Part shown: piece by piece, positions 1 through 64,000 of the stretch | Layout of the letters: each line of letters starts with the position of its first letter | Position numbering within the stretch: the first letter of the stretch is position 1 | Source: Candidatus Kapaibacterium sp. | Lineage (GTDB): Bacteria > Bacteroidota > Ignavibacteria > Kapaibacteriales > UBA2268 | Length of the DNA stretch: 64,000 nucleotides | Direction: 5' to 3' | NCBI GenBank assembly: GCA_023957315.1 | Contig: JAMLHE010000002.1 | Coordinates: forward strand, 263,750-327,749 | Program-made: the position numbers and the translations under genes | Notes under the pieces: generated by a model | What the model was told of the DNA's origin: nothing | The model's database searches: none | Seen by the model: the letters and a program-made list of their open reading frames with translations, nothing else

Positions 1-257
1 CTTTGATTCTCAACGCATCGAAATTGACATTTGTCATAGTTGTAAATAATGCTTCTATAACATATTTATCATATTTTTCGGTATTGATATTATTTTGGTT
101 GAGTATGTGTGTGTAAAATGATAAGCCCTGAGTGGCATACTGCAAAATATCTTGCAACTTGGAAGTCAAATCATCTTTGCCGCACACGCCCATATTGTCC
201 ATGCATCTAAATCGTACATTTTGTTCACATTGATAGCAAAACATGTTTATTCCTTAA

Positions 258-590
258 TTAATTTGACCTTTTCATCAACAACAATGCCTTGGATTTTTCC
301 AAAGTCTTCAACGAATGCGGAGCCTTCGACGGGATAATAAGCAAATCGCCCGTTTTGAGATGATTAACATCACCTGAAACCGTGAAATCAACTTTCCCTT
401 CGATTACATAGAAAAATGCTTCGTATGGTGCTGAGTGTTCGCTGATGTATTGGTCTGCATCAAATGCGAATAGAGTAACTTTTAAATTGTCAAAATGCTT
501 GATAATTTTGCTCACGATTGAGCCTTCGTTGTAATCCACCATTTCTGCGAATGGGAATACTAATGCTTTTTGTTCTGAATTGTTTTCCAT
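258..590 (-). CDS. cupin domain protein
   Basis: 110-aa ORF; small beta-barrel cupin-like sequence (GKVDF..GD....P..PH motif region). Confidence 0.55.
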   Translation of the reverse strand: MENNSEQKALVFPFAEMVDYNEGSIVSKIIKHFDNLKVTLFAFDADQYISEHSAPYEAFFYVIEGKVDFTVSGDVNHLKTGDLLIIPSKAPHSLKTLEKSKALLLMKRSN

Positions 591-604
591 TTTCTTACCT
601 CTTA

Positions 605-1474
605 TTAATTAATAGATTTTATTTTGGCACTGCTGCCATTGATTCCAATTGTATGTTCTTCGATTGGCAAATGCTGCCCGACTGCATTGTATGCTTTTTT
701 CAAAATGTCTGTAAGCCCTGAGCAACATGGCACTTCCATTCGAAGTACAATGATTTTTTCGAGATTAGCCGTCGCAATAATTTGGGCTAATTTGTTCTGA
801 TAAGGCTCAGTATAATCTAATTTAGGACACGCAAGAACGACGGCGTTATTTTTGATGTAATCTTGCTGAATATTGCCATATGCCACAGGAGCACATGTGG
901 ACATAAGAATGAGTGTTTTGCCTTGCAAAAAATCAGAACCGGGATTTACTAAATGCAACTGAACGGGCCAATGTTCCAATTCGGAATTATTGTCCGATTT
1001 CTTTTGATTGCTTGATTTGTCCTCGATTACATTCAATGGTTTGAATATCTTCTTCTGTGCACTGCCCGGGCATCCGCCACCACTTTGTTCTGTCGGCATA
1101 TCGTGCCCTCCGCCTTTGTTAATGATATTGATTTTGATTCCTATTTCCTCGAGATAATGCACTGCTAAATTGAAATTATCCAAGTCGCCCATATCAAAAA
1201 GATGCAACAAATGAGCTTTGATATCGGCGTCCGGTTCGTGTAGCAATCTCTCCAGTACTTCGATTTCGTCATAAGCTTCTGTTTCGCGTTCTTCATAAGT
1301 AATAGCTCCCAAGGGGCACTCGCCGATACATGCTCCAAATCCGTCGCATAGGGAGTCTTTGACAAGTTTTGCTTTGCCGTCAATTATTTGAATAGCACCT
1401 TCGTGGCATGATGGAATGCATATTCCGCATCCGTCGCACTTATCTTCGTCAATTTTTATTACCTTTCTAATCAT
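605..1474 (-). CDS. 4Fe-4S dicluster ferredoxin-domain protein with C-terminal Cys-rich domain
   Basis: Two CxxCxxCxxxCP motifs (CDGCGICIPSC, CDGFGACIGECP) at N-terminus; C-terminal CCSG motif. ATG at 1474 (MIRKV) preferred over the TTG-initiated extension to 1528. Confidence 0.6.
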   Translation of the reverse strand: MIRKVIKIDEDKCDGCGICIPSCHEGAIQIIDGKAKLVKDSLCDGFGACIGECPLGAITYEERETEAYDEIEVLERLLHEPDADIKAHLLHLFDMGDLDNFNLAVHYLEEIGIKINIINKGGGHDMPTEQSGGGCPGSAQKKIFKPLNVIEDKSSNQKKSDNNSELEHWPVQLHLVNPGSDFLQGKTLILMSTCAPVAYGNIQQDYIKNNAVVLACPKLDYTEPYQNKLAQIIATANLEKIIVLRMEVPCCSGLTDILKKAYNAVGQHLPIEEHTIGINGSSAKIKSIN

Positions 1475-1589
1475 TTTGTGTAATCTTTTCTTAATCAGAC
1501 AAAAAACTCTGAAACAAAAATAAGACAAAATTTTCTTATTTGCAAATTTTTTTTTATTTTTGTCATAATATTTAATAGGAAATTAAAAA

Positions 1590-2027
1590 ATGACTGTCAT
1601 CTTCTCAAAAAAATGCGAGCTGGGGCTTCAAGCAGTCTTATATCTTTCGGCTTTCCCTAAGAACACTCTTTTTTCAGCTTTGGAAATATCAGAGAAAATA
1701 AATGCACCAAAAGAGTTTGTTTCCAAAATTTTGCAAACCCTTACATCATCGGGGATTGTTGGCTCTAAAAAAGGCAACAGCGGCGGATTTTATCTCAAAA
1801 TTGACCCGGGCTCTGTCCGACTGATTGACATTGTATCAGCAATTGACGGATTAGACTTGTTTCGTAACTGTGTGCTTGGCTTTCCGGGATGTAGCGTGGA
1901 CGAACCTTGCCCCGTGCATGAAACTTGGGGTAAGTTGCGAAATGAAACATATACAATGCTTAGTAATCAGACATTGGCAGAATTACGTGACATAACTGTA
2001 AATAAAATAAATTCTCTAAAGAAATGA
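1590..2027 (+). CDS. Rrf2 family transcriptional regulator (NsrR/IscR-like, 3-Cys cluster ligands)
   Basis: N-terminal wHTH Rrf2 fold sequence; C-terminal C..GC....PC cluster-ligand motif (CVLGFPGCSVDEPCPVH); immediately upstream of nrfHA. Confidence 0.75.
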   Translation: MTVIFSKKCELGLQAVLYLSAFPKNTLFSALEISEKINAPKEFVSKILQTLTSSGIVGSKKGNSGGFYLKIDPGSVRLIDIVSAIDGLDLFRNCVLGFPGCSVDEPCPVHETWGKLRNETYTMLSNQTLAELRDITVNKINSLKK

Positions 2028-2095
2028 TTTGTCACATTAAATATTTTTTCATACATTTGATAAAAGATATTGGTGTCTGATTATAAAAAAGATAT

Positions 2096-2683
2096 ATGCA
2101 AGCTAAAAAAATAATAAGGGCTCTTATTCCACCCTATAATTGGCGAATGGCAGTAGCTATCGCCTTTGGAGCGTTGGTAGGTATTGGAGCAACAGCATTC
2201 CATTTGTCTAATTTTACTTCATATATGTATGATGACCCAACGACTTGTGTGAATTGCCATTTGATGACACCGCATTATGTTACTTGGATGAAAGGCAGCC
2301 ATGGCGGTAAAGTTACCTGTAATGATTGCCATGTGCCTCACGATAATATTTTCAACACCTACTATTTCAAGGCAAAAGATGGCATGAGACACGCATATGT
2401 GTTCACAACGCGTACCGAACCCGAAATAATTGCTATCAAAGAAGCAGGCATTGCTGTCGTTCAGGAAAATTGCAAACGTTGCCACGACCACCAAATCAAT
2501 TCTGTTACTGCAGGAATTTTTTCAGAACGTAGTTTCAGCCATGGCGGAGACAGACTTTGTTGGGATTGCCACAGAGAAATCCCACACGGAAGAATCAACA
2601 GCCAAACTGCTACGCCTTATGCGAAAATTCCGGACCAAAACACTACCATTCCCGAATGGATTAAAAAATTGCAAGTTAAATAA
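2096..2683 (+). CDS. nrfH: cytochrome c nitrite reductase small subunit NrfH (NapC/NirT tetrahaem quinol dehydrogenase)
   Basis: N-terminal TM helix; four CxxCH haem motifs (CVNCH, CNDCH, CKRCH, CWDCH); followed by nrfA. Confidence 0.85.
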   Translation: MQAKKIIRALIPPYNWRMAVAIAFGALVGIGATAFHLSNFTSYMYDDPTTCVNCHLMTPHYVTWMKGSHGGKVTCNDCHVPHDNIFNTYYFKAKDGMRHAYVFTTRTEPEIIAIKEAGIAVVQENCKRCHDHQINSVTAGIFSERSFSHGGDRLCWDCHREIPHGRINSQTATPYAKIPDQNTTIPEWIKKLQVK

Positions 2684-2697
2684 TATCGAGGTTTAAA

Positions 2698-4187
2698 ATG
2701 TCAGAACAACCAAAAAGAAAACATTGGGTCAATTGGGCATTATTTGGTGCCACAGTTGTTGTCGTATTCCTTGTAGGAATTTTCACTGCTCAAATCATGG
2801 AACGCCGTGCGGAAAAAGTAGCACGATTCCAAATTATTCACGAATTACCGGAATACGAGCCTCGTAACGAGGTTTGGGGCGAAAACTTCCCCAGACAATG
2901 GGAAACTTATCGCGAAACTTTGGACACAAATTTCACAAGTGCTCACGGTGGCTCATCAAAAATTGATTATCTCGAAGAATTCCCCGAACTCGTGATTCTG
3001 TGGGCTGGTTATGCCTTTTCAAAAGACTATAACCAAGGACAAGGTCATGCGAATGCTATTAATAATATCCGTAAGACTTTGCGAACAGGCGGTGTTGAAG
3101 ATTCTCCATTGCCTTCGACTTGTTGGACTTGCAAAAGTACCGACGTGCCGAGAGTCATGGCAGAAATCGGTGTTAAAGAATATTACGATAAAAAATGGAT
3201 TGAAGTTGGGCATGAATTTGTCAATCCAATTGGTTGCCAAGATTGCCACGACCCGAAAACAATGAGTTTGCGAATCACTAGACCCGCTTTGATTGAAGCA
3301 TTTGAACGTCAAGGCAAAGATATTAAGGAATTTTCGCATCAAGATATGCGCTCGCTTGTTTGCGCTCAATGCCACGTTGAATATTATTTTAAAAAACCGG
3401 GCAATTATCTCACTTTCCCATGGGACAAAGGTTTTTCGGCTGACGATATGGAAGCCTATTTCGACGAAATAGATTTTAGCGATTGGACTCATAAACTGAG
3501 TCGCGCCCCTATGCTCAAAGCACAGCACCCGGATTACGAATTATTCATGACCGGTGTTCATGCCGAAAGAGGCGTGTCATGCTCGGATTGCCATATGCCA
3601 TACAAAATGGAAGGCGGCGTTAAATTCACAGACCACCATTTAAGCAGCCCACTCAGAAACGTTGCGGCTTCGTGCCAAGTTTGTCACCGCGAAAGCGAAG
3701 CGCAGCTGATTAAAGATGTGACCTCGCGCCAAGATAAAGTATTGGAACTCAGACGTTTGGCTGAAAAGTCACTCGCAGCTGCTCATATCGAAGCTAAAAG
3801 CATCGTGGGATGCAGGTGCTACGAAGCTTAAAATGGCGCCGGTGCTCAAACTTATCCGCCACGCTCAATGGAGATGAAGTTGGGTTGCTGCTGCTAATGG
3901 CGTGGGATTCCACTCACCCGTTTGAAGCTCTCAGAGTGCTTGGCACTTCCATCCAAGCTGAACAAGCGCGCGTGCTCAAAACGCTCTTGTTCTTGTAAGA
4001 TTAAGTGTGCGCTTCTATTCCGATGCCCGATATTTCAGCAAAAGAATTGGCTCAAAAATATATCGGACTTGATATTGACGCATTGAAAAAGGATAAAATC
4101 AAGCTCTTGGAAACAGTTGTCAAAGAGTGGGATAAAGAAGCTTTGAAAAGACAAGGTACTTTGATTGATTATAAATTGAACAAATAA
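2698..4187 (+). pseudogene. nrfA: cytochrome c552 nitrite reductase NrfA; 5' 1.1 kb intact, 3' end disrupted by 2 frameshifts and 3 in-frame stops
   Basis: CWTCK active-site haem motif plus four CxxCH (CQDCH, CAQCH, CSDCH, CQVCH) in frame 1. Homology to the NrfA C-terminus (WDAGAT..IRHAQWRWD..EALRVLGTS..IPDIS..) continues through frames 2 and 3 to 4187. The annotated ORF stops at 3831. Confidence 0.7.
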
Positions 4188-4250
4188 ATTTTCATTATAA
4201 TTTTGAATTTTGACTAAGAAATTACGAACTACTTTTTAACAGAGGGTTAA

Positions 4251-5456
4251 ATGAAAAAATTTACTTTATTATTTTTATTGATTATTTTTCCTTATATCAT
4301 GAGTGCTCAAGATTGGGGAATCAGATTTAACGGATTTGTCAAAACTGATGCGATGTTTGACACGCGCCAGAATGTAACTGCCCGCGAAGGACATTTTCTC
4401 CTTTTTCCAATGGATGTAGATGAAGTTGAAGGCGGCGATGTCAATGAGACAATGAATTTCAACATGTTGTCCATCCAATCACGTATTACAGGCAAAATCA
4501 CTGCACCTGACTTCCTTGGAGCAAAAACTACAGGTATGATTGAAGGTGCATTTTTTGGGCATACTAATTCAGATATTAACGGTTTTAGATTGCGCCATGC
4601 AACTTTGAATTTGGATTGGGGTACATCTGAACTGTTGATTGGGCAATATTGGACGCCACTTTTTATTGATGAAGCCTTTGCCAAATCTATTTCGTTCAAT
4701 ACCGGAACACCGTTTCAGCCATTTGCTCGCAATCCTCAAATCCGCTACACATTCAAAGCCGATAAATTCCACGTAAACGTAGCTGCTTACTCGGAACGCG
4801 ATTTTGCATCAACTGGTCCTGACGGCGAAACGTCAACTTATTTGCGTAATGCGGTTCTCCCTGTTCTGAATTTTGGCTTGAAATACAATACCGGGAATAT
4901 GCTTTTTGCAGCAAATGCAAATTACAAATCCATCCGCCCACGATTGTTAACCGAAAAGAATCATATTGACGAAAACAAAGTTAATGCAATGACTTTCAAT
5001 GGTGCGATTAAGTATTACGAAGAGGATTTCTTCGTAACATTGCAGGGTTTATACGGTCAAAACACTTCGGCATTAACGATGCTTGGCGGCTATGCTGTAA
5101 CTGCGATTGACGAGAGCAACGGCATGTGGGAATACACTCCTTTGAACACTTTTTCCGGTTTTATTGATATGGAATACGGTAAAGTTTGGAAAATCGGCTT
5201 TTTGGGAGGCTATACAATGAATCTCGGTGCTGACAAAGATATTGTCGGCAATACCTATGGTCGCGGTGCAAATATTGATAATGTCCTCCGCATTTCACCA
5301 AGGCTTTCATATCGCACCGGTATGACACAATTCTCCACTGAATTTGAAGTTACTCAAGCTGCTTACGGAACAAGAGCTACTGTAAAAGGGGTTAACGAAA
5401 ACACTCACAATGTAATGAACATTCGCGTACTTTTAGCGGCAATATTATTCTTCTAA
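4251..5456 (+). CDS. outer-membrane beta-barrel protein (porin-like), signal peptide
   Basis: Signal peptide MKKFTLLFLLIIFPYIMSAQ; alternating amphipathic beta-strand character; C-terminal aromatic residue; downstream of nrfHA. Confidence 0.55.
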   Translation: MKKFTLLFLLIIFPYIMSAQDWGIRFNGFVKTDAMFDTRQNVTAREGHFLLFPMDVDEVEGGDVNETMNFNMLSIQSRITGKITAPDFLGAKTTGMIEGAFFGHTNSDINGFRLRHATLNLDWGTSELLIGQYWTPLFIDEAFAKSISFNTGTPFQPFARNPQIRYTFKADKFHVNVAAYSERDFASTGPDGETSTYLRNAVLPVLNFGLKYNTGNMLFAANANYKSIRPRLLTEKNHIDENKVNAMTFNGAIKYYEEDFFVTLQGLYGQNTSALTMLGGYAVTAIDESNGMWEYTPLNTFSGFIDMEYGKVWKIGFLGGYTMNLGADKDIVGNTYGRGANIDNVLRISPRLSYRTGMTQFSTEFEVTQAAYGTRATVKGVNENTHNVMNIRVLLAAILFF

Positions 5457-5482
5457 TCCAAAATTAACTTTGCAAAATGAAA

Positions 5483-5516
5483 TCAACCATTTATGACAAT
5501 GGTTGATTTTTTTTTT
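5483..5516 (+). terminator. rho-independent terminator after porin gene
   Basis: Hairpin tcaaccatt-tatgaca-atggttga followed by T10. Confidence 0.7.
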
Positions 5517-5601
5517 GTTAAAATTGTCAAAAATTTGCATAATTTAACAGCGTTAATTATATTTGCAATATAGAATATTTATATTGTAAAATATATTAAA
5601 G

Positions 5602-6201
5602 GTGTTAAAGATGAATAAGAAAGAAATCCAAGAGCAAAGGATGAAGATGTATTTCATCAATGCTACAAAGGAGTTGCTGAAAGGCGAAGGGCTTAAAAGT
5701 ATCAGTGTGCGTAATATTGCCGATAGAGCCGGATACTCATTTGGAACATTGTACAATTATTTTGACGATGTTAAGGAACTGATTTTTATATGTGTGGAAG
5801 ATTTCCAAACTGAGTGTCGAGATTTTATCGAAGAACGAACAAAAACTCAGTCACAGGGAAAAGACAAACTTCGTGCAATTGTCAAATTCTATATGTACTA
5901 CTTTGTTCAATATCCGGGAATTTTCGAATTATTCTTTTTGGAACGAGCTAATGATGTCGGCAACAAAAAGCCTACTTTCGAGATGATTTATTCCTTTTTG
6001 GATAAATTATGCCGTGATGAATGGAAGTATTTAGTTGAGCAAGGTGCTTTGAGCAAACAGCAAGCCCGAGTGAAAGCTGAAATAACAAAAAACATGGTTG
6101 TGGGAATGTTGATTTTTTATCTTAATCGGCATAATCCTCAATCATTTGATGAATTTTCGCAAAGAACTGAATCATTATTAAATGAAATTTTGAATTTTTA
6201 A
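5602..6201 (+). CDS. TetR/AcrR family transcriptional regulator
   Basis: N-terminal HTH (RNIADRAGYSFGTLYNYF) typical of TetR. Confidence 0.8.
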   Translation: MLKMNKKEIQEQRMKMYFINATKELLKGEGLKSISVRNIADRAGYSFGTLYNYFDDVKELIFICVEDFQTECRDFIEERTKTQSQGKDKLRAIVKFYMYYFVQYPGIFELFFLERANDVGNKKPTFEMIYSFLDKLCRDEWKYLVEQGALSKQQARVKAEITKNMVVGMLIFYLNRHNPQSFDEFSQRTESLLNEILNF

Positions 6202-6263
6202 TTCAAAAATATTGTCATTTGAAATATTTATATTACGTTACGAAAAAAAAACGGTGAAATATT

Positions 6264-7076
6264 ATGTTAGAATGGGCAAGTCGTCAAGACCCTGTGATGT
6301 TGGCATTGTACGCATCACTTTTTACATGGAGCATAACAGCTTTGGGTGCCGCCACAGTATTCTTTTTCAAAAGTATTAACAAACGCGTACTGAATGCTAT
6401 GTTGGGATTTGCAGCCGGAGTCATGATAGCTGCATCATTTTGGTCATTGCTCAATCCCGCAATCGAAATGGCTGAAGCAATGGGAATGATTCCTTGGGTT
6501 CCGGCTGTAGCAGGCTTTCTGAGCGGAGGTTTGGCACTATTTTTAATTGATAAAATATTGCCTCACTTGCATTTGGGTTTGCCCCCGACTCAAGCAGAGG
6601 GTATAAAAACCTCGTGGCACAGGAGTATATTGCTCGTTTTGGCAATTACATTGCATAATATTCCCGAAGGACTTGCAATCGGTGTTGCATTTGGGGCTTT
6701 AGCAACGGATATGCCGGGCGCTTCAATGACCGGAGCTTTGGCTTTAGCTTTGGGTATCGGATTGCAGAATTTCCCTGAAGGTGCTGCGGTATCCGTTCCA
6801 TTGCGTCGCGAAGGCTTTTCACGTCTCAAAGCTTTCATGTATGGTCAATCATCTGCAATTGTCGAACCGATTGCCGCCGTGATTGGCGCTTTGGCTGTTA
6901 TTTCATTCTCCTCAATATTGCCTTTTGCATTGTCTTTTGCCGCAGGAGCTATGATTTTCGTTGTTGTGGAGGAGTTGATTCCCGAATCGCAGCAAGGAAA
7001 CGACACCGACACTTCAACGATTGGCGCGATGCTCGGTTTTGCTATAATGATGCTTTTGGATGTCGCTTTGGGGTAG
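6264..7076 (+). CDS. ZIP family metal (zinc) transporter, ZupT-like
   Basis: Multi-TM protein; HNIPEGLAIGVAF and QNFPEGAAV ZIP signature motifs. Confidence 0.8.
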   Translation: MLEWASRQDPVMLALYASLFTWSITALGAATVFFFKSINKRVLNAMLGFAAGVMIAASFWSLLNPAIEMAEAMGMIPWVPAVAGFLSGGLALFLIDKILPHLHLGLPPTQAEGIKTSWHRSILLVLAITLHNIPEGLAIGVAFGALATDMPGASMTGALALALGIGLQNFPEGAAVSVPLRREGFSRLKAFMYGQSSAIVEPIAAVIGALAVISFSSILPFALSFAAGAMIFVVVEELIPESQQGNDTDTSTIGAMLGFAIMMLLDVALG

Positions 7077-7095
7077 GGATGGGTAGGGGGGATTC

Positions 7096-7141
7096 ATTAT
7101 TCTCCGCAAAAACAAAATAATCTCCGCAAAATGTGCGGAGA
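7096..7141 (-). terminator. candidate terminator downstream of R-M operon
   Basis: Hairpin tctccgcacattttgcggaga followed by T-rich tract when read on the minus strand. Confidence 0.4.
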
Positions 7142-7171
7142 AAGTTTTGATGTGATTTTGAATAGGCGGAA

Positions 7172-8092
7172 TTAAGCTACTACAAGTTGCAATGCTAATT
7201 GTTCAGGTCTCTTTTTCAAGCCGTGATTATGTGAAGTGATGTGGTCTGTATCGAAATTACAAACTAACGCTTCTACAACTGTACGTCTGTTTTCGATATT
7301 AGGACCGTTATGATAAAAATGGTCTTTAGTTACAATGTTGAAATTACTCCAAAATTTATTTATCATTTCATTCTCGCGCCAGTCATTATGATGCCAAGTT
7401 GAAAGGATAAACTTTGCTTTTGTTTCAGTCAATAGCTTAAACAAAAGTTCTTCATCTTGTTCTGTCCATCCGTTGTAATAATCAACGTGTCTGCCATAGT
7501 ATGGTGGGTCGCAATAAATAACATCGTCTTTTGTCGCAAGTGGAATAATATGTTCAAATGACTTGTTGTAAAAAGTCCAGTCCGGTTCGGGCTGAATAAT
7601 TTGCGAAACTGTCGCAAGTTGGTTAGTTATTTTAGTAATATATGCTTGAGCAAATCTTTCAGGTTTTTTGCAAAACGGAATGTTCCAATTTCCTTTACTA
7701 CCAAACCTCATCATACCATTGAAACCTGCACGGGAAAGAAAAATAAAGTCATAAGGTGAAAATTCTCCACTATTGAACCTTGTCCTGACTTTCAGATAAT
7801 GCTCATAGCCATTATTGTCGGCTTTGAATAAAAGCTCGCCTTCTTTTTCGAGGTAGTGTTTCATCAAAGGTGCAGTGATTGTCTTTTGCTGAACACCTTT
7901 GTAGAAATTAATGATATGAGGATTCGTGTCGTTAAGAATTGCCTTTTTGTAGCCGGAATTGAAAGCTACTACTCCGGTTCCCAAAAATGGCTCAATCCAT
8001 TTGCCATTAACCTTTGGTGCAAGTTCCATAATCCAAGGGACTAACTTAGTTTTTATTCCCTGACTTTTTATTGGTGGGACGAATACTTTCAT
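7172..8092 (-). CDS. Dam-family (D12 class) N6-adenine DNA methyltransferase, M.EcoRV-like
   Basis: EPFLGTGVV (FxGxG AdoMet motif) and DPPY catalytic motif; N-terminus MKVFVPPIKSQGIKTKLVPWI matches my memory of M.EcoRV; overlaps upstream REase gene by 4 bp. Confidence 0.7.
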   Translation of the reverse strand: MKVFVPPIKSQGIKTKLVPWIMELAPKVNGKWIEPFLGTGVVAFNSGYKKAILNDTNPHIINFYKGVQQKTITAPLMKHYLEKEGELLFKADNNGYEHYLKVRTRFNSGEFSPYDFIFLSRAGFNGMMRFGSKGNWNIPFCKKPERFAQAYITKITNQLATVSQIIQPEPDWTFYNKSFEHIIPLATKDDVIYCDPPYYGRHVDYYNGWTEQDEELLFKLLTETKAKFILSTWHHNDWRENEMINKFWSNFNIVTKDHFYHNGPNIENRRTVVEALVCNFDTDHITSHNHGLKKRPEQLALQLVVA

Positions 8093-9006
8093 TTCGATTT
8101 TGCCCTTGAGGTTCTTGAAACAATTTTATCCCAAAGGTCAGTTCTTCCTTTAAACTCCAAGAAAGCTTTAAGTGTCGTGATTTTGGTAGCGACACCGTCT
8201 TTTACCATCGTGGCAGTACCGTGATTTATCCAATATTCGTCAAACCATTCTTCACCCAACTGACTGAAAATTCCATTCTCATTTTTCAAGTCGTCAATGT
8301 CCAAAATTGAGCCAATATTTGCAGTGTTCCCGGAACCTTGTTTGTCGCTTGCAATTTTCCATTTCTCTGCTGCGAAAAAGTCGAAGTTCTTGATTACTGA
8401 GGTTATAGATTTCAAATTCTTTACAGTTGTTACTTCCCGTTGTCCAACTTTTTTGTTTGGTGTTTCATATTCCTCTTGAAGTTCTTTAACTTGATAAATT
8501 TCAGTGTTTGAAATGTCATCTGCAAAGTCCGTCCGAGTGTAAATTACACCTAAACAATAATGACCTGTGTATTGGCTGTATGGAAACTGTATGTTTTTGT
8601 CTTTGTCTCTTTCCTTGAAATAGCCACCGTGACTTCCAAGTGTAAAACCAGCTGTTTTGTTGTTTCGTCTGAAAGTTGTTTTGATGTCAAGAGCGAATTT
8701 GACGTCCTCGTTCTTCTTGTTTACAAAAGTAAGGTCGGGATACCAATTTTGCTTCTCAGCAAGAATAATATTGTAACCGATACTATCGGCAAACTGTAAG
8801 ATTTGAGGGAAAATATGTATTTCAAGAATTTTAGAAACGATTTTGGTGTCTGAAGAAATTGTATAGATGTTTTTGTATACGTCAATAAATCCTTTTACTG
8901 TCCAGTCGCCATTGTCAGTCGAAACATATTTTTCAAGCTTGTCGGCAAATTTGTCAAGCTCACTTTTGAAGTCATTTTTATATTTATTTTTTTCGTCTAA
9001 ATTCAT
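8089..9006 (-). CDS. type II restriction endonuclease, EcoRV-like (PD-(D/E)xK)
   Basis: Segments YPDLTF...LDIKTT (PD..D/ExK), GSGNTANIGSI, FTLGSHGGYF, YCLGVIYTRT match recalled R.EcoRV blocks; translationally coupled to MTase. Confidence 0.6.
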   Translation of the reverse strand: MNLDEKNKYKNDFKSELDKFADKLEKYVSTDNGDWTVKGFIDVYKNIYTISSDTKIVSKILEIHIFPQILQFADSIGYNIILAEKQNWYPDLTFVNKKNEDVKFALDIKTTFRRNNKTAGFTLGSHGGYFKERDKDKNIQFPYSQYTGHYCLGVIYTRTDFADDISNTEIYQVKELQEEYETPNKKVGQREVTTVKNLKSITSVIKNFDFFAAEKWKIASDKQGSGNTANIGSILDIDDLKNENGIFSQLGEEWFDEYWINHGTATMVKDGVATKITTLKAFLEFKGRTDLWDKIVSRTSRAKSK

Positions 9007-9066
9007 AATTCAAATGTAGTTAAAAATGTAGAACTTTACCGAGCATTAGTATTAAAATATAAAATC

Positions 9067-9297
9067 TTACTCTTGCAAATTACTTTCTAACTTGTCTGCA
9101 AGCCATACTTTGATTATTGATTGGCGAGTAACTCCGAGCCGATTTGCTTCATCATCGAGTTTAGCAATCATCCAAAGTGGCAAATCAACATTTACTCGTT
9201 TCATCTCACGAGATGTTTTTTTCGACTTTTTAATATCCAAATAAGACGTGAGGTCTTCCCCATCGTCAAATTTTTTGTCAAATTCTTGAGCTTTCAT
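9067..9297 (-). CDS. ribbon-helix-helix (CopG/BrnA-antitoxin-like) small DNA-binding protein
   Basis: 76 aa; C-terminal RVNVDLPLWMIAKLDDEANRLGVTRQSIIKVWLAD typical of RHH antitoxin/CopG family; no toxin partner adjacent; sits at head of R-M operon. Confidence 0.5.
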   Translation of the reverse strand: MKAQEFDKKFDDGEDLTSYLDIKKSKKTSREMKRVNVDLPLWMIAKLDDEANRLGVTRQSIIKVWLADKLESNLQE

Positions 9298-9393
9298 ATA
9301 TTTTAATCTCCTCTATTCTTGCATCTGAATCAGCCCTTATACTTGGAAAAAACGTTAGCTTTAAATTTATATTTGAATAGAGTTTACTCAATT

Positions 9394-10278
9394 TTATTTC
9401 CGCCGTTTTTCAAAGAAGCCGCCGATTTCGGAAATGAAAAGTCCTGCCATCATGATTGAAGCACCGATATATTCGCGAAGGTTTAAGTATTCCTGCAGTG
9501 TAAGTGCTGCTATGAACCCGGCGATTACGGGTTCGAGTGAGAATATCAATGCCGCTTTGATAGGTGTCGTGTATTTTTGGACGCCGGTATGTATGAAGGT
9601 CACAAAAAATGATGCAAGAATGCCATTGAAAGCGAGTGCGATGAAGAGGTCTTTTGTAGGATTGAAATAAACATCGCCAAAATCAAGTATGAAAAAGGAA
9701 ATTACCGCAAGCGGTGTTGCGGCTACGAATTGCATTACAACGTAAGCAGCCGTAAGATTGAATCCGCGATTGTTCTTGGTATATTTATCCATCAATGTGA
9801 TGTAAAACGCCCAAAAGAATGTGGAGAGCAGCGTGAGGAAATCGCCGAAATTGATGTTGTCTATGCTTGGGTCGGTAAAAATGTACAAGCCGATTGACGA
9901 CACTCCGACACCAATTTTTGACCATAACTGAATTGGTTTTCGTTGTATCAGGTAAAATACGAATGGAGTAATCGGGACAGTCATGCCGGTAATAAATGCG
10001 GATTTGGATACAGTTGTATAGCTCAATCCATATGTTTGGAGCAAAAATCCACCTCCGAAAAGCAAACCGAGAATTGCTCCTCGTTTGAAAATTACGCGGT
10101 CAATTGATTTGAGATGCTTTCCGAAAAATGCTAATGAAAGAAGCAGAGCAATGCAAAATCGCAAAATTACAAATAGTGATGGCGGGCAATCGTCAAGCCC
10201 AACCTTTGTGAAAATAAATGTAGCTCCCCAAATTAAGGTTGCCGAGAATAGCATCAACTCTGCTTTCCAAGATTTCAC
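9394..10278 (-). CDS. EamA/DMT superfamily transporter
   Basis: 10 predicted TM helices, duplicated EamA-like halves. Confidence 0.75.
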   Translation of the reverse strand: MKSWKAELMLFSATLIWGATFIFTKVGLDDCPPSLFVILRFCIALLLSLAFFGKHLKSIDRVIFKRGAILGLLFGGGFLLQTYGLSYTTVSKSAFITGMTVPITPFVFYLIQRKPIQLWSKIGVGVSSIGLYIFTDPSIDNINFGDFLTLLSTFFWAFYITLMDKYTKNNRGFNLTAAYVVMQFVAATPLAVISFFILDFGDVYFNPTKDLFIALAFNGILASFFVTFIHTGVQKYTTPIKAALIFSLEPVIAGFIAALTLQEYLNLREYIGASIMMAGLFISEIGGFFEKRRK

Positions 10279-10323
10279 TAATTGTAGCTTCCGGAAAAAT
10301 TATAAACTACAAAAGTACGCAAT

Positions 10324-11508
10324 TTATCTAACTGAATTAGAATCTTGCGCTTGCCGGTTGAATTCAGGGTCTGAGTCATATTTCGAATCTGCTTCTTCGG
10401 CTTCTTTTGCTTTCTCTGCTTCGCTTTTTAGTTTTGCAGCTTTTTTCTTGCGTCTTACTTCGTTGAAGTCAACAGATTCTGTCAATTTCACTCCTTCTCG
10501 GATATGACCTCTGGCTCGCAAAGTATCTTCGGCAACAATGTATCTGTTTCTGTCAGGTAAAATTCCGCGTGAAGTTTTAGGTATTTGCTGTATCGGAATA
10601 TATGCCTCTTCAAATTCCATCGGGTTTTCGGGCACCTTAATTATAAAATCTTTATTGGATTTGAGTGCGAACCATGGACCGGTTTTCGGACGTGTAAAAT
10701 CGAATACATCAAGTATCAGAACCGGTGTTCCGGTCAAGTGGATGAAATGATTATTCGAATCCAATTTGCCGCGTTGCCCCCAATTGTAGAGCCATTCAGC
10801 ATCGTCAAGAAATTGCCTTACGCATGAATGCGATGCAGCATAGCCCGGCATATCAAATTTATGGAAGGCACTTCCGGCATAACGGTGAAAATTCCATGTG
10901 AATGGCATAATCCAAGTGCTGTCTAAAGATGATTTCCGAACTAATTGTTTCCAAACTAAAGCGTATCTCCCGGGAAAAGTTGGTGTTTTTTCTTTGCCGG
11001 TATTTGCAGCAGCAAACCTCACTTGCACACCATTTTCATAACAAGCATAAGCTTGCCAACGATTAGATACCAGAATTAACTTGGGTATATCGCGAGCTCC
11101 GTGATAATATTGCGGAAAAACCGAATATGCGCACATGTCATCGAAATATTCCTTAGGGACGACAATTGTATCTCCAACTTTCACGAAGCGCCTCTCTTTT
11201 CGATTAAGCGTCAAGAATGCTTTGTTTATAGATGGGTTCTCCTTGTCTAATTTGAACTGTTCACGAATTTCACCCAAATGCTTATTGTCGCGAATCACAA
11301 TATGCTCGTACTCTATAAGCGGGTATATATCGTGTTTAGCGATTAATTCAGCTAATTCGACCGAATCTCTATGAGCTTTGTCTAATTTTTCACTAATTTC
11401 ATCTTCATATTCTTCCGATTCTCCTTTACGGCTTTCGGAACAAGAAGAAAGAATGATAACTATTGTTAAAAGAAGCACAGATTTTATTAAATTCAAACTA
11501 TTTCCCAT
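10324..11508 (-). CDS. L,D-transpeptidase (YkuD) family lipoprotein
   Basis: Lipobox ILSSC; HGARD...SHSCVR matches the L,D-transpeptidase H..SHGC(I/V)R catalytic motif; Lys/Glu-rich C-terminal tail. Confidence 0.6.
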   Translation of the reverse strand: MGNSLNLIKSVLLLTIVIILSSCSESRKGESEEYEDEISEKLDKAHRDSVELAELIAKHDIYPLIEYEHIVIRDNKHLGEIREQFKLDKENPSINKAFLTLNRKERRFVKVGDTIVVPKEYFDDMCAYSVFPQYYHGARDIPKLILVSNRWQAYACYENGVQVRFAAANTGKEKTPTFPGRYALVWKQLVRKSSLDSTWIMPFTWNFHRYAGSAFHKFDMPGYAASHSCVRQFLDDAEWLYNWGQRGKLDSNNHFIHLTGTPVLILDVFDFTRPKTGPWFALKSNKDFIIKVPENPMEFEEAYIPIQQIPKTSRGILPDRNRYIVAEDTLRARGHIREGVKLTESVDFNEVRRKKKAAKLKSEAEKAKEAEEADSKYDSDPEFNRQAQDSNSVR

Positions 11509-11509
11509 T

Positions 11510-12925
11510 TTAAAAGTTAGATGACTCACGCGCACCTATGAATTTTTGATACAAAAGCAATCCTATTATGCAAAATACACCTATTCCGCTGAAAAGCAAC
11601 CACAATTCTGCAGTATGTGCATGTGCTGAAACTTGATCTTTCGTGATTCCTGCACCTTCGGCTATTTCTATTAATTTAGGAATTTTAATATCATCGCTTA
11701 TATTAGCACTAGGCACACTATTACGAACGAATGCAATCATCGGATTGTCAACTAACTTAACGTATAACCATGCACCTAAATAGCCACCGACGAATGAACC
11801 GAAGAATCCATACAAAAATCCAAATCCCATATAAGTAGCTTTTTTATCTTTGGGAGCAATCAGACCCAAATACGATATATATTTAGGATGTGCGGTCATT
11901 TCGCCGATTGAAAACAAGATTATACCGGCTAAGAAGACCCAAATATTATTGCTGAAAGCCAATATTGCCATACCAACAGTTCCCATCGAAATCCCTACAA
12001 TTAAGGTGGGAAGAGCCTTTGTATTTTTAACTATTGATGAAACTAACAGTTGCAACACGATAATCGTAAAAGCATTCACAACGGTAACGTGCTCTACATC
12101 AAATTTCCAATCCAATCCCGTAACGGAATGTACGAAGTTATTCAGAGCCGTAGCGTCAACAAATTGTTGGACGTACCACAAGACTGAATCAAACATTTGG
12201 AAGTATAAAATCCAAAACCATGAGTAGATAAAGATGAAAAGCATAAAGCGCCAGTCCATGAAAACTAAGCCGATTTTCTTTCCAATATCGCCGAAAATTG
12301 CAAATATGGAATTATCCGAATCGTCAATTTTTTCTCTTTCGGGCTCTTTATACAAGAACAATGTTGGTATAAGCATTAATGAAGTTACAATTGCTGCCAT
12401 AATCAACACATAAGACCAATCCATTGATTTGAGCCAGGGTACAACTACTAATGGAAAAATAAAAGCACCAAGATTGATTGACCAATAAAAAATGCCAAAT
12501 CCAAGGGCGCTATTGCCTTCGTCTGTGACTTTTGCAATTGTACCCGAAATAATCGGTTTAAAAGTACCGGCGCCGAAAGCCATTATGATTAAAAATACAA
12601 ATACTGCAAGATAATCAGTTACCTGTGCAGTGAGATAATATCCGATACCAAGCAGTGTGAATGCCACCATCAAAGTTTTACGATAGCCCAATCTGTCGGC
12701 GATTGCACCCGATAAAATCGGCAAGAAGTAAAGCAAGGGTTGAATTGTACTTTTAATCGTTCCAACTTCGGTTTTGGAGAAACCGAGCATATCAGTCAAA
12801 TATACTGATAAAATACTCATAACGCCGTAATAGGCGCCTCGCTCGAAAAATTCAAATACTATAACTACCCAATACGTGGGGGGGAAATCCCGAAATGAAG
12901 TCTTCTTTTTTAATTCTGAATTCAT
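11510..12925 (-). CDS. POT/PTR2 family proton-dependent di/tripeptide transporter (MFS)
   Basis: FEFFERGAYYGVMSILSVYLT (ExxERFxYYG POT signature), ~12-14 TM. Confidence 0.8.
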   Translation of the reverse strand: MNSELKKKTSFRDFPPTYWVVIVFEFFERGAYYGVMSILSVYLTDMLGFSKTEVGTIKSTIQPLLYFLPILSGAIADRLGYRKTLMVAFTLLGIGYYLTAQVTDYLAVFVFLIIMAFGAGTFKPIISGTIAKVTDEGNSALGFGIFYWSINLGAFIFPLVVVPWLKSMDWSYVLIMAAIVTSLMLIPTLFLYKEPEREKIDDSDNSIFAIFGDIGKKIGLVFMDWRFMLFIFIYSWFWILYFQMFDSVLWYVQQFVDATALNNFVHSVTGLDWKFDVEHVTVVNAFTIIVLQLLVSSIVKNTKALPTLIVGISMGTVGMAILAFSNNIWVFLAGIILFSIGEMTAHPKYISYLGLIAPKDKKATYMGFGFLYGFFGSFVGGYLGAWLYVKLVDNPMIAFVRNSVPSANISDDIKIPKLIEIAEGAGITKDQVSAHAHTAELWLLFSGIGVFCIIGLLLYQKFIGARESSNF

Positions 12926-13019
12926 AATTTTACTAATTTTTATAATAAAAAGCCGATTCCAAAATTTTCGGCTTACTAAATTAATAAAAAGTGTGAAATC
13001 AAGAATTAATTTTTTTTGA

Positions 13020-13997
13020 TTATTTTATATTATCCGATAAATTTAAAGTTTTTGAATTTCGTATCAAACCGAGCAGTTTTAACCTTTTGATTGGCGATTT
13101 CCGAAATCTCTCGCTAAATTGGACTTGGGTCATCTGTACAACTTCGTCATGATGCAATACTGTACTGCCTCCGCGTGGCAAAAAGGATGCGAAGTCTGTT
13201 ATTTTGGGCTTGTTTTTATTCCAAGGGCAAACTTCTTGGCAAATATCACAACCGAAAATCCAGCCCTCCATTTTTTCGGAAATCTCGGTCGGAATATCTA
13301 TATGATGCTTTGCTTCGATTGTCCAATACGACAAGCATTTTCGCGAATCAATGACTGCGTCCGCAACAATTGCATCTGTCGGGCAGGCTTTTATACATTT
13401 GACACATGTTCCGCATTTGTCCGCAATTGCAGTATCCGGCTCGAATTCGACTGTAGAAATGATTACACACAGAAAAAAGTATGAGCCGTAATCCGGCGAT
13501 AGCACAAGGCTGTTTTTGCCTTGCCATCCGATTCCTGCTCTTGCAGCCCACTGTTTTTCGAGTATTGGACCGGTATCTATGTAGCAAAGATTCTTTGAAT
13601 CGGGGAAATCTTGGCTTATGACCGATTCGATTTGTTTAATTTTCGGCATCAAAACATCGTGGTAATCATCGCCCCAAGCATATCTTGAAATTTTTCCTGC
13701 TTTACCGGCTTCGATTTCGGATTGCGGATAATCAACACCTGTGAAGTAAGAATGGCTCAATACTATTACAGATTTTGCATTTTCGAGCACAAGCCCAATG
13801 TTGCGTCTCTTGTCTTGGTTTCGTTCGAGCCACTGCATATCTGCGTGCATACCGTCTTCTAACCATTTTTGCATATTAGCCGATTCGGCGAGTAATTCTG
13901 TAGCTTGTGCGATTTTCAAATCCAAAAAACCAAGCTCTGAAGCGTGAAACTTTATCTTGTTTTTGAGGATTGTTTCGAACGACATTATCGTCTCCAA
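13020..13997 (-). CDS. queG: tRNA epoxyqueuosine reductase QueG
   Basis: Two 4Fe-4S motifs CGTCVKCIKACP and CDICQEVCPWNK; conserved QueG core. Confidence 0.75.
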   Translation of the reverse strand: METIMSFETILKNKIKFHASELGFLDLKIAQATELLAESANMQKWLEDGMHADMQWLERNQDKRRNIGLVLENAKSVIVLSHSYFTGVDYPQSEIEAGKAGKISRYAWGDDYHDVLMPKIKQIESVISQDFPDSKNLCYIDTGPILEKQWAARAGIGWQGKNSLVLSPDYGSYFFLCVIISTVEFEPDTAIADKCGTCVKCIKACPTDAIVADAVIDSRKCLSYWTIEAKHHIDIPTEISEKMEGWIFGCDICQEVCPWNKNKPKITDFASFLPRGGSTVLHHDEVVQMTQVQFSERFRKSPIKRLKLLGLIRNSKTLNLSDNIK

Positions 13998-14383
13998 AGT
14001 GGGATTTGGAAACTTGGCTTTTGGACATAAATCATATCGTCAATAATTTCCACTTTATAAGTGTTCAAATTCTTGATTCCTTGCCGTATATCAACGTTTT
14101 TCCCTGTATCAAGCGAATATGTCCATCCATGCAAAGGACACATCACGGTCAAATCTTTGATGATTCCCTCGTGAATACGGTCTGCATGGCGATGAGGGCA
14201 AATATTATCAACGCAATAGTAAATTCCGTCAATTTTAAACAGTGCAAGTTGGAAATCATCGTCGCCCGTAAATTGGATTTTTCTGCCCTTGTTGTCGATG
14301 ATTTCATCAACGCGGCAAATCTCAACGAAGCTTTCGCCACCGATGTTAACAGTTTTGGGGTGATTTAGTTCGATATCCATCAA
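13985..14383 (-). CDS. Rieske [2Fe-2S] domain protein
   Basis: CPHRH...CPLHGW Rieske ligands; overlaps queG start by 13 bp and the MBL gene by 4 bp. Confidence 0.8.
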   Translation of the reverse strand: MMDIELNHPKTVNIGGESFVEICRVDEIIDNKGRKIQFTGDDDFQLALFKIDGIYYCVDNICPHRHADRIHEGIIKDLTVMCPLHGWTYSLDTGKNVDIRQGIKNLNTYKVEIIDDMIYVQKPSFQIPLWRR

Positions 14384-15231
14384 AATCCTTGCACTTTTTC
14401 TCTGACAACGAATCCTTTGGGTCCGTTTTCGATTCTGACCGCTTGAGTGAATGCGTCATGCTCGAAAAAAATAATCCAATTTTCCTCAGCCGCTTGAGTG
14501 AAGTATTTCTTCTTTTCCTCGATTGTCGTAAGCGGGAAATTATCGTAGCCCATTCCGTATGCAATTCCCAAATGAGCCGTTGTAGGAGCTAAGTCGGCAC
14601 AATAGAGCAAGGTCTCGCCCCCATCGGTAATCTTTATCATTTGCATAAAACTTGTATGCCCATGAATTGGTATTACGCTGATACCGGGGAAAATTTCTCC
14701 TTCACCGTCAGTAAATTCCAAGACATTTTCATTTATTAAGGGTTGGTAATTTTCTGGCATGAACGAAGCTCTATCTTTAACCGAAGGTGATTTTGCCCAT
14801 TCGAGATGCTTTTTCTGAACATAATATTTGGCATTGCCGAATACTGGTTGAGCCTCACCATTTACCATTTCAGTCGAACCACCGCAATGGTCGAAGTGCA
14901 AATGAGTCAGAATTACATCGGTGATTTCTTCGGCTTTAATGCCTGTGGATTGGGTCAGTGTGTTGCGAATCTCGGATTTTTCAAGGTCAATGTTGTACAT
15001 CGAAACGAACTTATCGTCATATTTTGTTCCGTTGCCGTTGTCAACTAATATTTTTTTATCGTCAAAAGTGATGACTAAAGGGCGCGATGCGAGTGGAATG
15101 CGGTTGAACTCGTCGCCCTGATTGTATTTCTTAGACCAAAGATTTTTTGGTATCACTCCGAACATAGCCCCGCCATCTAATGCAAACAAGCCAGTATCAA
15201 GTGACTTTAATTCAAATTTGCCTATTTTCAA
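14380..15231 (-). CDS. MBL-fold metallo-hydrolase
   Basis: THLHFDHCGG metallo-beta-lactamase motif. Confidence 0.8.
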   Translation of the reverse strand: MKIGKFELKSLDTGLFALDGGAMFGVIPKNLWSKKYNQGDEFNRIPLASRPLVITFDDKKILVDNGNGTKYDDKFVSMYNIDLEKSEIRNTLTQSTGIKAEEITDVILTHLHFDHCGGSTEMVNGEAQPVFGNAKYYVQKKHLEWAKSPSVKDRASFMPENYQPLINENVLEFTDGEGEIFPGISVIPIHGHTSFMQMIKITDGGETLLYCADLAPTTAHLGIAYGMGYDNFPLTTIEEKKKYFTQAAEENWIIFFEHDAFTQAVRIENGPKGFVVREKVQGF

Positions 15232-15295
15232 TTTCGTTCTCGATTGGTTAACAAATATGTATAGTACAACGAAACAATCTCGAATTTATCATATA

Positions 15296-15331
15296 AAAGA
15301 AAAACCGTACAGCATTTTCATACTGTACGGT
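15296..15331 (-). terminator. rho-independent terminator (minus strand) downstream of repeat array
   Basis: Hairpin accgtacag-cattttcata-ctgtacggt followed by U-tract on the minus strand. Confidence 0.55.
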
Positions 15332-15398
15332 TAACCTATTAAAACCTATTTTAAATCAATCTTTGAGATTTCAATTCAACTATTACAAGAAATAAAAA

Positions 15399-15609
15399 AC
15401 CGCATAGTATTCTGTAATAGAGAAAAAAAGCAAATACGTAAAACAAAATCCAAAAAAATGAAACATAAATATAGAAAAATGAAACATAAATCTAAAAACA
15501 TGAGACATGATTCAAAAGTACATAAACAAGATTCTAATATATGTGAAACATAAATCCAAAAAACGTAAAACATAAATCCAAAAAGTCTGAACCCAAAATA
15601 CTATGCGGC
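15399..15609. repeat. array of ~7 degenerate ~21-bp direct repeats (core GAAACATAAATCCAAAAA) bracketed by a 12-bp perfect inverted repeat
   Basis: Units cgtaaaacaaaatccaaaaaaa / tgaaacataaatatagaaaaa / tgaaacataaatctaaaaaca / tgagacatgattcaaaag / ... / tgtgaaacataaatccaaaaaac / gtaaaacataaatccaaaaag; flanks ccgcatagtatt (15402-15413) and aatactatgcgg (15596-15607). Confidence 0.7.
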
Positions 15610-15614
15610 GATTT

Positions 15615-16586
15615 TTAATTAGCTACTATAAGTCTAGTGCTGAAAGCCCTCGAATCCATAATCATTTGCAACACATAAACGCCGTTACTTAAACTCGATA
15701 CGTTAAAACTCACTTGTTTTGAGCCCGGAGCTGAATACTCATTTACTATTACAGCCTCCTCATAACCAACACATGAATAAACACGAATAACGATTTGAGA
15801 TATTGTTTCAACTTCATAAAAAATATTTGCAACCGAAGAAACAGGATTAGGGCTGACTCTCAGGTAAACCTTCTCTGTATCGTTTTCGATTTGCGAAAAT
15901 TTTTCGACCATCGCCAATTGCTCTGACGAGAATTGTGATTTGATTGCATCTTCAATCATCTCTCTGCAAAGTTTGAATTCACCTTTTGTGGCTACTAAAG
16001 CCTTATCGAAAGCAGTGCAATACAAATGTTTGAAGTCTTGGTCGTTGAGATTGAAAGCAAAGATATTATAAACACCAAATTTGCTTTCGTCGAATCCGTT
16101 TTTCATGAAGGATGCAAAGTCAATGTTCGCAAGATTGAATTCCGTTTTTGACTTCTCGAGCAGCTTTTCAAATTCATCAATGCTTTTGGTCTTGTAAAAA
16201 TCGGTAAAGTCAATTCGCGAAAAGTCAAAATGAACCCCGCTCTGCTGCGAATTCATTTCATAGAACTTATTATAAACGTCTTCGAGAAAAGTGTAGTCTT
16301 TGTCGTATAGCAGCTCGAATTCTATCTCTTCAAGTGTAATTGAAATTCCTTTATTGTTCGGGACGTAGTAGTCAAATTCGTAATGTTCGGTGTATAATTG
16401 TAGGAAATTTTGTTGGGACAAGTCAAAATCGAAAGTGATGAAACCAACGTTCAAATCAGTATTCATCTCATTCTGTGAAGAATTTAAGTTGATTTGTGGT
16501 CGCTCTTGGCTGTTTAGTGTCAATGTCAGAACTAAGCTAAGTGCTATTGCGATTATAGCTTTGGGTGCATACATAGAGATTTTCAT
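15615..16586 (-). CDS. secreted hypothetical protein with T9SS C-terminal sorting domain
   Basis: Signal peptide; C-terminus ...VYSCVGYEEAVIVNEYSAPGSKQVSFNVSSLSNGVYVLQMIMDSRAFSTRLIVAN matches T9SS type-A CTD pattern. Confidence 0.65.
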   Translation of the reverse strand: MKISMYAPKAIIAIALSLVLTLTLNSQERPQINLNSSQNEMNTDLNVGFITFDFDLSQQNFLQLYTEHYEFDYYVPNNKGISITLEEIEFELLYDKDYTFLEDVYNKFYEMNSQQSGVHFDFSRIDFTDFYKTKSIDEFEKLLEKSKTEFNLANIDFASFMKNGFDESKFGVYNIFAFNLNDQDFKHLYCTAFDKALVATKGEFKLCREMIEDAIKSQFSSEQLAMVEKFSQIENDTEKVYLRVSPNPVSSVANIFYEVETISQIVIRVYSCVGYEEAVIVNEYSAPGSKQVSFNVSSLSNGVYVLQMIMDSRAFSTRLIVAN

Positions 16587-16814
16587 TTCTGTTCCTCCAC
16601 TTATTGAGCTTTTGTTTTCTGCTAAAAGTAATATACAAAATTATTATATACTATCCAAATTATTTTTTCAAATTTACTCAATAAAAATATTTTTTTTATA
16701 TTTAGTCTAATAACAATTGGTTATTAAGCTACTATGTATTAGTTTTGTAGATTGAATTAAAATGCTTTTGTTAGAAAGATTATAAAATTATTATAAAATG
16801 GAGATAACGAACTG

Positions 16815-19013
16815 ATGGGAACGTTACAAAACATAAGAAGAATGTCGCCGTATGTATTTGGAGTTTTTGCGGTTTTACTGGTTGCCTTTTTTACTATCGG
16901 TGACCCTACAGTAATTGAAGGTGTCAGAGGTACAACCGGTGATCCGACAACTCAAGTAATTGCAACAGTAAACGGGACACCAATTTATTACCTTGAGTAT
17001 GAACAGAGAATCAAAGACGAGGAAGAAAATGCAAAGCGTGAAGCCGAAAAATCAGGTCAAACGTCAGATGCAAATGCTATCCGCCAACGTGTTTGGCAAG
17101 CTTTGGTTGATGAAGCTCTACTCGAACAACAAATCAAGAATTTCGGTATAATGATTACCGATAATCAAATAAGAGAGCAATTGATAGACAATCCGCCCGA
17201 TTTCCTAAAGCAAATGTTTTCGGATAGTGCCGGCAACTTCATGCGTGCTACATATCTTGAACTGGTTACCAAACCTGAAAATTATGTTAATTATATGGGT
17301 GGCGACCCAACTCAAATTCCGGTTGCTGAAAAAGAATTAGCAGTAAGCAATTTCCGTAAAGATTTGTTCCGTATCCAAAAATACGTTGAGCAAGTTTTGA
17401 AACAAGAAGAATTGACGGCTGCAGTAGCAACAAGTAGTTCAATTATTTCTTCGGAATATGCACGTATGAAATTCGTCCAAGAAAACAGTACTGCAGATGT
17501 GAGATTTTTTCCATTGACAATCAGAGATTTGCCCCAACAAGCTATGGAAGCCAAAAAAGAGGAAATCGAAGAGTATTATAACAAGAACAAAAAATTATAC
17601 AAACAGAAACCACAACGCAAAATTAAATATATTGTGATGCCTTTAGTACCTTCGACTGAGGATTCGGCTCGTTCGGAACGCAGAGCTAAAAACGTATCTG
17701 ATGAATTGATGGCAGCCGGAACTGATGCCGCAAAAGATAGCATATTCGATATTAAATTGAGCGAGTATAATGGTACGACTCACAACTATTTGATGGTCGA
17801 AGAAATTGACCCGCAAGTTTATGGCATATTGAGCATACTCAAACCCGGTCAAGTAGCCGGTCCGATTAATCGCCCCGATGGAACTTACTTCTTAAGAGTA
17901 GATGATGTCCGAAGTGGCGAAAACGAAGTGGTCAAAGCAAGTCATATTCTGATAAATTTTGACAATAACAAAGATAGTGCAAGAGCTGAAGCTAATCGCA
18001 TATTGCGTGATGCGAGAAGCAATCCTAATAATTTTGCTATTCTTGCAATGCAATATTCAAAAGACCCGGGCTCCGGACAACGTGGCGGCGACCTTGGATT
18101 TTTCGGCAAAGGACGCATGGTGCCTGAGTTCGAAGCTGCTGCATTTGCTGCTAAAGTCGGAGATATTGTCGGTCCGGTCGAATCTCAGTTCGGATTTCAT
18201 ATAATCAAAGTTGACGATAAACGCTCAGAAGAACTCAAATATAGCGAGTTGAGATTGTCGCCAACATTGAGTACAGCCACGAAATCTCAGTTATTCCGTG
18301 ACGCTCATTCAATCAAGAGCCAAGTTCAAGACGGTCTCTCCTTCGATACAGTAGCAGTAAGATTGGGATTGGAAGTGAAAGAAAGCCAATATTTTGAAGC
18401 CAACATTCCTGTGTTAGGCTCAAAACGCTTATCCGATATTTCTTTCTCTGAAGAGGTTGGCTTTGTAATCGAACCTGTCGAAATGGAAAGATACGGTGTT
18501 GTTTTGGCGCAAGTTGCTGATGCTAAGGAAATTGGCATCAAAGCTTTGGATGATGTCCGCGAAGAAATTTCACGCAAGATTATCAAAAAGAAACAATTAG
18601 ACATGCTTGCCGAACAAATTGCTCCATATTTTGATAGAATTAAAGCACTCGGCGGGCTTCAAGCTGCTGCTGAACAAGATACAGAATTAGCCGGTAAAAT
18701 TCAAACTTTGAGTGCTTTCAATAACACTCCTACTGTTCCCGGATTTGGTCAAGATGCGGCTTTTGCTGCAACAGTCTTTAATTCCGAAACTAACAAACTG
18801 ATTGGTCCTTTCCGCGGCGAAAACGGCTATTATATTATATCAGTCGAAAATGTCACCAAGCCAACAGACGAAGAAATCACAGCGGCAATGAAAGAATACA
18901 AAGCTGAATTGCAAGTTGCCACAAAGGGTGCTGTATTTTTCCAATGGTTCCAAAAAGTGAAAGAAGACGCTAAAATTGTTGACAGTCGTAGCAAATTCTA
19001 TCCCGAATATTAA
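16815..19013 (+). CDS. periplasmic chaperone/peptidyl-prolyl isomerase PpiD/SurA family (parvulin domain)
   Basis: N-terminal TM anchor; PpiC/parvulin rotamase domain (ASHILINF...GGDLGFFGKGRMVPEFE...GFHIIKV). Confidence 0.75.
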   Translation: MGTLQNIRRMSPYVFGVFAVLLVAFFTIGDPTVIEGVRGTTGDPTTQVIATVNGTPIYYLEYEQRIKDEEENAKREAEKSGQTSDANAIRQRVWQALVDEALLEQQIKNFGIMITDNQIREQLIDNPPDFLKQMFSDSAGNFMRATYLELVTKPENYVNYMGGDPTQIPVAEKELAVSNFRKDLFRIQKYVEQVLKQEELTAAVATSSSIISSEYARMKFVQENSTADVRFFPLTIRDLPQQAMEAKKEEIEEYYNKNKKLYKQKPQRKIKYIVMPLVPSTEDSARSERRAKNVSDELMAAGTDAAKDSIFDIKLSEYNGTTHNYLMVEEIDPQVYGILSILKPGQVAGPINRPDGTYFLRVDDVRSGENEVVKASHILINFDNNKDSARAEANRILRDARSNPNNFAILAMQYSKDPGSGQRGGDLGFFGKGRMVPEFEAAAFAAKVGDIVGPVESQFGFHIIKVDDKRSEELKYSELRLSPTLSTATKSQLFRDAHSIKSQVQDGLSFDTVAVRLGLEVKESQYFEANIPVLGSKRLSDISFSEEVGFVIEPVEMERYGVVLAQVADAKEIGIKALDDVREEISRKIIKKKQLDMLAEQIAPYFDRIKALGGLQAAAEQDTELAGKIQTLSAFNNTPTVPGFGQDAAFAATVFNSETNKLIGPFRGENGYYIISVENVTKPTDEEITAAMKEYKAELQVATKGAVFFQWFQKVKEDAKIVDSRSKFYPEY

Positions 19014-19043
19014 GATTTGGACAGCATTTCAATATACAAAAAC

Positions 19044-19074
19044 GGGGTTGATGCAAATCAACCCCTTTTTTTTT
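19044..19074 (+). terminator. rho-independent terminator after ppiD-like gene
   Basis: ggggttgat-gcaa-atcaacccc hairpin followed by T9. Confidence 0.75.
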
Positions 19075-19155
19075 GTCAACTTATTTCAGGACAAGACATG
19101 GGGCTTCTTCGCGTTTTTTGCGTTTTCTTTTGTATGCTTCATTCTGCTCTCATTA

Positions 19156-19362
19156 TCAATTATCACTTAATTTTATCAATTTAATATCTCTTGGGACACC
19201 TAATTCCCTGCATTTGATAGCAAATTCTTCAAGATTCATTGGACCATGTACTTTATCAGTATGTATTTCCACAATCCAGTAATAGTAAAGTTTGCTTTGT
19301 CTTACTAAAGTTTTTTTAACATCAAATTTTAAAGGTTGATCTTCCCCCAGTTTTGTGTACAC
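19156..19362 (-). pseudogene. possible 3' remnant of IS-interrupted gene (GTG-initiated 68-aa ORF)
   Basis: Begins inside the IS terminal repeat; no independent start signal. Confidence 0.3.
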
Positions 19363-20591
19363 AAATATAAGAGATTATTTGTTACTAAAAAATTGTTGTT
19401 CAAATTCTAGCGGAGATAAATAATTCAAACTGGAATGCATCCTATGTCTGTTATAGAACACTTCAATATACTCGAATATCATCATCTCAGCTTCACTCCT
19501 TGTTTTAAATCGTGTTTGGTAAACTAATTCCATTTTTAATGTATGGAAAAATGTTTCTGTTATTGCATTGTCATAACAATTGCCTTTTCTACTCATACTT
19601 TGCGATATATGATTATTTTCAAGCAGATTGCGTACCTCGTTGCTTGCGTATTGCACACCTCTATCTGAGTGAAAAATCAATCCTTGCTTGGGCTTCCTTT
19701 CCGTGATTGACTTTTCTATCGCAGAATGTACAAACGCTTTGCTTAATCTTGTGTCAACTCGCCAGCTGATTATCTGTCTTGTAAATATGTCAATTACAAC
19801 GACTAGATAAAGCCAGCCTTCTCGTGTCCAGATATATGTTATATCCGATGCCCATACTTTATTTGGGCTTATTGTTGTAAAATTCTGTTTTAATTGATTC
19901 TCAGCCACCGGAAGACTATGATTTGAATTGGTAGTTGCTTTAAATTTTCGCTTTACGACTGATTTTAAAGATTGCTCTCGCATCAGTCTTGCAACCTTGT
20001 TCTTACCTATCATGATGCCTTTACGACGCAATGCCTGTGTTATTCTGGGCGACCCGTAAACTTGGCGGCTCTTTTCAAATATCTCCTTTATTTCTTTATT
20101 AATTAATTTGTCTGCATTCTTTCGATTGCTTGTTTTACCTTGCTTGTATTTATAGTACCCGCTCGTTGATACTCCTATTGCCCGGCATATTCTCAATACT
20201 GCATATTCTGAGCAGTGCTTTTCCACAAAGGAGTATTTATCTTCTATTCTTTTGAAAATATGCCGAGTGCTTTTTTTAATATGTCTCGCTCCTCTTTTAA
20301 AACCCGATTCTCTCGCTTAAGCCTTGTAAGCTCTGAATCTATAGGGCTTTGGTGTCCTTTACCGGGGAATGCACCTTCAGCATCTTTCAAATACCGTTGC
20401 TTCCAGAGATGCAAGGTATTTTCGTTTATACCAAGTTCTCTTGATAATTCCGATATTCGCTTTTGTTTGCTTAATATCAGTTTTACAGTATTTATTTTAA
20501 ATTCTTTGTCGTATGTTCTTTTTACTTTTTCCATTTTTGACCTCCGTTTTTCTCAAATCTAACTAGTTTTCATCTCTTTTCCTAATGTCCA
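19354..20591 (-). mobile_element. IS3-family insertion sequence (orfA 20244..20534, orfB 19375..20226, A7G slippery site)
   Basis: OrfA HTH transposase (IS3/IS911-like) and OrfB rve/DDE integrase core on the minus strand; AAAAAAAG slippery motif near orfA 3' end (plus-strand ctttttttaa ~20264-20273); imperfect ~21-bp terminal IRs starting TG (tgtacacaaatataagagatt at ~19356 vs revcomp tggacattaggaaaagagatg at 20571-20591, ~14/21 identical). Confidence 0.65.
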
Positions 20592-20885
20592 CTCTATTGG
20601 GGGAAGGTCAGGTCGGTATTCTTCACGTAGTTTATCTTTAATTTCATAAACAGGTTTTTGAATAGCTACAATAAAATCCGAGTTGTTTCCATATTTTACT
20701 ATATCTCCGTCTATTATGTTTCCTTTTTGGGTCTTATTTAATTTAGAATAACTGTTAGGATCGCTCATTATACCATAATCATTTCCAAATATTATAAATT
20801 GCTTGCTATCACAAGAATTTACAAGTTCATCACATGAAGCGATTAGTGTAACTAATAAAATAAAAAGCAAAAAATTTAAATTCAT
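20559..20885 (-). CDS. lipoprotein, 3' end replaced by IS3 terminal sequence (truncated)
   Basis: Signal peptide + lipobox LIASC; last ~11 codons are encoded by the IS left end. Confidence 0.45.
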   Translation of the reverse strand: MNLNFLLFILLVTLIASCDELVNSCDSKQFIIFGNDYGIMSDPNSYSKLNKTQKGNIIDGDIVKYGNNSDFIVAIQKPVYEIKDKLREEYRPDLPPIEWTLGKEMKTS

Positions 20886-21016
20886 AACTACTCCGTATTA
20901 TATACTTTCTTCGTCCCGTCAGGTGTTACACCTGACGGAACAAAATGTAATCATAAAAATCATATCAATCATACAATTCATAGTTCAGACCCATCTCTCA
21001 CTCTGTTTCCCCAAAT

Positions 21017-22297
21017 CTAATACTGCATCATCTTTTTGATTGATACATGGTCAAGTGGTTTCGAGAGCATATAAAATTCATCAATTCTACCTCTGAAATA
21101 TGAGGAGCCGTCGTCGCTTGCGCCTATTACCAATGGTAGCCCGGATTTTTGCGGATTACCGGATACAATTTCTGAAATCATATTTCCATTTACATATAAA
21201 ACCATTCTCCCCTTATTTGAAACTATGGCAATATGCGTCCAAATAGCTTTTGCGGGTATTGGCGCCTTTACATGACTTTCGTAACTTTCGCCATCACACA
21301 CTCTGAAATAAAATGTATTTGTGCTGTAAATGTAGAAAACATAGCTTGCATTTGCCGGAGCTATCGGTCCCCATTTACCAAAGATATTGTTATCGGTTTT
21401 ATTAGTTTTACCCATTGAGTTATCAGGAAATATCCAGAACATTATGGTATAATCTTCGCCAATATTTGTCAAATCGCTCGGTATTGATATTTTCGACGAT
21501 GTACCATTAAAATAGACAGCACCATCTTCAACACCGTTGCGGTCTTGAGCAAATTGAATATTGTGAGGTGCGGTTTGGAGCAAATATTTCCCTTGGTCTA
21601 AAGTATGACCGTTGAATGATAGGTAGAGTTCGACATCATTTAAATCAAATTGTGTTCTGAACCTTGTTGTAAAATGCGAGACGTCGCTTTCTGTCATTGC
21701 GTCGTAAATGTCGTAGGCTACAATTCTAATATAATATTTCATCGAATCTTTAAGGTTTTCCACATGAAATTCGCTTTTGCTTATTCTATTTGCCACTTTG
21801 TATATCGGAGGATTGACCGTGTCGCAATAGACATCATATGTCAATTTATCGCCGTCAATATCTATACAACTCCAAACAATATTTGTTGTGTCGTCATAGA
21901 CCAAGGCACCACTTGCCGGAAATTCAATGATTGGCAGCTCGGGAGCATTATTTGCATCAACTTTGGCTGTTAGCTTCACGTAGGCGCGGGTTTCCTTGTC
22001 GGATTTGACACTAATACTGACATTGCCAAGGTAGTAATCTTCCTTAGTCGCGATAATTCTATATGTTCCGGGACTGGCGTTGCCCAGATAAAAATATCCT
22101 TCGCTATCAGACAGAACCGATTCTGTTGCCGGTTCCGAGGATACTAAGGCATTTTGCAGCGGTTCCAGAGTTTTGTTATCATGCACATACCCAACAATCT
22201 TGCCATCAGCAACTATCGGTGCTTCAACAACAGGCTCATCAATACACGATGTCACATATAGACAAGCCAGCAGTACGAGTGTATAAAATTTTCTCAT
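21017..22297 (-). CDS. lipoprotein with carboxypeptidase-regulatory-like, Fn3-like and LamG/concanavalin-like (Laminin_G_3) domains
   Basis: Lipobox YVTSC; CarbopepD_reg-like GKIVGYVHDN...SDSEGYFYLGNASPGTYRI; C-terminal LamG-type FNGTSSKISIP...FRGRIDEFYM; ATG at 22297 preferred. Confidence 0.55.
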   Translation of the reverse strand: MRKFYTLVLLACLYVTSCIDEPVVEAPIVADGKIVGYVHDNKTLEPLQNALVSSEPATESVLSDSEGYFYLGNASPGTYRIIATKEDYYLGNVSISVKSDKETRAYVKLTAKVDANNAPELPIIEFPASGALVYDDTTNIVWSCIDIDGDKLTYDVYCDTVNPPIYKVANRISKSEFHVENLKDSMKYYIRIVAYDIYDAMTESDVSHFTTRFRTQFDLNDVELYLSFNGHTLDQGKYLLQTAPHNIQFAQDRNGVEDGAVYFNGTSSKISIPSDLTNIGEDYTIMFWIFPDNSMGKTNKTDNNIFGKWGPIAPANASYVFYIYSTNTFYFRVCDGESYESHVKAPIPAKAIWTHIAIVSNKGRMVLYVNGNMISEIVSGNPQKSGLPLVIGASDDGSSYFRGRIDEFYMLSKPLDHVSIKKMMQY

Positions 22298-22881
22298 ATA
22301 AAATCCCGTAAAAATATGTTTGAATCCAACGTTTCTTTCAAATATAATGAATATTCTGAATTTAGACAGTTTCATGAACTCAAAATGCACTATATTTCAA
22401 AAAACAATCAGCTATCTATACACTATGACACATGAACAGCAAAAAAATCTCAGGGTGAGAAAAATATAAAAATCCCCCTGCTCGCAAGCTCGCTTTCCCC
22501 CTTTCAAAGGGGGATTAAGGGGGATTTGTATTTGGTTTTTGTCAACTTTTTTTAGGACTAAACAAAAAAAATCTAAATATTTTGTTCCTTTTTTGGGTTT
22601 GAAGTGTCATCATATATATAAAAAGTGTTTTTTTCTGTAAATTTGACAATTTCGATTGTCTATACATTTAGGGAGAATCTTTTCTCCGGAAAGTTTTTTC
22701 CGTCCCGTCTTTAACAAAACCGGAACATCTTAACCTCGAAGAGGTTACATGTTTATAGAAATGATGATTGATGTTCGGTTCGATGCGACCTCGTAGAGGT
22801 CGAATTTAAATAATTAACGTTTTGCTATAAACATATGACTCCTTCGGAGTCAAGAGGGATTCAAAGGAGCAGCTTTTTCAT

Positions 22882-22955
22882 CACCCACGGTTAAAACCGT
22901 GGGCTATGTTTGTCTTTCTCCCTCTCCTTCGGAGAATGTCGGGGTGAGGTTTCTT
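22882..22955. repeat. composite hairpin-module repeat (X: cccacggttaaaaccgtggg-ctatgtttgtc; Y: ctctccTTCGgaga..ggggtgaggtttctt), copy A
   Basis: Near-identical inverted copies of both modules at 40861..40939; Y also inside CDS at 36680..36727. Confidence 0.75.
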
Positions 22956-22965
22956 GGGTTTTCGC

Positions 22966-22997
22966 ACAAAAAAAAAGGTACGGAAGCCGTACCTTTA
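22966..22997 (-). terminator. rho-independent terminator (minus strand) after sigma/anti-sigma/DUF4252 operon
   Basis: aaaggtacgg-aag-ccgtaccttt hairpin with U9 on the minus strand. Confidence 0.65.
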
Positions 22998-23028
22998 AAT
23001 TTGAGATTTGAAAGAAGCAAAAAAAAAA

Positions 23029-23553
23029 TTACTCCAAATCTTTAATCTTGTCTGCTCCCTTGATGTTGAGCAATTTGCCGATGGTCGAAATCTGTTTGAG
23101 ATTGATTGTACCGTTCATCCAGATAATGACAGCTTCTTGTGGTCCTGCAACGGTCATCACGAAGTCGGAGATTTTTTCGCCCTGTTTTTTGACCATTACC
23201 TTGATGTTGCTTTCTTTGTCATTCATATTCATGATTGTACTAAAGCCTGCACCTGGCTGGAATTTCCGGACATCTTTGATAAATAAAAGACCTTCACCGG
23301 GCTTTTTTGATTTCCCGATGGCAAACGAAAGCACTTTAAGATTCTCGACTCCTGCCAAGGCGTTTTTGAGAGCTCCTTGGTCTTTTACATCCGACATTTC
23401 CGAAAGCATTACTGCAGGGTCGTTCAAACTAACCGTAGTGAAGCCCTCTTTGGAGCCAAATTTCTCGATTAATTTATCCAACGATTCGTTTTGAGCGTAC
23501 CCAAAAAGTGTGGCAAAGAAAAAGAAAAAAGCAATGTGTATTAATTTTGTCAT
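23029..23553 (-). CDS. DUF4252 family secreted protein
   Basis: Signal peptide; typical position downstream of ECF sigma/anti-sigma in Bacteroidota. Confidence 0.55.
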   Translation of the reverse strand: MTKLIHIAFFFFFATLFGYAQNESLDKLIEKFGSKEGFTTVSLNDPAVMLSEMSDVKDQGALKNALAGVENLKVLSFAIGKSKKPGEGLLFIKDVRKFQPGAGFSTIMNMNDKESNIKVMVKKQGEKISDFVMTVAGPQEAVIIWMNGTINLKQISTIGKLLNIKGADKIKDLE

Positions 23554-23562
23554 GAAATCCCC

Positions 23563-24099
23563 TTAATTATTATTGAAATTATTATCGTCAAAATTGACAA
23601 GTGAGAATGTTCCCAATCCCATAAGACCTTGCTCGACCATATTCAATTTGTCGAGGTCGCTTGTAGCGGCATCCATACGCTCTGCAATTATTTGCAAAGC
23701 TTTTGCCGTTTCGTAATATACTTGTTCGGGGTCGCTTTCGTTGTGATAGACATTTTCCAAATCCTTACTTTGCTGAAAAACAGTAAAGAACAAGGTAACA
23801 GCTATCAGAACGACTGCGGCGGCACTCGAATAGTACATATAGTTGCGAGATTTTACAATCTTCGAAGTTGCTTCGTAACTGTTAATCGAATTGATTAGTC
23901 GTTTTTCGAAGTCATCTCCGGGAGCAACAATTGCAGATTCGGCTTTGTAGAATCTGAACTGTGCGGCTTCAGTCATAAGTTCTTTAGGAACTTCTGACTG
24001 TTCAAAAAATTCGTTGATGACGTTCTCTTCTTCCAAAGAGCTTTCGCCGTCGTAGAATTTTACAAGCAACAGCTTGATTTCATCAATGTTATGCTTCAT
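23563..24099 (-). CDS. putative anti-sigma factor (single-pass membrane protein)
   Basis: Overlaps sigma gene by 11 bp; one TM helix (AAAVVLIAVTLFFTVF). Confidence 0.45.
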   Translation of the reverse strand: MKHNIDEIKLLLVKFYDGESSLEEENVINEFFEQSEVPKELMTEAAQFRFYKAESAIVAPGDDFEKRLINSINSYEATSKIVKSRNYMYYSSAAAVVLIAVTLFFTVFQQSKDLENVYHNESDPEQVYYETAKALQIIAERMDAATSDLDKLNMVEQGLMGLGTFSLVNFDDNNFNNN

Positions 24100-24616
24100 T
24101 GTAGTAATAATTATAATTGTTATTCAAAAATTCTCTTATTTTTTTTCTTGCTCTGGAAAGATTTACTTTCAAAGTGTTAATGTTCATGTCCATAATCTCG
24201 GCAATTTCTTGGTAGCTGAGTCCCTCGATGTCTCTAAGTTGTACAATCATCTTTAGATTCTCCGGCAATTGTTCGACTACTTTTCCTACAATTTCGACTG
24301 CATCCGCTAATTCGGCTTTTCTGAGCGGCGATATATCTTTTTCCTGCAAATTTAACTCCGTAATGTCTAACCCCGAGTGTACGGTCTGGAAATGCTTGCT
24401 TCTGAATCTGTCAATACATAAGTTTTTGGTCATAGCCATAGCAAACGCCTCCACGCTCTGTTTTTTCTCTAAAGATTCGCGGTTAATCCATAATTTCATC
24501 ATTACATCCTGGACCACGTCTTCAGCTTCGTCATGATTGTTCAACATTCGCTTAGCAAATCTGAACAACCTGTCTTTTACCGGCATAACCTTTGCCGTAA
24601 ACTCGTTTATTTCCAT
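24089..24616 (-). CDS. RNA polymerase ECF-type sigma-70 factor
   Basis: Region 2 (DVVQDVMMKLW) and region 4 HTH (LSYQEIAEIMDMNINTLKVNLSRARKKI). Confidence 0.85.
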   Translation of the reverse strand: MEINEFTAKVMPVKDRLFRFAKRMLNNHDEAEDVVQDVMMKLWINRESLEKKQSVEAFAMAMTKNLCIDRFRSKHFQTVHSGLDITELNLQEKDISPLRKAELADAVEIVGKVVEQLPENLKMIVQLRDIEGLSYQEIAEIMDMNINTLKVNLSRARKKIREFLNNNYNYYYNEA

Positions 24617-24753
24617 ATTATTCTGACGATTAATCCCAAAAAAGGTAACTATAAAAAGTAAAATATAAAAGTAAATATAAAAGAAAAAGAATACTTTTGT
24701 TGTAGTAACGAAATAAGTAATAGTTTAGATATATTTTTTTTTGCGGAAATGAA

Positions 24754-25476
24754 ATGGATACACTGAAAGACTTTTGGAAATTAGCGGGATTACGCTACAA
24801 ATCTCATCCTTGGCATGGTATTAACATTGGCGAGGATGCACCCGACATTGTGACTGTATTTGTCGAAGTAGTACCTTCGGACACTTTGAAGTATGAATTG
24901 GACAAGGAAACAGGGTATTTGAAACTCGACAGACCTCAAAAATTCTCTAACATTATCCCGGCTCCTTACGGTTTCGTGCCTCAGACTTATTGCTGGAAAT
25001 CAGTGGCTGATTATTGCAATGACAAAACCGGACGAACTGACATTATCGGTGATGGCGACCCATTGGATATTTGCGTTCTGACCGAGCGGAATATAATGTA
25101 TGGCAATATTATTCTTCAGGCTATCCCAATCGGTGGATTCAGGATGATTGACGGTGGAGAGGCAGACGATAAAATCATTGCTGTGCTTAAACAGGATGAA
25201 GTTTATTCGCAATGGAAAGATATTGCTGACGTTCCGGCTTCGCTGGTGACGCGTTTGAAGCACTATTTCCTTACTTATAAGGATATGCCCGGGCATCAGA
25301 TGCAAAGATGCGAAATTACGCATACATACGGACGCGAAGAAGCACTCAAGGTAATTGATTTGAGCCGCAAAGATTATACTAAGAAATTCGGGAAATTGGA
25401 GAATAAGCTGTCAATAGCTGCTATGGAAGCGATTTCATTTGGGCAAGATTTGATACAAGCAAACAAGAAAAAGTAA
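24754..25476 (+). CDS. ppa: inorganic pyrophosphatase (family I)
   Basis: HPWHG, DGDPLD, active-site Asp cluster. Confidence 0.75.
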   Translation: MDTLKDFWKLAGLRYKSHPWHGINIGEDAPDIVTVFVEVVPSDTLKYELDKETGYLKLDRPQKFSNIIPAPYGFVPQTYCWKSVADYCNDKTGRTDIIGDGDPLDICVLTERNIMYGNIILQAIPIGGFRMIDGGEADDKIIAVLKQDEVYSQWKDIADVPASLVTRLKHYFLTYKDMPGHQMQRCEITHTYGREEALKVIDLSRKDYTKKFGKLENKLSIAAMEAISFGQDLIQANKKK

Positions 25477-25483
25477 AATTTTG

Positions 25484-25558
25484 TCGGGGTGGAGGGATTC
25501 GAACCCCCGGCCCCCTGGTCCCAAACCAGGTGCGCTAACCGGACTGCGCTACACCCCG
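25484..25558 (-). tRNA. tRNA-Pro (anticodon TGG)
   Basis: Minus-strand read CGGGGTG-TA-GCGCAGTCCGGTTAGCGC-A-CCTGG-TTTGGGA-CCAGG-GGGCC-GGGGGTTCGAATCCCTC-CACCCCG-A: 7-bp acceptor stem, anticodon loop TT-TGG-GA, GTTCGAATC T-loop. Confidence 0.9.
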
Positions 25559-25608
25559 AAAAAACAGATTACAAAAATACGACTTTTTTCGGACAAAACA
25601 AAATCTTT

Positions 25609-26640
25609 TTAGAATTTTGATGCAATTCTATTATCTCGGCGTTGTTTGGCAAGCAATCGCAAGTCAACGACTTTGTCCACCTCATCTACAATTTCTACGC
25701 CGAGCATAGTTTCGACGACGTCTTCCATGGAAATAAGTCCTTCTACGCCACCATATTCGTCCACTACAACAAATAAATGCTGGCGGCGATTGAGGAATCT
25801 CTCAAGAGCGGTGTCCAATTCAGCATTTTCGGGAATAAAATAAACTTCTCTGCAAAAATCTCTCAATTTAGTGGCACCTTTGCCCTTGAGCGCAGCAAGA
25901 AGTATATCTTTGGACATGACATAGCCCAATATACCGTCATCAAAAGATTCGCCCTCCCATATTGGAAATCGCGAATACATCTGAATTTCGGGCAAATTAA
26001 CTACATCATCAACCGTTTTATCTGCATCAAAAGAAAACATTACAGTTCGCGGAGTCATAACGTCTGTTACATAAACTTCGCTGAAATTCATTATATTTTT
26101 GAGAATTCTATATTCGCCGGGTTCGATTAATCCATCCTCGTGAGCAGACTCAACCAAAGCGGAAATTTCTTCACGACTTTCATCGCTTGTGCTTTTTCCG
26201 CGAATATTATCGTGCATCTTCGAAAAAACCCAATATAGCGGGAAGCCCAAGTAAAAATACAACTTGATGATTGCTGTCATCGCCGGACCAATTGAATCCG
26301 CAGAAACCGCTCCAAAAGCATAAACTATGGTTCTTGAAAACATTAATATCAATGCTGTGGCTATTAACATCGCAATTAGATTAACAAATCCAAATCCGAA
26401 TTCCGATAGATAATATCCTAAGAATACGGATGAAGAGATATACAATCCTGTTTCGACTATCAACAAAGGATTGAGTGTTTCATCGTGCTCGGATTGCATG
26501 TATTGCAGGGATTGTGCTTTTTTGTAGTTTCGTTCTATAAGGCTGTTGATTTCATCATTGGACATGTATGTTAGTATAGCCGAACACAGTGATGCGCCAA
26601 TGCCAATTACGTAAAGAAGCAAAATAAGAGGGACTTCCAT
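25609..26640 (-). CDS. CNNM/HlyC-CorC family transporter-associated protein (DUF21-CBS pair-CorC_HlyC)
   Basis: N-terminal 4-TM DUF21, CBS pair, C-terminal CorC_HlyC domain. Confidence 0.75.
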   Translation of the reverse strand: MEVPLILLLYVIGIGASLCSAILTYMSNDEINSLIERNYKKAQSLQYMQSEHDETLNPLLIVETGLYISSSVFLGYYLSEFGFGFVNLIAMLIATALILMFSRTIVYAFGAVSADSIGPAMTAIIKLYFYLGFPLYWVFSKMHDNIRGKSTSDESREEISALVESAHEDGLIEPGEYRILKNIMNFSEVYVTDVMTPRTVMFSFDADKTVDDVVNLPEIQMYSRFPIWEGESFDDGILGYVMSKDILLAALKGKGATKLRDFCREVYFIPENAELDTALERFLNRRQHLFVVVDEYGGVEGLISMEDVVETMLGVEIVDEVDKVVDLRLLAKQRRDNRIASKF

Positions 26641-26801
26641 TTTTGCAGAGCTAACTCCACCTGATTGTGTAACAAAATAATTTTATAAAAATAAGAAATT
26701 ATTGCTAATTTGAATTAAACTTTTATCCAAAGTGTAATCTTTTTCATTTTATAGTGTCTATACATATAGAGTATTGTTGAATTTTAAAAAGAAAAATCGT
26801 T

Positions 26802-27242
26802 ATGAACCAAAAAATTAAATATTTGTTATTTTCAGCACTCGTTGCTGTTTTCTTTGTGCTTGCCGCTCAAGTAAGTTTTAGCCAAAGTGTGCATTCTTCA
26901 ATTACCTCAGGTAAAAAATTCATCGTTTACTTTGGCGAAGATTCGACACATATCACTCTTGATGCAGCTGAAGTTTTAGACAAAATGGTCGCTCACGGCA
27001 AGAAAAATAAAGGGCAAAGGTTTCTGATTACAGGCTTTTTCCACGAATATGAAACGGATGGATTAGCTGAAAGAAGAGCCGAAGCTGTCAAAAAATATTG
27101 TATGATGCTCGGAATGCCAGAATCACAAATACTCACCAGGCACGCAAAGCAATTATTGGCTCAAAATGAAGAGGGCATATTTGAAGACGAAGACCGTATC
27201 AAAACCCGTAGAGCTGAATTGATGTTTATTGACGCACCTTAA
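26802..27242 (+). CDS. small secreted OmpA-like (peptidoglycan-associated) domain protein
   Basis: Signal peptide; LAERRAEAVKKY OmpA C-terminal-like motif. Confidence 0.45.
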   Translation: MNQKIKYLLFSALVAVFFVLAAQVSFSQSVHSSITSGKKFIVYFGEDSTHITLDAAEVLDKMVAHGKKNKGQRFLITGFFHEYETDGLAERRAEAVKKYCMMLGMPESQILTRHAKQLLAQNEEGIFEDEDRIKTRRAELMFIDAP

Positions 27243-30033
27243 GAGATTTGAAGAAATCTTTTAGTGCCCTTGCAGTGTGTGATTGCTCCACATTGCAAAT
27301 TTCTTCGGGGCTACCTTGTGCAATTACCAAACCTCCGTCATCTCCCGCTTCGGGACCCAAATCTATGACATAATCTGCAGATGCAATCACATGCAGATTA
27401 TGTTCTATTATTATTAGCGTATTTCCGGCATCTGCGAGCTTGTGAAAGCAAGTGTTAAGCGTGGCTATGTCATCAACGTGCAATCCCGTAGTTGGTTCGT
27501 CGAGTATAAACAGCGTTTTGCTGTTCACGCTTGTATCTAAATGACTTGCGAGTTTGATACGTTGTGCTTCGCCACCTGAAAGCATTGTGGATGGTTGTCC
27601 CAATTTCAAATATCCAAGCCCGACTTCCTCCAAAATTTTCAATTTTTTCAGTATTCTCGGCTTATCCTTGAAAAAGTTGATAGCGGTTTCGACTGTCATA
27701 TCGAGTATATCAACGATATTTTTGCCTTCGTGGCGGATTTCGAGCACTTCCTTTTTGAATCGAGTTCCTCGGCAAGATTCGCAAACTAAAGAAACATCGG
27801 ACATGAATTGCATGTCAATCGTTACATAGCCTTCGCCCTCGCACGTTTCGCATCGTCCACCTGCCACATTGAACGAAAAATGTCCTGCTTTCCAACCTAA
27901 TTGCTTTGATGCTTGAGTGGAAGCATACAAATCGCGAATCAAATCGAAAACTTTTACAAATGTTGCAGGAGTGGAGCGCGAAGATTTGCCGATTGGTGTT
28001 TGGTCAACCATTTCTACATGGTCAAAATTTTCGAATCCCAAAATTGATTCAAATTTGCCGACATGGTCTTGAAAACCGCCTCGGTGCTTTTTAATTCCCG
28101 AATAAATAATATCTTTGACTAAGGTACTTTTGCCGGAGCCTGATACGCCCGTAACGGCAGTAATGCATTCCACAGGAAATGACACGGCATCAATTTTCAG
28201 ATTATTTTCCTTAGCTTTCGTAACGGTTATAAATTTCCCTGTTCCTTTTCTTCTCTTTTTCGGAATATCAAATTGAATTTTATTCGAGAAATATCTCCCT
28301 GTTAGCGAGGTATCTGATTCTAACAATTCGGTGTAATTCCCACTGAAAACGACTTCTCCGCCATGTTCGCCGGCTCCGGGACCCATATCAATAATGTAAT
28401 CGGCATATTTTATAACGTCAGGGTCGTGCTCTACAACTATGACCGTGTTCCCGAGATTGCGAATTTTGAGCAAAATCTTAATCAATTTCATGGTATCTCG
28501 CGGGTGCAAGCCGATGCTCGGCTCATCAAGCACATATAAAGTTCCGACTAATGCCGAACCCAATGCAGTAGCAAGACTGATTCGTTGCGATTCGCCACCG
28601 GACAAAGTGTGCGATAACCGAGCAAGATTGATATATTCCAAACCGATGTCATTGAGCAAATTAAGCCTATGATTGATTTCATCGAGTAATCTTTCAGCAA
28701 TTTTGTAATCATATTCATTCAGTCTCACTGTCAAGAAGTAGCTTTTCAAATCTTTCAATGACATTACTATCAGTTCGGGAATGTTTTTGCCGTTGACATA
28801 AACCTGCCGTGCAGATGTTCTGAGTCGAGACCCATTGCAGGCTTTGCATTTGGTATATCCGCGGTAACGGCTCAATATCACACGATAGTGCATCTTGTAG
28901 CTTTTTTCTTCGAGCAAATTGAAAAAGCCGTTAATGCCAATGTAAGTGTCTTGCCCGTTCCAAATTATTTCCATATCTTCGTCGCTCAAATCGGCAATCG
29001 GTTTTTCTAAGTCAATTCCATATTTAGGAGCAATCTGCATCAAATCTCGCAAATACTTGGACAAAGTTTCTCCTTTGAACGGGTGAATTGCGTTATTTAA
29101 AATTGATTTTGAGCGGTCGGGGAATACCAAATCTTCATCAATTCCGATTGTCCGCCCGAATCCTTGGCATTTGTGGCATGCACCGTGCGGATTATTAAAT
29201 GAAAAGAGTCGTGGGTCGGGCTCTTCGTACAAAATGTCGCAATCGGGACATTCGTAGAGATTTGTGTATTTGTAGCTGTTATTTGTGCTGATGTCATAAA
29301 CGTGAATCTTACCGTTGCCTAAAGTAAATGCAGATTCGAGCGAATCAGTTACGCGACTGACGAACTCTTCATCATGGCGAACTATAGTCCTATCCACCAA
29401 TACTGTGAGAGCAGCGCTATCGTAAGATTCAAATACTTCACGATTGTCTATTTCAACGATTTCCAAATTGTCAGACTTCACAAATCTGAAAAAACCCAAC
29501 TGTTTGAGATTTTCAAAATAATTTTCAGTACCTTTTGATGCGTCTTCCGGTGGGAACGTGATGTACAGCTTAGTGCCTTCGGGCATTTTGTATAATAATT
29601 TTGCAACTGATTGCGGAGTGTCCTTGTAAATTTGATTGCCGCAACTATAGCATATTGTCTTGCCGATTCTGCCGAAAAGCAAACGGAAATAATCATAAAT
29701 CTCGGTGGAAGTGCCAACCGTAGAGCGTGGGTTTCTGGAATGAGTATTTTGCTCGATAGCGATAGCAGGCGGCAATCCCGTAATCGTATCGCAATCCGGC
29801 TTTTGCATTCTCTCCAAAAATTGGCGGGCATAGCTGGACAAGGACTCGACGAAACGTCTCTGTCCTTCGGCATAAATTGTATCGAAAGCAAGAGATGATT
29901 TGCCCGAGCCGCTCACACCCGTGATGACAGTCATTCTGTTTCTCGGGATGCTGACATCAATGTTCTTCAGATTGTGCAGTTTTGCACCTGTCACATTCAA
30001 GAATCTCAATTTTGGATTTGGTTTGGCTTTCAT
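27226..30033 (-). CDS. uvrA: excinuclease ABC subunit A
   Basis: 935 aa, two ABC ATPase modules (GVSGSGKS Walker A x2, LSGGE signature x2), Zn-finger Cys pairs. Confidence 0.95.
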   Translation of the reverse strand: MKAKPNPKLRFLNVTGAKLHNLKNIDVSIPRNRMTVITGVSGSGKSSLAFDTIYAEGQRRFVESLSSYARQFLERMQKPDCDTITGLPPAIAIEQNTHSRNPRSTVGTSTEIYDYFRLLFGRIGKTICYSCGNQIYKDTPQSVAKLLYKMPEGTKLYITFPPEDASKGTENYFENLKQLGFFRFVKSDNLEIVEIDNREVFESYDSAALTVLVDRTIVRHDEEFVSRVTDSLESAFTLGNGKIHVYDISTNNSYKYTNLYECPDCDILYEEPDPRLFSFNNPHGACHKCQGFGRTIGIDEDLVFPDRSKSILNNAIHPFKGETLSKYLRDLMQIAPKYGIDLEKPIADLSDEDMEIIWNGQDTYIGINGFFNLLEEKSYKMHYRVILSRYRGYTKCKACNGSRLRTSARQVYVNGKNIPELIVMSLKDLKSYFLTVRLNEYDYKIAERLLDEINHRLNLLNDIGLEYINLARLSHTLSGGESQRISLATALGSALVGTLYVLDEPSIGLHPRDTMKLIKILLKIRNLGNTVIVVEHDPDVIKYADYIIDMGPGAGEHGGEVVFSGNYTELLESDTSLTGRYFSNKIQFDIPKKRRKGTGKFITVTKAKENNLKIDAVSFPVECITAVTGVSGSGKSTLVKDIIYSGIKKHRGGFQDHVGKFESILGFENFDHVEMVDQTPIGKSSRSTPATFVKVFDLIRDLYASTQASKQLGWKAGHFSFNVAGGRCETCEGEGYVTIDMQFMSDVSLVCESCRGTRFKKEVLEIRHEGKNIVDILDMTVETAINFFKDKPRILKKLKILEEVGLGYLKLGQPSTMLSGGEAQRIKLASHLDTSVNSKTLFILDEPTTGLHVDDIATLNTCFHKLADAGNTLIIIEHNLHVIASADYVIDLGPEAGDDGGLVIAQGSPEEICNVEQSHTARALKDFFKSLKVRQ

Positions 30034-30211
30034 ATAATTTTAAGCAACATGCACAAATAAAACTTGTAATATAAAGCAAGAAAATGAATTGTTGGGATAT
30101 TTGTTGAAAATAATTTCTAAAATATTCCATTTTCAAAAATAAATTATTGTTATTCGATTTGTTTTTGTTAAATTTATCCTTTGTGTTATCTATAAATATA
30201 AATATAAAATA

Positions 30212-31417
30212 ATGAACTCTTTTGTTTTCTATATTTTGAATGATTTGCTCTCTGAATCGGCAGTTATGGAGAAGTTGATTATAAACTATTTCCCCGATGC
30301 AATCGTGAAGCGTTTTTCCGATGCTAAGTCTTTTCTATATGATATGGAAAGCGAAGTGATGTCGCCCATTTCATTAGTCGAATTCCAACTCAGCGGAATT
30401 GGTGGAGTCAGCTTGTTGAAGAAAGTGAAGAGTTTTGAGAAATTCCGCAACTCGATTTTCATAATGATACTTGACAGCTATGACAAGGAAAACTATATCA
30501 AAGCACTGCAAACCGGAGCTGACGATGTGCTAATCAAGCCCATCGTTGCCGAACAGCTTTTTGTCAAATTAAAAAATGCTATCCGATTGAATCAGCAATT
30601 TGAGATTAATGCGGTCTTGAATCAGCAATTAAGCTTGGCTAAGGAGAAATACGATACAGAAGTAAGCAATACTTACAAAATGCTCAGAAAAATCTTGAGT
30701 ATGAAATTGCCAAGCAAGGACAGTGAACTAAGTCGAATTCATGACGCCTGTAAATATATCGCCCATCAAGTTATTGATGATAGTGCAGAAATCGAAAATC
30801 TTTTATTAGCTACTCAATTTTGCTATCTTGGCAAATTACCTTTTAATGATAAAATCATACTTAATCCGGTTATGATAGAAGGCGTTGTCCAAAACGAAAC
30901 GATGCTCCAATATCCGGAAAACGTTAAAGCTGTGATGAGTCTGATGCCCGATTCAACTGAAGTAGAAGCTTTACTTTACCATACTTACGAAAATTTTGAC
31001 GGAACCGGAATTCCCAAAAAACTCAAATCATGGGAAATTCCTTTAGGAGCGAGAATCTTACGTGTTGCCATTGATTTCGAATACCTCAATACGAAAAACT
31101 CCGGCAGAGAATCAAAAGTTATTGACATCATGTTCGAGCAAATCAACCGATTATATGATTACAGAGTATTGGCATTTTATGACCAATATTTAGCATACAA
31201 AAATTCTCGTCCGGGACTGAGTGGCAGAGCTTTGGAGGAATCAATTGCCCCAAAAGGCTTACGCGAAGATATGATTTTGTCTCGAAACATAATTACAAGT
31301 TCAGGTCTGAAATTGTTAGCTTCAGGTACAAGGTTGAATGATGCCAATATTGAAAGAATACAATCTATATTGTTGTCAGACAGCATCATAGGTAAAATTT
31401 GGATAAAAGTATTCTAA
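30212..31417 (+). CDS. atypical (pseudo-)receiver domain protein fused to HD-GYP-like domain
   Basis: REC-like N-terminus with Glu at the phospho-acceptor position (LVEFQLSGIGG); C-terminal HD...HTYENFDGTGIPKKL resembling HD-GYP. Confidence 0.5.
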   Translation: MNSFVFYILNDLLSESAVMEKLIINYFPDAIVKRFSDAKSFLYDMESEVMSPISLVEFQLSGIGGVSLLKKVKSFEKFRNSIFIMILDSYDKENYIKALQTGADDVLIKPIVAEQLFVKLKNAIRLNQQFEINAVLNQQLSLAKEKYDTEVSNTYKMLRKILSMKLPSKDSELSRIHDACKYIAHQVIDDSAEIENLLLATQFCYLGKLPFNDKIILNPVMIEGVVQNETMLQYPENVKAVMSLMPDSTEVEALLYHTYENFDGTGIPKKLKSWEIPLGARILRVAIDFEYLNTKNSGRESKVIDIMFEQINRLYDYRVLAFYDQYLAYKNSRPGLSGRALEESIAPKGLREDMILSRNIITSSGLKLLASGTRLNDANIERIQSILLSDSIIGKIWIKVF

Positions 31418-33561
31418 ATTATATGGATAGTGACTCAAATTCGGATTATAAGCTTGATGTCATTAGTGGATTGCTCAAGCAAATTCAAAATTTGAGCGAA
31501 TCTGATAAAATCAGCTTAAATAAAGCAATTGCTGATTTGAAAACTCAATTAGAAAACTCTTCCAAACACGAAGCAAATCTCCGACATACACAAGATGCAC
31601 TCAGCCAAAGTGAATTAAGTCTGCATAGTATAATCGAAAAAACTCCTGTGGGAATATGTATCACAGACAAAGACGGCAACTTCGAGTATGCAAACCCATC
31701 ATACCAGAAAATTTACAAATACACAAGCGACGAACTAATCGGACAGCATTTCACGATTGTCGTTCATCCTGATAATCGCGATTATCTTAGTGATTTGCAT
31801 GATAAATTCATTTTGGGAAGCGATGGTTCGGAAGCTCGGGGCGAATGGACTGTGATTAACAAATACGGCGATGAAATCAATATTATTGCCGATGCTGCCA
31901 AAATTATCGGCTCCGATAATAGCCCCAAGAAAGTCACATTTGTTATTGATATAACGGAACGAATGCGTGCTGAAAAACTCCAAACGGGTATCAACAAAGT
32001 CCTCGAAAGTGTTGTTGAGGGCAGAGAGCTCGAAGATATACTCCAAATGCTTGCCGATACTATCGAATCGCAAGATAAAAATATTGAAAGTGGCATTGTA
32101 ATCACTGATATTGATTCTAAAAGTATTTCACTTGTGGTATCAAAAGCGGTTTACAATATTCGCTCTGTTTTAATTGAACTCGAAACCAAAAAATTTGATT
32201 TGGACACAGAGCAAATATTGCAGCCGAATCCAATATACACATCATTTGATTCCGAAATATTCATCAACCCTCTGATGGAAAGGCTCAGCATCCGATACAA
32301 ATCAATATTAGCTATTCCGATTATAATTTCCAATACAAGATATTGCGGAAGTATATATCTTCTCAATAAGTTAGACCGTAAACCCGATGCAAATATTAGG
32401 CGAATGATTGAATCCGTATCGCATGTCGCAGGAATTGCAATTAATTTGAAAGAAACGAATAGCAAGTTAATTAATGCAAAAGTCGAATCGGAATTTGCAA
32501 ATAGAACAAAAAGCGAATTTTTGGCAAATATCAGCCACGAAATTCGCACTCCGATGAATTCTATACTCGGTTTTGCAGAATTATTGAAAGACATTAGTCC
32601 CCAACACCCGAAATATCAGGATTATCTCGAAGGAATTTTGGTTGGTGGCAATAATTTGCTTCAGCTTATAAATGATATTTTGGATATGTCGAAAATTGAA
32701 GCAGGAAGATTAGAAGTTCATCCGGAAATAGTTGATGTCCGGAAAATTTTCCGCGAAATCGAATATATTTTTTCATTGATAATAAGAGAAAAGGGCTTGG
32801 ATTTCATCGTTTCTGTTTCAGATAATGTTCCGCAATATTTATATATTGATGAAATTCGCCTGCGACAAGTGCTATTCAATTTAGTAGGCAATGCAGTCAA
32901 ATTTACCGAAACAGGCTCCATTAAAATTAATATTGATTGCAAACTCGAAGACGTAAGCCATTGCGATATGAGAATTTGTGTCGAAGACACAGGCATTGGA
33001 ATCCCAGAATCCCAAAGACAAATCATTTTCGAACCATTCAGGCAGCGCGAAGGTCAAAACGCCAGAAAATACGGTGGGACAGGATTGGGGCTTACAATCA
33101 CCAAAAGATTGCTCGAAATGATGGACGGCAAAATTGAATTAGAAAGCGAAGAAGGAGTCGGCTCGAAGTTTTCGGTGATAATTCACAATCTTTTCATTGG
33201 TATCGAGATGGACCCGCTTGAAAATGCTGAAAATGAGATACTTGATGACAATCAAATCATCACATCCGGGGAAATCAGCCAAATAATCGAAAATTCGCAT
33301 ATAATTTTACCCAAAGAATACGAAGCCACGCTAAAGAGCGAGATATATCAATTATGGATGTCGGCACATAATACATTCATCTTCGACAAAATTAATGCTT
33401 TTGCCGATAAACTAAATCAAATTGCACACATTACGGGAAATCCGATTTTGATTAATTACAGCGTACTGCTTTTGGAAGATGTCCGAAAACTGAATATTGA
33501 CAATATTATCAAAATATTGCCATTGTATTTTACAATTATCCAAAAAGCAAAGTACGAATAA
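31399..33561 (+). CDS. sensor histidine kinase with PAS and GAF domains
   Basis: PAS (HSIIEKTPVGICITDKDGNFEYANPSY), HisKA H-box SHEIRTPMNSILGF, HATPase_c GxGLGL (GGTGLGLTI). Confidence 0.85.
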   Translation: MDKSILNYMDSDSNSDYKLDVISGLLKQIQNLSESDKISLNKAIADLKTQLENSSKHEANLRHTQDALSQSELSLHSIIEKTPVGICITDKDGNFEYANPSYQKIYKYTSDELIGQHFTIVVHPDNRDYLSDLHDKFILGSDGSEARGEWTVINKYGDEINIIADAAKIIGSDNSPKKVTFVIDITERMRAEKLQTGINKVLESVVEGRELEDILQMLADTIESQDKNIESGIVITDIDSKSISLVVSKAVYNIRSVLIELETKKFDLDTEQILQPNPIYTSFDSEIFINPLMERLSIRYKSILAIPIIISNTRYCGSIYLLNKLDRKPDANIRRMIESVSHVAGIAINLKETNSKLINAKVESEFANRTKSEFLANISHEIRTPMNSILGFAELLKDISPQHPKYQDYLEGILVGGNNLLQLINDILDMSKIEAGRLEVHPEIVDVRKIFREIEYIFSLIIREKGLDFIVSVSDNVPQYLYIDEIRLRQVLFNLVGNAVKFTETGSIKINIDCKLEDVSHCDMRICVEDTGIGIPESQRQIIFEPFRQREGQNARKYGGTGLGLTITKRLLEMMDGKIELESEEGVGSKFSVIIHNLFIGIEMDPLENAENEILDDNQIITSGEISQIIENSHIILPKEYEATLKSEIYQLWMSAHNTFIFDKINAFADKLNQIAHITGNPILINYSVLLLEDVRKLNIDNIIKILPLYFTIIQKAKYE

Positions 33562-33568
33562 CTAATAG

Positions 33569-34318
33569 CTACATTACATCCCAAGGCAAAACAGTAGTTT
33601 CGACTACTCTGCCATCTTTGAATTTCATTATCAACCCAACAAGACCGAATTTGTGATTGCCAACATACACAATTGATTGCAAAAGTGGGTCATCAGGAGT
33701 CATTTCTTCTACTTTTATAGTTTTGACACGCCAAAATGCAAGGTCCCAATCTTCATCAGGATTCTTTTCAATTACTGTTCTGACGATTTTCTTTCCTTCG
33801 GAATTAGTGAATTCGTACTTGTCGCCAACATTTGAAGAATATTTTATAGCAGTAAAGGGTTTTGACAAATCGCCTTTGGCATGGAAATAGTCTTGAATTC
33901 CTTCTGAAGTAATTTTCAACTTGAATTCGACATCAAGTCGCAAATTTGCATGGTCGCTCGTGTCAATAGTGGCACCATATTTTGCCAAATAAATGTCAAC
34001 AACTTGATGCTTCATTTCTTCTGACAAATCTTGAGTCCCAAGCAAAGTATCAATAGCTTTCAAATCGTCAACAGTTGAGAAAAAGGTCCCCTTGAAAGTG
34101 ACAATTCCGTTTTCGTTTTTCGTAATTATCACCGAATCACGGATATTTTGTAGAGCCGGTGTATAGACATCCTTGATTTTGATTGATACACCAAATTCAT
34201 TCCCGACTTTAGTAAGATCGATATCGGTATTGCCACCCATATCGTTAGGTCCCGTAGTCGAATCGCAAGCAAACACTGCTAAAACGACCAAAAAAGCAAA
34301 GAGAGTTCTAATTTTCAT
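33569..34318 (-). CDS. hypothetical lipoprotein
   Basis: Signal peptide + lipobox VFACDS; no recognisable domain. Confidence 0.45.
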   Translation of the reverse strand: MKIRTLFAFLVVLAVFACDSTTGPNDMGGNTDIDLTKVGNEFGVSIKIKDVYTPALQNIRDSVIITKNENGIVTFKGTFFSTVDDLKAIDTLLGTQDLSEEMKHQVVDIYLAKYGATIDTSDHANLRLDVEFKLKITSEGIQDYFHAKGDLSKPFTAIKYSSNVGDKYEFTNSEGKKIVRTVIEKNPDEDWDLAFWRVKTIKVEEMTPDDPLLQSIVYVGNHKFGLVGLIMKFKDGRVVETTVLPWDVM

Positions 34319-34512
34319 TTGAAAATCTCCAAAATGGTTAAACACAATCCAAAAGTAATACAAAAAACTGAAGAATGCAAGAAAAATACTTTATTATTAT
34401 TTAAATATATCTATATTTGATTGCTGATTTGGTTTTTTAGTTTATTTTAGAAAAATAAGATTAATAAGAATATAAATAAAAATACACTATCTATAATAAT
34501 TGGAGTATTAAG

Positions 34513-36159
34513 ATGAAGACTATCCTTGTGGCTGTTTTAGCATTATTCATGTTCGCTGCCAATCTCCATTCAACAGTATTAAAAGGTGAAATCACCGGTC
34601 ATGACGGGAAGGCGATTTCAATGTCCCATGTTTTTCGTTCTTGGAACTACTATCAATTTGATGAAATTGTGCAGGCAGACGAAAATGGAAAATTTGAAAT
34701 TCCTCTTACGGCGCAAGGTCCGATTGAGTTTACTTTTTGCGGATTGAATCATTTGCCTCACATTGTAAGATTTGAAGTGCTTGATTCCACAAAGCCTATC
34801 GAAATCAATGTGCAATTGCAGTATTACGTTTACGAGAAAGATGTCACAGAACTAAGCATCATCGGCGGTTTCAATGACTATGATTTTGAAAAAGCAGTAG
34901 CAATGACAAATATTGGCGATGGTAAATTTACTTACAAATTGGAAAATTTCAGCTCCGATACGCTCAAATATCAAGTTTTGGGAATGGTGAACAGACCCGA
35001 AGCACGCAGCATCAACGGGACTCAAGCCGATTTTTATACGCTCGACGGGGGTGGAGATTATTATTCCGTGCTTGTTTCGCCAAGCAGAAATTTTGAAATT
35101 ACTTTTGAAACATCGAAATTAAAATACATAGAGAGCGTAGCAAAAGTCACATTTGTTGACGAAATATATAGCAAACAATATGCTTTGTCATCAAAGCTGA
35201 ATGAGCTTGAACAATCCTCTCGAATGCACTTTTCCAAAGCTTTGCAAACCCATAACAGGGATAAAGTGTCCGAGCCATTTCTTGCTTTATCACAGGAATA
35301 TTTAGATTTAATCGCTGCCCAAGACATGATTGAATCCAAAGATAAAGTAACAATAGCATATATGAGATATTTGAGCCATCTCAGCTATTACACGGAACTA
35401 CCAAAAGTAAATCTGACACCTGTGCTTGATATGATTAAGAGAACGCCGGCAGAATCAGACAAAGTTAAGGAATTCGGAAACGGATTCGATTTGTTGGCGA
35501 TAGCAAAACATCAAGGGATACCTCCCCACGAATATGAATATATTTTGGATGTAATTGAGAAAAATCCTGATAAAGCATTTGCTGCTGAATTGCTTAACTA
35601 TTTGATTCATAATATTATCCGCACCGATGAAGAAACCGGATTGAAACTATACAATCGGATAATCGCAGAGTTCCCGAATGAAGAAGCTACAAAACGCGCT
35701 CGCCAAGAATATGACCCGAATCGTGCAATGCAAGTTGGCAGGAAAATCCCCGATTTTAAATTCAAATCCTTAGACAATCCCGACCAATTCATAACACCCG
35801 AAACACTGAAAGGCAAGTATGTTTTGATAGATTTGTGGGCTACTTGGTGCGGACCCTGTATAATGGAAATGGAAAATTTGCACGAAACATACCAAGCCTA
35901 TAAAGATAAGGGATTTGAAATATTGAGCATATCAGTTGACCCAATGGCGTCGCGAGTTGTCGGATTCAGAAACGGGAAATGGAAAATGCCCTGGTTGAAT
36001 GTATGGTCAGAGGGTCAATTCCAAAGCGAAGCCGCCAAAATATTCGAAGTGACCGGAATCCCCCGCTTTGTGCTAATCAACCCCGACAGCGAAATCATAG
36101 CCGTTGACACAATTCGCGGCGCAGGACTAAAAGCAAAATTAGCCGAATTATTGAATTGA
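34513..36159 (+). CDS. TlpA/redoxin-family thiol:disulfide oxidoreductase with large N-terminal extension
   Basis: Signal peptide; C-terminal thioredoxin fold with WATWCGPC. Confidence 0.75.
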   Translation: MKTILVAVLALFMFAANLHSTVLKGEITGHDGKAISMSHVFRSWNYYQFDEIVQADENGKFEIPLTAQGPIEFTFCGLNHLPHIVRFEVLDSTKPIEINVQLQYYVYEKDVTELSIIGGFNDYDFEKAVAMTNIGDGKFTYKLENFSSDTLKYQVLGMVNRPEARSINGTQADFYTLDGGGDYYSVLVSPSRNFEITFETSKLKYIESVAKVTFVDEIYSKQYALSSKLNELEQSSRMHFSKALQTHNRDKVSEPFLALSQEYLDLIAAQDMIESKDKVTIAYMRYLSHLSYYTELPKVNLTPVLDMIKRTPAESDKVKEFGNGFDLLAIAKHQGIPPHEYEYILDVIEKNPDKAFAAELLNYLIHNIIRTDEETGLKLYNRIIAEFPNEEATKRARQEYDPNRAMQVGRKIPDFKFKSLDNPDQFITPETLKGKYVLIDLWATWCGPCIMEMENLHETYQAYKDKGFEILSISVDPMASRVVGFRNGKWKMPWLNVWSEGQFQSEAAKIFEVTGIPRFVLINPDSEIIAVDTIRGAGLKAKLAELLN

Positions 36160-36170
36160 GGGTTGGGGAA

Positions 36171-36248
36171 TGCGTCATTCTGAGCGAAGCGAAGAATCAA
36201 GATTTATTAAAAGACATGGATTCTTCGCCTTCGTCTCAGAATGACCAG
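36171..36248. repeat. long imperfect hairpin (~25-bp arms) cgtcattctgagcgaagcgaagaatc ... gattcttcgccttcgtctcagaatgac
   Basis: Read directly; immediately downstream of TlpA-like gene; could act as terminator or repeat element. Confidence 0.6.
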
Positions 36249-36260
36249 TTGTCTGAACTA

Positions 36261-36296
36261 TGATTTGTGTGATTAGTGTGATTAGTGTGATTAGGA
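36261..36296. repeat. tandem 9-bp repeat (tgtgattag) x ~3.5
   Basis: gatttgtgtgattagtgtgattagtgtgattagg. Confidence 0.8.
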
Positions 36297-36310
36297 AGCT
36301 CTCAAATTCT

Positions 36311-36400
36311 CCATTCATCCGATGACTCGAAGTATTCAGATTAAGTGAATTGATAAAAGCTGTGGCACATCTAAGTGGGAGTCATCGGATGAATTATAAT
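36311..36400. repeat. 16-bp perfect inverted repeat (attcatccgatgactc / gagtcatcggatgaat) separated by ~55 nt
   Basis: Read directly. Confidence 0.75.
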
Positions 36401-36590
36401 TTCCCGTAGGATCTTACAATAGACGAAACCTTCGGAAGGTTAGGAAAGCATGCCTTTTCATGTCCCGTCAGTTGTTATAATTTACGGATAGGGATAAATC
36501 TGTAGTATAGTCGTTAGTTGTAACAAAGATGATACACTAACTTTGGAATAACTGACGGTACAGTAATTAGACTTCCGAATTCTTCATTCG

Positions 36591-38207
36591 TCACAACTTC
36601 ACAAACATCCGCGTCCGGCTGCCGATACGGACGTAATACACACCACGAGAGAGATGCGAAATATCAACTCTCAAATTCCCGCTCCCTGAGCCTGTCGAAG
36701 GGTGAGCGGGCGGGGTGAGGTTTCTTACGCATTCACCAAGCGTATTGAAAATGTGAATTTCAGCACCTTCATCAACCCTACGGTTAACCGTAGGGTTGAT
36801 GGTGTGGGAACTGATTTCAATATATTCCGTTGCGGGATTGGGGTGGATTATCGTGCTGATTTGCACTGCTTCGTTGATGCTTGTGGGTTTCGTGCAGATG
36901 CTGCTTGTCCTGTGAATGTTGTTCTGGAACATTGTCCAGTCGGGACCTTGCCCGGTTCCTGCTGAAATTGCGTATGCTCTGCCGTAATTACTGTGCCAAT
37001 CGGGATATTCGACAAAGCCACCAATTATGAAAACATCGAGTATTCCGTCGCCGTCAAAATCCGCTACTACCGGGGCATGGTCTATCGAAAACTCTTTGCC
37101 GATATGGTCAGCAAGGTCAAGAGTCCAAATGACTGAAGCGTCAATGCCCCTAAGTGCGATTACTTGTCCGCCGGTAGTGCCGAAAATGACATCCGGCAAT
37201 CCGTCATTGTCTATATCTGATAGCGCTGCTCCACGAAATGATTGTTCGATATTGGGAATATCATATTCCCAAAGTACTGAGCCGTCGCCTTTTAGGGCAT
37301 AGTAGCGGTAAAAGCTCGAAAAGACTAATTCGCAATTTCCATCGCCGTCCAAATCGCCCACAACAACAGGCGAACCGATATATGAAATCGCCTTGAAACG
37401 CCATTTCAATGTGCCGTCTGCGGAATTGAGTGCAAAGAGATTGCCGGCATAATCGCCTATTACTAAATCATCTATTCCATCGCTGTCGAGGTCAACAACT
37501 GCGGTTCCGTGATAAACAACATCTTCCAAGTCGAATGTCCAGATTAATTGCTGGTCGTAGCCACGATAAGCATAAACTTTGCTTTGGTTGTCAGTTGTAT
37601 CAAAATTCCACGAGGCTACTACGAAATCTAATTTTCCGTCGCCGTCAAGGTCAACAATTGTCGGAGCAGTCTGAATCCATGAGTTAGTGTCCACTTTTAA
37701 GTCCCACTTTTTGATGCCATCGCTTGCGTTCATACATATTACATATCCACCGAATTGTCCGTGCAAAATTTCCAATTTTCCATCGCCATCAATATCTGCT
37801 ATTGTAGGCGGTGAATCGCTTCCACGTGTGAGAGTTTGCCATTTTACTGCTCCTGTTGCTCCGTCGAAACAATATGTGTAGGGATTGCACGAACTTGCGA
37901 CGATAACGTCGAGCAAGCCATCGCCGTCCACGTCGTAAATGAGTGGCGCCGTGTCGTTGCATCCCTCCTGCCAACCGGATGTATTGTACTTCCAGAGCAA
38001 TGTGCCATCGTCTAAATTGAGGGCATAAACCATGCTATCGTTGCGATAACAGCCGAAAACCACTTCGTATTTTCCGTCATGGTCAATGTCTGCGAGTGCG
38101 GACTGACCGTACGAATTATCGTTCAGGTCGTACCACCACTTAATTTCAGGTACTTGTGCAACACATTGGATTGCAACCAATGTAAAAATAAGAATCAAAG
38201 TTTTCAT
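36591..38207 (-). CDS. FG-GAP/VCBS beta-propeller repeat protein with T9SS C-terminal sorting domain
   Basis: Eight D-x-D-x-D-G-x-x-D repeats (DIDHDGKYEVVFG, VDGDGLLDVIV, DIDGDGKLEIL, DLDGDGKLDFVV ...); C-terminal IFNTLGECV...ISHLSRGVYYVRIGSRTRMFVKL. Confidence 0.75.
   Translation of the reverse strand: MKTLILIFTLVAIQCVAQVPEIKWWYDLNDNSYGQSALADIDHDGKYEVVFGCYRNDSMVYALNLDDGTLLWKYNTSGWQEGCNDTAPLIYDVDGDGLLDVIVASSCNPYTYCFDGATGAVKWQTLTRGSDSPPTIADIDGDGKLEILHGQFGGYVICMNASDGIKKWDLKVDTNSWIQTAPTIVDLDGDGKLDFVVASWNFDTTDNQSKVYAYRGYDQQLIWTFDLEDVVYHGTAVVDLDSDGIDDLVIGDYAGNLFALNSADGTLKWRFKAISYIGSPVVVGDLDGDGNCELVFSSFYRYYALKGDGSVLWEYDIPNIEQSFRGAALSDIDNDGLPDVIFGTTGGQVIALRGIDASVIWTLDLADHIGKEFSIDHAPVVADFDGDGILDVFIIGGFVEYPDWHSNYGRAYAISAGTGQGPDWTMFQNNIHRTSSICTKPTSINEAVQISTIIHPNPATEYIEISSHTINPTVNRRVDEGAEIHIFNTLGECVRNLTPPAHPSTGSGSGNLRVDISHLSRGVYYVRIGSRTRMFVKL
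36770..36801. repeat. perfect 32-bp palindrome inside the T9SS-CTD coding sequence (encodes INPTVNRRVD)
   Basis: catcaaccctacggttaaccgtagggttgatg; centre GTTAAC. Confidence 0.85.
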
Positions 38208-38502
38208 TTTTCACCCATGATAATGATTTTACAAACATAATAAAAGACTGTGAATAAGATAACATAAAGCGTGAATATTTTATATAGTAAATTTCCAAAT
38301 CAACAATATTGCCTGCCCCATTGCTTATAAACAATTCAAATTCACACCAAACGTGATTAATCAATAGTCAAAAACCAATGTATTGATTGGATTCTTTAGA
38401 TTTTGTAGTTTTTTTCAAAATGAAAGCTTGATAAAAATTAGCTTTGACTAAAAATTAGTTTTCAATATGTATAATTCTACGTGAAATTATTTATATTCGC
38501 AT

Positions 38503-40269
38503 ATGGAACAAGTAATAGTTTTTGCAACACTTTTTATAGTTTTGGTGCTTTTTGCATGGGGACGAATCCGTCATGATTTCGTCGCATTGATTGCTTTGTT
38601 CATACTTGTCATAGCAGGTATCGTTGCACCGGCAGACGCCTTCCTCGGGTTTGGTCACCCTGCTGTCATTACTGTTGCTGCAGTGCTTATTATCGGGAAG
38701 GGAATCGAATACTCGGGTTTGATGGATTTGCTCGGCAAGTGGATGATGAAACTCGGCAATAACGTTACAGTCCAATTGTTAGGATTGACAACTATGACGG
38801 GTATCGCATCTGCGTTCATGAATAACGTCGGTGCTTTGGCAATTATGATGCCGATTGCAATCCATTTAGCACGTAAAAGTGGCAACCCACCATCATATTT
38901 TTTGATGCCGATAGCTTTTGCATCATTGCTTGGCGGTATGACTACTTTGATAGGCACTCCACCGAACATTATTGCATCATCTTTTAGGATGAAGGAATTT
39001 GGTACACCATTTCAATTGTTCGATTTCGCTCCTGTTGGAGTCATCGTTCTTGTTGTAGGAATTTTATTCATCAGTTTGGTTGGCTGGAGATTGCTCCCTA
39101 AACGTTTTGCGGAAAAGTCGGAAAAAGACTTATTTAATATTGATGATTATATCACAGAAGTCAGAGTTACAGCACGCTCTAAAATGAAAAATTCTCTTAT
39201 TGAGAATTTGAAAAAAAGCACTAAAACCGATATCCAAATTCTTGGTTTAATACGGCATAACGAAAGAATTCATGCTCCCGACCCAAAGGAAGAGTTGCAA
39301 GTTGACGATATTATTATCATTGAAACTGATGCCGACGAATTGAGTAATTTTCTCGAGTCAACTGATTTTGAACTTGTCGGTGGCAAAACGCTTTACAAGG
39401 AAGCCGGCGGCTCGGAATATATTACAACAACCGAAGCCATTGTCATGGCTGATTCACCTCTCGTCGGGCAAACAGCAACAAGTTCGCAAATGCGTACACG
39501 GTTTGAAGTTAATCTTCTTGCGGTTGCTCGACGAGAAACGAAAATTCATCGCCGATTAGACCAAATTATTTTCCGTACAGGCGATGTGCTTTTACTACAA
39601 GGGAAAGCAAAATCTGTTGACGAGGTCATCAAAACGATTGGATGCTTGCCTCTGGCACGTCGCGGATTGAGATTGGGCTATCAGAAAAAAATATTGTTGA
39701 CTATGAGCATTTTCATTGCTTCAATATTGCTTGTGGTTTTTAATTTACTCGAAGTGCAAGTGGCATTTTCTTTAGCGGCAGTTACAATGATATTGAGCGG
39801 AATTTTGCCCCTCAAAGACGTTTACACAAGTATAGATTGGCCCGTAATAGTTTTGCTTGGTGCAATGATTCCTGTGGGTATGGCACTCGAAACTTCGGGT
39901 GGTGCTGCCACTATTGGTATGCATATTCTGAACATCGGCGATTCATTCCCAACTTGGGCTATGATTGCGATAGTTTTATACATCACAATGACTTTATCGG
40001 ATGTGATTAATAATGCCGCAACGGTTGTTATAATGGCACCGATAGCCTTGAACGTTGCTCATGGTCTGGGTGTCAACTCTGACGCATTTATTATGGCTGT
40101 TGCAGTAGGTGGCTCATGTGCATTCTTAACTCCAATCGGTCACCAATCAAACACGCTCGTGATGGGTCCCGGCGGTTATCGCTTTACCGATTATTGGCGA
40201 ATGGGTTTGCCTCTTGATATCTTAGTTATACTTATCAGCGTCCCATTGATTATGTATTTCTGGCTGTAA
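38503..40269 (+). CDS. SLC13/DASS family anion:cation symporter with two internal TrkA-C domains
   Basis: N- and C-terminal multi-TM halves separated by TrkA_C-like soluble domains. Confidence 0.7.
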   Translation: MEQVIVFATLFIVLVLFAWGRIRHDFVALIALFILVIAGIVAPADAFLGFGHPAVITVAAVLIIGKGIEYSGLMDLLGKWMMKLGNNVTVQLLGLTTMTGIASAFMNNVGALAIMMPIAIHLARKSGNPPSYFLMPIAFASLLGGMTTLIGTPPNIIASSFRMKEFGTPFQLFDFAPVGVIVLVVGILFISLVGWRLLPKRFAEKSEKDLFNIDDYITEVRVTARSKMKNSLIENLKKSTKTDIQILGLIRHNERIHAPDPKEELQVDDIIIIETDADELSNFLESTDFELVGGKTLYKEAGGSEYITTTEAIVMADSPLVGQTATSSQMRTRFEVNLLAVARRETKIHRRLDQIIFRTGDVLLLQGKAKSVDEVIKTIGCLPLARRGLRLGYQKKILLTMSIFIASILLVVFNLLEVQVAFSLAAVTMILSGILPLKDVYTSIDWPVIVLLGAMIPVGMALETSGGAATIGMHILNIGDSFPTWAMIAIVLYITMTLSDVINNAATVVIMAPIALNVAHGLGVNSDAFIMAVAVGGSCAFLTPIGHQSNTLVMGPGGYRFTDYWRMGLPLDILVILISVPLIMYFWL

Positions 40270-40278
40270 ATTTTTGCA

Positions 40279-40695
40279 TTATTCGCTTGGCATTGCGCTC
40301 AAATCCGTAAACATCACTTCCCACTGATGCCCGTCCGGGTCGGCAAAGCTATCGTAATACATCCAATCATGGTCTGCAGATTCACGATAACGAGTGCCAC
40401 CATTTTCAAGAGCCAATCTGGTTATTTCATCTACTTCATCGCGGCTTTCGACTTCGATTGCAAATAATACCTGCGAAGTGCTTCCGTCCGCAATCGGGCG
40501 ATTACAAAAAGTTTGGAAATATTCGTGCGAAATCATCATCGAGTACATTGTCGGGTCGCTCAAAATCAGACACAAAGCCTTATCATCGCTGAATTGCTCG
40601 TTGAACGAAAAGCCCAATTTTGACCAAAACTCTCTTGTCTTGGCAAGGTCTCTCACCGGAAGATTTATATATATAGATTTTACATTCATAATCAA
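40279..40695 (-). CDS. VOC/glyoxalase family protein
   Basis: 138-aa glyoxalase/bleomycin-resistance fold sequence. Confidence 0.55.
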   Translation of the reverse strand: MIMNVKSIYINLPVRDLAKTREFWSKLGFSFNEQFSDDKALCLILSDPTMYSMMISHEYFQTFCNRPIADGSTSQVLFAIEVESRDEVDEITRLALENGGTRYRESADHDWMYYDSFADPDGHQWEVMFTDLSAMPSE

Positions 40696-40860
40696 ACGCT
40701 AAAAATAAATTAAAAAAGTTCCCAAATGATAAACGGACAACAGTTTTTTTTAGTTAGTTTTTCTTATTCCCCCTCTTTCAAGAGGGTGTTACGAAATATT
40801 TTTAGGGCGTGCTAATTCTATCTAGCCGCAAAGGACACAAAGAGTTGAAATTGGTAAGAA

Positions 40861-40939
40861 GACAAACATAGCCCACGAATTTTGATGGTGGGTTAAGAAG
40901 GAAACCTCACCCCAACCTCTCCGAAGGAGAGGGAGAAAG
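40861..40939. repeat. composite hairpin-module repeat, copy B (rcX-rcY)
   Basis: gacaaacatagcccac..ggtggg + ggaaacctcaccccaacctctccgaaggagagggagaaag = reverse complements of modules X and Y of copy A. Confidence 0.75.
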
Positions 40940-41063
40940 AAAAATTGAAAAAAATAAAAAATTTGAAATTTTATTTGGAAATGACAAAAGTTTTTTATTT
41001 TGGGATATTGAATTTTACATTTTTGTAAATTGTTGTTAAATAAGGAGTAATTTATAATGAGTA

Positions 41064-42749
41064 ATGTATTCGCCCCCCCCCCTCAAAGCCTCATGGCTAT
41101 TGACAATTGTATTATCCTTACTATACTTTACTAATGTAACTGTAATGATTGCACAGAACGAAAAAGAGCTGTTTCCTGAGCAATTGCTTAGTTCATGTTG
41201 CGAAGAAATCGATATTGACTACTATGTGACGGAAGATTGTTGTATTCAAATTGATATTGACAATCCAAGTTGTGAAGACGCGAAAATTTCAATTTTGTCA
41301 AAAGCACCAAATTCACCGTTGTGGAATTTAAGATATGTAGAATCCGCACCTGCTACAAGTGTCAGTTATAAACTCTGCCCGTCTAATTATTCTACCTCAA
41401 TGAGGTTTAGAATTATAATTCAACATGCAAATGGAGCACCGCATTGCGACACAAGCTTAATGGTTGAAGGAGTAAACCAATTTACTTATGATGTTGACAT
41501 CAGTCACTGTTGCAACTGTGAAGGTAGTAGTTCATGGATAACCTCATACAAAAGTTCAGATACACTTTGTCCGGACTCATGTTCTTTTGGAGTGTATTTA
41601 AATATACCGGATTCTATTACTTGCTTTAAATACTATGGTACATGGATTGCAGAGTCAGGCAATGCGGCAAAAGATATTGATTCAGTTTCTAATATTATTA
41701 AGTGTGTTGGACCAGGAGAAGAATCAAGCATACGAATTAGATTGCTAACAAGTATGGAAGAATATCATTCTGCTTCAGGTTGTTATTTGAGTGCACAAAT
41801 CTCTTGTGATACTACGACATACTTTTGGATGCCTGACATTGATTTAACTTGTTGGGATGATTGTGAAGAAGCGGAAGTAAGAAAAGATACTTTATCTGAT
41901 TTTCATGTGCCTGGATGCTTTAATTGCCCAGTCACTGTTTCTTATGTAACAAGAAAATGCAATGACAAGCAAGAGTTACAAATTACAGGCTTCTGGACTC
42001 ACAATACTTGGAATTGTAGAAATTGCCCGGACGAAATGCTTTACGATGCTGCTTTGAAAGAAATAATTTATAAAAATAAAATGGAATTTGAACCTACAGA
42101 AGTCAATGATTGTGATACGACTTGGCGTGTTGGAATAAGCAGTTGCTTTGGTACATACATATATACAAATTGGATAATGAAATGGGAAGAAGCAGGACCA
42201 TCCGGCCCCGGTGGTTGGGTTTCAGTACTCGATACAATAGTTGTCAGAGTTGTATGCGATACTATTGATTGTTGCTTTAAGCAACTAACTGTTTGTAGAT
42301 ATGATGACCATATTACGATTGCAGATGGAGCATCAAGCGACACAAATATCATCTGTTTACCACCTCTTCAATTCCCAATGCTTGAACCACCAGTATTTTG
42401 CGGACCTTCGTGTGATTGGCTTGATAGTTTGGAAGGTTACTACTACCCCCATCTGAGTAGTAAAGAATCTTATGGAGCGAAATTCTTCCTATACGAAGAA
42501 ATAAAGGTTAATTCTTATATACAGAATGGAAAATTTAATCTTGAAATTGAATCACCAAACTCCTCAGAAATAAAATTTACTGTATATGATTATTTAGGTA
42601 ATATTTTTATCCAAAGTCCTATAAGAATTCAAGCTGGCACAACAAGATATAACATTGATTTAACACCATTAAATACAGGAACATATATATATACGATAGT
42701 CTTTGATGAGAATCTGATAAAAACAGACAAGTTTATTTATATTAAATAA
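41064..42749 (+). CDS. novel cysteine-rich (~40 Cys) secreted protein with T9SS-like C-terminal domain; poly-C tract at codons 4-7
   Basis: Signal-peptide-like N-terminus; CC/CxxC-rich body (SSCCEEIDIDYYVTEDCCIQIDIDNPSCED, HCCNCEG...); C-terminus KFTVYDYLGNIF...TGTYIYTIVFDENLIKTDKFIYIK resembles T9SS CTD; AT-rich. Confidence 0.6.
   Translation: MYSPPPLKASWLLTIVLSLLYFTNVTVMIAQNEKELFPEQLLSSCCEEIDIDYYVTEDCCIQIDIDNPSCEDAKISILSKAPNSPLWNLRYVESAPATSVSYKLCPSNYSTSMRFRIIIQHANGAPHCDTSLMVEGVNQFTYDVDISHCCNCEGSSSWITSYKSSDTLCPDSCSFGVYLNIPDSITCFKYYGTWIAESGNAAKDIDSVSNIIKCVGPGEESSIRIRLLTSMEEYHSASGCYLSAQISCDTTTYFWMPDIDLTCWDDCEEAEVRKDTLSDFHVPGCFNCPVTVSYVTRKCNDKQELQITGFWTHNTWNCRNCPDEMLYDAALKEIIYKNKMEFEPTEVNDCDTTWRVGISSCFGTYIYTNWIMKWEEAGPSGPGGWVSVLDTIVVRVVCDTIDCCFKQLTVCRYDDHITIADGASSDTNIICLPPLQFPMLEPPVFCGPSCDWLDSLEGYYYPHLSSKESYGAKFFLYEEIKVNSYIQNGKFNLEIESPNSSEIKFTVYDYLGNIFIQSPIRIQAGTTRYNIDLTPLNTGTYIYTIVFDENLIKTDKFIYIK
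41073..41082 (+). repeat. C10 homopolymeric tract (candidate slipped-strand phase-variation switch)
   Basis: cgCCCCCCCCCCtc directly after two out-of-frame ATGs (41057 with AAGGAG SD at 41042-41047; 41064). Confidence 0.8.
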
Positions 42750-42810
42750 AAACAATGTCATACTCCTACTGAAAATGTAGGAGTATGACTCTTTTTCTTT
42801 AGGAGTTAAT

Positions 42811-44238
42811 ATGATTTCGTATATTTTAAATATAATATGGCTTGTCCTAATATTGAATTCAATTTTGTATTCTCAAACCGAATGGGAGCAAGTGCATCCT
42901 TCTACTTATGGTACAGCTGCAAAATTTAATACTGTAAGATGTTTAGACAGTTTAAATTGTGTGTGTTTGGTATGGAATGGTACAGTATGTTGCGAAGGTG
43001 TTCTAAAATCCACAGATGGTGGCAAAACATGGAGTGAATTATATTACGAAAAAATTACATATGATGAAGAAGGTAATTTGATTTGGCCACAACCCAGATA
43101 CATGAATTCAGTTTCATATAAAACAGTAGAAAATATCCTAATTTCACGTAGCCATGGGATGATTTTCAGGAGTAAAAATGGCGGTGAATCCTTTGATACC
43201 GTTCGAGTTGTAGTACCAGTCGATGGAAAATATCCAAGCAGTTCAGAATTAAAAAATATCCACATGTTCAGTAATTCAAAAGGGGCTGTTGTATCAACAC
43301 CAAATATTTATATTACTAATGATTATTGGGACTCCTTTGAAATGATTGAAATATCACATCCCGATGTACCTGATGATTATATAATTAAAGCATTAGATAT
43401 TCATTTTTTTGATAAAGATAAATTTACAATTTATTTCTTTGCCAATAAAGAAATTTCACCTAATAATTTCCATTTTTTATTCAAAGGATTCCTGACAACT
43501 ACGGATAATGGCAAAACATGGCATATGCAAGATATTTTAAATGATTTTCAGGCAAGAAATGTTTACATTAATTCATTGTTTTCTCTAAATCCTATGATTG
43601 GATGGGCTGTCGGTTATGTTGTTTATGATACAGACAATGGGGGTAGATTAAGACACGGACTTGTTTATAAAACTTATAACGGAGGTTATACATGGGATTT
43701 AATTCATGTAGATGAAACTGAACCAAAATTTGGTTTATGGGACATTGCTTTTTATGATGAACTAAACGGAATAACAGTAGGTAAATACGGGAAGATTTTA
43801 CGTACAACAGACGGAGGTTATAAATGGTTCTCCGATGTTCAATTGAGTGCCGAACAAGAATCTTCTCGACTCACTCAGGAAATTACTTTTGCCGGGCAAA
43901 ATCCAATTGTATGTGCTTGGCAAGATGGTATTGTTCGTGGCACATACACACCATCTTCTGTAAAAGAAAGCGCAGAAGCAGGGAGCGGGCTGTCCGTCTT
44001 TCCCAATCCGGCAAGCGAATATATAGAAATAACCATAGCTATCAACCCTACGGTTAACCGTGGAGTTGATGAAATTGCTGACATCAAAATCTTCAATACT
44101 CTGGGTGAATGTGTTGAAGAAATCCCCCTTAATCCCCCTTTGCCAAAGAGGGAAACAAGAATTGATGTTTCGCATCTTCCTCGTGGTGTGTATTATGTTC
44201 GTATTGGCAGCCGGACGCAGATGTTTGTGAAGATGTGA
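42811..44238 (+). CDS. BNR/Asp-box repeat (Ycf48/sortilin-like beta-propeller) protein with T9SS C-terminal sorting domain
   Basis: Asp-box repeats STDGGKTW, SKNGGESF, TTDNGKTW, KTYNGGYTW, RTTDGGYKW; C-terminal VFPNPASEYIEI...IFNTLGECV...VSHLPRGVYYVRIGSRTQMFVKM. Confidence 0.7.
   Translation: MISYILNIIWLVLILNSILYSQTEWEQVHPSTYGTAAKFNTVRCLDSLNCVCLVWNGTVCCEGVLKSTDGGKTWSELYYEKITYDEEGNLIWPQPRYMNSVSYKTVENILISRSHGMIFRSKNGGESFDTVRVVVPVDGKYPSSSELKNIHMFSNSKGAVVSTPNIYITNDYWDSFEMIEISHPDVPDDYIIKALDIHFFDKDKFTIYFFANKEISPNNFHFLFKGFLTTTDNGKTWHMQDILNDFQARNVYINSLFSLNPMIGWAVGYVVYDTDNGGRLRHGLVYKTYNGGYTWDLIHVDETEPKFGLWDIAFYDELNGITVGKYGKILRTTDGGYKWFSDVQLSAEQESSRLTQEITFAGQNPIVCAWQDGIVRGTYTPSSVKESAEAGSGLSVFPNPASEYIEITIAINPTVNRGVDEIADIKIFNTLGECVEEIPLNPPLPKRETRIDVSHLPRGVYYVRIGSRTQMFVKM
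44041..44070. repeat. imperfect copy of the 30-bp palindrome inside paralogous CTD coding sequence (encodes INPTVNRGVD)
   Basis: atcaaccctacggttaaccgtggagttgat. Confidence 0.8.
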
Positions 44239-44295
44239 TTATGTTTTCGGACAGAACGCTGTTCTGTCCCTACAAAATATGATAATCCTGTTCAA

Positions 44296-44333
44296 GACAA
44301 AAAAAAATCCCCGCTTCCGAAGGAGCAGGGATT
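44296..44333 (-). terminator. rho-independent terminator of sdhCAB operon (minus strand)
   Basis: Minus-strand ccctgctcc-ttcg-gaagcgggg hairpin followed by U9. Confidence 0.65.
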
Positions 44334-44354
44334 AAATTATTTTGATTCAATGAT

Positions 44355-45098
44355 TTATCTGGTGAATGAGGCTTTCATAAAGTCGCGGTTCATCATTGCT
44401 ATGAATTCGACGGAAATGCCTTTGGGGCAAGCTGCTTCACATTCGTAGTGGTTTGTGCATGCGCCAAATCCTTCGGAATCCATTTGCTTCACCATTGCTA
44501 TTACGCGTTCTTTGCGTTCGGGCTGTCCTTGCGGAAGTAAAGCAAATTGTCCAATTTTAGCGGAGGTGAAGAGCATCGCTGCACCGTTGGGACAAGCCGC
44601 TACACATGCACCGCAACCAATGCATGCCGCAGCATCGAATGCTTTGTCGGCTGCAACTTTGGCGATAGGCACTGCGTTGGAATCGGGTGAACTGCCTGTG
44701 TTGACCGATACGAAGCCACCGGCTTGCTGAATTCGGTCAAACGATGTGCGGTCAACTATCAAATCTCGGATTACCGGGAAAGGTTTCGCTCTGAAAGGCT
44801 CTATCGTAATCGTTTCGCCGTCGTTGAATTTCCGCATATGAAGCTGGCACGTTGTAGTTTGCTTTTCGGGACCGTGCGGGCGACCGTTAATTGTCATCGA
44901 ACATGCTCCGCAAATGCCTTCGCGGCAATCGTGGTCGAATGCTACGGGTTCATCGCCCTTGTGGAGCAAATCTTCGTTCAGCACGTCGAGCATTTCCAAA
45001 AATGACATATCGGGCGACACTTCGTTCAAATTATAGTTTTCAAACTGCCCTTTGGAATTCTTGTCCTTTTGTCTCCATATATTAAGTGTTAGTTTCAT
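44355..45098 (-). CDS. sdhB: succinate dehydrogenase/fumarate reductase iron-sulfur subunit
   Basis: 2Fe-2S (CREGICGAC), 4Fe-4S ([12 protein letters not shown]) and 3Fe-4S ([12 protein letters not shown]) cluster motifs. Confidence 0.9.
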
Positions 45099-47014
45099 TA
45101 TTTATAACTCCTGACAGATAAGGGTACATTTTCGAAAGTTAATTCTTCTTGGTGTCTGGTTGGCTTATTGCCTACTCCGGTGTATTCCCAAGCTGCGACG
45201 TGAGTGTATTTTTCATCATTACGAACTGCTTCGCCATCGGGAGTTTGGTGTTCTTCGCGGAAGTGACCTCCACAGGATTCATCTCGTTCGAGTGCATCCC
45301 ATGCCATTACTTCGGCAAATTCGAGGAAATCGGCTACACGCAAAGCTTTTTCGAGTGCCATATTGAGCGAGTCGGGTTCACCCGTGACGTTCAAATTCGC
45401 CCAAAATTCTTCTCTGATTTGGGGAATTCTTGCAATGGCTTCTTTCAGTCCGGCTTCATTTCTCGCCATTCCAACTTTATCCCATATCAAGGTACCCAAT
45501 TCTTTGTGGAATGATGTAGGAGTTCTTTTGCCATTAATCGAAAGCAACAAGTTGATTTTGTCTTTAGCTTCTTGCTCTGCTTTTTGGAATTCGGGATGCG
45601 AAGTTGTGACACTTTTATCCATCGGATTATTTGCAAAGAAATGACCGATTGTGTAAGGAATTACAAAATAGCCGTCTGCCAAACCTTGCATCAATGCGCT
45701 TGCTCCGAGACGATTTGCACCATGGTCGGAGAAATTTGCTTCGCCGATAACGTGCAATCCGGGAATGTTGCTCATAAGATTGTAATCAACCCATAAGCCA
45801 CCCATTGTATAATGCGATGCCGGATAAATCCTCATCGGCGTTGTATATGGGTCTTCGCCTGTAATGCGTTCGTACATTTCGAAAAGATTTCCGTAGCGTT
45901 CTTCGATGGCATGTTTGCCTAAGCGTCCGATTGCATCTGCGAAATCGAGATATACACCATAACCTGTGCTGCCAACGCCACGACCTTCGTCGCAAACTTG
46001 TTTTGCTGCACGTGATGAAATATCGCGTGGTGAAAGATTGCCAAAGCTCGGGTATTTGCGCTCTAAGTAGTAATCGCGCTCTTGTTCGGGAATATCCTGA
46101 GGTGCACGATTATCGCCTTTATTTTTTGGAACCCAAATTCTGCCATCATTTCTGAGCGATTCCGACATTAGCGTTAGCTTAGATTGGTGGTCTCCACTAA
46201 CGGGAATGCAAGTTGGGTGAATTTGTGTAAAGCAGGGATTTGCAAATAATGCGCCCTTTTTGTAAGCACGATAAGTTGCAGTAACGTTACATGCTTGAGC
46301 ATTTGTCGAGAGGAAAAATACATTGCCGTAACCGCCTGTAGCGAGTACGACTGCATCGCCAACGTGCGATTCGATTTTGCCCGTAACGAGGTCGCGTGTA
46401 ACAATTCCTCTGGCATAGCCATCAACTAAGACTACATCCAACATCTCTTTGCGAGTGTGCGATTTAACTTTTCCGGCAGCAATTTGGCGGTTTAGAGCCG
46501 AATATGCCCCAAGTAGAAGTTGTTGCCCCGTTTGTCCTCGAGCATAAAATGTTCGCGATACCTGTGCCCCACCGAATGAACGATTAGCTAAAGTTCCGCC
46601 ATATTCGCGTGCGAAAGGCACGCCTTGAGCCACGCATTGGTCAATAATATTGGCGCTTACTTGTGCTAAGCGATAAACATTAGCTTCGCGAGCACGGAAA
46701 TCGCCACCTTTTACAGTGTCGTAAAATAATCTCCAAATGGAATCACCATCATTTTGGTAATTTTTTGCGGCATTGATTCCACCTTGTGCAGAAATGCTAT
46801 GAGCGCGTCTTGGGCTGTCATTATATGTAAAAGTTTCGACATTGTAGCCAAGTTCGCCAAAAGTGGCAGCAGCCGCGCCACCTGCAAGTCCGGTACCGAC
46901 GACTAAAATCTTGAATTTGCGCTTGTTAGCGGGATTAATCAGCTTCATATCAAAGCGATATTTGTCCCATGATTGTGCAATTGGTCCGGATGGTATTTTT
47001 GAATCTAATTTCAT
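45098..47014 (-). CDS. sdhA: succinate dehydrogenase/fumarate reductase flavoprotein subunit
   Basis: FAD-binding [10 protein letters not shown]; 638 aa Bacteroides-type Frd/Sdh flavoprotein; conserved HPT/R..H catalytic region. Confidence 0.9.
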
Positions 47015-47781
47015 TATCCTATTACTCCTTTACCTAATCCGAAAATTAACACCGAAACGGGAATTGAAGCAAATCCTACGAATAATCCCCACCCGATTAG
47101 CTTGCTAACGAGCATCAATCGGGGAGTCGTTTTCGGACCGCTCCATCCCAATGTTTGGAACATTGATTGAATAGCATGTGATAAATGTAGTGCCAAAAAC
47201 AGCACCGCTAAAATATAAACAACAGCTACAATTGGCTTGTTGAATCCTGCGATTACCATTTTGTAAGCATCATGTCTGTCAAAAATTCCTTCACCTTCGG
47301 TAACCTGAATAATATTGCCGCTGTGGTCAATCACACCTGATGATTGCAACACGGGACCATAGTTTTCACGATAGTCGGCATATTCGGGATTGGTTACTAA
47401 AGCTGTAAAATGTAATAAATGATATACTACAAATAGAAAAATCACTATTCCCGAGTAAATCATAGTACGGGAATAAAGTGTGGATTTGACATAGCTTGTG
47501 ACGCTATATCCTTCCGGTCGGGCTTTCATGTTCAGAAACTTCAATTTGAGAGAAGTATAAACATGAAGCACTACGCAAAGAAGCAACACTAAACGCATAA
47601 GCCAGAGCAATTCGCCCGTGCTTTTCAGAAAATGTGCGTAAGTATTGAATACATCTGCGCCCAAGAAAACCTGCAAATTTCCGACCATATGACCAATTAC
47701 GAAAAGAACAAGTATCACGCCTGTCCCAGCCATAATGACCTTATTAAAAATGGTAGAGTTGAACGGGTTGTAACTGCTCAT
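47014..47781 (-). CDS. sdhC: succinate dehydrogenase/fumarate reductase cytochrome b subunit (Bacteroidota-type)
   Basis: ~5 TM membrane anchor with conserved His ligands, first gene of sdhCAB. Confidence 0.8.
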
Positions 47782-47974
47782 GGCATCTTTATGTATTTAT
47801 TAATAAAAAATTGTTAGTTGTCAATTTTAACATATTTATTTCATGATTTCCAAAAATTCGTCAAATACAAAGTTCAAAATACAAAATGTGAGCGTATTTT
47901 CAAAGTTTATGTGGTATTTTTTTGAATAAATTTGGATTTGTGTAGGTATTGAGAAATCAGGAACATAATATATA

Positions 47975-48018
47975 TAAAAATGGCATGAGTAATGACTTTT
48001 TACACATCACTCATGCCA
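47975..48018 (-). terminator. candidate terminator after TonB-dependent receptor gene
   Basis: ggcatgagt...actcatgcc hairpin followed by U-rich tract on the minus strand. Confidence 0.4.
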
Positions 48019-48050
48019 ATATTAAAATTCACCAATTCAGTGCATTGTTT

Positions 48051-50450
48051 TTACATCCCAAAAACGAAGTTCACCCAATAATTTCTTTCGGCGGCAGGGA
48101 AAAATTCCGGTCCGATGGCGCCCGATGCATAGTACAAATTCGTCAGATTGTTCACCACGGCATGAATTTTCATTTCTTCGAAAAATGGCAATTGCTTGAA
48201 AGTGTAAATCAGGCTTGCATCCAGCACTGTATATGCATCAAAGTTGTTATCTGCGTAATATCCACCTCCGAGATGACTTCTGATTCGCTCGTCAGTGGTC
48301 AGCATATCTCCGAAATTGTCCGTTTTATAAGTGCCGACATGCTTTAGGGCTACACCGAAGTACAAATCTTTGGTGCTGATGCCTACTCGTAAATTCGCCA
48401 TAAAATCGGGGAAACCGGCAATATTATTATCCGCAAGCGATACGAGATGACCCTGGCGAGTTGAGAAATTGTATTCGATAATTTTATTTTGGCTATAAGT
48501 TGCGTTGCCACTGATTCTCAAATCGAATAAATCCGAAACGTTGAAGATTTTCGTAGCCTGAAGCTCAATCCCATAGTGGCGGGTTTTTGGTGCATTGCCA
48601 TCAATCGGCGAGCCGAACAAATCGGTTTGCCCGCTTTTGACAAGCTCATCAGCGTATTCCATCCAATAGAATCCCGCATTTACGCTGAAATCTGTAGTCA
48701 AGTATCCCCAACCAAGCTCGAGATTGAGCATCTTTTCGGGTTTGACGAGTGCTTTGCTGAAGTCGTAAAGCCGAGTGCCATCTGAAGTAGTATCAAATGC
48801 AAATAGAGGTTTAGCACCCCAAAAAGCATCACTTGCAGCATAGAGATTCTTCATCCGCGGCTCGCGAGAAGTGTGTGCAAGTGAAATGTATGTGTTCATT
48901 TCATCAGTGACGTTGTAGTTAACGCCGATTCGCGGATTGAAGAAAACGTAATTAACATCAAAAAGTCTTTCGCCATTGCCCACTATAGTGCCGTCAGTAG
49001 TCGAATATTCAGTGAAAACATTGCCTGCTTTTTCGTTTTCGATTCCATAAGATTGATAAACGATTTGTGCATCCAAATTCAGTGCTATTCTTTCGGTCAG
49101 AAATAATTTCTCATTTGCAAATACGGAAAAGATATTGCGAATTCCATCATAATTGTAAAATTTGAAACCGGGGTCGAAATTCTCGGGCAAATTTTCTGCA
49201 AAATTAATCTTACCCCAATGATTGGAGCGGTGCATTCTTATTTCCATTCCACTTGTGAAAATGCCGTTTCCGTGATTCCAAACCAGACGCGGAATCCATC
49301 CGCCGTATTTATTGCCAACAAAAGCGCGTATTATCGGATTTGTCGGGTCATTGGCATCAGGATAGCCATTTTGCTCATTCAAACGGAATGACGAGGCATC
49401 TGTCCAGCCTGTGCCGTCATAATCAAAATATCCTTGACCTGTTTTGAAAAAAAGTGCTGATTTCAGCTCAAGATTCTCGGAAATGTGCCAATCATTCAGC
49501 AATTCAATCTGTGGTTGCGAAAATTGCTCTACTTCTTGATTTCGGCGAACTGTCACCCAATCTACTTCCGTTCCGTTTTCGCGGTCGTAAGACCAATAAT
49601 TGTAATTAGCTCTGCGTTTGTCGGCATCTTTTACATATGCTTTGGGCAAGCCCGTATAAGCCAAGCCGTCATCTTGCGAACCTGTAATAAAATTTATTTG
49701 CGTTGTCAGATTATCGTCAAATCGTGCGACGCCGAATTGGTAACTGTTCAAAGTTGCCCAAGATTGGTCGCGGTAACCGAATGAATTAATGCGATTTATA
49801 CGAGTATAAAAAGCATATTTATTATCAATTAATCCACTCGAAGCCGAAAGCCCGAATTTCGAGCCATATTGCCCGGCATTATATAGCGATGAGGCGCTTT
49901 CCTGAAAGCCAATTCCGGTGCTGAATTCGACAGACCTTTCACGAGCGAAATTCTTGGTGGTCATGATAATTGAACCACCAATTGCAGCAGCACCATAACT
50001 GCCAATTCCGGCTCCGCGTTGGACTTGGATGCTTTCGAGCCCCGAAGCCAAATCAGTCATGTTAATCCAATAGAAATTGTGGTCTTCGGGGTCGTTCTGA
50101 GGAATGCCATTAATGACAATAGAAATTCGTCGCTGGTCGAATCCGCGAAGTGTAAGATTGGTATAGCCGATAAAATTTCCACTTTCGGAGTATGCCAAAA
50201 TTGACGGCGTCTCGCTCAGGATTTTCGGCAAATCGTTTACTGTGTGGCGCTGGGCAATTTCCGAAACAGTGATTTCAGAAAAGGGTACAGGTGATTCTCG
50301 CTCTTGGGCGCGAGATGTGGTAACGGTTAGACTCGGTATCTTATATACACGAGTGGAATCTACGTTCAACTCTTCGGAATGAACGGTGAAAGCACCAATA
50401 AAAATCAGTGCAAATGCGATTAAGAAAATATTTCTCATGGAAAACTCCAA
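48051..50450 (-). CDS. TonB-dependent outer-membrane receptor (probable thiamine/thiamine-precursor transporter)
   Basis: Signal peptide, plug domain, 22-strand barrel, C-terminal ...NFVFGM; TPP riboswitch in 5' leader. Confidence 0.8.
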   Translation of the reverse strand: MEFSMRNIFLIAFALIFIGAFTVHSEELNVDSTRVYKIPSLTVTTSRAQERESPVPFSEITVSEIAQRHTVNDLPKILSETPSILAYSESGNFIGYTNLTLRGFDQRRISIVINGIPQNDPEDHNFYWINMTDLASGLESIQVQRGAGIGSYGAAAIGGSIIMTTKNFARERSVEFSTGIGFQESASSLYNAGQYGSKFGLSASSGLIDNKYAFYTRINRINSFGYRDQSWATLNSYQFGVARFDDNLTTQINFITGSQDDGLAYTGLPKAYVKDADKRRANYNYWSYDRENGTEVDWVTVRRNQEVEQFSQPQIELLNDWHISENLELKSALFFKTGQGYFDYDGTGWTDASSFRLNEQNGYPDANDPTNPIIRAFVGNKYGGWIPRLVWNHGNGIFTSGMEIRMHRSNHWGKINFAENLPENFDPGFKFYNYDGIRNIFSVFANEKLFLTERIALNLDAQIVYQSYGIENEKAGNVFTEYSTTDGTIVGNGERLFDVNYVFFNPRIGVNYNVTDEMNTYISLAHTSREPRMKNLYAASDAFWGAKPLFAFDTTSDGTRLYDFSKALVKPEKMLNLELGWGYLTTDFSVNAGFYWMEYADELVKSGQTDLFGSPIDGNAPKTRHYGIELQATKIFNVSDLFDLRISGNATYSQNKIIEYNFSTRQGHLVSLADNNIAGFPDFMANLRVGISTKDLYFGVALKHVGTYKTDNFGDMLTTDERIRSHLGGGYYADNNFDAYTVLDASLIYTFKQLPFFEEMKIHAVVNNLTNLYYASGAIGPEFFPAAERNYWVNFVFGM

Positions 50451-50497
50451 TGTTAATAATGAGTTCCCCGTTGAGATTATGAGAGACTTGAATAATT

Positions 50498-50598
50498 GGG
50501 CTGTCCTTGCGGCAACGCGTTTCCCTCCGCCGGTATTACCCGGATCAGGTTCAAGGAGACTCTCTCAGCCATACCTATTTTGGTATAGCACCTCCAAC
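50498..50598 (-). promoter_or_regulatory. TPP (THI-box) riboswitch
   Basis: Minus-strand RNA ..GGUGCUAUACC..GCUGAGAG..CCUUGAACCUGAUCCGGGUAAUACCGGCGGAGGGAAACG.. matches TPP aptamer consensus (GGUGC / CUGAGA / ACCUGAUCyGGnUAAUrCCrGCGnAGGGA). Confidence 0.85.
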
Positions 50599-50716
50599 GG
50601 TCTTTAATTCTTTTGCCCAAACGAAGCAAAAATGAATTTATTGTTAATATCGAATTCTAACTCAAACTACGCAAATGTCGCATTGTACGTTAATAATAAT
50701 TTACAAATAGCAAATA

Positions 50717-51409
50717 ATGAAAAATTTAATTCAGTTAGAAAATTTAAGCAAAAGTTACGACGAAGGTTCGGGCAAACATCAAGTATTTTTGGGATTGAAT
50801 TACCAATTCAAAGTTGGTGAAATCACCGTCATGTTCGGCAGAAGCGGCAGCGGAAAATCAACTTTGCTCAATCTAATCAGCGGAATTGATGTGCCCGATA
50901 GCGGAAGTATTATTATCAACGATGAAAATATTTCCGAGCTGAACGAGCACAAACGTACGATATTTCGCAGAAATCATATCGGCTTCATTTTCCAATTTTT
51001 CAATCTTATACCGACTTTGACATTACTCGAAAATCTCCTTTTGCCGATGGAATTGAAGGGCAAATTAACGAGTGAGGACATCGAAAAAGCAAAAATGATG
51101 CTCGTCGAGGTTGGATTGGGTGGCAAAGATGCCAAATACCCCGATATGCTCTCAGGTGGCGAGCAACAACGCGTAGCAATTGCAAGAGCATTGATTCACA
51201 ATCCCGATATTATTTTGGCAGATGAACCCACCGGAAATTTGGATAAACATACCGGAGCAAGTATAATCGAGCTCTTGGATAGGCTTGTCAAGCAAAAAAA
51301 TAAGACTATGATTATGGCTACGCACAGCAAAGAGCTAATCGGATTGGCAGATAATATTTTGTCAGTTGAAGGCGGCGGTCTGGTCAGCATAAGCAAAGAG
51401 GACATCTGA
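50717..51409 (+). CDS. ABC transporter ATP-binding protein (LolD/MacB/FtsE family)
   Basis: Walker A GRSGSGKST, signature LSGGEQQRVAIARAL, Walker B ILADEPTGNLD. Confidence 0.9.
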   Translation: MKNLIQLENLSKSYDEGSGKHQVFLGLNYQFKVGEITVMFGRSGSGKSTLLNLISGIDVPDSGSIIINDENISELNEHKRTIFRRNHIGFIFQFFNLIPTLTLLENLLLPMELKGKLTSEDIEKAKMMLVEVGLGGKDAKYPDMLSGGEQQRVAIARALIHNPDIILADEPTGNLDKHTGASIIELLDRLVKQKNKTMIMATHSKELIGLADNILSVEGGGLVSISKEDI

Positions 51410-53958
51410 TGGGATTCACGATAAATCTGTCATCTTTGCGCTATTATCTCAAAAACCCGATGCAATTGATTTTGTCAATAGTTGGTGTGGCGCTGGGAGT
51501 TGGTGTAGTCGTTTCGATAGATTTGGCGAACGAAAGTGCTTACGAAGCATTCAAACTTTCGATGCGTAGCGTGTCAGGCAATGCCACTCACTATATTTCC
51601 GGCGGTCCGAACGGATTCAGCGATTCGGTTTATAGGCACATCAAAGTAGATAAAGCGTTTCGGAAATCTGCACCTGTGGTCGAAAAATTTATACGAATCC
51701 AAGATGAAAAGTTTGGTGTTGTTACCTTGATGGGAATTGACCCTTTTGCAGAGCAAGGTTTCAGAAACTACGTTAATGCCGATGATTTCAATTTCGGTGG
51801 AGCATTGGGCGATTTTATTATGTCTGAAAATGCTGTAATTATTCCTAAAGATTTGGCAAATGACTTGAATAAATCAATCGGCGACACAATTATTGCCGAA
51901 TCCGACGGTAAGATTTTCACAATGTCAATAGCCGGAATTATCGAACCTGATGAGAATTCGATTGATTTGAAAAATTTCGTATTTACCGATATTTCTACCG
52001 CACAGCATCTTTTGGGAATGGGCGATATGATTTCGCGAATTGATTTGATTTTGCCCGAAGAAAATGAAAAAGAAATCTTGGCGGAATTAAAGCAAAATCT
52101 ACCCGAATATACAAATATTAATCCCTCTGCGGCTCGCTCTAAAGCCGGGTCGGGAATGACGGAATCCTTCAGAATCAATCTCGCAGCAATGAGTTTGTTG
52201 GCATTAATTGTCGGTATATTTTTGATTTATAATACTATGACATTTGCCGTAGTTCGCCGCCGCCGATATATCGGATTGTTGCGTTCATTGGGCGTCACAG
52301 GGAAAGAGATTTATTTTTTAGTGCTGAGAGAGGCTTTCATAATCGGCTTGATTGGCACTTTTCTGGGAATTGCGATTGGAATTCAATTGGGCTATTTCAT
52401 GACCAATTTGGTTACAAAAGTAATTAATGATATGTATTTCGTGCTTCAAGTGCAAACCGTTGAAGTGTCTTCACTTAGCCTGCTCAAAGGGATGTTGCTC
52501 GGTTTGGCAGCAACAGTGATTGCGGCACTCAAACCTGCCCACGAAGCCGGTAAAGTTCCTGCCGGAATGGCACTCGCCCGCTCATCACAAGAGAAAAAGC
52601 TCAAATCACAAATTTCAAAATTCAATATTTTCGGCATAATTATATTTTTATCGGCGATTCCAATATTATTTATCGAAACTGATAGTATTTATTTAACTTA
52701 TCTCGGTGTTGTTCCGGTGATTTTGGGATTCAGTTTGCTAATACCGCAATTTATCATAATAATCGTAGCAATAATTAAACCTGTAGTCTCTAAATTATTC
52801 GGAACGATTGGCTCGATGGCTGCTCGCAGTATAGTTACTCAGCTTAGCCGGACGACTATTGCTGTTGCGGCTCTGTGTGTGGCAGTTTCTGCAGCAATCG
52901 GCATCGGGACTATGGTCAAAAGTTTTCGCAATACGGTTGATGATTGGTTGCATTTCAGGCTCAAAGCGGATATTTATGCTTCGGTTCCGACAAATGTTTC
53001 GCGATTCAACGATGGCTCATTTTCGCGTGAAATTGCCGCTCGAATCTTGGAATTGGACGAAGTTAGAGCAATGAATTTATATCGCGAATATCAACTCAAT
53101 GACGGCGGCAGGATTTATCACCTGCTTGCCGCTCAGGTACAGTCTTTCGAGCATGAACAATTCAAGACGGAAGGCGGAATTTCGATGGATGAACTTTGGG
53201 ACAAATTCCAAAATGAAAATTCAATTATCATGAGTGAATCATTCGCTTTCAAAAATAAAGTTGAAATTGGCGATACTTTATCATTAGTCACAGACAGAGG
53301 GCGAGTGACATTCAATATTGACGGTTTATATTATGATTACAGTTCGGACATCGGGCTGTTGATGCTCGGGATGGACACTTATTTGAAGCACTTTGATGAT
53401 GAGATGTTATCCGGAATTGCTGTATTTGCCAATGAAGGAGTAAATATTGATTCTTTGGAACGACAAATTAAAATTGCGGCAGGTGACGATATCGAATTTC
53501 TTGTGCGCTCGAATAAACGGCTAATTGATGGCTCGATTGAAATATTCGACCGAACATTCATTATCACTAATGTTTTGCAATTGCTTGCTATTTCGGTAGC
53601 TTTTATTGGGATTTTATCGGCATTGATGGCATTGCAACTCGAGCGTGCTCGCGAATTCGGCGTTCTGCGCTCAATCGGGATGACTCCCGCCCAACTCCGA
53701 AAACTTGTAATATTGCAAACGGGAATTATGGGATTCATTGCGGCAATCGCAGCGCTTCCCCTCGGGAATATTTTGGCTTATATTTTAGTTACTGTGGTGA
53801 ACAAACGTTCTTTCGGATGGACTGTCAATTTTGAATTTATTCCGGAATATATGCTCCAAGGATTTGTCGTTTCGATATTAGCTTCAGTATTGGCAGGTAT
53901 TTATCCGGCAATCAAGTTGTCTCAGTCTTCACCGGCTAATTCGTTGAGGGAGGAATAA
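51409..53958 (+). CDS. FtsX-family ABC transporter permease (two FtsX domains, 849 aa)
   Basis: Two 4-TM FtsX-like modules each preceded by a large periplasmic loop; translationally coupled to the ATPase. Confidence 0.8.
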   Translation: MGFTINLSSLRYYLKNPMQLILSIVGVALGVGVVVSIDLANESAYEAFKLSMRSVSGNATHYISGGPNGFSDSVYRHIKVDKAFRKSAPVVEKFIRIQDEKFGVVTLMGIDPFAEQGFRNYVNADDFNFGGALGDFIMSENAVIIPKDLANDLNKSIGDTIIAESDGKIFTMSIAGIIEPDENSIDLKNFVFTDISTAQHLLGMGDMISRIDLILPEENEKEILAELKQNLPEYTNINPSAARSKAGSGMTESFRINLAAMSLLALIVGIFLIYNTMTFAVVRRRRYIGLLRSLGVTGKEIYFLVLREAFIIGLIGTFLGIAIGIQLGYFMTNLVTKVINDMYFVLQVQTVEVSSLSLLKGMLLGLAATVIAALKPAHEAGKVPAGMALARSSQEKKLKSQISKFNIFGIIIFLSAIPILFIETDSIYLTYLGVVPVILGFSLLIPQFIIIIVAIIKPVVSKLFGTIGSMAARSIVTQLSRTTIAVAALCVAVSAAIGIGTMVKSFRNTVDDWLHFRLKADIYASVPTNVSRFNDGSFSREIAARILELDEVRAMNLYREYQLNDGGRIYHLLAAQVQSFEHEQFKTEGGISMDELWDKFQNENSIIMSESFAFKNKVEIGDTLSLVTDRGRVTFNIDGLYYDYSSDIGLLMLGMDTYLKHFDDEMLSGIAVFANEGVNIDSLERQIKIAAGDDIEFLVRSNKRLIDGSIEIFDRTFIITNVLQLLAISVAFIGILSALMALQLERAREFGVLRSIGMTPAQLRKLVILQTGIMGFIAAIAALPLGNILAYILVTVVNKRSFGWTVNFEFIPEYMLQGFVVSILASVLAGIYPAIKLSQSSPANSLREE

Positions 53959-55124
53959 TGAAGCGATATTTAATGTCCACAGGCGCGCTTGTCCTATTTG
54001 TTGCAATGGTTGTATTGTTCTTAATCTATGGCATCAAAAGAGATAGTAAATTGCCCCAAAGTTTTAACACTATTTCGGTCAGCGATGCTATGAGTGCAGA
54101 CGAAGGCAACTATACGAAAGCATTAGAGCCGCGAGAGTTCATCTTTCCCGAAGACCACGGAGCACATGACGATTTCAAAATTGAATGGTGGTATTTCACG
54201 GGCAATTTATCGGATGAAAAAGGCAATCGTTTTGGCTACCAATTTACAATCTTTCGTAATGCATTGTCCTCCGATTCAGTTTCCAAGCAATCGTCAATGT
54301 CAACAAATCAGCTTTATCTCGCACATTTCGCTCTGACTGATGTTTCAAACGGCAAATTTTATTATGCCGATAAATATTCTCGTGGAGCCGCAAATCTTGC
54401 CGGTGCCTCGTATTTGCCACTGAAAATTCATGTCGAAGATTGGACAATTTCAACAAATGAAGAATATAATAGTGACTATCTCATGCCCGAATTTAAAATC
54501 AATGCCGATGCAGGTGATTTCGCTATCGAATTTGATGTAGTTCCACTTAAAAGCATTGTGAAACATGGAGTAAATGGACTCAGTGCCAAAAGCAATACGA
54601 CCGGAAATGCTTCATATTATTATTCATATACGCGAATGGACACTCGCGGACAAATCAAAATCGGAAATAGGAATTTTTCGGTAAGCGGCAATTCGTGGAT
54701 GGACAGAGAATGGAGCACAAGTGCCTTGGATTCGGCTCAGGTCGGGTGGGATTGGTTTTCGCTTCAATTAGACAACGAACACGAAATTATGTTTTTCATG
54801 CTCCGAAATCGAGACGGCAGTTTCAATTTTGGCAAAGGAACGTTGGTTAATCCCGATGGAAAACACGAATATATCAGCCCAAACGATATTAATATTAGGG
54901 TCACCAATCATTGGACAAATGAGGATGGACATAAATATCCCGCAGTCTGGACAATGAAAAGCGACAAATATGATTTTGATTTGAAAATTGAAACTCAAGT
55001 GCCCGACCAAGAACTGAAGCTAATCATTAGATATTACGAAGGCTCGGTATTGCTCGACGGAACACATAAAGGGCAAAAAGTCAAGGGTTATGGCTATGCA
55101 GAATTGACGGGATATACGAATTAA
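53958..55124 (+). CDS. lipocalin-like CrtC/AttH-family protein
   Basis: N-terminal anchor; HGAHDDFKIEWWYFTGNL motif region typical of hydroxyneurosporene-synthase-like/AttH proteins found next to FtsX-type ABC transporters. Confidence 0.5.
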   Translation: MKRYLMSTGALVLFVAMVVLFLIYGIKRDSKLPQSFNTISVSDAMSADEGNYTKALEPREFIFPEDHGAHDDFKIEWWYFTGNLSDEKGNRFGYQFTIFRNALSSDSVSKQSSMSTNQLYLAHFALTDVSNGKFYYADKYSRGAANLAGASYLPLKIHVEDWTISTNEEYNSDYLMPEFKINADAGDFAIEFDVVPLKSIVKHGVNGLSAKSNTTGNASYYYSYTRMDTRGQIKIGNRNFSVSGNSWMDREWSTSALDSAQVGWDWFSLQLDNEHEIMFFMLRNRDGSFNFGKGTLVNPDGKHEYISPNDINIRVTNHWTNEDGHKYPAVWTMKSDKYDFDLKIETQVPDQELKLIIRYYEGSVLLDGTHKGQKVKGYGYAELTGYTN

Positions 55125-55178
55125 TTTGTTTATTAGCTGTAAGTTTGTTAAATTTCATTTCTGTATCTTACAAATTAT

Positions 55179-56003
55179 TTGGAGTATATTATGGATTTCG
55201 AATTATTCCCTATCGTTTTAGTTTTAGTCGCAATAATATTAGCTTCTGCAATTAAAGTCGTTCGCGAATACGACAGAGCCGTCGTTTTCAGACTTGGTCG
55301 CTTGATTGGATTCAAAGGTCCAGGACTTATCATACTCATCCCTTTCATTGACCGTATGATAAGAGTCTCACTCAGAACTATTACTATGGATATCGAGCCT
55401 CAAGATGTTATCACCAAGGACAACGTCTCAATCAAAGTCAACGCAGTGCTTTATTTCCGCGTAGTTTATCCTGACAAAGCAATTGTTGACGTAGAAAACT
55501 ATTTGTATGCCACTAACCAAATCGCTCAAACTACTCTCAGAAGTATTCTTGGTCAATCAGATTTGGACGAAATCCTTTCTGAACGAGAACAAATCAACGT
55601 TAGGCTTCAACAAATCATTGATGAGCATACCGAACCTTGGGGTATTAAAGTCGCTTCAGTCGAAGTTAAACAAATTGATTTGCCTTTGGAAATGCAACGT
55701 GCAATGGCTAAGCAAGCCCAAGCCGAACGCGAACGCCGTGCCAAAGTAATCAATGCCGACGGCGAATTCCAAGCCTCTAAAAAACTTGCCGAAGCAGCCG
55801 AACAAATCTCGAAGCATCCTATTGCATTGCAATTGCGCTTTTTGCAAACATTAGCCGATGTTGCTACCGAAAAGAATTCTACTATTATATTCCCTGTGCC
55901 GATTGACTTATTGACTCCATTTATGGAGCAATCTCGCAATATGACAAGTGAAAATTTGGATGAATTCAAGAAACTGATCGAAGCTTTCTCTAAAAAAGAT
56001 TAG
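55179..56003 (+). CDS. SPFH/band-7 (stomatin/prohibitin-like) membrane protein
   Basis: N-terminal TM then SPFH domain and coiled-coil ([18 protein letters not shown]). Confidence 0.8.
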
Positions 56004-56019
56004 GGTAATAAGATAAAAT

Positions 56020-58161
56020 ATGAAAAATTTTCTTAATTCCGCTTTCACTTTGAGTATTATATTCATTGCTTTTTTTGGGGTATCTGCTGAAACAAAAGGG
56101 CAGATACCCGATTATTTAACCCCGTTTAACGAAAACAAGCATATATGCACAGACGCTTGTGCTAAATATCATAATCACCTGAATTTCCAATCAGAAGATG
56201 AACCGACCACTTTGAATTACGATGTTCTGAGATATGATTTGTTTTTAGATTGGCGAGAACTATTGCTATTCGGCAAGAATGACAGCATTTTTTATACTGC
56301 AACCCAGACAATTCAACTGCAAATAACCGAAGACGACACCAAAACAATCGTATTAGATGCAGGCGATATGATTATTAATTCCGTTTTTATCGATGGAGTC
56401 TTGCTAACTGACAATGCTTTCCATTCATACATAAAGCTCGAAATCGAATTTCCGCAATCAAAAAACAAAAATGAAATCGTTGAAATTGTTATAAATTACG
56501 AAATTAATCGCAGTTACAGATATGGTATAGCTTTTTTCCAAAAAGGTGAAGTTCGATTCCAGGGACGTGATTATTTAGTCGAAGAAAATATAGCATATAC
56601 ATTCGGTCAACCCGAGATTTCAAGATATTGGATGCCGTGCAACGACAATCCAAACGATAAAGCCTTAACTTCGGTTGCTATCAAAGTACCCGAAGGATAT
56701 ACAGGATTATCAATCGGTTATCTGGATTCGCTCTATACTAATCCCGATTTGGATAATATTCATGGCGGATATTCGATTTATTACTACAAAAGCAATGAAC
56801 CTATTTCAACTTACTTAATGGTTGCCGTAGCTTCAAAATACAAACATTTCAGCGACGAATACATTAGAGTAACTAAACCTACTGAATCAGTTCCGATTGA
56901 TTATTACGTTTGGCAAGTTGACTACGATGGTGATTTTACCAAAGGAGATGCTCGCGATGCTAAGAAGTCGCTATTGCTAAATCCGGAAATGCTGAAGTTA
57001 TTTTCCGAACTTTTCATTGAATTTCCTTACGATAGTTACGGTATTGTTGCAATCGAGCCGGTCTGGTACGGTGGTATGGAACAACCAAACATGGTGACAA
57101 TAAACCGCAATTGGCTCAGAGGCATAGGGGAAATTGGCTTAGCTCACGAAGCAGCACACCAATGGATTGGCAATTTGATTACTTGCGCCACTTGGCAAGA
57201 TATTTGGATAAACGAGGGTGGAGCATCCTGGTGTGAGGCGCTTTGGTTAGAACATCGAAATGATGACCCATATGCATACAGATTTTTGATTAGCATTCAT
57301 GCGCGTAATTATCTGAACAACAAAACCGCTCATCATGTCACGCCATACGGAATTTCTACAGATTCGGTTTTTATTCACGCAGTAGTAATATATTCCAAAG
57401 CCGGATTTATATATAATATGCTTCATTATTATTTTGGACGCGAAAAATTCTTAGAATTCTTAAGAGTGGTAATGCACGATTATAGATTTGCTCCTATTTC
57501 TACAGCTGAATTTAGGGATGCTTTGATTAAATTTTCGCCCGATGATGAATCATTTATTATCAAATTTTTCGAACATTGGCTATATTCTCCCGGACATCCG
57601 GTTTTCAAGATTGATTACAATGTCAACGAAATTGGCGAAAGCGATTATGCAATAGACCTATCAATATCGCAGGTGCAAAATCCGGCTCATTTCCGAGATT
57701 ATTACATCTCTAAAGTTCCGCTTCTATTTTACAAAGATGGGCAACTACTAAAACGTCACGATTACCTACATCAACAGCGGCAAATGTTCGTTGGGGTAAA
57801 GACAGATTTTATTCCTGATTCGATTTCGATTGATTGGTCGGAATTGCTTTTTACTATAGACAAAGGGGGAGCAAGCTCAATTCGCACTGCCGGATTAAGC
57901 AAGGAACAAATTTCTGTATCTCCCAATCCGGTTGTAAGCGGTGGTATATTCAACTTGACATTCGATTTGCCGAACGCTGCCCAATCACGTATTTATCTCG
58001 TAGATGCTCTCGGGCGAGAAGTTTCGGAAATCCAATCGGGTATGCTCGATAGCGGAAATTACCAATTCAATATCCCGACAATAAATCTGCCCTCAGGAGC
58101 TTATACTGTGGTATTTGATTTTGATAGTAGGATTGTGGTTAATAGGGTCGTAGTTTTATAG
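56020..58161 (+). CDS. M1-family zinc aminopeptidase with T9SS C-terminal sorting domain
   Basis: HEAAHQW (HExxH) + WINEGGASW (downstream Glu), GGMEQ (GAMEN-like exopeptidase motif); C-terminal ...LPSGAYTVVFDFDSRIVVNRVVVL. Confidence 0.8.
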   Translation: MKNFLNSAFTLSIIFIAFFGVSAETKGQIPDYLTPFNENKHICTDACAKYHNHLNFQSEDEPTTLNYDVLRYDLFLDWRELLLFGKNDSIFYTATQTIQLQITEDDTKTIVLDAGDMIINSVFIDGVLLTDNAFHSYIKLEIEFPQSKNKNEIVEIVINYEINRSYRYGIAFFQKGEVRFQGRDYLVEENIAYTFGQPEISRYWMPCNDNPNDKALTSVAIKVPEGYTGLSIGYLDSLYTNPDLDNIHGGYSIYYYKSNEPISTYLMVAVASKYKHFSDEYIRVTKPTESVPIDYYVWQVDYDGDFTKGDARDAKKSLLLNPEMLKLFSELFIEFPYDSYGIVAIEPVWYGGMEQPNMVTINRNWLRGIGEIGLAHEAAHQWIGNLITCATWQDIWINEGGASWCEALWLEHRNDDPYAYRFLISIHARNYLNNKTAHHVTPYGISTDSVFIHAVVIYSKAGFIYNMLHYYFGREKFLEFLRVVMHDYRFAPISTAEFRDALIKFSPDDESFIIKFFEHWLYSPGHPVFKIDYNVNEIGESDYAIDLSISQVQNPAHFRDYYISKVPLLFYKDGQLLKRHDYLHQQRQMFVGVKTDFIPDSISIDWSELLFTIDKGGASSIRTAGLSKEQISVSPNPVVSGGIFNLTFDLPNAAQSRIYLVDALGREVSEIQSGMLDSGNYQFNIPTINLPSGAYTVVFDFDSRIVVNRVVVL

Positions 58162-58177
58162 ATAAGAAACTATACAA

Positions 58178-58218
58178 CAAAAAAAATAGCTACCCGATTG
58201 GAGTAGCTATTTTTTTTA
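58178..58218. terminator. bidirectional rho-independent terminator between aminopeptidase and rpsD
   Basis: A8-atagctacccgattggagtagctat-T8. Confidence 0.75.
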
Positions 58219-58230
58219 TTTTCATTAGTA

Positions 58231-58833
58231 TTATCTTGAGTAGTATTCGACAACAAGCGAAATTTCGCATTGAATTGGAATTTCTTCTCTTGCAGGAATG
58301 TAAGCCAATTTTGCAGAAAATTCGGCTTTCGAAACTTCGAGATATGCAGGCGAGCCTGAGTTTCTGATTGCTTCTTGGAAACAATCAAGGCTTCTGCTTT
58401 TTTCTTTAATCGAAACCACATCGCCCACTCTTACTTGGTAGGATGGCACATTTACTTTGCGACCATTGACCAAAACGTGTCCATGGACTACGTATTGCCT
58501 TGCAGCATAAGTTGAACGTGAGAAACCGGCTCTGTAAACTACTGCATCGAGTCTTGTTTCGAGTAACTGAACCAACAAGTCTGCTGTGTTTCCGGTCAAT
58601 TTTGTCGCCTTAGTATAATAAGCTGACATTTGGCTTTCGGAAATGTTATATTGCAGACGAATACGTTGCTTTTCGAGTAATTGCTTACCGTAGTCGGATT
58701 GTTTAGCGCGACGTTTTGTATTGCCGTGCTGTCCTGGTGGATAAGGCTTTTTGCCGGCAATTTTGCCTGCTTTGGGTGTCAGATTAATACCCAATTTACG
58801 GGAAATCTTTACTTTCGGACCATTATAATTCAT
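58231..58833 (-). CDS. rpsD: 30S ribosomal protein S4
   Basis: Conserved S4 N-terminus (MNYNGPKVKISRKLGINL...) and S4 RNA-binding domain. Confidence 0.95.
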   Translation of the reverse strand: MNYNGPKVKISRKLGINLTPKAGKIAGKKPYPPGQHGNTKRRAKQSDYGKQLLEKQRIRLQYNISESQMSAYYTKATKLTGNTADLLVQLLETRLDAVVYRAGFSRSTYAARQYVVHGHVLVNGRKVNVPSYQVRVGDVVSIKEKSRSLDCFQEAIRNSGSPAYLEVSKAEFSAKLAYIPAREEIPIQCEISLVVEYYSR

Positions 58834-59046
58834 TATTGCTCGCTAAAAATTTTATTACTTTCTTATAACATTATAAAATTAGAACTACAAATATAGCAGA
58901 TATTTTTCATTCAGCAAAAATATTTTTTCGTAACCTTCAATTTTTTCAAACGTGTAGTTATTACAGTTGTAGTATTTTGATACTTTGCAATTTTTATCGT
59001 TTCTATGTGTTATTAGTGTATGTTCAACATCATTTTAGGATTATTC

Positions 59047-60117
59047 ATGAAGTATATTAAGATTCTGCTTTTGATGAGTGCAGTGATTTGGTTAAGTTCT
59101 TGTACTGAGGAAAATGACCCGACCAATCCCAGTAGTCAGGTTAGTATCATATCAGTAAGTCCGGGGCAAGGCAATATTGGTGACGTGATTACTATTACAG
59201 GTAATAACTTTTCGAATATCAAATCCTCAAATCAAGTGTTTTTTGCGGGTGTAATTGCCTATCCTGATGAAGTTATTTTAGGAAATCCAATGAAATTGCA
59301 AGTGCGAGTTCCCCAAGGAGCAATGTCCGGCTTTATTACTGTCAGAACCGGTGGGAAAGAGGCACAAAGTCCTTCACAATTCACTGTACTTAATGAAATG
59401 ATCGGTAACCTATATCCGTTTTCGGGCGGTACATATTGGGTTTACAACTATTTCATGCTTGATTCATCTGATAATAGAGTCCAAGGGAGCAATCTCAAGG
59501 ACTCTCTTTTTATTTCCGGCACCACTAATTTTTTTGGCAAAGAAAGCTTCATAATTCAAAAATACAGCACAAACCCCGAGACATCGCAGTACGAAAAGAA
59601 GGACGACCAATATTTCTACACGGAAGATAATAAGCTCTATACTCACCCTAACTTTTTTGTTGACTTGCTGAATTTGAGCGGAACAGCTATCCAACTTCCA
59701 TTTTCTATGGATGAAAAATGGTATAAAATCAGCGACCGTACCCAAAACGAATGGGATATATTTGCCAAATTATTCAGCAACGAACCTATGACATTTGGTG
59801 CAACCGAAGGCACTGTTTCCGGCAACCTTACTATCAAAGGCAGTAATGACGGGACTGAACATATCACGGTTCCGGCAAAATCCGGCAATTCTTTCAAATT
59901 TAAAATGAAAATCAAATTCGATGGTAAAGTCAGCGTACCTTCAATTGGAATGAATAATTTAGACCTCAAACTTGATAGGGAAGTAGAATTTTATTATATG
60001 GCTGAAATTGGCAGAGTAATGATGAAAATGAAAGCTATGAAATTGTTTATTCCAAATGTAATTGATTCGAACATTCCAGGGTTTGAAACTGAATTATTGA
60101 CATATTTGATAAAATAA
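59047..60117 (+). CDS. lipoprotein with IPT/TIG domain
   Basis: Lipobox LSSCTE; IPT/TIG-like IISVSPGQGNIGDVITITGNNF. Confidence 0.5.
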   Translation: MKYIKILLLMSAVIWLSSCTEENDPTNPSSQVSIISVSPGQGNIGDVITITGNNFSNIKSSNQVFFAGVIAYPDEVILGNPMKLQVRVPQGAMSGFITVRTGGKEAQSPSQFTVLNEMIGNLYPFSGGTYWVYNYFMLDSSDNRVQGSNLKDSLFISGTTNFFGKESFIIQKYSTNPETSQYEKKDDQYFYTEDNKLYTHPNFFVDLLNLSGTAIQLPFSMDEKWYKISDRTQNEWDIFAKLFSNEPMTFGATEGTVSGNLTIKGSNDGTEHITVPAKSGNSFKFKMKIKFDGKVSVPSIGMNNLDLKLDREVEFYYMAEIGRVMMKMKAMKLFIPNVIDSNIPGFETELLTYLIK

Positions 60118-60186
60118 ATGAAAACTTTGTAACTTTTCATTCGTTTATGGTATATATACTATAGATAATAGCATAAAAAGGAAAAA

Positions 60187-61122
60187 ATGTTCGGTAAAGG
60201 AAAATATATTACAATAGCCATGATAGCACTTTTATTAGTACTATCATCATCTAAAATTATGTTTTCGACTAATTTTGCCGGCAAAGAATTATCCAAAGCC
60301 GATTTTTTCAAACCGATTGTCGAAATTCTAATCGAACGTGGGATTGATACTAATTTCCTAAATGAAATGATTTATGACACTCGGACTCAATTCGATGAAA
60401 AGTATGTCAAAATCAATGTCACCGGTTTTTTGACCAAAGCTGATTATAGCTCTCATTATAACAATCGTTCGGTTGGCAATACTGTCAAATTTCTCGGCGA
60501 GAATATGGCAACTCTCCAACTTGCAGAGATGCAATTTGGAGTACCCAAAGAAGTGATAGCGTCCATTTTGTGGATAGAAACCCGTCATGGCTCATATCTT
60601 GGCAACCACCATATCACAAGTGTGTATCTGAGTACTGCTATGTGCAATCAACCTGAATATATCGAATTGAATATCGAAAATATGAAAAGTACTTTCAAAG
60701 GTAGCGAGAAAGAATTTGAAGAACTAAAAACCAAAATTTTTGAACGTTCCGAAAGGAAAGCAAATTGGGCAATTGACCAATTAATCGCTATGGAAAAAGT
60801 CAACACGCTGCTTCCAAATCCGATTCTGGATATCAGAGGTTCATGGGCAGGGGCATTTGGTATCTCGCAGTTTTTGCCGAGCAGTTTCGTATCATGGGCA
60901 GTTGATGGCAATGGCGATGGTGTGATTGATTTGTTCAATACCGAAGATGCAATCTTTTCTGTAGCTAACTATCTCGTTGCTAACGGATGGGGAATTGAGC
61001 AAGAACAACGACGTGCCGCAGTTTTCCATTATAATAATTCGAGTGCGTATGTTGATGCAGTTTTGAAACTTGCTGATTTGGCGGCTTCCAAATTCGACGA
61101 TTCAGATTACTCCGGCGAATAA
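60187..61122 (+). CDS. lytic murein transglycosylase (MltB/SLT_2 family)
   Basis: GAFGISQFLPSSF...DGNGDG motifs of the MltB family. Confidence 0.75.
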   Translation: MFGKGKYITIAMIALLLVLSSSKIMFSTNFAGKELSKADFFKPIVEILIERGIDTNFLNEMIYDTRTQFDEKYVKINVTGFLTKADYSSHYNNRSVGNTVKFLGENMATLQLAEMQFGVPKEVIASILWIETRHGSYLGNHHITSVYLSTAMCNQPEYIELNIENMKSTFKGSEKEFEELKTKIFERSERKANWAIDQLIAMEKVNTLLPNPILDIRGSWAGAFGISQFLPSSFVSWAVDGNGDGVIDLFNTEDAIFSVANYLVANGWGIEQEQRRAAVFHYNNSSAYVDAVLKLADLAASKFDDSDYSGE

Positions 61123-62240
61123 GGCGAAAGCAACTTCTCAACGTACTCTGCAATAGCCAAACAGGCAGTCAATCCCGGCGATTCTATTCCAATTAAATTT
61201 ATAAATCCGGGCAAATTTTTGTCCTTCTCATCGCAAATCACAAAATCCCTGAAATCTTCACCACTTGCTTGAAGTTTTGGGCGAATTCCTGATTGGTCCG
61301 GCGACAAATCGCTAATTTCTAATGACGGCAAATATCTCACAACGCTTTTGTAAAATTTTTCGATTATTTCATCACTAACCTTGTAATCGCAATTCCTGTC
61401 GTTTAGATAGTGAATATCCGGACCGAATTTAACCGCTCCATCAAGGTCAATAGTGGCATGAATACCAACGCCTTCGTGCTTTTCCGTCGGAACGGGATAT
61501 ATCAAATGCTTAATCAATCCGGATTTTGAGTGATTGAGCCTGAAATAATGCCCTTTGCAATAGTGCAACGAATAATCTGACTTCTGAATATCAATTCCGG
61601 CTCGCGATGCAATTGTATCCGCATCGAGCCCTGCGGAATTAACTACAAATTTCGTGCTTACTTCAAAACTGTCTCCCTCACAATTCGCAACTACTGCATA
61701 TCCTTCATCGAGCTTGTGGATTTGCATTACTTCGTGATGAAAGGCAAAATCGCAGCCGTTTTTGATTGCTTCATTATACAGGCTTTTCATCAAACCGTGA
61801 GAATCAACAATTCCCGTTGATGGCGACCATAATGCAGCTACAGCAAATACATTGGGTTCGATTTCCTTAAAACTCTCTGAATTCATCATCTCCAAATCAT
61901 TTACACCATTTTTCTGAGCATTTTGAGCCAAAATTTCCAATTTACGAATCTCATTTTCATCATGAGCTACTATAAATTTCCCGAGTCGTTTGAAATTTAC
62001 ATTGTGATTTTGGCACCAATCATATAGCATCACTTTTCCGGCTACGCAAAGTTTGGCTTTGAGCGAACCGGGCTGATAGTAAATCCCTGCATGAATGACT
62101 TCGCTGTTCCGCGAGCTTGTTTCCTGCCCGAAACTGCTGTGGCGCTCGAGCACCAAAACGCTGTATCGCTCGGATAATCTTGCTGCGCAAGCCAATCCTA
62201 CGACACCTGCGCCAATTATTATGACATCATAATCAAGCAT
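61107..62240 (-). CDS. FAD-dependent oxidoreductase (L-2-hydroxyglutarate oxidase LhgO-like)
   Basis: N-terminal dinucleotide fold DVIIIGAGVVGLACA; overall LhgO/L2HGDH-like architecture. Confidence 0.6.
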   Translation of the reverse strand: MLDYDVIIIGAGVVGLACAARLSERYSVLVLERHSSFGQETSSRNSEVIHAGIYYQPGSLKAKLCVAGKVMLYDWCQNHNVNFKRLGKFIVAHDENEIRKLEILAQNAQKNGVNDLEMMNSESFKEIEPNVFAVAALWSPSTGIVDSHGLMKSLYNEAIKNGCDFAFHHEVMQIHKLDEGYAVVANCEGDSFEVSTKFVVNSAGLDADTIASRAGIDIQKSDYSLHYCKGHYFRLNHSKSGLIKHLIYPVPTEKHEGVGIHATIDLDGAVKFGPDIHYLNDRNCDYKVSDEIIEKFYKSVVRYLPSLEISDLSPDQSGIRPKLQASGEDFRDFVICDEKDKNLPGFINLIGIESPGLTACLAIAEYVEKLLSPYSPE

Positions 62241-62271
62241 AAAGAAGATTTTTCATAAATTATTCTTACCT

Positions 62272-63423
62272 TTGTTACAAATATTAATAATTTTTCGATA
62301 TAAAAGCAATTTGAACAAAAATAAATACGATACGGCGATAGTTTGCGGTTCTTACGGTCGGGGCGGTTTGGAGTTTAATACTGTCAAATTGGCATCAGAA
62401 CTCATCAAACGGGGCAATTCCATAGTGGTTTTCGCCAAAGCCGATACTTTTATCGCCCAACGGTGCCAAGATTTGGCGATTCCGTTGATGAATTTGCCCA
62501 AATACATGAAATATTTCGATTTTTATAATGCTTGGAGATTGGCTTTTAGGCTGAAGATGATTGCTTGTAAAAATATCATTACAAGTTTTCATCCCGATTT
62601 GAGCTTGCTTGCTAACACGAAGCTCATCAATCAGCAACTGAATTTGATTTACCAACAACAAATGCACATTGGTCGCCGAAAAAAGGATATTTTCCATCGG
62701 ATTCGCTATTCGCAAGTTGATTACTGGGTTTCGCCTTTGCAATTGCTTGCCGGTGACGTATTGCGACTAAGCACAGTTCGAGAAGACCAAATCCGAATAA
62801 TTCCGCTCGGAGTTGATACGGAAAAAATCAAGCCGCAAATCCCGCGAGAAGAGTATCGCAAAAAGTCTGGATTTGCCGATAATGATATTGTTTTTTGTAT
62901 CATCGGCAGAATTGACAGTCAAAAGGGACAACTGACTATTTTGAGGGCATTTGATAAAATTAAGCAGGAAAAGAACATCAAATTGCTAATTGTTGGTGAG
63001 AAAACTGTCGGAGAAGGCGAAGAATATTATAATCAGCTTTTGCAATTTATTGATGAGCAGAATCTGGGCGATAGAGTAACAATTACCGATTTTGAAAAAA
63101 ATGTCGGGAATGTGATGAATGCCGTTGATTGCTTTATTTTGGCATCGAGTTCAGAAGCCTACGGCATGGTGACTGTTGAAGCATTTTTGTCGAAATTACC
63201 CATAATCGCAAGTGCCAATGGCGGCACTCTCGAACTTACTCAAAATGGGCAATACGGCAGATTGTTCAAACCGCACGATGTCGAAGATTTGGCAGCGGCT
63301 ATGCAGGAGTTCGTGCAAGATAGAGCAGCCTTCATTTCCCGAGCCGATAAAGCGTATGATTATGCCAAATCGAGCTTCACTTTGGACCACGAATGCAAAG
63401 GCATTGAGAGTCTATTCAGATAA
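62272..63423 (+). CDS. glycosyltransferase family 4
   Basis: C-terminal GT-B domain with EAYGMVTVEAFLSKLPIIAS (E-x7-E-like GT4 motif); start codon uncertain. Confidence 0.7.
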   Translation: MLQILIIFRYKSNLNKNKYDTAIVCGSYGRGGLEFNTVKLASELIKRGNSIVVFAKADTFIAQRCQDLAIPLMNLPKYMKYFDFYNAWRLAFRLKMIACKNIITSFHPDLSLLANTKLINQQLNLIYQQQMHIGRRKKDIFHRIRYSQVDYWVSPLQLLAGDVLRLSTVREDQIRIIPLGVDTEKIKPQIPREEYRKKSGFADNDIVFCIIGRIDSQKGQLTILRAFDKIKQEKNIKLLIVGEKTVGEGEEYYNQLLQFIDEQNLGDRVTITDFEKNVGNVMNAVDCFILASSSEAYGMVTVEAFLSKLPIIASANGGTLELTQNGQYGRLFKPHDVEDLAAAMQEFVQDRAAFISRADKAYDYAKSSFTLDHECKGIESLFR

Positions 63424-63450
63424 AATATCTCCGCAAGAAATTCATTTCAA

Positions 63451-63951
63451 ATGAATTATGCAAAATATTCGTTTACATATAATTACAAAATGTTTAACGG
63501 ATATTTCATGAAAGATTTATATTCAGAAAAAAGTATGCACATCGGCTTACTCGTCGTAAGAGTGGGTATGGGTTTGGCAATGATTTTTCACGGTTATCCG
63601 AAACTTATGGGTGGCGCTGAAAAATGGGAAGCTATCGGCAGTTCCTTGAATTATTTGGGAATCACTTGGGGGCACAGCACTTTCGGGTTCTTGGCAGGTT
63701 TAATCGAAACACTCGGCGGTTTGCTTCTTATATTCGGACTTTTCCATTTGCCTGTGGTCTTCTTATTGTTGTCCACCATTCTCGTTGCCTTAATTTATAA
63801 AATCAATGTATCGGACGGATTTTTGGGCTTTGCTCATCCGCTCGAAGTTTCAATTATTTTCCTTGGATTGCTTATAACGGGTCCGGGAATTTATAGTATA
63901 GATAAAATTTGGAATAAAAATGATTCAAGAAATACAAATCTTAAACAATAA
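63451..63951 (+). CDS. DoxX family membrane protein
   Basis: 4 TM helices; DoxX-like sequence; true start probably internal (MKDLY.. or MHIGLL..). Confidence 0.6.
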   Translation: MNYAKYSFTYNYKMFNGYFMKDLYSEKSMHIGLLVVRVGMGLAMIFHGYPKLMGGAEKWEAIGSSLNYLGITWGHSTFGFLAGLIETLGGLLLIFGLFHLPVVFLLLSTILVALIYKINVSDGFLGFAHPLEVSIIFLGLLITGPGIYSIDKIWNKNDSRNTNLKQ

Positions 63952-64000
63952 ATCGGCTGCTCAACAGCCAAAATCAGTTGAAATCGCAGACAGTAACAAT

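Follow-up and report, generated by a model that had tools for sequence, protein, structure and literature searches.

A conserved array of seven 21-nt repeats in an expanded terminator loop downstream of a T9SS cargo gene of Candidatus Kapaibacterium

Genes, repeats and terminators at the locus

The window analysed here is the whole 64-kb stretch of Candidatus Kapaibacterium sp. DNA. On its minus strand it carries a T9SS cargo gene of 323 aa (15615..16586), taken from the ORF list and assigned by Pfam PF18962 (E = 1.3e-8) and TIGR04183. The protein has a signal peptide and a C-terminal Por_Secre_tail sorting domain; its gene ends in a stop codon at 15615-15617 and has its own ribosome-binding site, GGAGG, 7-8 nt ahead of its ATG. 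One 'Candidatus Kapabacteria' MAG protein was 100% identical to it, and a search of 5.8 billion proteins returned just eight homologue clusters. Compared with P0002, the window protein was 89% identical but carried a 101-aa in-frame deletion. The operon downstream has the order MBL-fold hydrolase, Rieske, QueG, MFS, and the conservation map and domain matches placed its promoter/leader (15232-15292) and first gene at 14380..15292 on the minus strand. We regard this promoter/leader region and the first gene as neighbours of the element. Both genes adjoining the array described below lie on the minus strand, in the same orientation as the RNA that we propose.

The gene order was common to relatives, running from a SurA-like PPIase through the T9SS gene and a ~400-nt gap to MBL hydrolase, Rieske, QueG and MFS. 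It was compared in L001-L007, L133 and L137, whose T9SS homologues were 76-89% identical, and in the genome-scan matches L011 and L012. The MAGs behind L001-L004 and L012 derive from samples of deep groundwater and of serpentinising aquifers. The T9SS gene in L133 was called as a truncated 233-aa product. L012 is labelled Desulfobulbaceae yet carries a Kapabacteria locus, and is therefore probably a mis-binned contig.

Tandem Repeats Finder placed the top-scoring tandem repeat of the window at 15441-15584, with a period of 21, 6.8 copies, 73% matches and a score of 113. Together with a unit HMM, it resolved seven degenerate tandem units of 21-22 nt on the minus strand at 15437..15585: U1 (15564-15585), U2 (15542-15563), U3 (15518-15541), U4 (15499-15517), U5 (15480-15498), U6 (15459-15479) and U7 (15437-15458). 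The initial annotation had described seven ~21-bp direct repeats in the 3' UTR of a T9SS cargo gene, and the two repeat analyses and the Por_Secre_tail domain agree with it. The unit consensus, written as minus-strand RNA, is U5-7 (A)GR AUUUAUG UUUYA(YG), and U3 and U4 are the most degenerate copies. Across the 64-kb window the unit HMM found all seven units and nothing besides (next best match E = 5.4). The core GAAACATAAATCCAAAAA, allowing up to three mismatches, matched four times, always within the array, where 0.46 matches were expected and four or more occurred in 0 of 100 shuffles. No dyad or clear half-site substructure was found within the unit, and GGA occurs in three of the seven units, one of which turns into GAA in L004. 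A conserved non-repeat tail, UAUUUGCUUUUUUUCUCUAUUA, occupies 15415..15436 on the minus strand of the conservation map.

The array lies between the arms of an inverted repeat, CCGCATAGTATT, which starts 6 nt past the stop codon, is perfect over 12 bp (15400-15411 / 15597-15608) and reaches 15 nt at 93%. It had been annotated initially as a perfect 12-bp inverted repeat; the perfection stands, though the right arm had been placed one base off its real position at 15597-15608. By itself a 12-nt inverted repeat was barely beyond chance, as at least two matches were found in 3 of 100 shuffles, and it is taken as real because it is invariant among relatives. In minus-strand RNA, the 5' arm GCCGCAUAGUAUUUUG (15594..15609, perfect core 15597-15608) and the 3' arm CAGAAUACUAUGCGGU (15399..15414, perfect core 15400-15411) were predicted to form a clamp helix of 16 bp, comprising 14 Watson-Crick and two G.U pairs. 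Including six A-tract/U-tract pairs, the predicted helix extends to 22 bp with a 2-nt bulge (-26.6 kcal/mol). The A-tract, UUAAAAAUC, belongs to a 5' flank (15610..15648, minus strand) that also holds the last ~10 T9SS codons and the stop codon and is invariant in all relatives. Position 15399 serves both as the first U of the U-tract and as the end of the extended 3' arm. According to the conservation map and the fold, the remainder of the U-tract, UUUUUUAUUU, and then a conserved 3' flank, CUUGUAAUAGUUGAAUUGAAA, occupy 15369..15398 on the minus strand; the same fold pairs the U-tract with the upstream A-tract.

The 16-bp clamp helix (-24 to -27 kcal/mol) followed by the U6 tract has the stem and U-tract of an intrinsic terminator, here called T1, with a loop of 185-191 nt against the usual short loop of about 3-8 nt. 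A terminator consensus scan did not find T1 and picked up a second terminator, T2, alone (scan match 15303-15332). T2 (15293..15332, minus strand) is a canonical intrinsic terminator, with a 13-bp stem, a GAAA loop and a U-tract; the stem is followed by TTTCTTTTAT, and its predicted energy is -21.6 kcal/mol. It lies about 60 nt downstream of T1. Its arm and U-tract match those of the clamp helix at 77% identity (family D4), and among relatives its stem is invariant and its loop varies. Between the two terminators the column map showed a variable spacer (15342..15368, minus strand), which provides an internal non-coding control. Two alternative pairings were predicted. One joins the 3' arm of T1 to the 5' arm of T2 (-13.6 kcal/mol); the other is a local 8-bp hairpin (-8.9 kcal/mol) between CUAUUACA (15413-15420, running into the 3' arm) and UGUAAUAG past the U-tract. 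This hairpin can enclose the clamp 3' arm and the U-tract, and 100% of its cells across relatives were paired, a single U-A having changed to U.G.

On the minus strand the 185-nt array interior consists of 58% U, 18% A, 14% G and 10% C. The earlier description of a U-rich sequence on the transcribed minus strand, ahead of a terminator, thus holds, with T2 at 15303-15332. Folding of the interior was no better than that of shuffled sequences on either strand (z = -1.3 minus, +0.2 plus).

Conservation and origin of the array

The array-bearing relatives examined (L001, L004, L005-7, L012, L133 and L137) represent four sequence variants besides the window's own. All had the window's seven units in the same position, and each unit retained its own peculiarities across orthologues, the degenerate units 3 and 4 included. 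L133 was identical to the window across the whole element, while identity over the array and inverted repeat was 98.6% in L001 and 92% in L004, L005 and L007. The flanking genes were 73-93% identical to those of relatives, and the array exceeded every one of them. Four-fold degenerate sites of MBL, Rieske and QueG were used as a neutral yardstick, with identities of 80% (L133), 74% (L001), 59% (L005) and 59% (L004). The corresponding expectation for the 185-nt interior was about 37-75 substitutions, against 0 (L133), 3 (L001), 18 (L005) and 23 (L004) observed relative to the window (binomial P < 1e-16 in each comparison). Divergence of the array was 4-10 times below that of four-fold sites, and below that of the adjacent spacer. 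Five or six 1-nt indels, located in the unit linkers, were found between lineages.

The conserved block spans about 15648 to about 15369, including ~30 nt past the U-tract, and in the column map it stops abruptly at the end of the 3' flank (15369). At the upstream end, third positions of the last 10 T9SS codons were identical at 10 of 10 sites in all four comparisons, and bins further upstream ranged from 60 to 100%. The interval 15342-15399, which includes the conserved 3' flank and the U-tract, was just 69-79% identical, with its variable columns in 15342-15368. Mutual pairing of the outer conserved flanks, 15610-15648 and 15369-15389, was no better than in shuffles, and these flanks are not accounted for by the pairing in the RNA reading given below.

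Units differed from one another by ~27% and from their orthologues by 0-10%. Relative to the array clade, therefore, the duplications are old, and the array has been near-fixed since. Divergence of the array grows with phylogenetic distance, as would be expected from vertical inheritance and not from recent transfer. The presence of seven units everywhere, together with substitutions far below the four-fold expectation, argues against both a minisatellite and neutral sequence, and the far slower change of the array than of silent sites in neighbouring genes indicates a probably functional element. The array stayed intact despite the truncated gene in L133 and the 101-aa loss in the window, which suggests that selection is apparently not tied to the T9SS product. 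Judged from sequence comparison, the array is a selected, lineage-specific, single-copy non-coding element. It is probably a working element, and most likely an RNA.

Changes within the helices were examined among the relatives. Two were found in total, both from U-A to U.G, and pairing is retained in the minus-strand RNA only. As single events at helix ends, these changes give weak support for a minus-strand RNA. Compensatory covariation was sought among the same relatives and gave 0 pairs, with 21 of the 22 clamp pairs never varying, as the array clade is too shallow. A consensus scan for an internal promoter gave no convincing site; a lone TATAGT occurs in the last codons, with none upstream of the helix. 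A sigma-70-like match (9/12) inside units 5-6 was rejected as a promoter, as it was not kept in L005. A plus-strand promoter is also unlikely, since the plus-strand upstream sequence is poorly conserved spacer.

Sister lineages have the identical gene order without the array, and their MBL and T9SS proteins were 76-78% and 54-55% identical, respectively. At the same post-stop position, the sister L009 has an ordinary terminator (GAGCGTATGTT, a 13-nt loop, AACATACGCTC and T7), and L008 is similar. The inverted-repeat arms occupy the place of these ancestral terminator arms. As a plain terminator hairpin lies exactly there in sister lineages, the array represents an enlarged terminator loop. In the sister members L010 and L134, the same stem surrounds a ~95-nt T-rich loop; the two loops were about 92% identical, while four-fold sites reached 78-80%. 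The array aligned to this loop with a score of 24, compared with 23.1 +/- 3.8 for shuffled sequences, and the unit HMM found no units there. With the array and the unrelated L010/L134 loop, the loop of this terminator must have expanded at least two times independently. As reconstructed from these relatives, duplication of a ~21-nt U-rich loop segment in one shallow Kapabacteria clade gave rise to seven copies; these went on to diverge from one another, and the array has stayed nearly unchanged ever since. The 77% identity between the T2 and T1 arms and U-tracts suggests that T2 is a duplication that restored efficient termination.

Comparison with known repeat and RNA classes

The array was compared with several known classes of repeat. 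A CRISPR array, already discounted by the initial annotation, was rejected, as the units adjoin one another at a period of 21 with no unique spacers. The resemblance to iterons that had also been proposed did not survive. Iterons are tandem 17-22-bp direct repeats, and the array has this form (period 21, 6.8 copies); the R6K gamma origin has seven 22-bp iterons, and the array likewise consists of seven direct repeats, contiguous and about 21-22 bp each. Unlike plasmid iterons, however, it lacks an initiator gene, DnaA boxes and a plasmid context, and lies in conserved chromosomal synteny. Its neighbours (T9SS, MBL, Rieske, QueG, MFS and SurA-like PPIase) include no rep or par gene. DnaA boxes in the window were at chance level (19 against 19.4 expected, the nearest at 13723), no GC-skew turning point was found at the array site, and a search of 72,556 plasmids gave nothing similar to the array. 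Viral contigs searched gave 0 matches, and the phages searched just two chance 43-nt matches. The lack of a rep gene, of DnaA boxes above chance and of plasmid similarity, with chromosomal synteny shared with array-less relatives, thus argues against an iteron origin.

The suggestion of a small non-autonomous element was likewise abandoned. No second copy of the unit or of the inverted repeat was found in the 64 kb, and in 185,579 species genomes (one per species) the tandem-unit pattern matched at the orthologous locus only. No target-site duplication was found, the flanks being AAAATCG and TTTTTTA. Being single-copy, without a target-site duplication, and with 'terminal repeats' formed by the terminator arms of the gene itself, the array is not a MITE or dispersed repeat. 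A metagenome scan with the loose pattern ATTTATGTTT-N9-14-ATTTATGTTT gave at least 120 matches, and those listed were unrelated AT-rich minisatellites only. The initial annotation had counted a unit found nowhere else against function. This proved to be the case, yet function is not refuted by it, given the fixed copy number and strong purifying selection.

Among RNA families, Rfam 15 gave no match at gathering thresholds; at E <= 10 the best match scored 22.9 bits, where the cut-off is 59, and fell on T2, and nothing relevant was found. The array resembles 3'-UTR-derived sRNAs and repeat-motif protein sponges most, and belongs to none of the families considered. Examples of 3'-UTR-derived sRNAs that share the terminator of the upstream mRNA are NarS (PMC7038943), GlnZ (PMC9731577) and UhpU (PMC12704781). 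The array occupies the corresponding position between the stop codon and the gene's terminator, directly post-stop, co-oriented and with conservation above that of its surroundings. Such sRNAs, however, have one or two short seeds upstream of a small, normal terminator hairpin and act by base pairing, whereas the array is a conserved seven-fold repeat inside the terminator hairpin and is known here from sequence alone. We know of no described case of a motif array inside a terminator hairpin.

Protein-sponge RNAs include CsrB/RsmZ for CsrA and CrcZ for Hfq/Crc. Like these, the array repeats a short motif about every 20 nt and would end in an intrinsic terminator. The CsrA motif is GGA shown in hairpin loops. 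Unlike those of CsrB/RsmZ, the array units are unstructured and GGA is present in three of seven and not conserved; with no Rfam match in addition, a CsrA sponge was rejected. As CrcZ motifs are A-rich, a CrcZ-like reading would need the plus strand.

Type III antitoxin RNAs also consist of a short direct-repeat tandem array and a terminator, with a co-oriented gene behind them. In ToxI the units measure about 34-45 nt, and a ToxN/AbiQ-family endoribonuclease gene lies downstream. Here, in contrast, units are ~21 nt and the gene downstream encodes a widespread MBL-fold (YtnP-like) hydrolase, conserved in thousands of genomes, array-less sister lineages included. PADLOC gave one weak partial match, LmuA (E = 1.4e-5), and no type III toxin, and this identity was rejected. 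A ribosome-binding-site mimic, (A)GGAUUUAUG, was rejected as well, since its spacing falls short of that in the T9SS gene's own GGAGG-N7-8-ATG and GGA is not conserved. The TRAP sites of the Bacillus trp leader, 11 (G/U)AG triplets spaced 2-3 nt in a 5' leader, are a further case of regular short single-stranded motifs, in which multimer occupancy picks a terminator-related helix. The array, by contrast, repeats a 21-nt unit seven times within a 3' region, and we know of no TRAP-like protein in this clade.

A candidate RNA platform and competing explanations

The evolutionary signal of the array, as read from its relatives, is strong and its architecture unusual. We tentatively favour a minus-strand 3'-UTR RNA in which the clamp helix would present seven single-stranded motifs as a multivalent factor-binding platform. 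The array would be co-transcribed with the T9SS gene, and the 16-bp helix (22 bp with the A-tract/U-tract pairs) would clamp the ends of an essentially unstructured 185-nt interior displaying seven (A)GR-AUUUAUG-UUUYA motifs. These motifs may bind several copies of one single-strand-specific RNA-binding factor, acting as a platform or sponge. The clamp helix could give end protection, or could be a double-strand RNase processing stalk that frees the array, and occupancy of the loop could set termination at the clamp helix/U6 tract versus at T2. The sRNA or sponge idea of the initial annotation would seem to be the best-fitting reading of the array, although its motif fits no binding site known to us.

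Several observations favour the RNA reading. The array directly follows the stop codon in co-orientation with the gene, and it combines an A-tract, helix and U6 tract with an unstructured interior. The 1-nt spacing changes would be tolerated more easily by single-stranded RNA binding than by phased DNA binding. The within-helix changes are G.U-compatible, the plus-strand upstream region is poorly conserved, and selection is apparently independent of the T9SS protein. If the inference holds, the locus would be a clear example of how regulatory RNA arises: a normally variable terminator loop would have grown through tandem duplication into a multivalent array of motifs and been frozen by selection, with a duplicated terminator restoring efficient 3'-end formation. 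It would also be among very few candidate regulatory RNAs in Ignavibacteria/Kapabacteria, which, to our knowledge, are known from metagenomes only and lack well-studied RNA chaperones. Its reach is limited to one locus in one shallow uncultured clade. The practical lesson is that relatives should be compared before a short tandem repeat is dismissed as a minisatellite.

The RNA platform has its most credible competitor, which we nevertheless consider unlikely, in a protein-binding array at the DNA level, with contiguous 21-22-bp sites of two helical turns each that would be cooperatively bound. Candidate proteins would be an OmpR/PhoB-type winged-helix response regulator or a ribbon-helix-helix protein, and the target could be the promoter of the MBL-Rieske-QueG operon, about 180 bp away, or chromosome organisation. 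OmpR/PhoB-type sites are contiguous direct repeats of ~20-22 bp, as are the 21-bp contiguous units here, and the plus-strand core TGAAACAT presumably resembles part of OmpR-type half-sites. A conserved MBL promoter region lies just downstream. The conserved block also passes the RNA helix on either side, in extensions that do not pair with each other. Strong conservation and the two-helical-turn period fit such an array as well as they fit the RNA platform, and the conservation data alone cannot separate the two. An operator, however, would be oddly placed inside the hairpin of a terminator, flanked by a stop codon and two terminators. The five or six 1-nt indels alter unit spacing and shift the cumulative helical phase, and the unit is without a dyad or clear half-sites. 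Furthermore, no regulator gene was gained alongside the array, the gene order being the same in sisters without it.

A purely cis-acting 3'-end device, with no trans role, appears more doubtful, and could take three forms. The long loop might slow folding of T1 and give a tunable ratio of T1 to T2; the 3' arm of T1 might pair with the 5' arm of T2 and permit read-through into the MBL operon; or the AU-rich single strand and the 22-bp helix, which is long enough for double-strand RNase, might be RNase entry sites that set the half-life of the T9SS mRNA. The array sits exactly at the terminator position of the sister lineages, T1 and T2 are paralogous (D4), the arms of the two can pair, and the conserved local hairpin can sequester the T1 3' arm, all of which is consistent with such a device. 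Base-by-base conservation of seven distinct units would nonetheless be unnecessary for stability or termination, and T2 (-21.6 kcal/mol) is much stronger than the alternative pairing (-13.6 kcal/mol). The array is also 100% conserved in L133, with its truncated T9SS call, and is kept in the window, whose protein lost 101 aa.

More speculative still is a new type of protein-gated terminator or repeat-RNA sponge, born by tandem duplication in the terminator loop, which we regard as improbable in this specific form. The seven 21-nt units would be occupied by a multimeric protein of this FCB-group lineage that binds single-stranded RNA. As a gated terminator, the bound protein would join or separate the clamp arms and so direct termination at T1 or read-through to T2 or beyond. 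As a sponge, a double-strand RNase would cut the clamp and release a ~190-nt U-rich RNA titrating that protein.

Neutral or selfish sequence, either a slippage minisatellite or a MITE-like insertion with 12-bp terminal inverted repeats, is very improbable and appears largely refuted by the comparison of relatives. The resemblance here is to BOX elements of Streptococcus pneumoniae, which have the form boxA-(boxB)n-boxC, with about 100 dispersed copies per genome and a varying number of boxB (PMC3049150). Both have tandem units between partly complementary ends, form a long hairpin and are intergenic near gene ends, and the loop of the same terminator grew with unrelated T-rich sequence in L010 and L134. 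Unlike BOX, the array was single-copy both in the window and across the species genomes scanned; it is vertically inherited, lacks target-site duplication and combines a fixed unit number with strong purifying selection. A minisatellite or VNTR of varying copy number, which the initial annotation had raised as an alternative, was rejected on seven units in every sequence variant found and 0-23 substitutions where 37-75 were expected.

Last, a small hydrophobic protein with a heptad repeat (21 nt = 7 codons) has next to no likelihood: the list does hold a 65-aa ORF (15376-15573, minus strand) and the period is a multiple of three, but a good ribosome-binding site is absent, unlike the GGAGG of the T9SS gene, single-base indels shift every frame between orthologues, and the predicted peptides agree over the first ~9 residues and then diverge completely.

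Two successive terminators and their loops

The terminator formed around the array (window 15390-15414) is followed downstream by a second (15293-15332). The two are paralogous, with 77% identity between the arm and U-tract of the first and those of the second. An attenuator-like 1-2-3-4 layout of the pair is possible, since the first terminator's 3′ arm and the second's 5′ arm could form a duplex with a computed energy of −13.6 kcal/mol. The second terminator itself, at −21.6, is much more stable than this alternative pairing.

In a sister lineage, which has no array, an expanded terminator was found at two loci (L010, 1464-1585; L134, 2320-2440). The stem is the same (GGAGCGTATGTTC / GAACATACGCTC), and it encloses a T-rich loop of ~95 nt that is unrelated to the array. 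The loops of the two loci are ~92% identical, and their four-fold sites 78-80%. Here the loop of this terminator has expanded a second time, independently of the array.

The sister clade also has a sequence weakly resembling the unit, TTTTTTCGAATTATGTTTGGATTTTATG, ~90 nt 5′ of the T9SS start codon (L134, 894-910; L010, 35-50). The L010 gene is called short, and the distance there was inferred from a full-length start. The matches were not significant (E = 0.7-1.7), and no counterpart of the sequence was found upstream of the T9SS gene in the window.

The T9SS cargo gene and its neighbourhood

Close relatives differ widely in the length of the cargo protein encoded beside the array (323, 424, 430 and 456 aa). 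Compared with P0002, the cargo protein of a relative, the copy in the window (15615-16586) has lost 101 aa through an in-frame deletion. Its counterpart at the related locus L133 (3001-3972) has a called product of 233 aa, and the C-terminal portion lies in a different frame. Despite these differences in protein length, the array element downstream of the gene is unchanged.

One array-bearing contig, L012 (JAGXRP010000037.1), is filed under a Desulfobulbaceae MAG. It bears the Kapabacteria T9SS gene end together with the array, both nearly identical to those of the related loci L004 and L137, and it is probably a mis-binned contig.

An IS3-family transposase gene (rve, HTH_21; 19375-20226, minus strand; within 19375-20562 of the window) lies between a SurA-like gene and a CarboxypepD_reg/Laminin_G_3 gene. 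These two genes are directly adjacent in three relatives (L001-L003), so the IS insertion in the window is lineage-specific.

Inverted repeats and other features of the window

An inverted repeat of ~230 nt (36591-36800 and 44041-44238) has its copies 7.2 kb apart, with complementarity of 89% over 81 nt and 84% over 74 nt. The copies are the 3′ ends, the parts coding for Por_Secre_tail, of two different T9SS cargo genes, one FG-GAP/beta-propeller (36591-38207, minus strand) and the other BNR/sortilin-like (42811-44238, plus strand). A 31-nt palindrome, ATCAACCCTACGGTTAACCGTAGGGTTGATG, lies within the coding sequence of both copies. Gene conversion or shuffling of the sorting domain may account for the repeat.

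Two short inverted-repeat pairs (22893-22935 and 40859-40944; 24 and 27 nt, 92-96% complementary) are spaced ~18 kb apart. The sequence AAGGGGGATT, present twice at 22507 and as its reverse complement at 44121, may be related to them.

Adjacent genes for an EcoRV-like restriction endonuclease and a D12-class N6-adenine methyltransferase (7172-9006, minus strand) constitute a type II restriction-modification system. A TPP riboswitch (50505-50605, minus strand; 68.6 bits), which adjoins the start of a 799-aa ORF (48051-50450, minus strand), and a tRNA-Pro(UGG) gene (25483-25558, minus strand) are both ordinary.

Follow-up and report, generated by a model that had tools for sequence, protein, structure and literature searches.

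The window analysed here, a 64,000-nt stretch of DNA from Candidatus Kapaibacterium sp., contains a 640-bp intergenic gap (22391-23028) between the end of an ECF sigma/anti-sigma/DUF4252 operon and a CarboxypepD_reg/Laminin_G_3 lipoprotein gene (21017-22297), both read from the minus strand. A preliminary description of this DNA had reported that the gap is devoid of open reading frames of 60 codons or more, which was confirmed, and all six hairpins that it listed were found where it had placed them. Three additional ones were identified (gacaatTTCGattgtc at 22645, ggagaaTCTTttctcc at 22672 and cggaaaGTTTtttccg at 22687). Perfect hairpins with a stem of at least 6 bp number nine in the region, eight of which have at least three G-C pairs, compared to a mean of 0.28 (sd 0.54, maximum 3) in 500 dinucleotide shuffles, and any 640-bp stretch in the rest of the window holds at most two; the shuffle test and the window scan thus bear out the impression of an unusual, hairpin-packed non-coding region. 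Regarding the loops, described earlier as UUCG- and GNRA-like, two c(UUCG)g loops on the plus strand are genuine but GNRA loops are absent. The gap is probably a patchwork of small dispersed hairpin and triplex-motif repeats of known kinds (REP/BIME-like and BoxC/PIT-like), situated between a predicted terminator and the upstream region of the next gene. Its features, and the related ones elsewhere in the window, are as follows, with sequences compared to the window designated by L numbers:

22298-22416, minus strand: proximal upstream region and 5' leader of gene 21017-22297
22417-22465, minus strand: conserved, promoter-like motif CCTGAGATTTTTT-N4-6-TTCATGTGTCATAGTRTATA ahead of the CarboxypepD_reg/Laminin_G_3 lipoprotein gene
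22468-22536, minus strand: Z-ext, a 69-nt repeat with copies in L069 and L122 and partial copies in L134 and L136
22541-22561, plus strand: short motif GTCAAC-N3-TTTTAGGACTAA, conserved
22645-22725, no strand: three short hairpins (22645-22660, 22672-22687 and 22687-22702) and the fragment TTCCGTCCCGTCTTTAACAA
22728-22855, no strand: inverted doublet of two "hairpin + ATGTTTATAG" units in a REPIN-like layout
22884-22916, plus strand: module X, hairpin CCCACGGT-TAAA-ACCGTGGG with the conserved tail CTATGTTTGTCTT
22909-22955, plus strand: module Y, by sequence searches a decayed intrastrand-triplex motif of the BoxC/PIT/TMECO type (PMC4666352)
22967-23024, minus strand: predicted intrinsic terminator of the ECF sigma/anti-sigma/DUF4252 operon, from terminator scan, folding and an orthologous block
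36672-36726, minus strand: Y-like C-arm (CCTCACCCC) and hairpin CCCGCTC..GAGCGGG, both in-frame within loop 2 of the C-terminal domain (CTD) of gene 36591-38207, read RNLTPPAHPSTGSGSGN
40762-40791, plus strand: Z-like motif (TCTTATTCCCCCTCTTTCAAGAGGGTGTTA) that belongs to a different subfamily and, by comparison with L001, has lost the second G-arm
40859-40944, minus strand: second locus with an X2 variant (40859-40890) and Y copy 2 (40901-40944)
44120-44155, plus strand: Z-type module in-frame in CTD loop 2 of gene 42811-44238, read EEIPLNPPLPKRET

Read on the minus strand, in the direction of the flanking genes, the region would run from the intrinsic terminator of the ECF sigma/anti-sigma/DUF4252 operon through Y, as a decayed BoxC/PIT/TMECO motif, and X, as a hairpin repeat with a conserved AAACATAG tag, into a lineage-specific 320-nt stretch, in which small hairpins and fragments of repeats accompany similar tagged hairpins arranged as an inverted doublet. 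The short GTCAAC..AGGAC motif would follow, then Z-ext with its perfect triplex-type core as a second terminator-like element, and finally the leader of the lipoprotein gene downstream, with its promoter-like motif.

The predicted terminator comprises the stem-loop AAAGGTACGG-CTT-CCGTACCTTT at 22996-22974 on the minus strand followed by T9. Its 10-bp stem lies 32 nt past the DUF4252 stop codon and its predicted fold (dG -15.6, z -6.8) is that of an intrinsic terminator. The terminator block is 93% orthologous to L126, where it is located just past the DUF4252 stop. At the opposite end, gene 21017-22297 truly starts with the ATG at 22297, the first codon of a lipoprotein signal (MRKFYTLVLLACLYVTSC), and positions 22558-22298 are 93% identical to L122. 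The promoter-like motif is also present upstream of the orthologues in L122, L124, L126, L128, L132 and L136, as well as before unrelated genes in L069 and L126. A sigma-70-type reading of this conserved TTCATGTGTCATAG motif was rejected due to unsuitable spacing, and the motif is therefore named just "promoter-like"; the terminator and promoter roles in the region are predictions. We also considered the GTCAAC..AGGAC motif as the end of a nearby IS3-family element, which was rejected because the motif is approximately 250 nt from the likely IS end and no inverted partner was found on reading the far side of the IS. An exact-protein look-up for the DUF4252 ORF and P0004 gave no record.

On the minus strand, module X consists of the AAACATAG tag followed by the hairpin. 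The X family has 11 members in six sources (the window, L001, L113, L124, L125 and L134) in non-orthologous contexts, and falls into two subfamilies in which changes in the inner stem are compensatory, with G-C to A-U double changes that keep the stem. An AAACAT tag with a hairpin was observed seven times against approximately one expected, and four of the seven are X copies. As this enrichment is mostly carried by X itself, the tag as a link between X and the doublet, or as the mark of an "AAACAT tag + hairpin" superfamily, is left as a weak lead.

Next to X, copy 1 of module Y has the C-arm CCCTCTCC at 22920-22927, a TTCG loop, a first G-arm GGAGAatg decayed from GGAGAGGG by three mismatches, and a second G-arm GGGGTGAGG at 22941-22949, so that the hairpin keeps just 5-6 bp; the second G-arm sits 5-6 nt after the first, as a repeat of it. 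X and Y had been reported to recur as inverted copies at a second locus, and they do so at 40859-40944: GTGGGCTATGTTTGTCTT and CTCTCCTTCGGAGA each occur at exactly two places in the window (22899/22922 on the plus strand and 40859/40918 on the minus strand), and 22909-22953 matches 40944-40901 at 91%. The order of the two modules is reversed between the loci (X-Y at one, Y-X at the other). Copy 2 of Y is less decayed than copy 1, with arms CCTCACC/CCTCTCC/GGAGAGG, and retains the C-arm/loop/G-arm layout as CCTCTCC-gaa-GGAGAGG. The peptide-like remnant suggested from the translation of Y in both loci can be read at locus 1 (RNLTPTFSEGEGE), but locus 2 gives both halves only with a frame shift.

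Outside the window, the pattern CTCTCCTTCGGAGA-N3-6-GGGTGAGG was found at no fewer than 120 loci with unrelated flanks, in taxa that include, among the matches listed, Flavobacterium, Pedobacter, Mucilaginibacter, Prevotella, Ignavibacteria and Kapaibacterium. A Y consensus was built from 125 Bacteroidota copies among the matches listed, its TTCG loop being fixed by the search pattern. This consensus equals published TMECO/BoxC sequences (PMC4666352), fits the published CCCTCNCCC N3-6 GGGNGAGGG N3 GGGNGAGGG save for stems one base shorter, and was found in 4394 of 5426 complete E. coli genomes at a median of four places each (80-95% identity over at least 80% of its length), with the best places listed all unannotated. 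Its sequence marks Y as a BoxC/PIT/TMECO intrastrand-triplex motif of the E. coli kind that has decayed. One Microscillaceae MAG has a genuine MITE, bounded by terminal inverted repeats and 8-bp target duplications, with the Y motif at its core.

Module Z is of a similar design. Its core (22496-22524) is the sole perfect homopurine triplex-type motif within the region, TCCCCCTT-tca-AAGGGGGA-tt-AAGGGGGA, comprising a perfect arm/loop/arm (TCCCCCTT-tca-AAGGGGGA) and a repeated G-arm (AAGGGGGA-tt-AAGGGGGA); it shares the architecture of the published BoxC/PIT/TMECO consensus, but not its sequence. The surrounding Z-ext is predicted to fold on the minus strand into a branched stem (dG -29.7) followed by UUUUUAUAUUUUU, and the whole unit, branched stem then TTTTTATATTTTT, appears terminator-like in this model. 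Z-ext copies (87-98% identical) occur three times in L069 and also in L122, after unrelated genes (for example, a multicopper oxidase gene in L069 and a DnaJ gene in L122). The Z core alone gave at least 120 metagenome matches with unrelated flanks, and the complementary G-arm is present in 108 of the 125 matches listed. The copy of Z previously noted inside a coding sequence is real, as 22505-22527 is the perfect 23-nt reverse complement of 44120-44142 in gene 42811-44238. The copy proposed at 40767-40787 is indeed a Z-like motif, but of a different subfamily (CCCCCTCTTTCAAGAGGG) and with the second G-arm missing; the true relative of 40762-40791 is L001 8395-8424 (93%), which keeps the second arm.

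Between these modules lies the central hairpin chain. The doublet arms (22728-22761 and 22822-22855) are 76% complementary and flank a central hairpin, cgacctcGTAgaggtcg, at 22786-22802, and the two small hairpins of the doublet differ by three compensatory pair changes. No second copy of the chain (22560-22884) was found in the window or in about 200-260 kb of related DNA, where only chance 12-13-mers matched, and a degenerate doublet consensus gave 0 matches in JGI metagenomes. The chain is absent from every relative sharing one or both flanking genes. By eye, and unscored, the fragment TTCCGTCCCGTCTTTAACAA resembles half of a CGTC-tagged palindromic repeat found at 20913-20938, in L069 and in L001 (approximately 20 of 24 bases). 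With no second copy of the central 320 nt (22560-22880), it is only the internal inverted duplication and resemblance that give the stretch its status as a repeat.

X, Y, Z and Z-ext are separate modules: other genomes have them too, in either orientation and in contexts that are unrelated, and copies even sit in-frame within genes. The coding-sequence copies are in-frame module insertions in CTD loops of T9SS cargo genes, and the module at 36672-36726 is also found intergenically in L001 (10569-10597). In a CTD subfamily marked by '..FNTLGECV..RIDVSHL..GVYYVRIG', we observed two fixed slots occupied by alternative modules, with flanking DNA 84-93% identical. True GTAG-tagged repeats were seen outside the region, at 44249-44274 and also in related CTD loops. 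By reading translated flanks, the Y motif and, separately, the Z core were also seen in-frame in housekeeping genes, with LeuRS, ValRS-like, phosphoglycerate mutase, GatB-like and PEP carboxylase-like hosts, and three LeuRS genes carry an inserted DUF559-like nuclease domain that is flanked by the motif. DUF559 nuclease genes as general companions of the Y motif were rejected, as DUF559 adjoins Y in just 2 of 125 among the matches listed (L009 and L108); L050 was added by a broader scan for the signature, and each of these three cases is an insert in LeuRS.

The gap differs considerably between relatives. The DUF4252-to-Laminin_G_3 interval is 730 nt in the window, 356 nt in L132 and 468 nt in L136, and holds an extra gene in L125-127, L134, L135 and L137. 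L122, an 87% orthologue, has DnaJ as the upstream neighbour, and its homology to the window begins exactly at 22558. L069 and L001, suspected to be orthologous loci from the co-occurrence of modules, were rejected as such since protein comparisons showed their neighbouring genes to be unrelated; the modules were thus placed there independently.

Of the readings offered in the preliminary description, the one of REP/MITE-like elements is supported, with X, Y, Z and Z-ext being dispersed families found in unrelated contexts in both related and distant genomes, while those of a structured RNA gene and of decayed 3' ends of T9SS cargo genes are not. The region is probably a non-coding spacer with an accumulated mosaic of small dispersed palindromic DNA repeats, comparable to the BIME/REP clusters of E. 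coli. We consider it very unlikely that the region encodes a structured non-coding RNA (an sRNA, or a long leader regulating the lipoprotein gene in cis) whose functional domains are the stem-loops. Strong predicted folding could suggest such an RNA, as could the two c(UUCG)g loops, the bracketing of the chain on the minus strand by two terminator-like elements, and the compensatory changes that occur within the X family and between the two small doublet hairpins. The two strands, however, fold about equally well (z -3.9 and -4.8), as expected for DNA palindromes, the modules turn up elsewhere one at a time and in either direction, none of the relatives with one or both flanking genes has the chain, and no promoter-like site was found before the chain on the minus strand. 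At the gathering threshold, an Rfam scan of the whole window returned only a tRNA-Pro and a TPP riboswitch, and in a permissive scan of the region the best sub-threshold matches, led by Phe_leader (33.5 bits; threshold 55), covered only the terminator-like stem of Z-ext.

That a T9SS cargo gene once stood between the DUF4252 and lipoprotein genes and left the modules as remains of its CTD is highly improbable, even though the more distantly related HGW-Ignavibacteriae-1 and two related assemblies have a WD40 + Por_Secre_tail gene in exactly this interval, the L126 spacers flanking the WD40-CTD gene sum to approximately 760 nt, close to the 730 nt of the window, and Z- and Y-like sequences lie in CTD loops of two window genes. 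Since those copies are in-frame insertions in CTD loops, the intergenic modules are not decayed CTD ends. What the region has in common with CTD genes is limited to the short modules: blastn matched nothing else, the conserved CTD blocks (84-93% identical between paralogues) are absent, and a permissive tblastn of the WD40-CTD protein and both window CTDs gave only a Z-coded octapeptide (best E = 0.013). Furthermore, the L126 CTD lacks modules, L132 and L136 have the same flanking genes 356-468 nt apart with no such gene, and Y and the Z core are widespread outside CTDs, Y also in E. coli, which has no T9SS. The most doubtful explanation is a single composite non-autonomous transposon (MITE) spanning approximately 22575-22967 and inserted once; its absence from relatives, a long internal inverted repeat with a potential 34-bp stem and the Microscillaceae MITE with Y at its core would fit, but reading by eye revealed neither terminal inverted repeats nor a target-site duplication at the borders of 22575-22967, nor a target duplication at the doublet borders. 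Moreover, X and Y within the stretch are separately mobile families, and the searches of the window, the related DNA and, for the doublet, the JGI metagenomes gave no second copy.

With the mosaic of dispersed repeats as the preferred reading, the region should be annotated as a repeat mosaic with a terminator and an upstream region, rather than as an RNA gene or a pseudogene. We infer that the repeats are selfish or neutral elements that operate at the DNA level; they may spread or be regenerated through a single-strand hairpin form and would make the spacer prone to rearrangement. Transcribed stem-loops would at most terminate or stabilise neighbouring mRNAs. By analogy with REPs and their RAYT transposases, the tagged hairpins would spread in this form; no mobilising enzyme is known to us for the triplex motifs. 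No RAYT/IS200-like, TnpB or DUF559 genes were found among the ORFs scanned in the 64-kb window. A broader proposal, which we regard as unlikely at present, is that the modules form a cross-phylum class of 25-70-nt palindromic or triplex-type elements that are inserted or copied between genes and in-frame into tolerant protein loops. If true, it would suggest that an undescribed mechanism of insertion or templated patching, perhaps driven by a nuclease, is still active, and that the sorting domains of secreted proteins gain loop diversity from the elements; should the in-frame slots in T9SS sorting domains and essential enzymes hold up, they would offer, 30 years after the description of BoxC, a concrete handle on how the elements spread.

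Compared to known systems, the region resembles REP/BIME clusters (GTAG- and CGTC-tagged palindromes; Di Nocera et al. 2013, PMC3733652), which are also built as mosaics from imperfect palindromes of 20-40 nt that alternate in orientation and lie past stop codons, between genes and occasionally within genes, with hairpins carrying a short conserved tag on one side and inverted doublets of REPIN-like layout. X, Y and Z-ext are dispersed across genomes, while the searches gave no second copy of the central chain. In contrast to REP/BIME, the hairpins here are tagged AAACAT(A/G)(G/T) and carry AAACATAG, AAACATGT or AAACATAT instead of GTAG or CGTC, and only a CCGTCCCGTC fragment (22698-22707) is found within the region. 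Rickettsia palindromic elements (RPEs) similarly lie both between genes and in-frame in genes that stay open, but are approximately 100-150 bp long and restricted to Rickettsia, whereas the window modules are 25-70 bp and shared across phyla. Pneumococcal BOX elements are modular, built from short, separately recurring boxes with stem-loop potential near gene ends; the modular build is common to the window repeats, while the sequence is unrelated and the module order unfixed.

The closest counterpart, known from E. coli and cyanobacteria, is the BoxC/PIT (potential intrastrand triplex)/TMECO motif (Bachellier 1990s; Hoyne & Maher 2000; Holder et al. 2015, PMC4666352), which has all three arms in common with Y in near-identical sequence (CCCTCTCC, loop, GGAGAGGG, 3-nt linker, GGGTGAGG) and the same C-arm/G-arm/repeated G-arm layout as Z in a different sequence. 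Like Y and Z, it is a dispersed motif that lies mostly between genes in either orientation, is often paired and resides in rearrangement-prone spacers. It differs in that both window copies of Y are decayed, the Bacteroidota consensus has an 8-nt stem and the TTCG loop used in the search, and the extra outer arm of Z-ext makes the core a branched terminator-like stem; for the E. coli PIT elements, published tests found neither terminator nor promoter activity. Bacteroidota are not mentioned by Holder et al. (2015, PMC4666352), and the motif, in nearly the same sequence, is here extended from E. coli and cyanobacteria to Bacteroidota, Ignavibacteria and Kapabacteria. It is thereby placed in a spacer that varies in length and gene content among close relatives, which fits the published link of the motif to local genome instability.

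The region at 22391-23028 is probably a mosaic of palindromic modules, distributed independently of each other and spreading as DNA elements, with effects at the RNA level being secondary. It lies between two genes on the minus strand, in a window with a G+C content of 39%. The genome is Candidatus Kapabacteria-like by its proteins: the lipoprotein encoded by the downstream neighbor matches one from an NCBI Kapabacteria MAG at 100% identity, and the T9SS C-terminal sorting domains (CTDs) of the window match Kapabacteria proteins. The lipoprotein gene was taken to start at ATG 22297 because a lipoprotein signal peptide begins at this codon, which sets the true spacer at 22298-23028 (~730 nt).

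Features of the spacer and its surroundings
50505-50605, minus strand: TPP riboswitch (68.6 bits), upstream of a 799-residue ORF (48051-50450)
25483-25558, minus strand: tRNA-Pro(TGG) gene
24089-24616, minus strand: ECF-sigma gene, operon upstream of the region
23563-24099, minus strand: putative anti-sigma gene, same operon
23029-23553, minus strand: DUF4252 gene, last of the operon and upstream neighbor of the region
22967-23024, minus strand: operon terminator
22884-22916: module X
22560-22880: central chain, with six of the region's hairpins
22468-22536: Z-ext, 69 nt, in which the Z core is embedded
22417-22465, minus strand: conserved ~45-nt motif CCTGAGATTTTTT-N4-6-TTCATGTGTCATAGTRTATA, preceding the lipoprotein gene
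from ATG 22297, minus strand: CarboxypepD_reg and Laminin_G_3 lipoprotein gene, downstream neighbor
20559-20885, minus strand: IS3-family orfA
19375-20226, minus strand: IS3-family transposase core

The two IS3-family frames belong to an insertion sequence (~19100-20990) between the lipoprotein gene and a SurA-like gene, which are only 73 nt apart in L122, the locus with the most closely related lipoprotein gene (87% identity).

Every hairpin listed in the preliminary description was present, along with several more. Counting perfect hairpins with a stem of at least 6 bp, a loop of 3–8 nt and at least three G-C pairs gave 8 in the region, compared to a mean of 0.28 and a maximum of 3 in 500 dinucleotide-preserving shuffles, and at most 2 in any 640-bp stretch elsewhere in the 64 kb. 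The loops had been called UUCG/GNRA-like; two c(UUCG)g loops were found on the plus strand, but GNRA loops were absent. X and Y do recur at the second locus (40859-40944), inverted and in swapped order. For Z, 22505-22527 is a perfect 23-nt reverse complement of 44120-44142, inside a gene, whereas the other proposed copy, 40767-40787, belongs to a different subfamily with one arm lost.

A scan for module Y with the pattern CTCTCCTTCGGAGA-N3-6-GGGTGAGG, using one genome per species, matched at least 120 loci, those listed spanning Flavobacterium, Pedobacter, Mucilaginibacter, Prevotella, Capnocytophaga, Ignavibacteria and Kapaibacterium. Alignment of the 125 matches listed gave the core CC-CTCTCC-TTCG-GGAGAGGG-YNG-GGGTGAGG with unrelated flanks. 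This is essentially the same element as TMECO of E. coli (e.g. CCCTCTCCCTGTGGGAGAGGGCCGGGGTGAGGGC; Holder et al. 2015, PMC4666352), which was first named BoxC and then PIT, for potential intrastrand triplex. As single-stranded DNA, TMECO forms a stable triplex in vitro that was undetected in vivo; no promoter or terminator activity was seen for it, it has no known function, and its intergenic sites vary between E. coli strains more than controls do (PMC4666352). The 37-nt Bacteroidota Y consensus was matched in 4394 of 5426 complete E. coli genomes at 80–95% identity (median 4 places per genome), and the best places listed were all unannotated. Both window copies of Y are decayed; in copy 1 (22909-22955), GGAGAatg replaces the consensus GGAGAGGG. 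The Y motif was also found as the core of a ~110-nt MITE in the Microscillaceae MAG Prado074 and in an Arcicella locus (L044), with terminal inverted repeats GGGTGCATTTCAAATTTAC, apparent 8-bp target-site duplications and at least 30 copies in the loci examined (Prado074: L006, L011, L012, L020, L038-L041, L047, L057, L059, L065, L079, L080, L085, L088, L090, L092, L094, L095, L098, L104-L106, L109, L112, L114, L118, L120).

The Z core, TCCCCCTT-tca-AAGGGGGA-tt-AAGGGGGA, shares with the BoxC/PIT class the layout of C-arm, G-arm and repeated G-arm; two of the region's modules belong to this class. In a layout scan of the window, only Z and Y copy 2 had homopurine, G/C-rich triplex-type layouts. 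The 20-mer AATCCCCCTTAATCCCCCTT of the core had at least 120 metagenome matches with unrelated flanks, the complementary arm being in place in 108 of the 125 listed. A single 8-kb piece of the HGW-Ignavibacteriae-1 MAG (L069) contains three further copies of Z-ext and L122 contains one, all at 87–98% identity; L134 and L136 carry partial copies. On the minus strand, Z-ext is predicted to form a branched stem (dG -29.7 kcal/mol) followed by UUUUUAUAUUUUU; it lies ~40 nt past the DnaJ stop codon in L122 and, for one L069 copy, 14 nt past that of a multicopper oxidase, and with this stem and these positions it looks like a portable terminator. The two other L069 copies sit between divergent genes.

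Module X, a hairpin CCCACGGTT..AACCGTGGG with the tail CTATGTTT, was found in 11 copies in non-orthologous contexts (window, L001, L113, L124, L125 and L134). On the opposite strand, it begins directly at the stop codon of a CTD gene in several relatives. The copies form two subfamilies, with inner stem GGTT/AACC or GAAT/ATTC, so that the stem was kept through changes on both sides. In the alignment, 84% of cells were paired. The covariation score was 0.25, compared to 0.15 for the shuffles, 1 of 500 of which scored as high; as few as one or two events may lie behind this.

In the central chain, two inverted copies of a unit comprising a hairpin and ATGTTTATAG (22728-22761 and 22822-22855) flank a central hairpin, and one long stem is possible as an alternative fold; the small stems of the units differ by three compensatory pair changes. 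A fragment (22698-22725) looks like one half of a CGTC-tagged palindrome that is found in relatives and in other parts of the window. No further copy of the chain was found in the rest of the window or in ~200 kb from relatives, nor any copy of its doublet consensus in JGI metagenomes.

Syntenic loci were obtained via homologs of both flanking proteins. The DUF4252 and Laminin_G_3 genes are adjacent in L132 and L136 (356 and 468 nt apart, respectively), enclose a 207-residue ORF in L134, L135 and L137, and a WD40 gene with a T9SS CTD in L125-L127, HGW-Ignavibacteriae-1 included. In L122, the upstream neighbor is DnaJ, and identity to the window is 93% from 22558 through to the start codon. The relatives share the operon terminator (93% with L126), X, part of Z-ext and CCTGAGATTTTTT-N4-6-TTCATGTGTCATAGTRTATA; the central chain was found in none of the loci compared. 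Given this differing content, the spacer is a plastic zone, structurally unstable between relatives, and the mosaic has a canonical terminator on one side and a conserved upstream region on the other. The minimal spacer is the terminator plus the upstream region of the next gene, to which different lineages have added different modules or genes. The motif CCTGAGATTTTTT-N4-6-TTCATGTGTCATAGTRTATA precedes the lipoprotein orthologs in all relatives as well as unrelated WD40/CTD genes (L122 5815-5860; L124 5865-5895; L126 4430-4458 and 5805-5850; L069 5947-5990) and is promoter-like in sequence, though its spacing is at odds with sigma-70. Another motif, GTCAAC-N3-TTT(T/C)AGGAC(T)AA, adjoins triplex-type motifs or terminators on either side (window 22541-22561 and 19075-19095; L001 8438-8457; L069 6009-6030 and 6152-6173; L122 5716-5737; L126 4363-4385).

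Modules also occupy coding sequence. The last 260 nt of the window CTD genes 36591-38207 and 42811-44238 are 84–89% identical except for one loop, the module in this loop being Z-type in one of the genes and a Y arm plus hairpin in the other. Alignment of six CTDs of this subfamily ('FNTLGECV ... RIDVSHL.RGVYYVRIG') defined two slots in flanking DNA of 84–93% identity (window 36591-36854, minus strand, and 43975-44238, plus strand; L001 10046-10309; L017 4088-4351; L113 1664-1927; L138 6561-6797). Slot 1 holds a palindrome coding INPTVNRRVD or one coding PSEGFEPSEG, and slot 2 a Z-type module, CCCGCTC..GAGCGGG, or either of two GTAG-tagged perfect palindromes. One slot module recurs between genes in L001, 300 nt downstream of the gene that carries it. 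The loops are ordinary in other CTDs of the window and of L126. Further module clusters lie 3' of both CTD genes (36160-36590 and 44240-44330), including a CGTC-tagged palindrome (CGTCATTCTGAGCGAAGCGAAGAATC...), ATTCATCCGATGACTC...GAGTCATCGGATGAAT and, at 44249-44274, the GTAG-tagged hairpin GGACAGAACGCTGTTCTGTCC-CTAC; all of these are also present in L001, L017 and L113 at 80–100%. Tandem or near-tandem 21-nt repeats (AAATCCAAAAAAATGAAACAT and variants) were seen at 15446-15584, just downstream of a CTD gene ending at 15615. Four database proteins of 53–62 residues from NCBI Kapabacteria and other MAGs (P0004-P0007) comprise only the last two-thirds of a 'GECV' CTD and could be pieces of genes or orphan CTD cassettes.

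Among the matches listed, open frames of at least 150 codons hold 43 of 125 for Y and 25 of 125 for the Z core. From our reading of the translated flanks, the hosts include LeuRS, ValRS-like, phosphoglycerate mutase, HemC-like, GatB-like, PEP carboxylase-like and Der-like genes as well as CTD loops (genome scan: L009, L050, L108, L097, L051, L032, L022, L084, L027, L089; metagenome scan: L200, L256, L165), the peptides being LTPxLSEGEG / SLSFGEGRGEA / PSPSERAGVRL or IPLNPPLxKGE. In three LeuRS genes, a DUF559-like nuclease-type domain is inserted after NWIGKSVG..F (L009 ~3090-3545; L050 ~270; L108 ~480-610), called by the regex signature TEAE..LW...KIRRQH rather than by Pfam; the insert is bracketed by motif-coded peptides, and in L009 two inverted Y motifs flank it. 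A literature phrase search found no prior description of such in-frame occupation of proteins, which has a modest probability of being a novel case.

The dense stem-loops had also been taken to suggest a structured RNA, and a non-coding RNA gene is an unlikely explanation. The only Rfam families at threshold in the window are the tRNA-Pro and the TPP riboswitch, both outside the region, where the best permissive matches recognize the Z-ext stem only. Folding z-scores are alike on both strands (-3.9 and -4.8), as is typical of DNA palindromes, the modules recur one by one, in both orientations, and the central chain is unconserved in synteny. Descent from decayed 3' ends of T9SS cargo genes, proposed from a peptide-like translation of Y, is very unlikely: with the syntenic WD40-CTD protein and both window CTDs as queries, the best tblastn match in the region was a Z-coded octapeptide (E = 0.013), and DNA-level matches to CTD genes were limited to the modules. 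The relation is rather the reverse, the modules sitting in CTDs. The suggestion of REP/MITE-like elements is supported in the form of a mosaic, with X, Y and Z-ext recurring elsewhere; a single MITE is a very unlikely explanation.

As parts of such a mosaic, the modules would persist and spread as DNA elements via their hairpin form. We know of no agent of spread for triplex motifs; for the tagged hairpins, REP/RAYT would be the obvious analogy (PMC3733652). RNA-level effects such as termination and 3'-end protection would be secondary.

Dense REP/BIME-like clusters and BoxC/PIT motifs are already known, and the region is a further case of these in a little-studied lineage; beyond the textbook are the near-identity of the Y core across phyla and the in-frame occupation of proteins.

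Follow-up and report, generated by a model that had tools for sequence, protein, structure and literature searches.

Hairpin modules in two loops of a lineage-specific subfamily of T9SS type-A sorting domains

Sorting domains and hairpin modules in the window

The window, a 64-kb stretch of Candidatus Kapaibacterium sp. DNA taken at its full length, contains four genes with a T9SS C-terminal sorting domain (CTD). Two of them, an FG-GAP/beta-propeller gene and a BNR/Ycf48-like gene, share a CTD subfamily in which the loops between strands s2 and s3 (loop 1) and between strands s4 and s5 (loop 2) are encoded by hairpin modules. The features of the locus, including module copies between genes and two module-free CTDs used as internal controls, are as follows.

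36591–38207, minus strand: FG-GAP/beta-propeller cargo gene, 538 aa, with an N-terminal signal-like peptide and a C-terminal T9SS sorting domain (Pfam FG-GAP_3 3.4e-30, Por_Secre_tail 8.7e-10; TIGR04183 match)
36594–36869, minus strand: T9SS type-A CTD of the FG-GAP gene (last 92 aa), a 7-strand beta-sandwich (AlphaFold2; Foldseek)
36770–36801, no strand assigned: module A in loop 1 of the FG-GAP CTD, a perfect 32-nt palindrome with the 30-nt core ATCAACCCTACGGTTAACCGTAGGGTTGAT, encoding INPTVNRRVD in frame
36680–36726, minus strand: module d (Y-like) in loop 2 of the FG-GAP CTD, encoding LTPPAHPSTGSGSG in frame; interrupted hairpin at 36680–36708, tail at 36709–36726
42811–44238, plus strand: BNR/Ycf48-like cargo gene, 475 aa, with a CTD of the same subfamily as the FG-GAP gene (open reading frame; Pfam and TIGR04183 matches)
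43981–44235, plus strand: T9SS sorting domain of the BNR gene (Por_Secre_tail 9e-11 over residues 396–473; CTD-family profile E=1.5e-27)
44041–44070, no strand assigned: degraded copy of module A in the BNR gene, with two mismatches (one T.G, one C.A), encoding INPTVNRGVD
44120–44154, plus strand: copy of module Z in loop 2 of the BNR CTD, encoding (E)IPLNPPLPKRE in frame; hairpin partly decayed
22470–22527, minus strand: intergenic cluster of module Z (aaatccccct...ttccccctttcaaagggggattaagggggattt)
22884–22955, plus strand: intergenic modules X (hairpin 22884–22903) and Y (22916–22955; hairpin tctccctctccttcggaga and tail cggggtgaggtttctt)
40901–40935, plus strand: intergenic module Y, oriented as the coding strand of CTD loop 2 (gaaacctcaccccaacctctccgaaggagagggag)
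15645–15914, minus strand: canonical T9SS CTD of a different subfamily, without hairpin modules (internal control)
42537–42740, plus strand: canonical T9SS CTD of the gene at 41064–42749, without hairpin modules (internal control)

The CTDs of the FG-GAP and BNR genes belong to T9SS type A, with profile matches that lie above the curated thresholds and end 2–5 residues from the stop codon. PF18962 scores 39.2 bits for the FG-GAP CTD and 42.4 bits for the BNR CTD (cutoff 27), and TIGR04183 scores 25.6 and 30.7, respectively (cutoff 23). The AlphaFold2 model of the FG-GAP CTD (mean pLDDT 81.6) is a seven-strand Ig-like beta-sandwich with strands at residues 4–9, 16–23, 38–41, 47–51, 64–69, 76–82 and 85–91. 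Foldseek matched this model to Ig-like sandwiches, including the T9SS substrate CTD 8glk_D (TM 0.69 on the target), with weak E-values (~1e-2), as expected for a small Ig fold. T9SS secretion and CTD cleavage by PorU are presumed for both cargo proteins. A T9SS tag in this organism can do without hairpins, which are lacking from two of the four CTD genes of the window.

Homology between the FG-GAP and BNR genes is confined to their CTDs; with unrelated cargo parts, they are not the paralogues that a sequence-only reading of this DNA had taken them to be. The 85–90% identity given there for the 3′ ends describes the frameworks (89% in the terminal CTD framework) but not the ends with their loops, which show 82% mean column identity over ~310 nt. 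That reading had asked whether the linker length is atypical, and the loops do exceed the family model in length: 81 residues of the FG-GAP CTD and 78 of the BNR CTD span 68 and 70 PF18962 positions, and 70 residues of a module-free CTD in the same window span 67.

In loop 1 of the FG-GAP CTD, the perfect 32-mer noted from the sequence forms a 16-bp stem, the longest palindrome in the window, with an MFE of -32.3 kcal/mol against -9.5 +/- 3.1 for synonymous recodings. The degraded 30-mer in the BNR gene is the same element, and both copies encode INPTVNR(R/G)VD. Module A occupies residues 24–37 of the AlphaFold2 model of the FG-GAP CTD (pLDDT 62–72), with all seven strands intact. A resemblance of this palindrome to module X of the window was not confirmed, as no cross-match was found at three or fewer mismatches and only ACGGTTAA/AACCGT is common to both. 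In 266 kb of DNA sampled from the surroundings of CTDs, no copy of type A or c was seen outside a CTD. In another metagenome, the exact 30-nt module A lies between genes at four sites (L042–L045).

Loop 2 of the FG-GAP CTD is encoded by an interrupted hairpin, CGCTCCCTGAGCCTGTCGAAGGGTGAGCG, followed by a tail. The description of this loop as module-Y-like is accurate for the tail, in which 16 nt (CGGGGTGAGGTTTCTT) are identical to intergenic positions 22940–22955, but the hairpin part differs from the intergenic Y copy of the window. Thirteen nucleotides of the loop match 40901–40913 on the other strand. Module d corresponds to model residues 52–63, with pLDDT below 50 at residues 56–62, and is found in the same frame in L001, L007, L005d, L017, P0001, P0002, P0016 and P0165. 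The sequence type of module Y encodes NLTPTLSEGEGVR in loop 2 of other CTDs (P0114, P0126 and P0141). In the BNR gene, the origin of loop 2 from module Z was confirmed by 23 exact nucleotides in common with intergenic positions 22505–22527 on the reverse strand, and an intact-looking relative, GEIPLSPPLPKGETR, occupies the same position in P0174. Pattern searches for modules carry an expectation of only 0.00–0.03 chance matches in shuffled sequence. With these intergenic twins, and with the exact 30-nt palindrome found between genes in other contigs, the loop-coding DNA is indeed hairpin repeat DNA of the intergenic kind.

Module variety and proposed turnover across the subfamily

The two genes exemplify a more general rule in the IFNTLGECV subfamily, defined as CTDs of the form ...IFNTLGECV...RIDISHLPRGVYY...MFVK and drawn from two metagenome-assembled genomes (MAGs) and from metagenomes; the bacteria concerned are Ignavibacteria/Kapabacteria-like. 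The s2-s3 and s4-s5 loops of this subfamily are almost always hairpin modules, 24–33 nt in length, with at least 60 instances in the 314 kb of DNA examined. There are at least five module kinds at loop 1 (A, B, C and others) and at least eight at loop 2 (among them a, b, c, d, e, Y and Z), in nearly all combinations, including A+a, A+b, A+c, A+d, B+a, B+c, B+d, B+e and C+c. Further module classes appear among metagenomic proteins, with confirmation at the DNA level in L037–L039; the tally of peptide classes was made with loose regular expressions and serves as a rough guide. Every copy of a given module lies in the same frame and at the same position. An artefact of chimeric assembly was rejected, as the same architecture is present in independent MAGs and in metagenomes from NCBI, JGI and ENA.

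The loops are DNA palindromes to a degree far beyond what their peptides require. Stems of at least 10 bp are formed by 23 of 30 loop-1 segments and 25 of 34 loop-2 segments. Against synonymous recodings, the median z of folding is -3.9 for loop 1 and -3.4 for loop 2, with framework segments near 0, and 22/30 loop-1 and 18/34 loop-2 segments are more stable than all 100 of their recodings. Module cores are 91–100% identical between copies and species, compared with 67–84% for the adjacent framework segments (F1, F2 and F3) of the same genes, and type c is 100% identical in 12 copies from two species-level MAGs. Third-codon positions are invariant within modules but vary in the frameworks, where 62% of differences fall in third positions and 60% are synonymous, indicating that the CTDs are under selection at the protein level. 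The encoded peptides are modelled as disordered loops on an intact beta-sandwich. Rather than the conserved peptide that had been considered as the alternative to element insertion, many unrelated peptides occupy the same two positions.

About 20–25% of the loops are decayed or weak, including that of the BNR gene in the window, and degraded module copies are seen in W_BNR, L016, L020 and L027. In L013, a 12-nt central deletion lies between AACC repeats, and orphan CTD fragments in L026, L032 and L034 break inside hairpins. Such degraded copies, deletion and broken fragments are decay and breakage typical of repeats. Duplicated CTD tails are present downstream of intact stop codons in L015 and L019. 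Outside coding sequence, B-like, GTAG-type, d-like and e-like copies are located downstream of stop codons, and intergenic counterparts of the loop-1 hairpins of L039 and L037 lie in L010 and L014. The GTAG/CTAC tag is carried by types a and b and by intergenic 28–29-mers, and is absent from types A, B, C, c, e, d and Z.

Up to the start of the CTD, the FG-GAP gene and its orthologues are ~88% identical, and their loops hold the combinations A+d, B+c and C+c, with sharp module boundaries (within ~10 nt) and a conserved framework between the loops. The module type at loop 1 is not linked to its flanks (delta ~0), and the type at loop 2 is linked weakly (+0.14 in the first 15 nt and ~+0.04 beyond), including to the downstream F3 segment. 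No direct repeats, and hence no target-site duplications, flank any of 56 aligned instances, and no empty sites were found within the CTD subfamily. With frame and position fixed as well, the insertion with target duplications that the sequence-only reading had asked about is not what is seen; instead of scattered insertions, the modules show a pattern of cassette replacement at two fixed sites. The shuffling of CTDs between cargo genes, also proposed there, does occur in some cases, as a linker and CTD block is ~90% identical between L012 and L005d while the cargo is ~60% identical. This transfer, the clearest of its kind, has its 5′ breakpoint away from any hairpin, ~100 nt upstream of the CTD. 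Framework segments were tried as a test of module-only against whole-CTD swaps and set aside, since nearest neighbours for F1, F2 and F3 could be predicted from neither orthology nor module type, an outcome probably due to saturation at synonymous sites.

A Pfam scan of 20 small window open reading frames contained no Y1/HUH transposase, and a phmmer search of 830 open reading frames in 314 kb, with an approximate IS200 TnpA sequence as query, gave no Y1 transposase match below E=0.3. No Rfam family matches any module, the only matches in the window being a tRNA and a TPP riboswitch. The CTD hairpins were not called in a terminator scan and no T-run follows any hairpin, so they are not intrinsic terminators; neither do they belong to a known RNA family in Rfam.

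Several public ‘T9SS sorting domain proteins’ of 53–62 aa begin just after the first hairpin. These records are probably fragments or broken calls, and annotators should treat CTD-only records that start after the first hairpin with caution.

Possible origin and turnover of the modules

At the protein level, the loop peptides (INPTVNRRVD, HPSTGSGS and the like) could be export-signal motifs whose palindromy is incidental. Although each module type does keep one frame and a recurrent peptide, this is highly improbable: at least 13 unrelated peptides share the same two positions, the hairpins are lost in synonymous recodings, the loops have low pLDDT, third-codon positions are invariant in the modules and variable in the frameworks, and the same DNA lies in non-coding contexts with stop codons around it. 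The hairpins could instead be selected mRNA or DNA stem-loops near the 3′ end of T9SS cargo genes, acting in mRNA protection, ribosome pausing or co-regulation, with any stable hairpin acceptable. Such selection would account for hairpin potential kept across unrelated sequences at both sites, for the occupation of every subfamily member and for the sameness of modules across species against a background of drifting synonymous sites. Compensatory changes were seen in 7/12 pairs of the 28-nt GTAG set, with 97.5% of cells paired, a strong covariation that is partly circular as the intergenic members were chosen as palindromes. Stem mismatches on the coding strand lean to G.T (14 against 5 A.C), but the excess falls to ~7–9 against 5, which is not significant, when shared variants are counted once as independent events. 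Selection for structure is nevertheless unlikely, as it predicts drift with compensation within a type, whereas copies within a type are identical. The decayed loops, the two hairpin-free CTD genes of the window, the presence of the same sequences in non-coding DNA far from any CTD, and the lack of a T-run or an Rfam match also count against it.

Two further explanations turn on exchange between CTDs. If the hairpins were recombination sites (attC-like or hotspots) of a CTD-shuffling system, module variety would be a by-product, and several observations would fit: the orphan 3′ CTD fragments that start inside hairpins, the duplicated tails downstream of intact stops, the weak linkage of loop-2 type to F3, the block moved between the distantly related cargo genes L012 and L005d, and frameworks without an orthology signal. 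However, the missing orthology signal is also expected from saturated synonymous sites, the clearest transfer breaks away from any hairpin, no integrase or recombinase was found at these loci, and loop-1 modules change with neither flank changed, which is module replacement; recombination sites are thus a distinctly unlikely answer. Without any mobile element, the modules could be old alternative alleles spread by ordinary homologous gene conversion among the CTD paralogues (~40 or more). This would explain the constant frame and position and the confinement of types A and c to CTDs in the sampled genomes, and the conserved frameworks would serve as homology arms. Conversion tracts should drag flanking polymorphisms with them, yet linkage is absent at loop 1 and minimal at loop 2. 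RecA-type exchange requires roughly 25 nt of perfect identity, which frameworks that are 67–84% identical rarely offer. Gene conversion also leaves the exact intergenic copies of module A and the near-perfect conservation of modules across species unexplained, making it quite improbable.

The best explanation, to which we give an even chance, is that the modules are REP-like selfish hairpin repeats (24–33 nt) that reside in two permissive CTD loops, s2-s3 and s4-s5, of one lineage-specific T9SS type-A subfamily and turn over as precise in-frame cassettes. The hairpins would be selfish or neutral repeats, and they may be tolerated because the CTD is a cleaved and discarded export tag with its recognition signal in the last two strands, to which the secretion signal of RgpB has been mapped (PMC4804311). 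Turnover would proceed by a hairpin-directed replacement process. It might be driven by a single-strand DNA enzyme with sequence specificity, of the REP/RAYT (IS200/IS605-like) kind, or arise through copy-choice or short-patch conversion among CTD paralogues where replication stalls at the hairpin. Of the earlier proposal that mini-elements were inserted into a permissive CTD loop, permissiveness agrees with the models (pLDDT from below 50 to 72, with strands intact), but the insertion signature is absent and a domesticated status of the modules finds no support. Several findings count against REP-like repeats: free transposition predicts something other than a fixed frame and place with neither target-site duplications nor empty sites, types A and c were not seen outside CTDs in 266 kb (another metagenome is the source of the intergenic A copies), a search of 314 kb with a weak, approximate query revealed no Y1/HUH transposase, and the classical REP GTAG/CTAC tag is present in types a and b only. 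Functional constraint on the exact sequence would be an equally good account of the perfect identity of modules between species with ~12% divergence in their genes.

A bolder and rather unlikely reading is that both CTD loops serve as dedicated landing sites for an undescribed process of in-frame cassette replacement, directed by the hairpins and carried out by a sequence-specific single-strand DNA enzyme or by hairpin-stalled copy choice, with at least 13 families kept letter-perfect across species as the surrounding codons drift, and with the hairpins possibly acting in addition as mRNA elements common to T9SS cargo genes. If so, a natural stem-loop swap mechanism would be operating within coding sequence. 

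Hairpin repeats, usually deemed extragenic, can be a systematic component of a conserved export signal, and hundreds of hairpin-loop CTD examples are available in public metagenomes. The T9SS sorting domain offers two naturally permissive insertion sites, useful for tag or epitope engineering. In addition, its conserved flanks and many inserts provide a natural system for studying how short palindromic repeats, REP-like elements among them, move and stay identical.

Comparison with known repeats and sorting domains

In the CTD of RgpB, the s2-s3 and s4-s5 connections are short and the signal resides in s6-s7, whereas the loops of the IFNTLGECV subfamily are 8–17 residues longer than in T9SS family models and are encoded by palindromic repeat DNA. 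Rickettsia palindromic elements (RPE) lie between genes as well as in frame within them, and are translated as additional, fold-compatible surface segments (PMC10969869). The CTD modules are likewise palindromic, both intergenic and in-frame, and translated. They share the in-frame character of RPE but neither its size nor its distribution, as RPE repeats are ~100–150 bp in length and scattered at different sites in many unrelated genes, whereas the modules are 24–33 nt in length and recur in two fixed loops of one domain family. Furthermore, at least 13 alternative families of CTD modules replace one another, with no unoccupied site seen.

Like REP/BIME elements, the CTD modules are stem-loops in the 20–40-nt range, are located just downstream of open reading frames, comprise several families per genome and lack target duplications. 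As short, imperfect palindromes that recur in the genome, they resemble REPs. REPs are mostly extragenic and high in copy number; intergenic copies of the modules exist, and types A and c were seen in CTDs only within the sampled DNA. REP-like GTAG...CTAC ends are present in types a and b, while types A, B, C, c and e lack the REP GTAG/CGTC tag. REPs are accompanied by RAYT (Y1/HUH) transposases, whereas no RAYT was found in the 314 kb of DNA examined. REPs inside genes have been documented, mostly in replication and repair genes and at varied sites (Di Nocera et al., 2013, PMC3733652), in contrast to the recurrent loop positions of CTD modules in a secretion tag.

MITEs (Coxiella QMITE, Anabaena MITEs and ERIC) resemble the modules as small non-autonomous repeats that can be read within an open reading frame. 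However, a MITE consists of an internal segment between terminal inverted repeats and leaves target-site duplications, whereas the CTD unit is a bare hairpin and the 56 aligned instances have no direct repeats around them, which places the modules outside this class. Integron attC sites are imperfect palindromes that are recognised as folded single-strand hairpins and permit cassette exchange irrespective of sequence. Their likeness to the CTD modules is a functional analogy only, as attC sites are 57–141 nt in length, non-coding and IntI-dependent, and the modules have none of these features. A search of the literature found no description of hairpin-encoded T9SS CTD loops. In-frame palindromic repeats as such are known from RPE and intragenic REPs; the CTD loops are an unusually systematic variant of this kind.

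The window CTDs and their loop modules

Two of the four genes within the window that encode a T9SS type-A C-terminal sorting domain (CTD) carry short hairpin repeats, or modules, in the loops between strands 2 and 3 (loop 1) and strands 4 and 5 (loop 2); the other two, with CTDs at 15645-15914 and 42537-42740, are hairpin-free.

Module-bearing CTD genes of the window
36591-38207, minus strand: FG-GAP gene, ending in a T9SS type-A CTD above curated Pfam and NCBIfam thresholds
42811-44238, plus strand: BNR gene, ending in a T9SS type-A CTD above the same thresholds
36770-36801: module A in FG-GAP loop 1, a perfect palindrome of 32 nt
44041-44070: module A in BNR loop 1, a degraded palindrome with two mismatches
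36680-36726, minus strand: module d in FG-GAP loop 2, an interrupted hairpin plus tail
44120-44154, plus strand: module Z copy in BNR loop 2, sharing 23 exact nt with intergenic 22505-22527 on the other strand

The perfect palindrome described in the sequence-only reading was confirmed and is the longest short-loop hairpin of the 64-kb window, and its degraded BNR counterpart is indeed the same element. Its proposed resemblance to the intergenic module X (22884-22903) found no support in mismatch searches. The assignment of BNR loop 2 to module Z holds, while FG-GAP loop 2 is module-Y-like only in its tail, where 16 nt are identical to intergenic 22940-22955; its hairpin part differs from intergenic Y. 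The genes had been called paralogous, with 3' ends ~85-90% identical except for loop 2. However, their cargo parts are unrelated and homology lies in the CTDs alone: only the last ~250-310 nt can be aligned, at 89% identity in the terminal framework (the framework being the CTD segments outside the loops) but 82% overall. Both CTDs exceed the family models by 8-17 residues, bearing out an atypical loop length, whereas a window CTD that lacks modules does not.

The FG-GAP CTD, modelled with AlphaFold2 from a 69-sequence alignment (mean pLDDT 81.6), shows the seven strands that a T9SS CTD should have, and its Foldseek matches are Ig-like sandwiches, one of them a T9SS substrate CTD. Module A occupies model residues 24-37 (pLDDT 62-72) between strands 2 and 3, and module d residues 52-63 between strands 4 and 5, with pLDDT below 50 at 56-62. 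The solved RgpB CTD has short loops, and its export signal has been mapped to the final two strands (PMC4804311).

Elsewhere in the window, Rfam matches only a tRNA gene (25484-25558, minus strand) and a TPP riboswitch (50505-50605, minus strand), and a 24-nt direct repeat (AAAAATGAAACATAAATCTAAAAA) occurs four times at 15454-15584, 3' of the module-free CTD gene at 15615-16586. The only mobile-element enzyme belongs to an IS3-family element at 19044-20938 (transposase with rve and HTH_21, ORF 19375-20226; possible orfA 20215-20885), with a perfect hairpin on either side, at 19044-19065 (GGGGTTGATGCAAATCAACCCC) and 20916-20938 (CCGTCAGGTGTTACACCTGACGG). REP hairpins are known targets of some IS3-family elements.

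A menu of modules in one CTD subfamily

Scanning species-representative genomes with the CTD alignment gave 36 loci, mostly from two MAGs, HGW-Ignavibacteriae-1 and 'Desulfobulbaceae bacterium CROMO_A_116' (JAGXRP01), the second carrying the same genes as the first. The contigs of the latter (L004, L006, L010 and others) hold the CTD subfamily of the Ignavibacteriae MAG, orthologues of window genes and the same small repeats, and its 'Desulfobulbaceae' label is probably wrong. Translation of the 36 loci, together with seven further CTDs from their flanks, revealed one subfamily, '...PNPA.EYI.I (loop 1).I.IFNTLGECV (loop 2) RIDISHLPRGVYY.RIG..TQMFVK', in which both loops are filled from a menu of modules.

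Loop module types
Loop 1, A: ATCAACCCTACGGTTAACCGTAGGGTTGAT
Loop 1, B: AACCTTCCGAAGGTTTCGAACCTTCGGAAGGTT
Loop 1, C: AACAAGGGGTTGCAACCCCTTGTT
Loop 2, a: GTAGAGACACGGCATGCCGTGTCTCTAC
Loop 2, b: GTAGAGACAATTCATGAATTGTCTCTAC
Loop 2, c: AGATGTCCAACATCTTGGAGATGTTGGACATCT
Loop 2, d: the HPSTGSGS module of the window
Loop 2, e: ATTCATCCGATGACTCCCAGTCATCGGATGAAT
Loop 2, further types: Y- and Z-type modules

Several more loop 1 types exist, and nearly all combinations of loop 1 and loop 2 types were seen. Two protein searches yielded ~230 further CTDs, mostly of the NTLGECV subfamily and, where a source was named, from Kapabacteria or the Bacteroidetes/Chlorobi group, with additional peptide classes at both loop positions; the DNA of three confirmed hairpins, different again in sequence. 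At locus L037 (6-461, protein P0007), a GTAG-type loop 2 hairpin has three tandem 30-nt copies of AATTCCCAAA(T/G)GGCACAGCAAGCTATGCCC, read as NSQ(M/R)AQQAMP, nested between its arms.

Modules also occur outside coding sequence. A metagenome scan found module A at nine sites, five in CTDs and four intergenic (L042-L045, contigs of 37-39% G+C); all four intergenic sites have an identical 30-nt unit, and one falls between convergent genes. In the MAGs, B-like, GTAG-type, d-like and split e-type hairpins lie 3' of CTD stop codons. The loop 1 hairpins of L039 and L037 are intergenic hairpins in L010 and L014, and the Y module between genes at 40901-40935 has its counterpart in the 'NLTPTLSEGEGVR' loop 2 of several metagenomic CTDs.

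At L002 (3370-3465, intergenic), e-type arms ATTCATCCGATGACTCCC and AAGTCATCGGATGAAT stand ~60 nt apart with unrelated sequence between them, resembling a small element bounded by hairpin arms. The DNA directly 3' of CTD stops (window 36480-36590; L006, L007, L012, L024) is a mosaic of small repeats: a 'GATGAAGA(A/C)TTCGGAAGTCTAAT' hairpin, a ~100-nt unit 'CTGTACCGTCAGTT...ACAACTGACGGGACA' and a MITE-like 'TGTCTGAACTATGATTT...AAATCATAGTTCAGACA' that sometimes starts at the stop codon itself.

Module replacement, hairpin stability and decay

The FG-GAP gene and its MAG orthologues share ~88% identity as far as the CTD, where loop 1 holds A, B and C and loop 2 holds d, c and c, with conserved framework between the loops and sharp module boundaries; BNR orthologues show the same replacement pattern. 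Among genes with the same module, cores are 91-100% identical (100% in 12 copies of type c from both MAGs) but adjacent framework segments only 67-84%. As framework differences are mostly third-position (62%) or synonymous (60%), the CTDs are functional, with drifted silent sites. Pairs with the same module are no more alike than others in the loop 1 flanks and slightly more so in the loop 2 flanks, where the excess fades fast (+0.14 in the first 15 nt, ~+0.04 beyond).

Stems of at least 10 bp were found in 23 of 30 loop 1 and 25 of 34 loop 2 segments. Compared with 100 synonymous recodings of each loop under window codon usage, the real loops are far more stable (median z -3.9 at loop 1, -3.4 at loop 2), and every recoding is surpassed by 22/30 loop 1 and 18/34 loop 2 segments, whereas conserved framework segments give z near 0. 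FG-GAP loop 1 reaches -32.3 kcal/mol against -9.5 +/- 3.1 recoded; the weak BNR loop 2 has -7.9 kcal/mol (recoded: -4.3 +/- 2.7), which fits a decayed hairpin. The palindromy of the loops is a property of the DNA.

Degraded copies occur in the window BNR gene and at L016, L020 and L027. At L013 (3040-3060), module A lacks its central 12 nt through a clean deletion between two AACC repeats (ATCAACC|GTAGGGTTGAT) and is still in frame (INRRVD). Orphan CTD fragments at L026, L032 and L034 start inside hairpins. Additionally, four public 'T9SS sorting domain-containing proteins' of 53-62 aa (P0001, P0002, P0016, P0029) start just past the loop 1 hairpin, and the short-CTD loci of this kind that were examined (L026, L030, L034) are orphan 3' ends of CTDs that lie behind a terminator or another repeat. 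Just 3' of intact CTD stop codons, L015 (3244-3340) and L019 (3265-3400) carry degenerate or duplicated tails ('...IDIPNFPRDLYYV...', 'YVRIGSRTKMFVKI*'), and it looks as though a newer tail displaced an older one. Whole tags also move between cargo genes, since a linker-plus-CTD block is ~90% identical between L012 (2950-3237) and L005 (4670-4959) while their cargo is only ~60% identical. The two copies of this block start ~100 nt 5' of the CTD ('GSLWKLKLPWG.SSVEDFKGDDDNI') and have different modules in each loop (A+a against B+d).

Candidate explanations and known repeats

Simple scattered insertion is excluded, as each module type keeps one frame and one position in all copies, there are no empty sites in this subfamily, and the target duplications proposed as a mark of insertion are absent, with no direct repeats flanking the modules in any of 56 aligned instances. 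Constraint on the loop peptides at the protein level is scarcely credible, given the many unrelated peptides at the same two positions and the loss of hairpins on synonymous recoding. In ten GTAG...CTAC variants of 28 nt, taken from both CTDs and intergenic DNA, 97.5% of pairing is kept and compensation is seen at 7 of the 12 pairs, although this covariation is only partial evidence because the intergenic members were picked as palindromes. Stem mismatches on the coding strand number 14 G.T to 5 A.C in the raw count, and ~7-9 to 5 as independent events, which is no significant excess. A selected RNA or DNA function of the hairpins is a less likely alternative; a terminator scan indicates that those in CTDs are not terminators, and no Rfam family matches them.

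Plain long-tract gene conversion, in which modules would travel with their surroundings, is more doubtful still: module identity across species, sharp module boundaries and non-coding copies all speak against it, and together point to module replacement by a hairpin-directed process. A Y1 transposase was not found in the 20 window ORFs scanned with Pfam, or in 314 kb of DNA scanned with an approximate IS200 TnpA query. The data fit REP-like short hairpin repeats that would occupy two permissive loops in an export tag that is later discarded, and be replaced as precise in-frame cassettes, a reading to which we give about as much credence as doubt.

Searches of the literature found no work that ties palindromes to the sorting domains of the T9SS. 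Rickettsia has in-frame palindromic repeats, the RPE (PMC10969869), and intragenic REPs have also been described (PMC3733652). The CTD modules share with these the palindromic repeat read in frame. However, they differ in unit size and in how many alternative hairpin families exist, are restricted to two fixed loops in a single domain family, and are replaced between orthologues.

Follow-up and report, generated by a model that had tools for sequence, protein, structure and literature searches.

A poly-C tract behind two out-of-frame start codons as a probable three-state translational switch in a T9SS cargo gene of Kapabacteria

Described contingency loci and the Kapabacterial tract

Slipped-strand contingency loci are textbook knowledge in the host-adapted pathogens Neisseria, Haemophilus, Campylobacter and Helicobacter. 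In Neisseria pilC and in Campylobacter jejuni, which is devoid of MutS/MutL mismatch repair, a G/C homopolymer of about 8–13 nt is located in the 5' coding region, and a change in its length leads to a frameshift between ON and OFF. Phase variation in Bacteroidota-related bacteria is usually ascribed to invertible promoters, and contingency loci have, to our knowledge, rarely been documented in free-living, uncultured lineages. A full-text literature search retrieved no paper on Kapabacteria and phase variation, and none on T9SS (type IX secretion) and homopolymeric phase variation. That homopolymeric tracts at the 5' end of genes play a general role in prokaryotes was proposed earlier (PMC2831843). 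Many Neisseria SSRs are described as being flanked by alternative ATGs (PMC5084427), and the SSRs of C. jejuni are covered in PMC8437040.

For lic2A of Haemophilus influenzae, a 5' repeat is reported behind several initiation codons in different frames (PMC4235727, citing Dixon et al. 2007). The locus analysed here lies in a 64-kb stretch of DNA (the window) and shares with lic2A and lic1A a non-triplet repeat in the 5'-terminal part of the ORF and two starts in different frames upstream of it. The number of repeats, which according to the account of lic2A and lic1A in PMC4235727 determines whether the state is strong, weak or off, is proposed to grade the output of our locus in the same way. 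The repeat itself differs, being a mononucleotide C run here and the tetranucleotide CAAT in lic2A. The products differ as well, since our gene encodes a T9SS-secreted structural protein, whereas lic2A and lic1A encode an LPS glycosyltransferase or choline kinase. Unlike H. influenzae, a human commensal and pathogen, the host is an uncultured environmental member of the Kapabacteria.

As in Neisseria pilC, the homopolymer is situated in the 5' coding region of a gene for a surface structure, a putative one in our case; in pilC this is the signal-peptide region, here a signal-peptide-like one. However, the pilC and C. jejuni loci generally have one ON frame, whereas two are proposed here, and the genomes of Neisseria and C. 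jejuni contain dozens of tracts, in contrast to a single one in our 64 kb. The poly-C tracts of Bordetella pertussis (fim promoters, bvgS) are described to differ in length between close strains and thereby to alter expression (PMC1891110). The C run studied here likewise varies in length between close relatives, but it would act at the level of translation from inside a cargo gene, while most Bordetella tracts affect promoter spacing or inactivate a regulator. Finally, stochastic ON/OFF phase variation by invertible promoters is described for capsule and surface loci of Bacteroides (PMC3090145). These loci share with ours the same broad lineage and a surface or secreted target, but they depend on recombinase-driven site-specific inversion, and neither inverted repeats nor an invertase take part in the mechanism proposed for our locus.

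The C tract and its two start codons

The features of the locus are listed in Table 1. A previous reading of this DNA, made from the sequence only, had given its 5' end as AAGGAG-N9-ATG-N4-ATG-TATTCG-C10-TC and had claimed an early stop in the frame of the first start codon (ATG1). Every coordinate and sequence detail of this layout was exact, and at C10 the ATG1 frame indeed ends with a TAA after 25 codons. In the frame of the second start codon (ATG2), the C10 run comprises codons 4–6 and the first base of codon 7. SSR contingency loci are characterised by a non-triplet repeat of at least about 8 nt inside the 5' part of the ORF, which is the C10 run here; those of the multi-start type have at least two initiation codons in different frames upstream of the repeat, and this was found in 8/8 tract-bearing sequences.

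Table 1. Features of the locus, with positions in the 64-kb window
Feature	Position	Strand	Basis or remark
Promoter / 5' leader, conserved	40960-41056	+	identity to L008 and B-type cassettes (Table 2)
AAGGAG, Shine-Dalgarno-like	41042-41047	+	read from sequence; 9-nt spacer to ATG1
ATG1, SD-served start	41057-41059	+	out of frame with gene body in window allele (C10)
25-codon dead-end ORF from ATG1 at C10	41057-41134	+	translation MSNVFAPPPQSLMAIDNCIILTILY; stop TAA 41132-41134
ATG2, alternative start, 7 nt 3' of ATG1, frame +1	41064-41066	+	in frame with gene body here
561-aa ORF from ATG2, Cys-rich T9SS cargo gene	41064-42749	+	ORF listing
Signal-peptide-like N-terminus, MYSPPPLKASWLLTIVLSLLYFTNVTVMIAQ	41064-41156	+	by inspection and predicted model
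C10 homopolymer, proposed hypermutable tract	41073-41082	+	read from sequence; TATTCG before, TC after
T9SS C-terminal sorting domain, residues 488-557	42525-42734	+	Por_Secre_tail (Pfam)
Terminator-like 13-bp hairpin and T-run just 3' of stop codon	42757-42789	+	
BNR/Sortilin-like T9SS cargo gene, conserved downstream partner	42811-44238	+	Pfam matches

The C10 run is the only C/G run of at least 8 nt in the window (39% G+C), the next longest being a G7 at 12878, and about 0.004 C runs of at least 10 nt would be expected by chance per 64-kb window under independent bases. Across 162 kb, i.e. the window and fetched DNA mostly from related genomes, C/G runs of at least 8 nt were restricted to this one site. 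CCC accounts for 24.6% of the Pro codons in the window ORFs, and only one of the 19 other Pro-Pro dipeptides is encoded by CCCCCC. The C10 tract is more than chance. No further tracts of this kind were detected in the 64-kb window, and within that scope there was no sign of a genome-wide contingency-locus repertoire. The tract is pure C (C9–C13) in alleles that are 67–83% identical in DNA, showing the purity over divergence expected of such repeats. A functional polyproline requirement was considered as well and rejected: the number of prolines varies between 2 and 4, some alleles are out of frame, and it is the nucleotide sequence that is kept pure.

The 561-aa ORF is 100% identical to NCBI MCO5250408.1, a "T9SS type A sorting domain-containing protein" of a Candidatus Kapabacteria MAG, encoded on a contig of 391,974 bp. 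The annotated start of this entry is Met28 (MIAQNEKE...), which removes the putative signal peptide, and an exact-protein look-up with the 561-aa ORF consequently returned no match. The sequence-only reading had called the product a Cys-rich secreted T9SS cargo, and this assignment held, with a signal-peptide-like N-terminus (by inspection) and a T9SS C-terminal domain. The sorting domain that defines T9SS cargo (Por_Secre_tail / type A CTD) was the only Pfam assignment of the Cys-rich protein, its score of 25.5 bits lying below the cut-off of 27. A T9SS C-terminal domain was found in at least three window genes. The N-terminus consists of Lys, a hydrophobic helix (residues 7–35) and an AQ-type site, as judged by inspection and model rather than by a signal-peptide predictor. 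The AlphaFold model, based on 26 homologues (mean pLDDT 76), places the N-terminal helix 7–35 before a chain of beta-sandwich domains, and its Foldseek matches are FN3/Ig strings and adhesin repeats.

The protein family comprises 134 cluster representatives at E ≤1e-3 among 1.84 billion and has about 25 conserved cysteines. The majority of its distant members begin with an ordinary MKK... signal peptide and have no proline run. The tract switch does not seem to be universal in the family: the long tract appears to be missing from P0006 (MKTMYPPSTRAFG), the second copy of the gene within this MAG, and from L003/L005, a homologue of 49% identity with a different N-terminus.

The use of Shine-Dalgarno (SD) sequences was evaluated across the window. 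GGAG was found at −18 to −5 in 9/49 window starts compared to 1.04 expected from random positions (about 9-fold), with spacers of 5–14 nt (10 nt for sdhA, 9 nt for sdhB). The spacer to AAGGAG is 9 nt for ATG1 and would be 16 nt for ATG2, beyond the observed 5–14 nt. The claim of a good SD for ATG1 and poor spacing for ATG2 is thus valid in this DNA. All tract-bearing alleles keep the SD as AAGGAG or ATGGAG. GGAG is present at only about 18% of the window starts, so initiation is often SD-independent in this window, and by this route ATG2 might be as good a start as ATG1. At the locus, an Rfam search gave no match and a sigma-70 promoter scan gave a score no better than that of shuffled sequence.

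We propose that the C tract is probably a translational contingency locus of the slipped-strand type, in which translation can be strong, weak or off. Each C gained or lost in replication (slipped-strand mispairing) would move the gene body among three frames, with the tract located in the 5' end, which encodes the putative signal peptide, of a gene for a putative Cys-rich beta-sandwich surface protein secreted by the T9SS. If the body is fused to ATG1 (C9 or C12 in the window allele), translation would be strong, with AAGGAG 9 nt upstream. If it is fused to ATG2 (C10 or C13), translation would be weak, as no usable SD serves this start, and would be further hindered by ATG1-loaded ribosomes that read the 25-codon dead-end ORF across ATG2. 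Fused to neither (C8 or C11), the gene would yield no secreted protein. The window allele with its C10 would represent the weak ATG2 state. We infer that switching would be frequent and reversible within a population and that ATG1 and ATG2 would differ in yield; the benefit would be a varied surface protein, for example in the evasion of phage or predators.

Tract length and reading frame in related genomes

For comparison, frames were computed for each of eight tract-bearing sequences from public assemblies, including the window (Table 2).

Table 2. Tract-bearing alleles; all tract lengths are metagenome-assembly consensus, not reads, and homopolymers of 9–13 nt are the most error-prone for assemblers and sequencers
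Sequence	Source and relationship	Tract	Frame
Window	A-type cassette	C10	ATG2 in frame
L008	JGI 3300078498, about 91% nt identity to window over 5.5 kb, synteny conserved	C9	ATG1 in frame
L007	Ga0208244_100010, B-type cassette	C11 + A	ATG2 in frame
L011	GCA_014879555.1, sharing 99.5% identity with L007	C9 + A	neither ATG in frame
L009, L010	two Logan runs, sharing 97.9% identity with L007	C9 + A	neither ATG in frame
L001	more distant B-type allele	C9	ATG1 in frame
L002	more distant B-type allele	C13	ATG1 in frame

The sequence-only reading had predicted that a tract of C9 would fuse ATG1 to the whole protein, and the natural allele L008 has exactly this tract, its product P0009 beginning MSNVFAPPLKASW when read from ATG1. 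It had further suggested a search for tract-length variation across related genomes and had named an invariant C10 in orthologues as evidence against a switch. The opposite was observed: this one site carries C9, C10, C11 or C13, with C9 versus C11 between sequences of 99.5% and 97.9% identity in which no indel other than the tract is seen. The predicted frame states (ATG1 in frame, ATG2 in frame, neither) are all represented among natural alleles, so that three states of one putative switch can be seen in public metagenome assemblies of near-identical populations.

Two further hallmarks of SSR contingency loci are present in this set. The repeat number differs between close genomes with conserved flanks (window/L008; L007/L011/L009), and the length toggles the frame of an intact gene for which both ON and OFF alleles exist. 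In the OFF alleles (P0010, P0011), the frame is open to the natural stop without a second lesion. ATG2 is always in frame +1 to ATG1, 7 nt downstream in most alleles and 10 nt in L002 (n=8). A distant homologue, P0084, starts MKNVLTPKRISQAWLL and matches the ATG1 reading, which is therefore regarded as ancestral. Judged by its sequence, the locus would qualify as an SSR contingency locus on every criterion applied. The frame spread (3 ATG1, 2 ATG2 and 2–3 OFF) comes from about seven independent observations, too few to distinguish selection from drift.

An improbable alternative is an error of homopolymer sequencing or assembly, in which the true window tract is C9, ATG1 is the sole start and the frame problem is an artefact of the MAG consensus. 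Only one base of a 10-nt homopolymer separates C10 from C9, L008 as the closest relative has C9 with otherwise identical flanks, and the NCBI annotation, left without a sensible start, began at Met28. The site is also hard to assemble: in GCA_018335795.1 (L004/L006, 100% identical to L007), the contig starts with the base that directly follows the tract, a break that is assembler behaviour at a length-heterogeneous or poorly covered homopolymer. However, the ATG2-in-frame configuration recurs independently in L007, C11 and C9 are two bases apart in assemblies of 99.5% identity, and C9 was obtained in both of two separate runs (L009, L010). L007 and L009 differ by 157 substitutions over 7,622 columns, the sole indel being the 2-nt tract difference, and none of the eight A/T runs of 7–9 nt in the same 7.6-kb stretch contained an indel. 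Furthermore, the window has a coding density of 86%, its other genes are intact and show no breaks that resemble frameshifts, and the only in-gene indels relative to L008 are the tract and one 3-nt in-frame indel; the window assembly is therefore not generally indel-prone. The frame of ATG2, kept at +1 in all alleles, would also be unexplained if this start were never used.

Conservation and neighbourhood of the switch locus

The gene was found in two genomic contexts. In the A-type cassette (window, L008), the order is SLC13 permease and glyoxalase, the Cys-rich gene and the BNR gene, and then sdhB. In the B-type cassette (L007), which is paralogous or orthologous to the A-type, the two genes stand between UvrD and ABC-F. 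The BNR gene adjoins the Cys-rich gene in L001, L002, L004, L007, L008 and L009. A further locus reached via the BNR neighbour (L012) was discarded as an informative allele, as an unrelated HmuY-like gene is located upstream instead. Homologue scans of genome contigs led to two loci, both already recovered, and those of metagenomes to one new locus. The hairpin and T-run behind the stop codon suggest that the switched gene is monocistronic and that the proposed switch acts on that gene alone.

Apart from the tract length, window positions 40960–41140 match L008 at 100% identity, while the loci are about 9% divergent overall. The 5' leader is 82–90% identical even to B-type cassettes, whose gene bodies are only 50–60% identical. 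This pattern bears on a second alternative, namely that the tract is a mutational hot spot without switch function: a Pro-coding remnant with slowly fixed lineage lengths, in which OFF alleles are pseudogenes and the window uses ATG2 constitutively. Such a reading could draw on the fact that the observed states are the consensus of separate populations only, that the gene is accessory (it is absent beside the SLC13 permease in the CROMO genome) and that some homologues are without the tract. It would have to account, however, for OFF alleles that carry no second lesion and that, besides the tract, differ from the ON allele in nearly nothing but a recombined patch of 240 nt. Moreover, synonymous positions in the tract have remained pure C in alleles with 18–33% DNA divergence, the two-ATG arrangement is conserved, and no part of the locus is better conserved than the promoter and 5' end. 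We therefore consider a mere hot spot unlikely.

Recoding, in which ribosomes from ATG1 shift +1 on CCC-C or RNA polymerase slips on the homopolymer to give full-length protein from C10, is very improbable and was rejected as the main mechanism in its form of programmed frameshifting. In its favour, tRNA-Pro is classically prone to +1 shifts at CCC-C quadruplets, and in both the window and L007 the frame of ATG1, which has the strong SD, is off by exactly +1. But a programmed shift should keep one direction, whereas the alleles would need shifts of 0 (L008, L001, L002), +1 (window, L007) or −1 (L009, L010, L011), a stimulatory element was not identified, and with ATG2 in frame no recoding is needed. 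A +1 shift of ribosomes or slippage in transcription on the C run may nevertheless occur at some level, without being a conserved requirement.

Returning to the proposed slipped-strand switch, we advance a broader interpretation tentatively, as one slightly less likely than not. According to this interpretation, Kapabacteria of subsurface or groundwater communities would possess a conserved three-state poly-C switch that controls disulfide-rich T9SS surface proteins of a family private to them, in two paralogous cassettes per genome that share the highly conserved promoter, switch and first domain and have mosaic, fast-diverging bodies. It would serve surface variation in free-living uncultured bacteria, plausibly in the evasion of phage or predators, and no SSR contingency locus would have been linked to T9SS cargo before. 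The locus offers a concrete, testable case for stochastic surface variation in environmental Kapabacteria and on T9SS cargo. It also illustrates that homopolymer "frameshifts" in MAGs are not automatically errors or pseudogenes. Finally, the start annotated for this family in NCBI and IMG (Met28, without the putative signal peptide) is probably wrong.

Conserved 5' module and apparent allele mosaicism of the putatively switched gene

The A-type cassettes (the window and locus L008) and the B-type cassettes share 82-90% identity over the promoter, the switch and the first ~100 codons (window 40904-41500), within which SSCCEEIDIDYYVTEDCCIQIDIDNPSCEDAKISI is invariant. Over the remaining gene (window 41500-42749), identity between the two types falls to 50-60%. 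Judged by these values, the cassette gene is composed of a conserved 5' module and a fast-diverging body. Upstream of the conserved promoter, the intergenic stretch at window 40700-40955 contains many short G+C hairpins (CCCTCTTTCAAGAGGG and CCTCTCCGAAGGAGAGG) and differs from L008 by numerous indels, 5-58 nt in length. The 180 nt that come next are strikingly different in this respect, being perfectly conserved between the two.

Among the B-type alleles, the genes of L007 (C11) and L009 (C9) are separated by 31 substitutions, 29 of which fall inside one ~240-nt patch (see the table below), and outside this patch they are almost identical. Across the whole gene, L009 carries the allele of L001, another C9 locus, at 22/31 of these sites. 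This pattern resembles a mosaic produced by recombination among alleles, comparable to that of variable surface-protein genes.

At the tract itself, the contig of GCA_018335795.1 (L004/L006) starts with its first base at L007 position 4021, immediately 3' of the poly-C run, and from there onward is 100% identical to L007. This contig break is consistent with either length heterogeneity or a drop in coverage at the tract. Public annotations start the gene further downstream, at an internal MIAQ methionine (Met28, window 41145, and its equivalents in L007, L009 and L011). This start is used by NCBI (MCO5250408.1, MBE2188082.1) as well as by the IMG and Logan gene calls, and it is called alike in OFF-state alleles, where neither upstream ATG is in frame with the gene body, and in alleles with the second ATG in frame (window, L007). 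As the gene is called from this methionine, the annotated product is devoid of a signal peptide.

Apparent second cassette and accessory status

Two paralogous cassettes, each combining a Cys-rich gene with a BNR gene, appear to be present within the MAG submission of the window. The proteins of the window cassette (41064-44238) are MCO5250408 and MCO5250409, and the second pair, MCO5250489 and MCO5250490, is located on another contig of 339,093 bp. Along the window coordinates, protein accessions climb steadily from MCO5250374 to MCO5250421. The N-terminus of the second Cys-rich copy, MKTMYPPSTRAFG, points to a tract that is short or decayed, the two Met codons sharing a frame.

The cassette is also found (L004/L006) in the MAG GCA_018335795.1, labelled 'Desulfobulbaceae bacterium CROMO_A_116', which shares with Kapabacteria MAGs, at a protein identity of at least 90%, an Rrf2 regulator, an SLC13 permease, SdhA and a murein transglycosylase. 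The MAG is probably mislabelled taxonomically, or its bin is mixed. The conserved SLC13 permease is followed by a variable region (window 40279-44238 versus 7768-10000 of L013, a locus of the same MAG): the window and L008 have a glyoxalase followed by the A-type cassette, whereas in L013 the permease precedes a multihaem-cytochrome-like gene that carries a T9SS tail, and next come DUF4249 and a TonB-dependent receptor. Because other genes follow the permease there, the A-type cassette is accessory.

C-terminal domains of T9SS cargo genes and further features

The FG-GAP propeller and BNR/Sortilin-like genes, otherwise unrelated, have nearly the same last ~80 codons, with the common domain …NPTVNR.VDEG.EI.IFNTLGECV…GVYYVRIGSRT.MFVK., and in BLAST these C-terminal domains cross-match between loci at 81-97%. 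Such similarity on unrelated cargo genes points to shuffling of domains or to gene conversion. In the switched Cys-rich gene, the C-terminal domain is a different and divergent one. The window additionally contains a TPP riboswitch and one tRNA gene.

Coordinates of the substitution patch and of further features of the window
Feature	Position	Strand	Remark
Substitution patch	L009 ~3308-3545; L007 ~4387-4624		alignment columns 550-787
FG-GAP propeller, T9SS cargo gene	36591-38207	-	
BNR/Sortilin-like gene	42811-44238	+	
TPP riboswitch	50505-50605	-	68.6 bits; upstream of 799-aa ORF 48051-50450
tRNA gene	25484-25558	-
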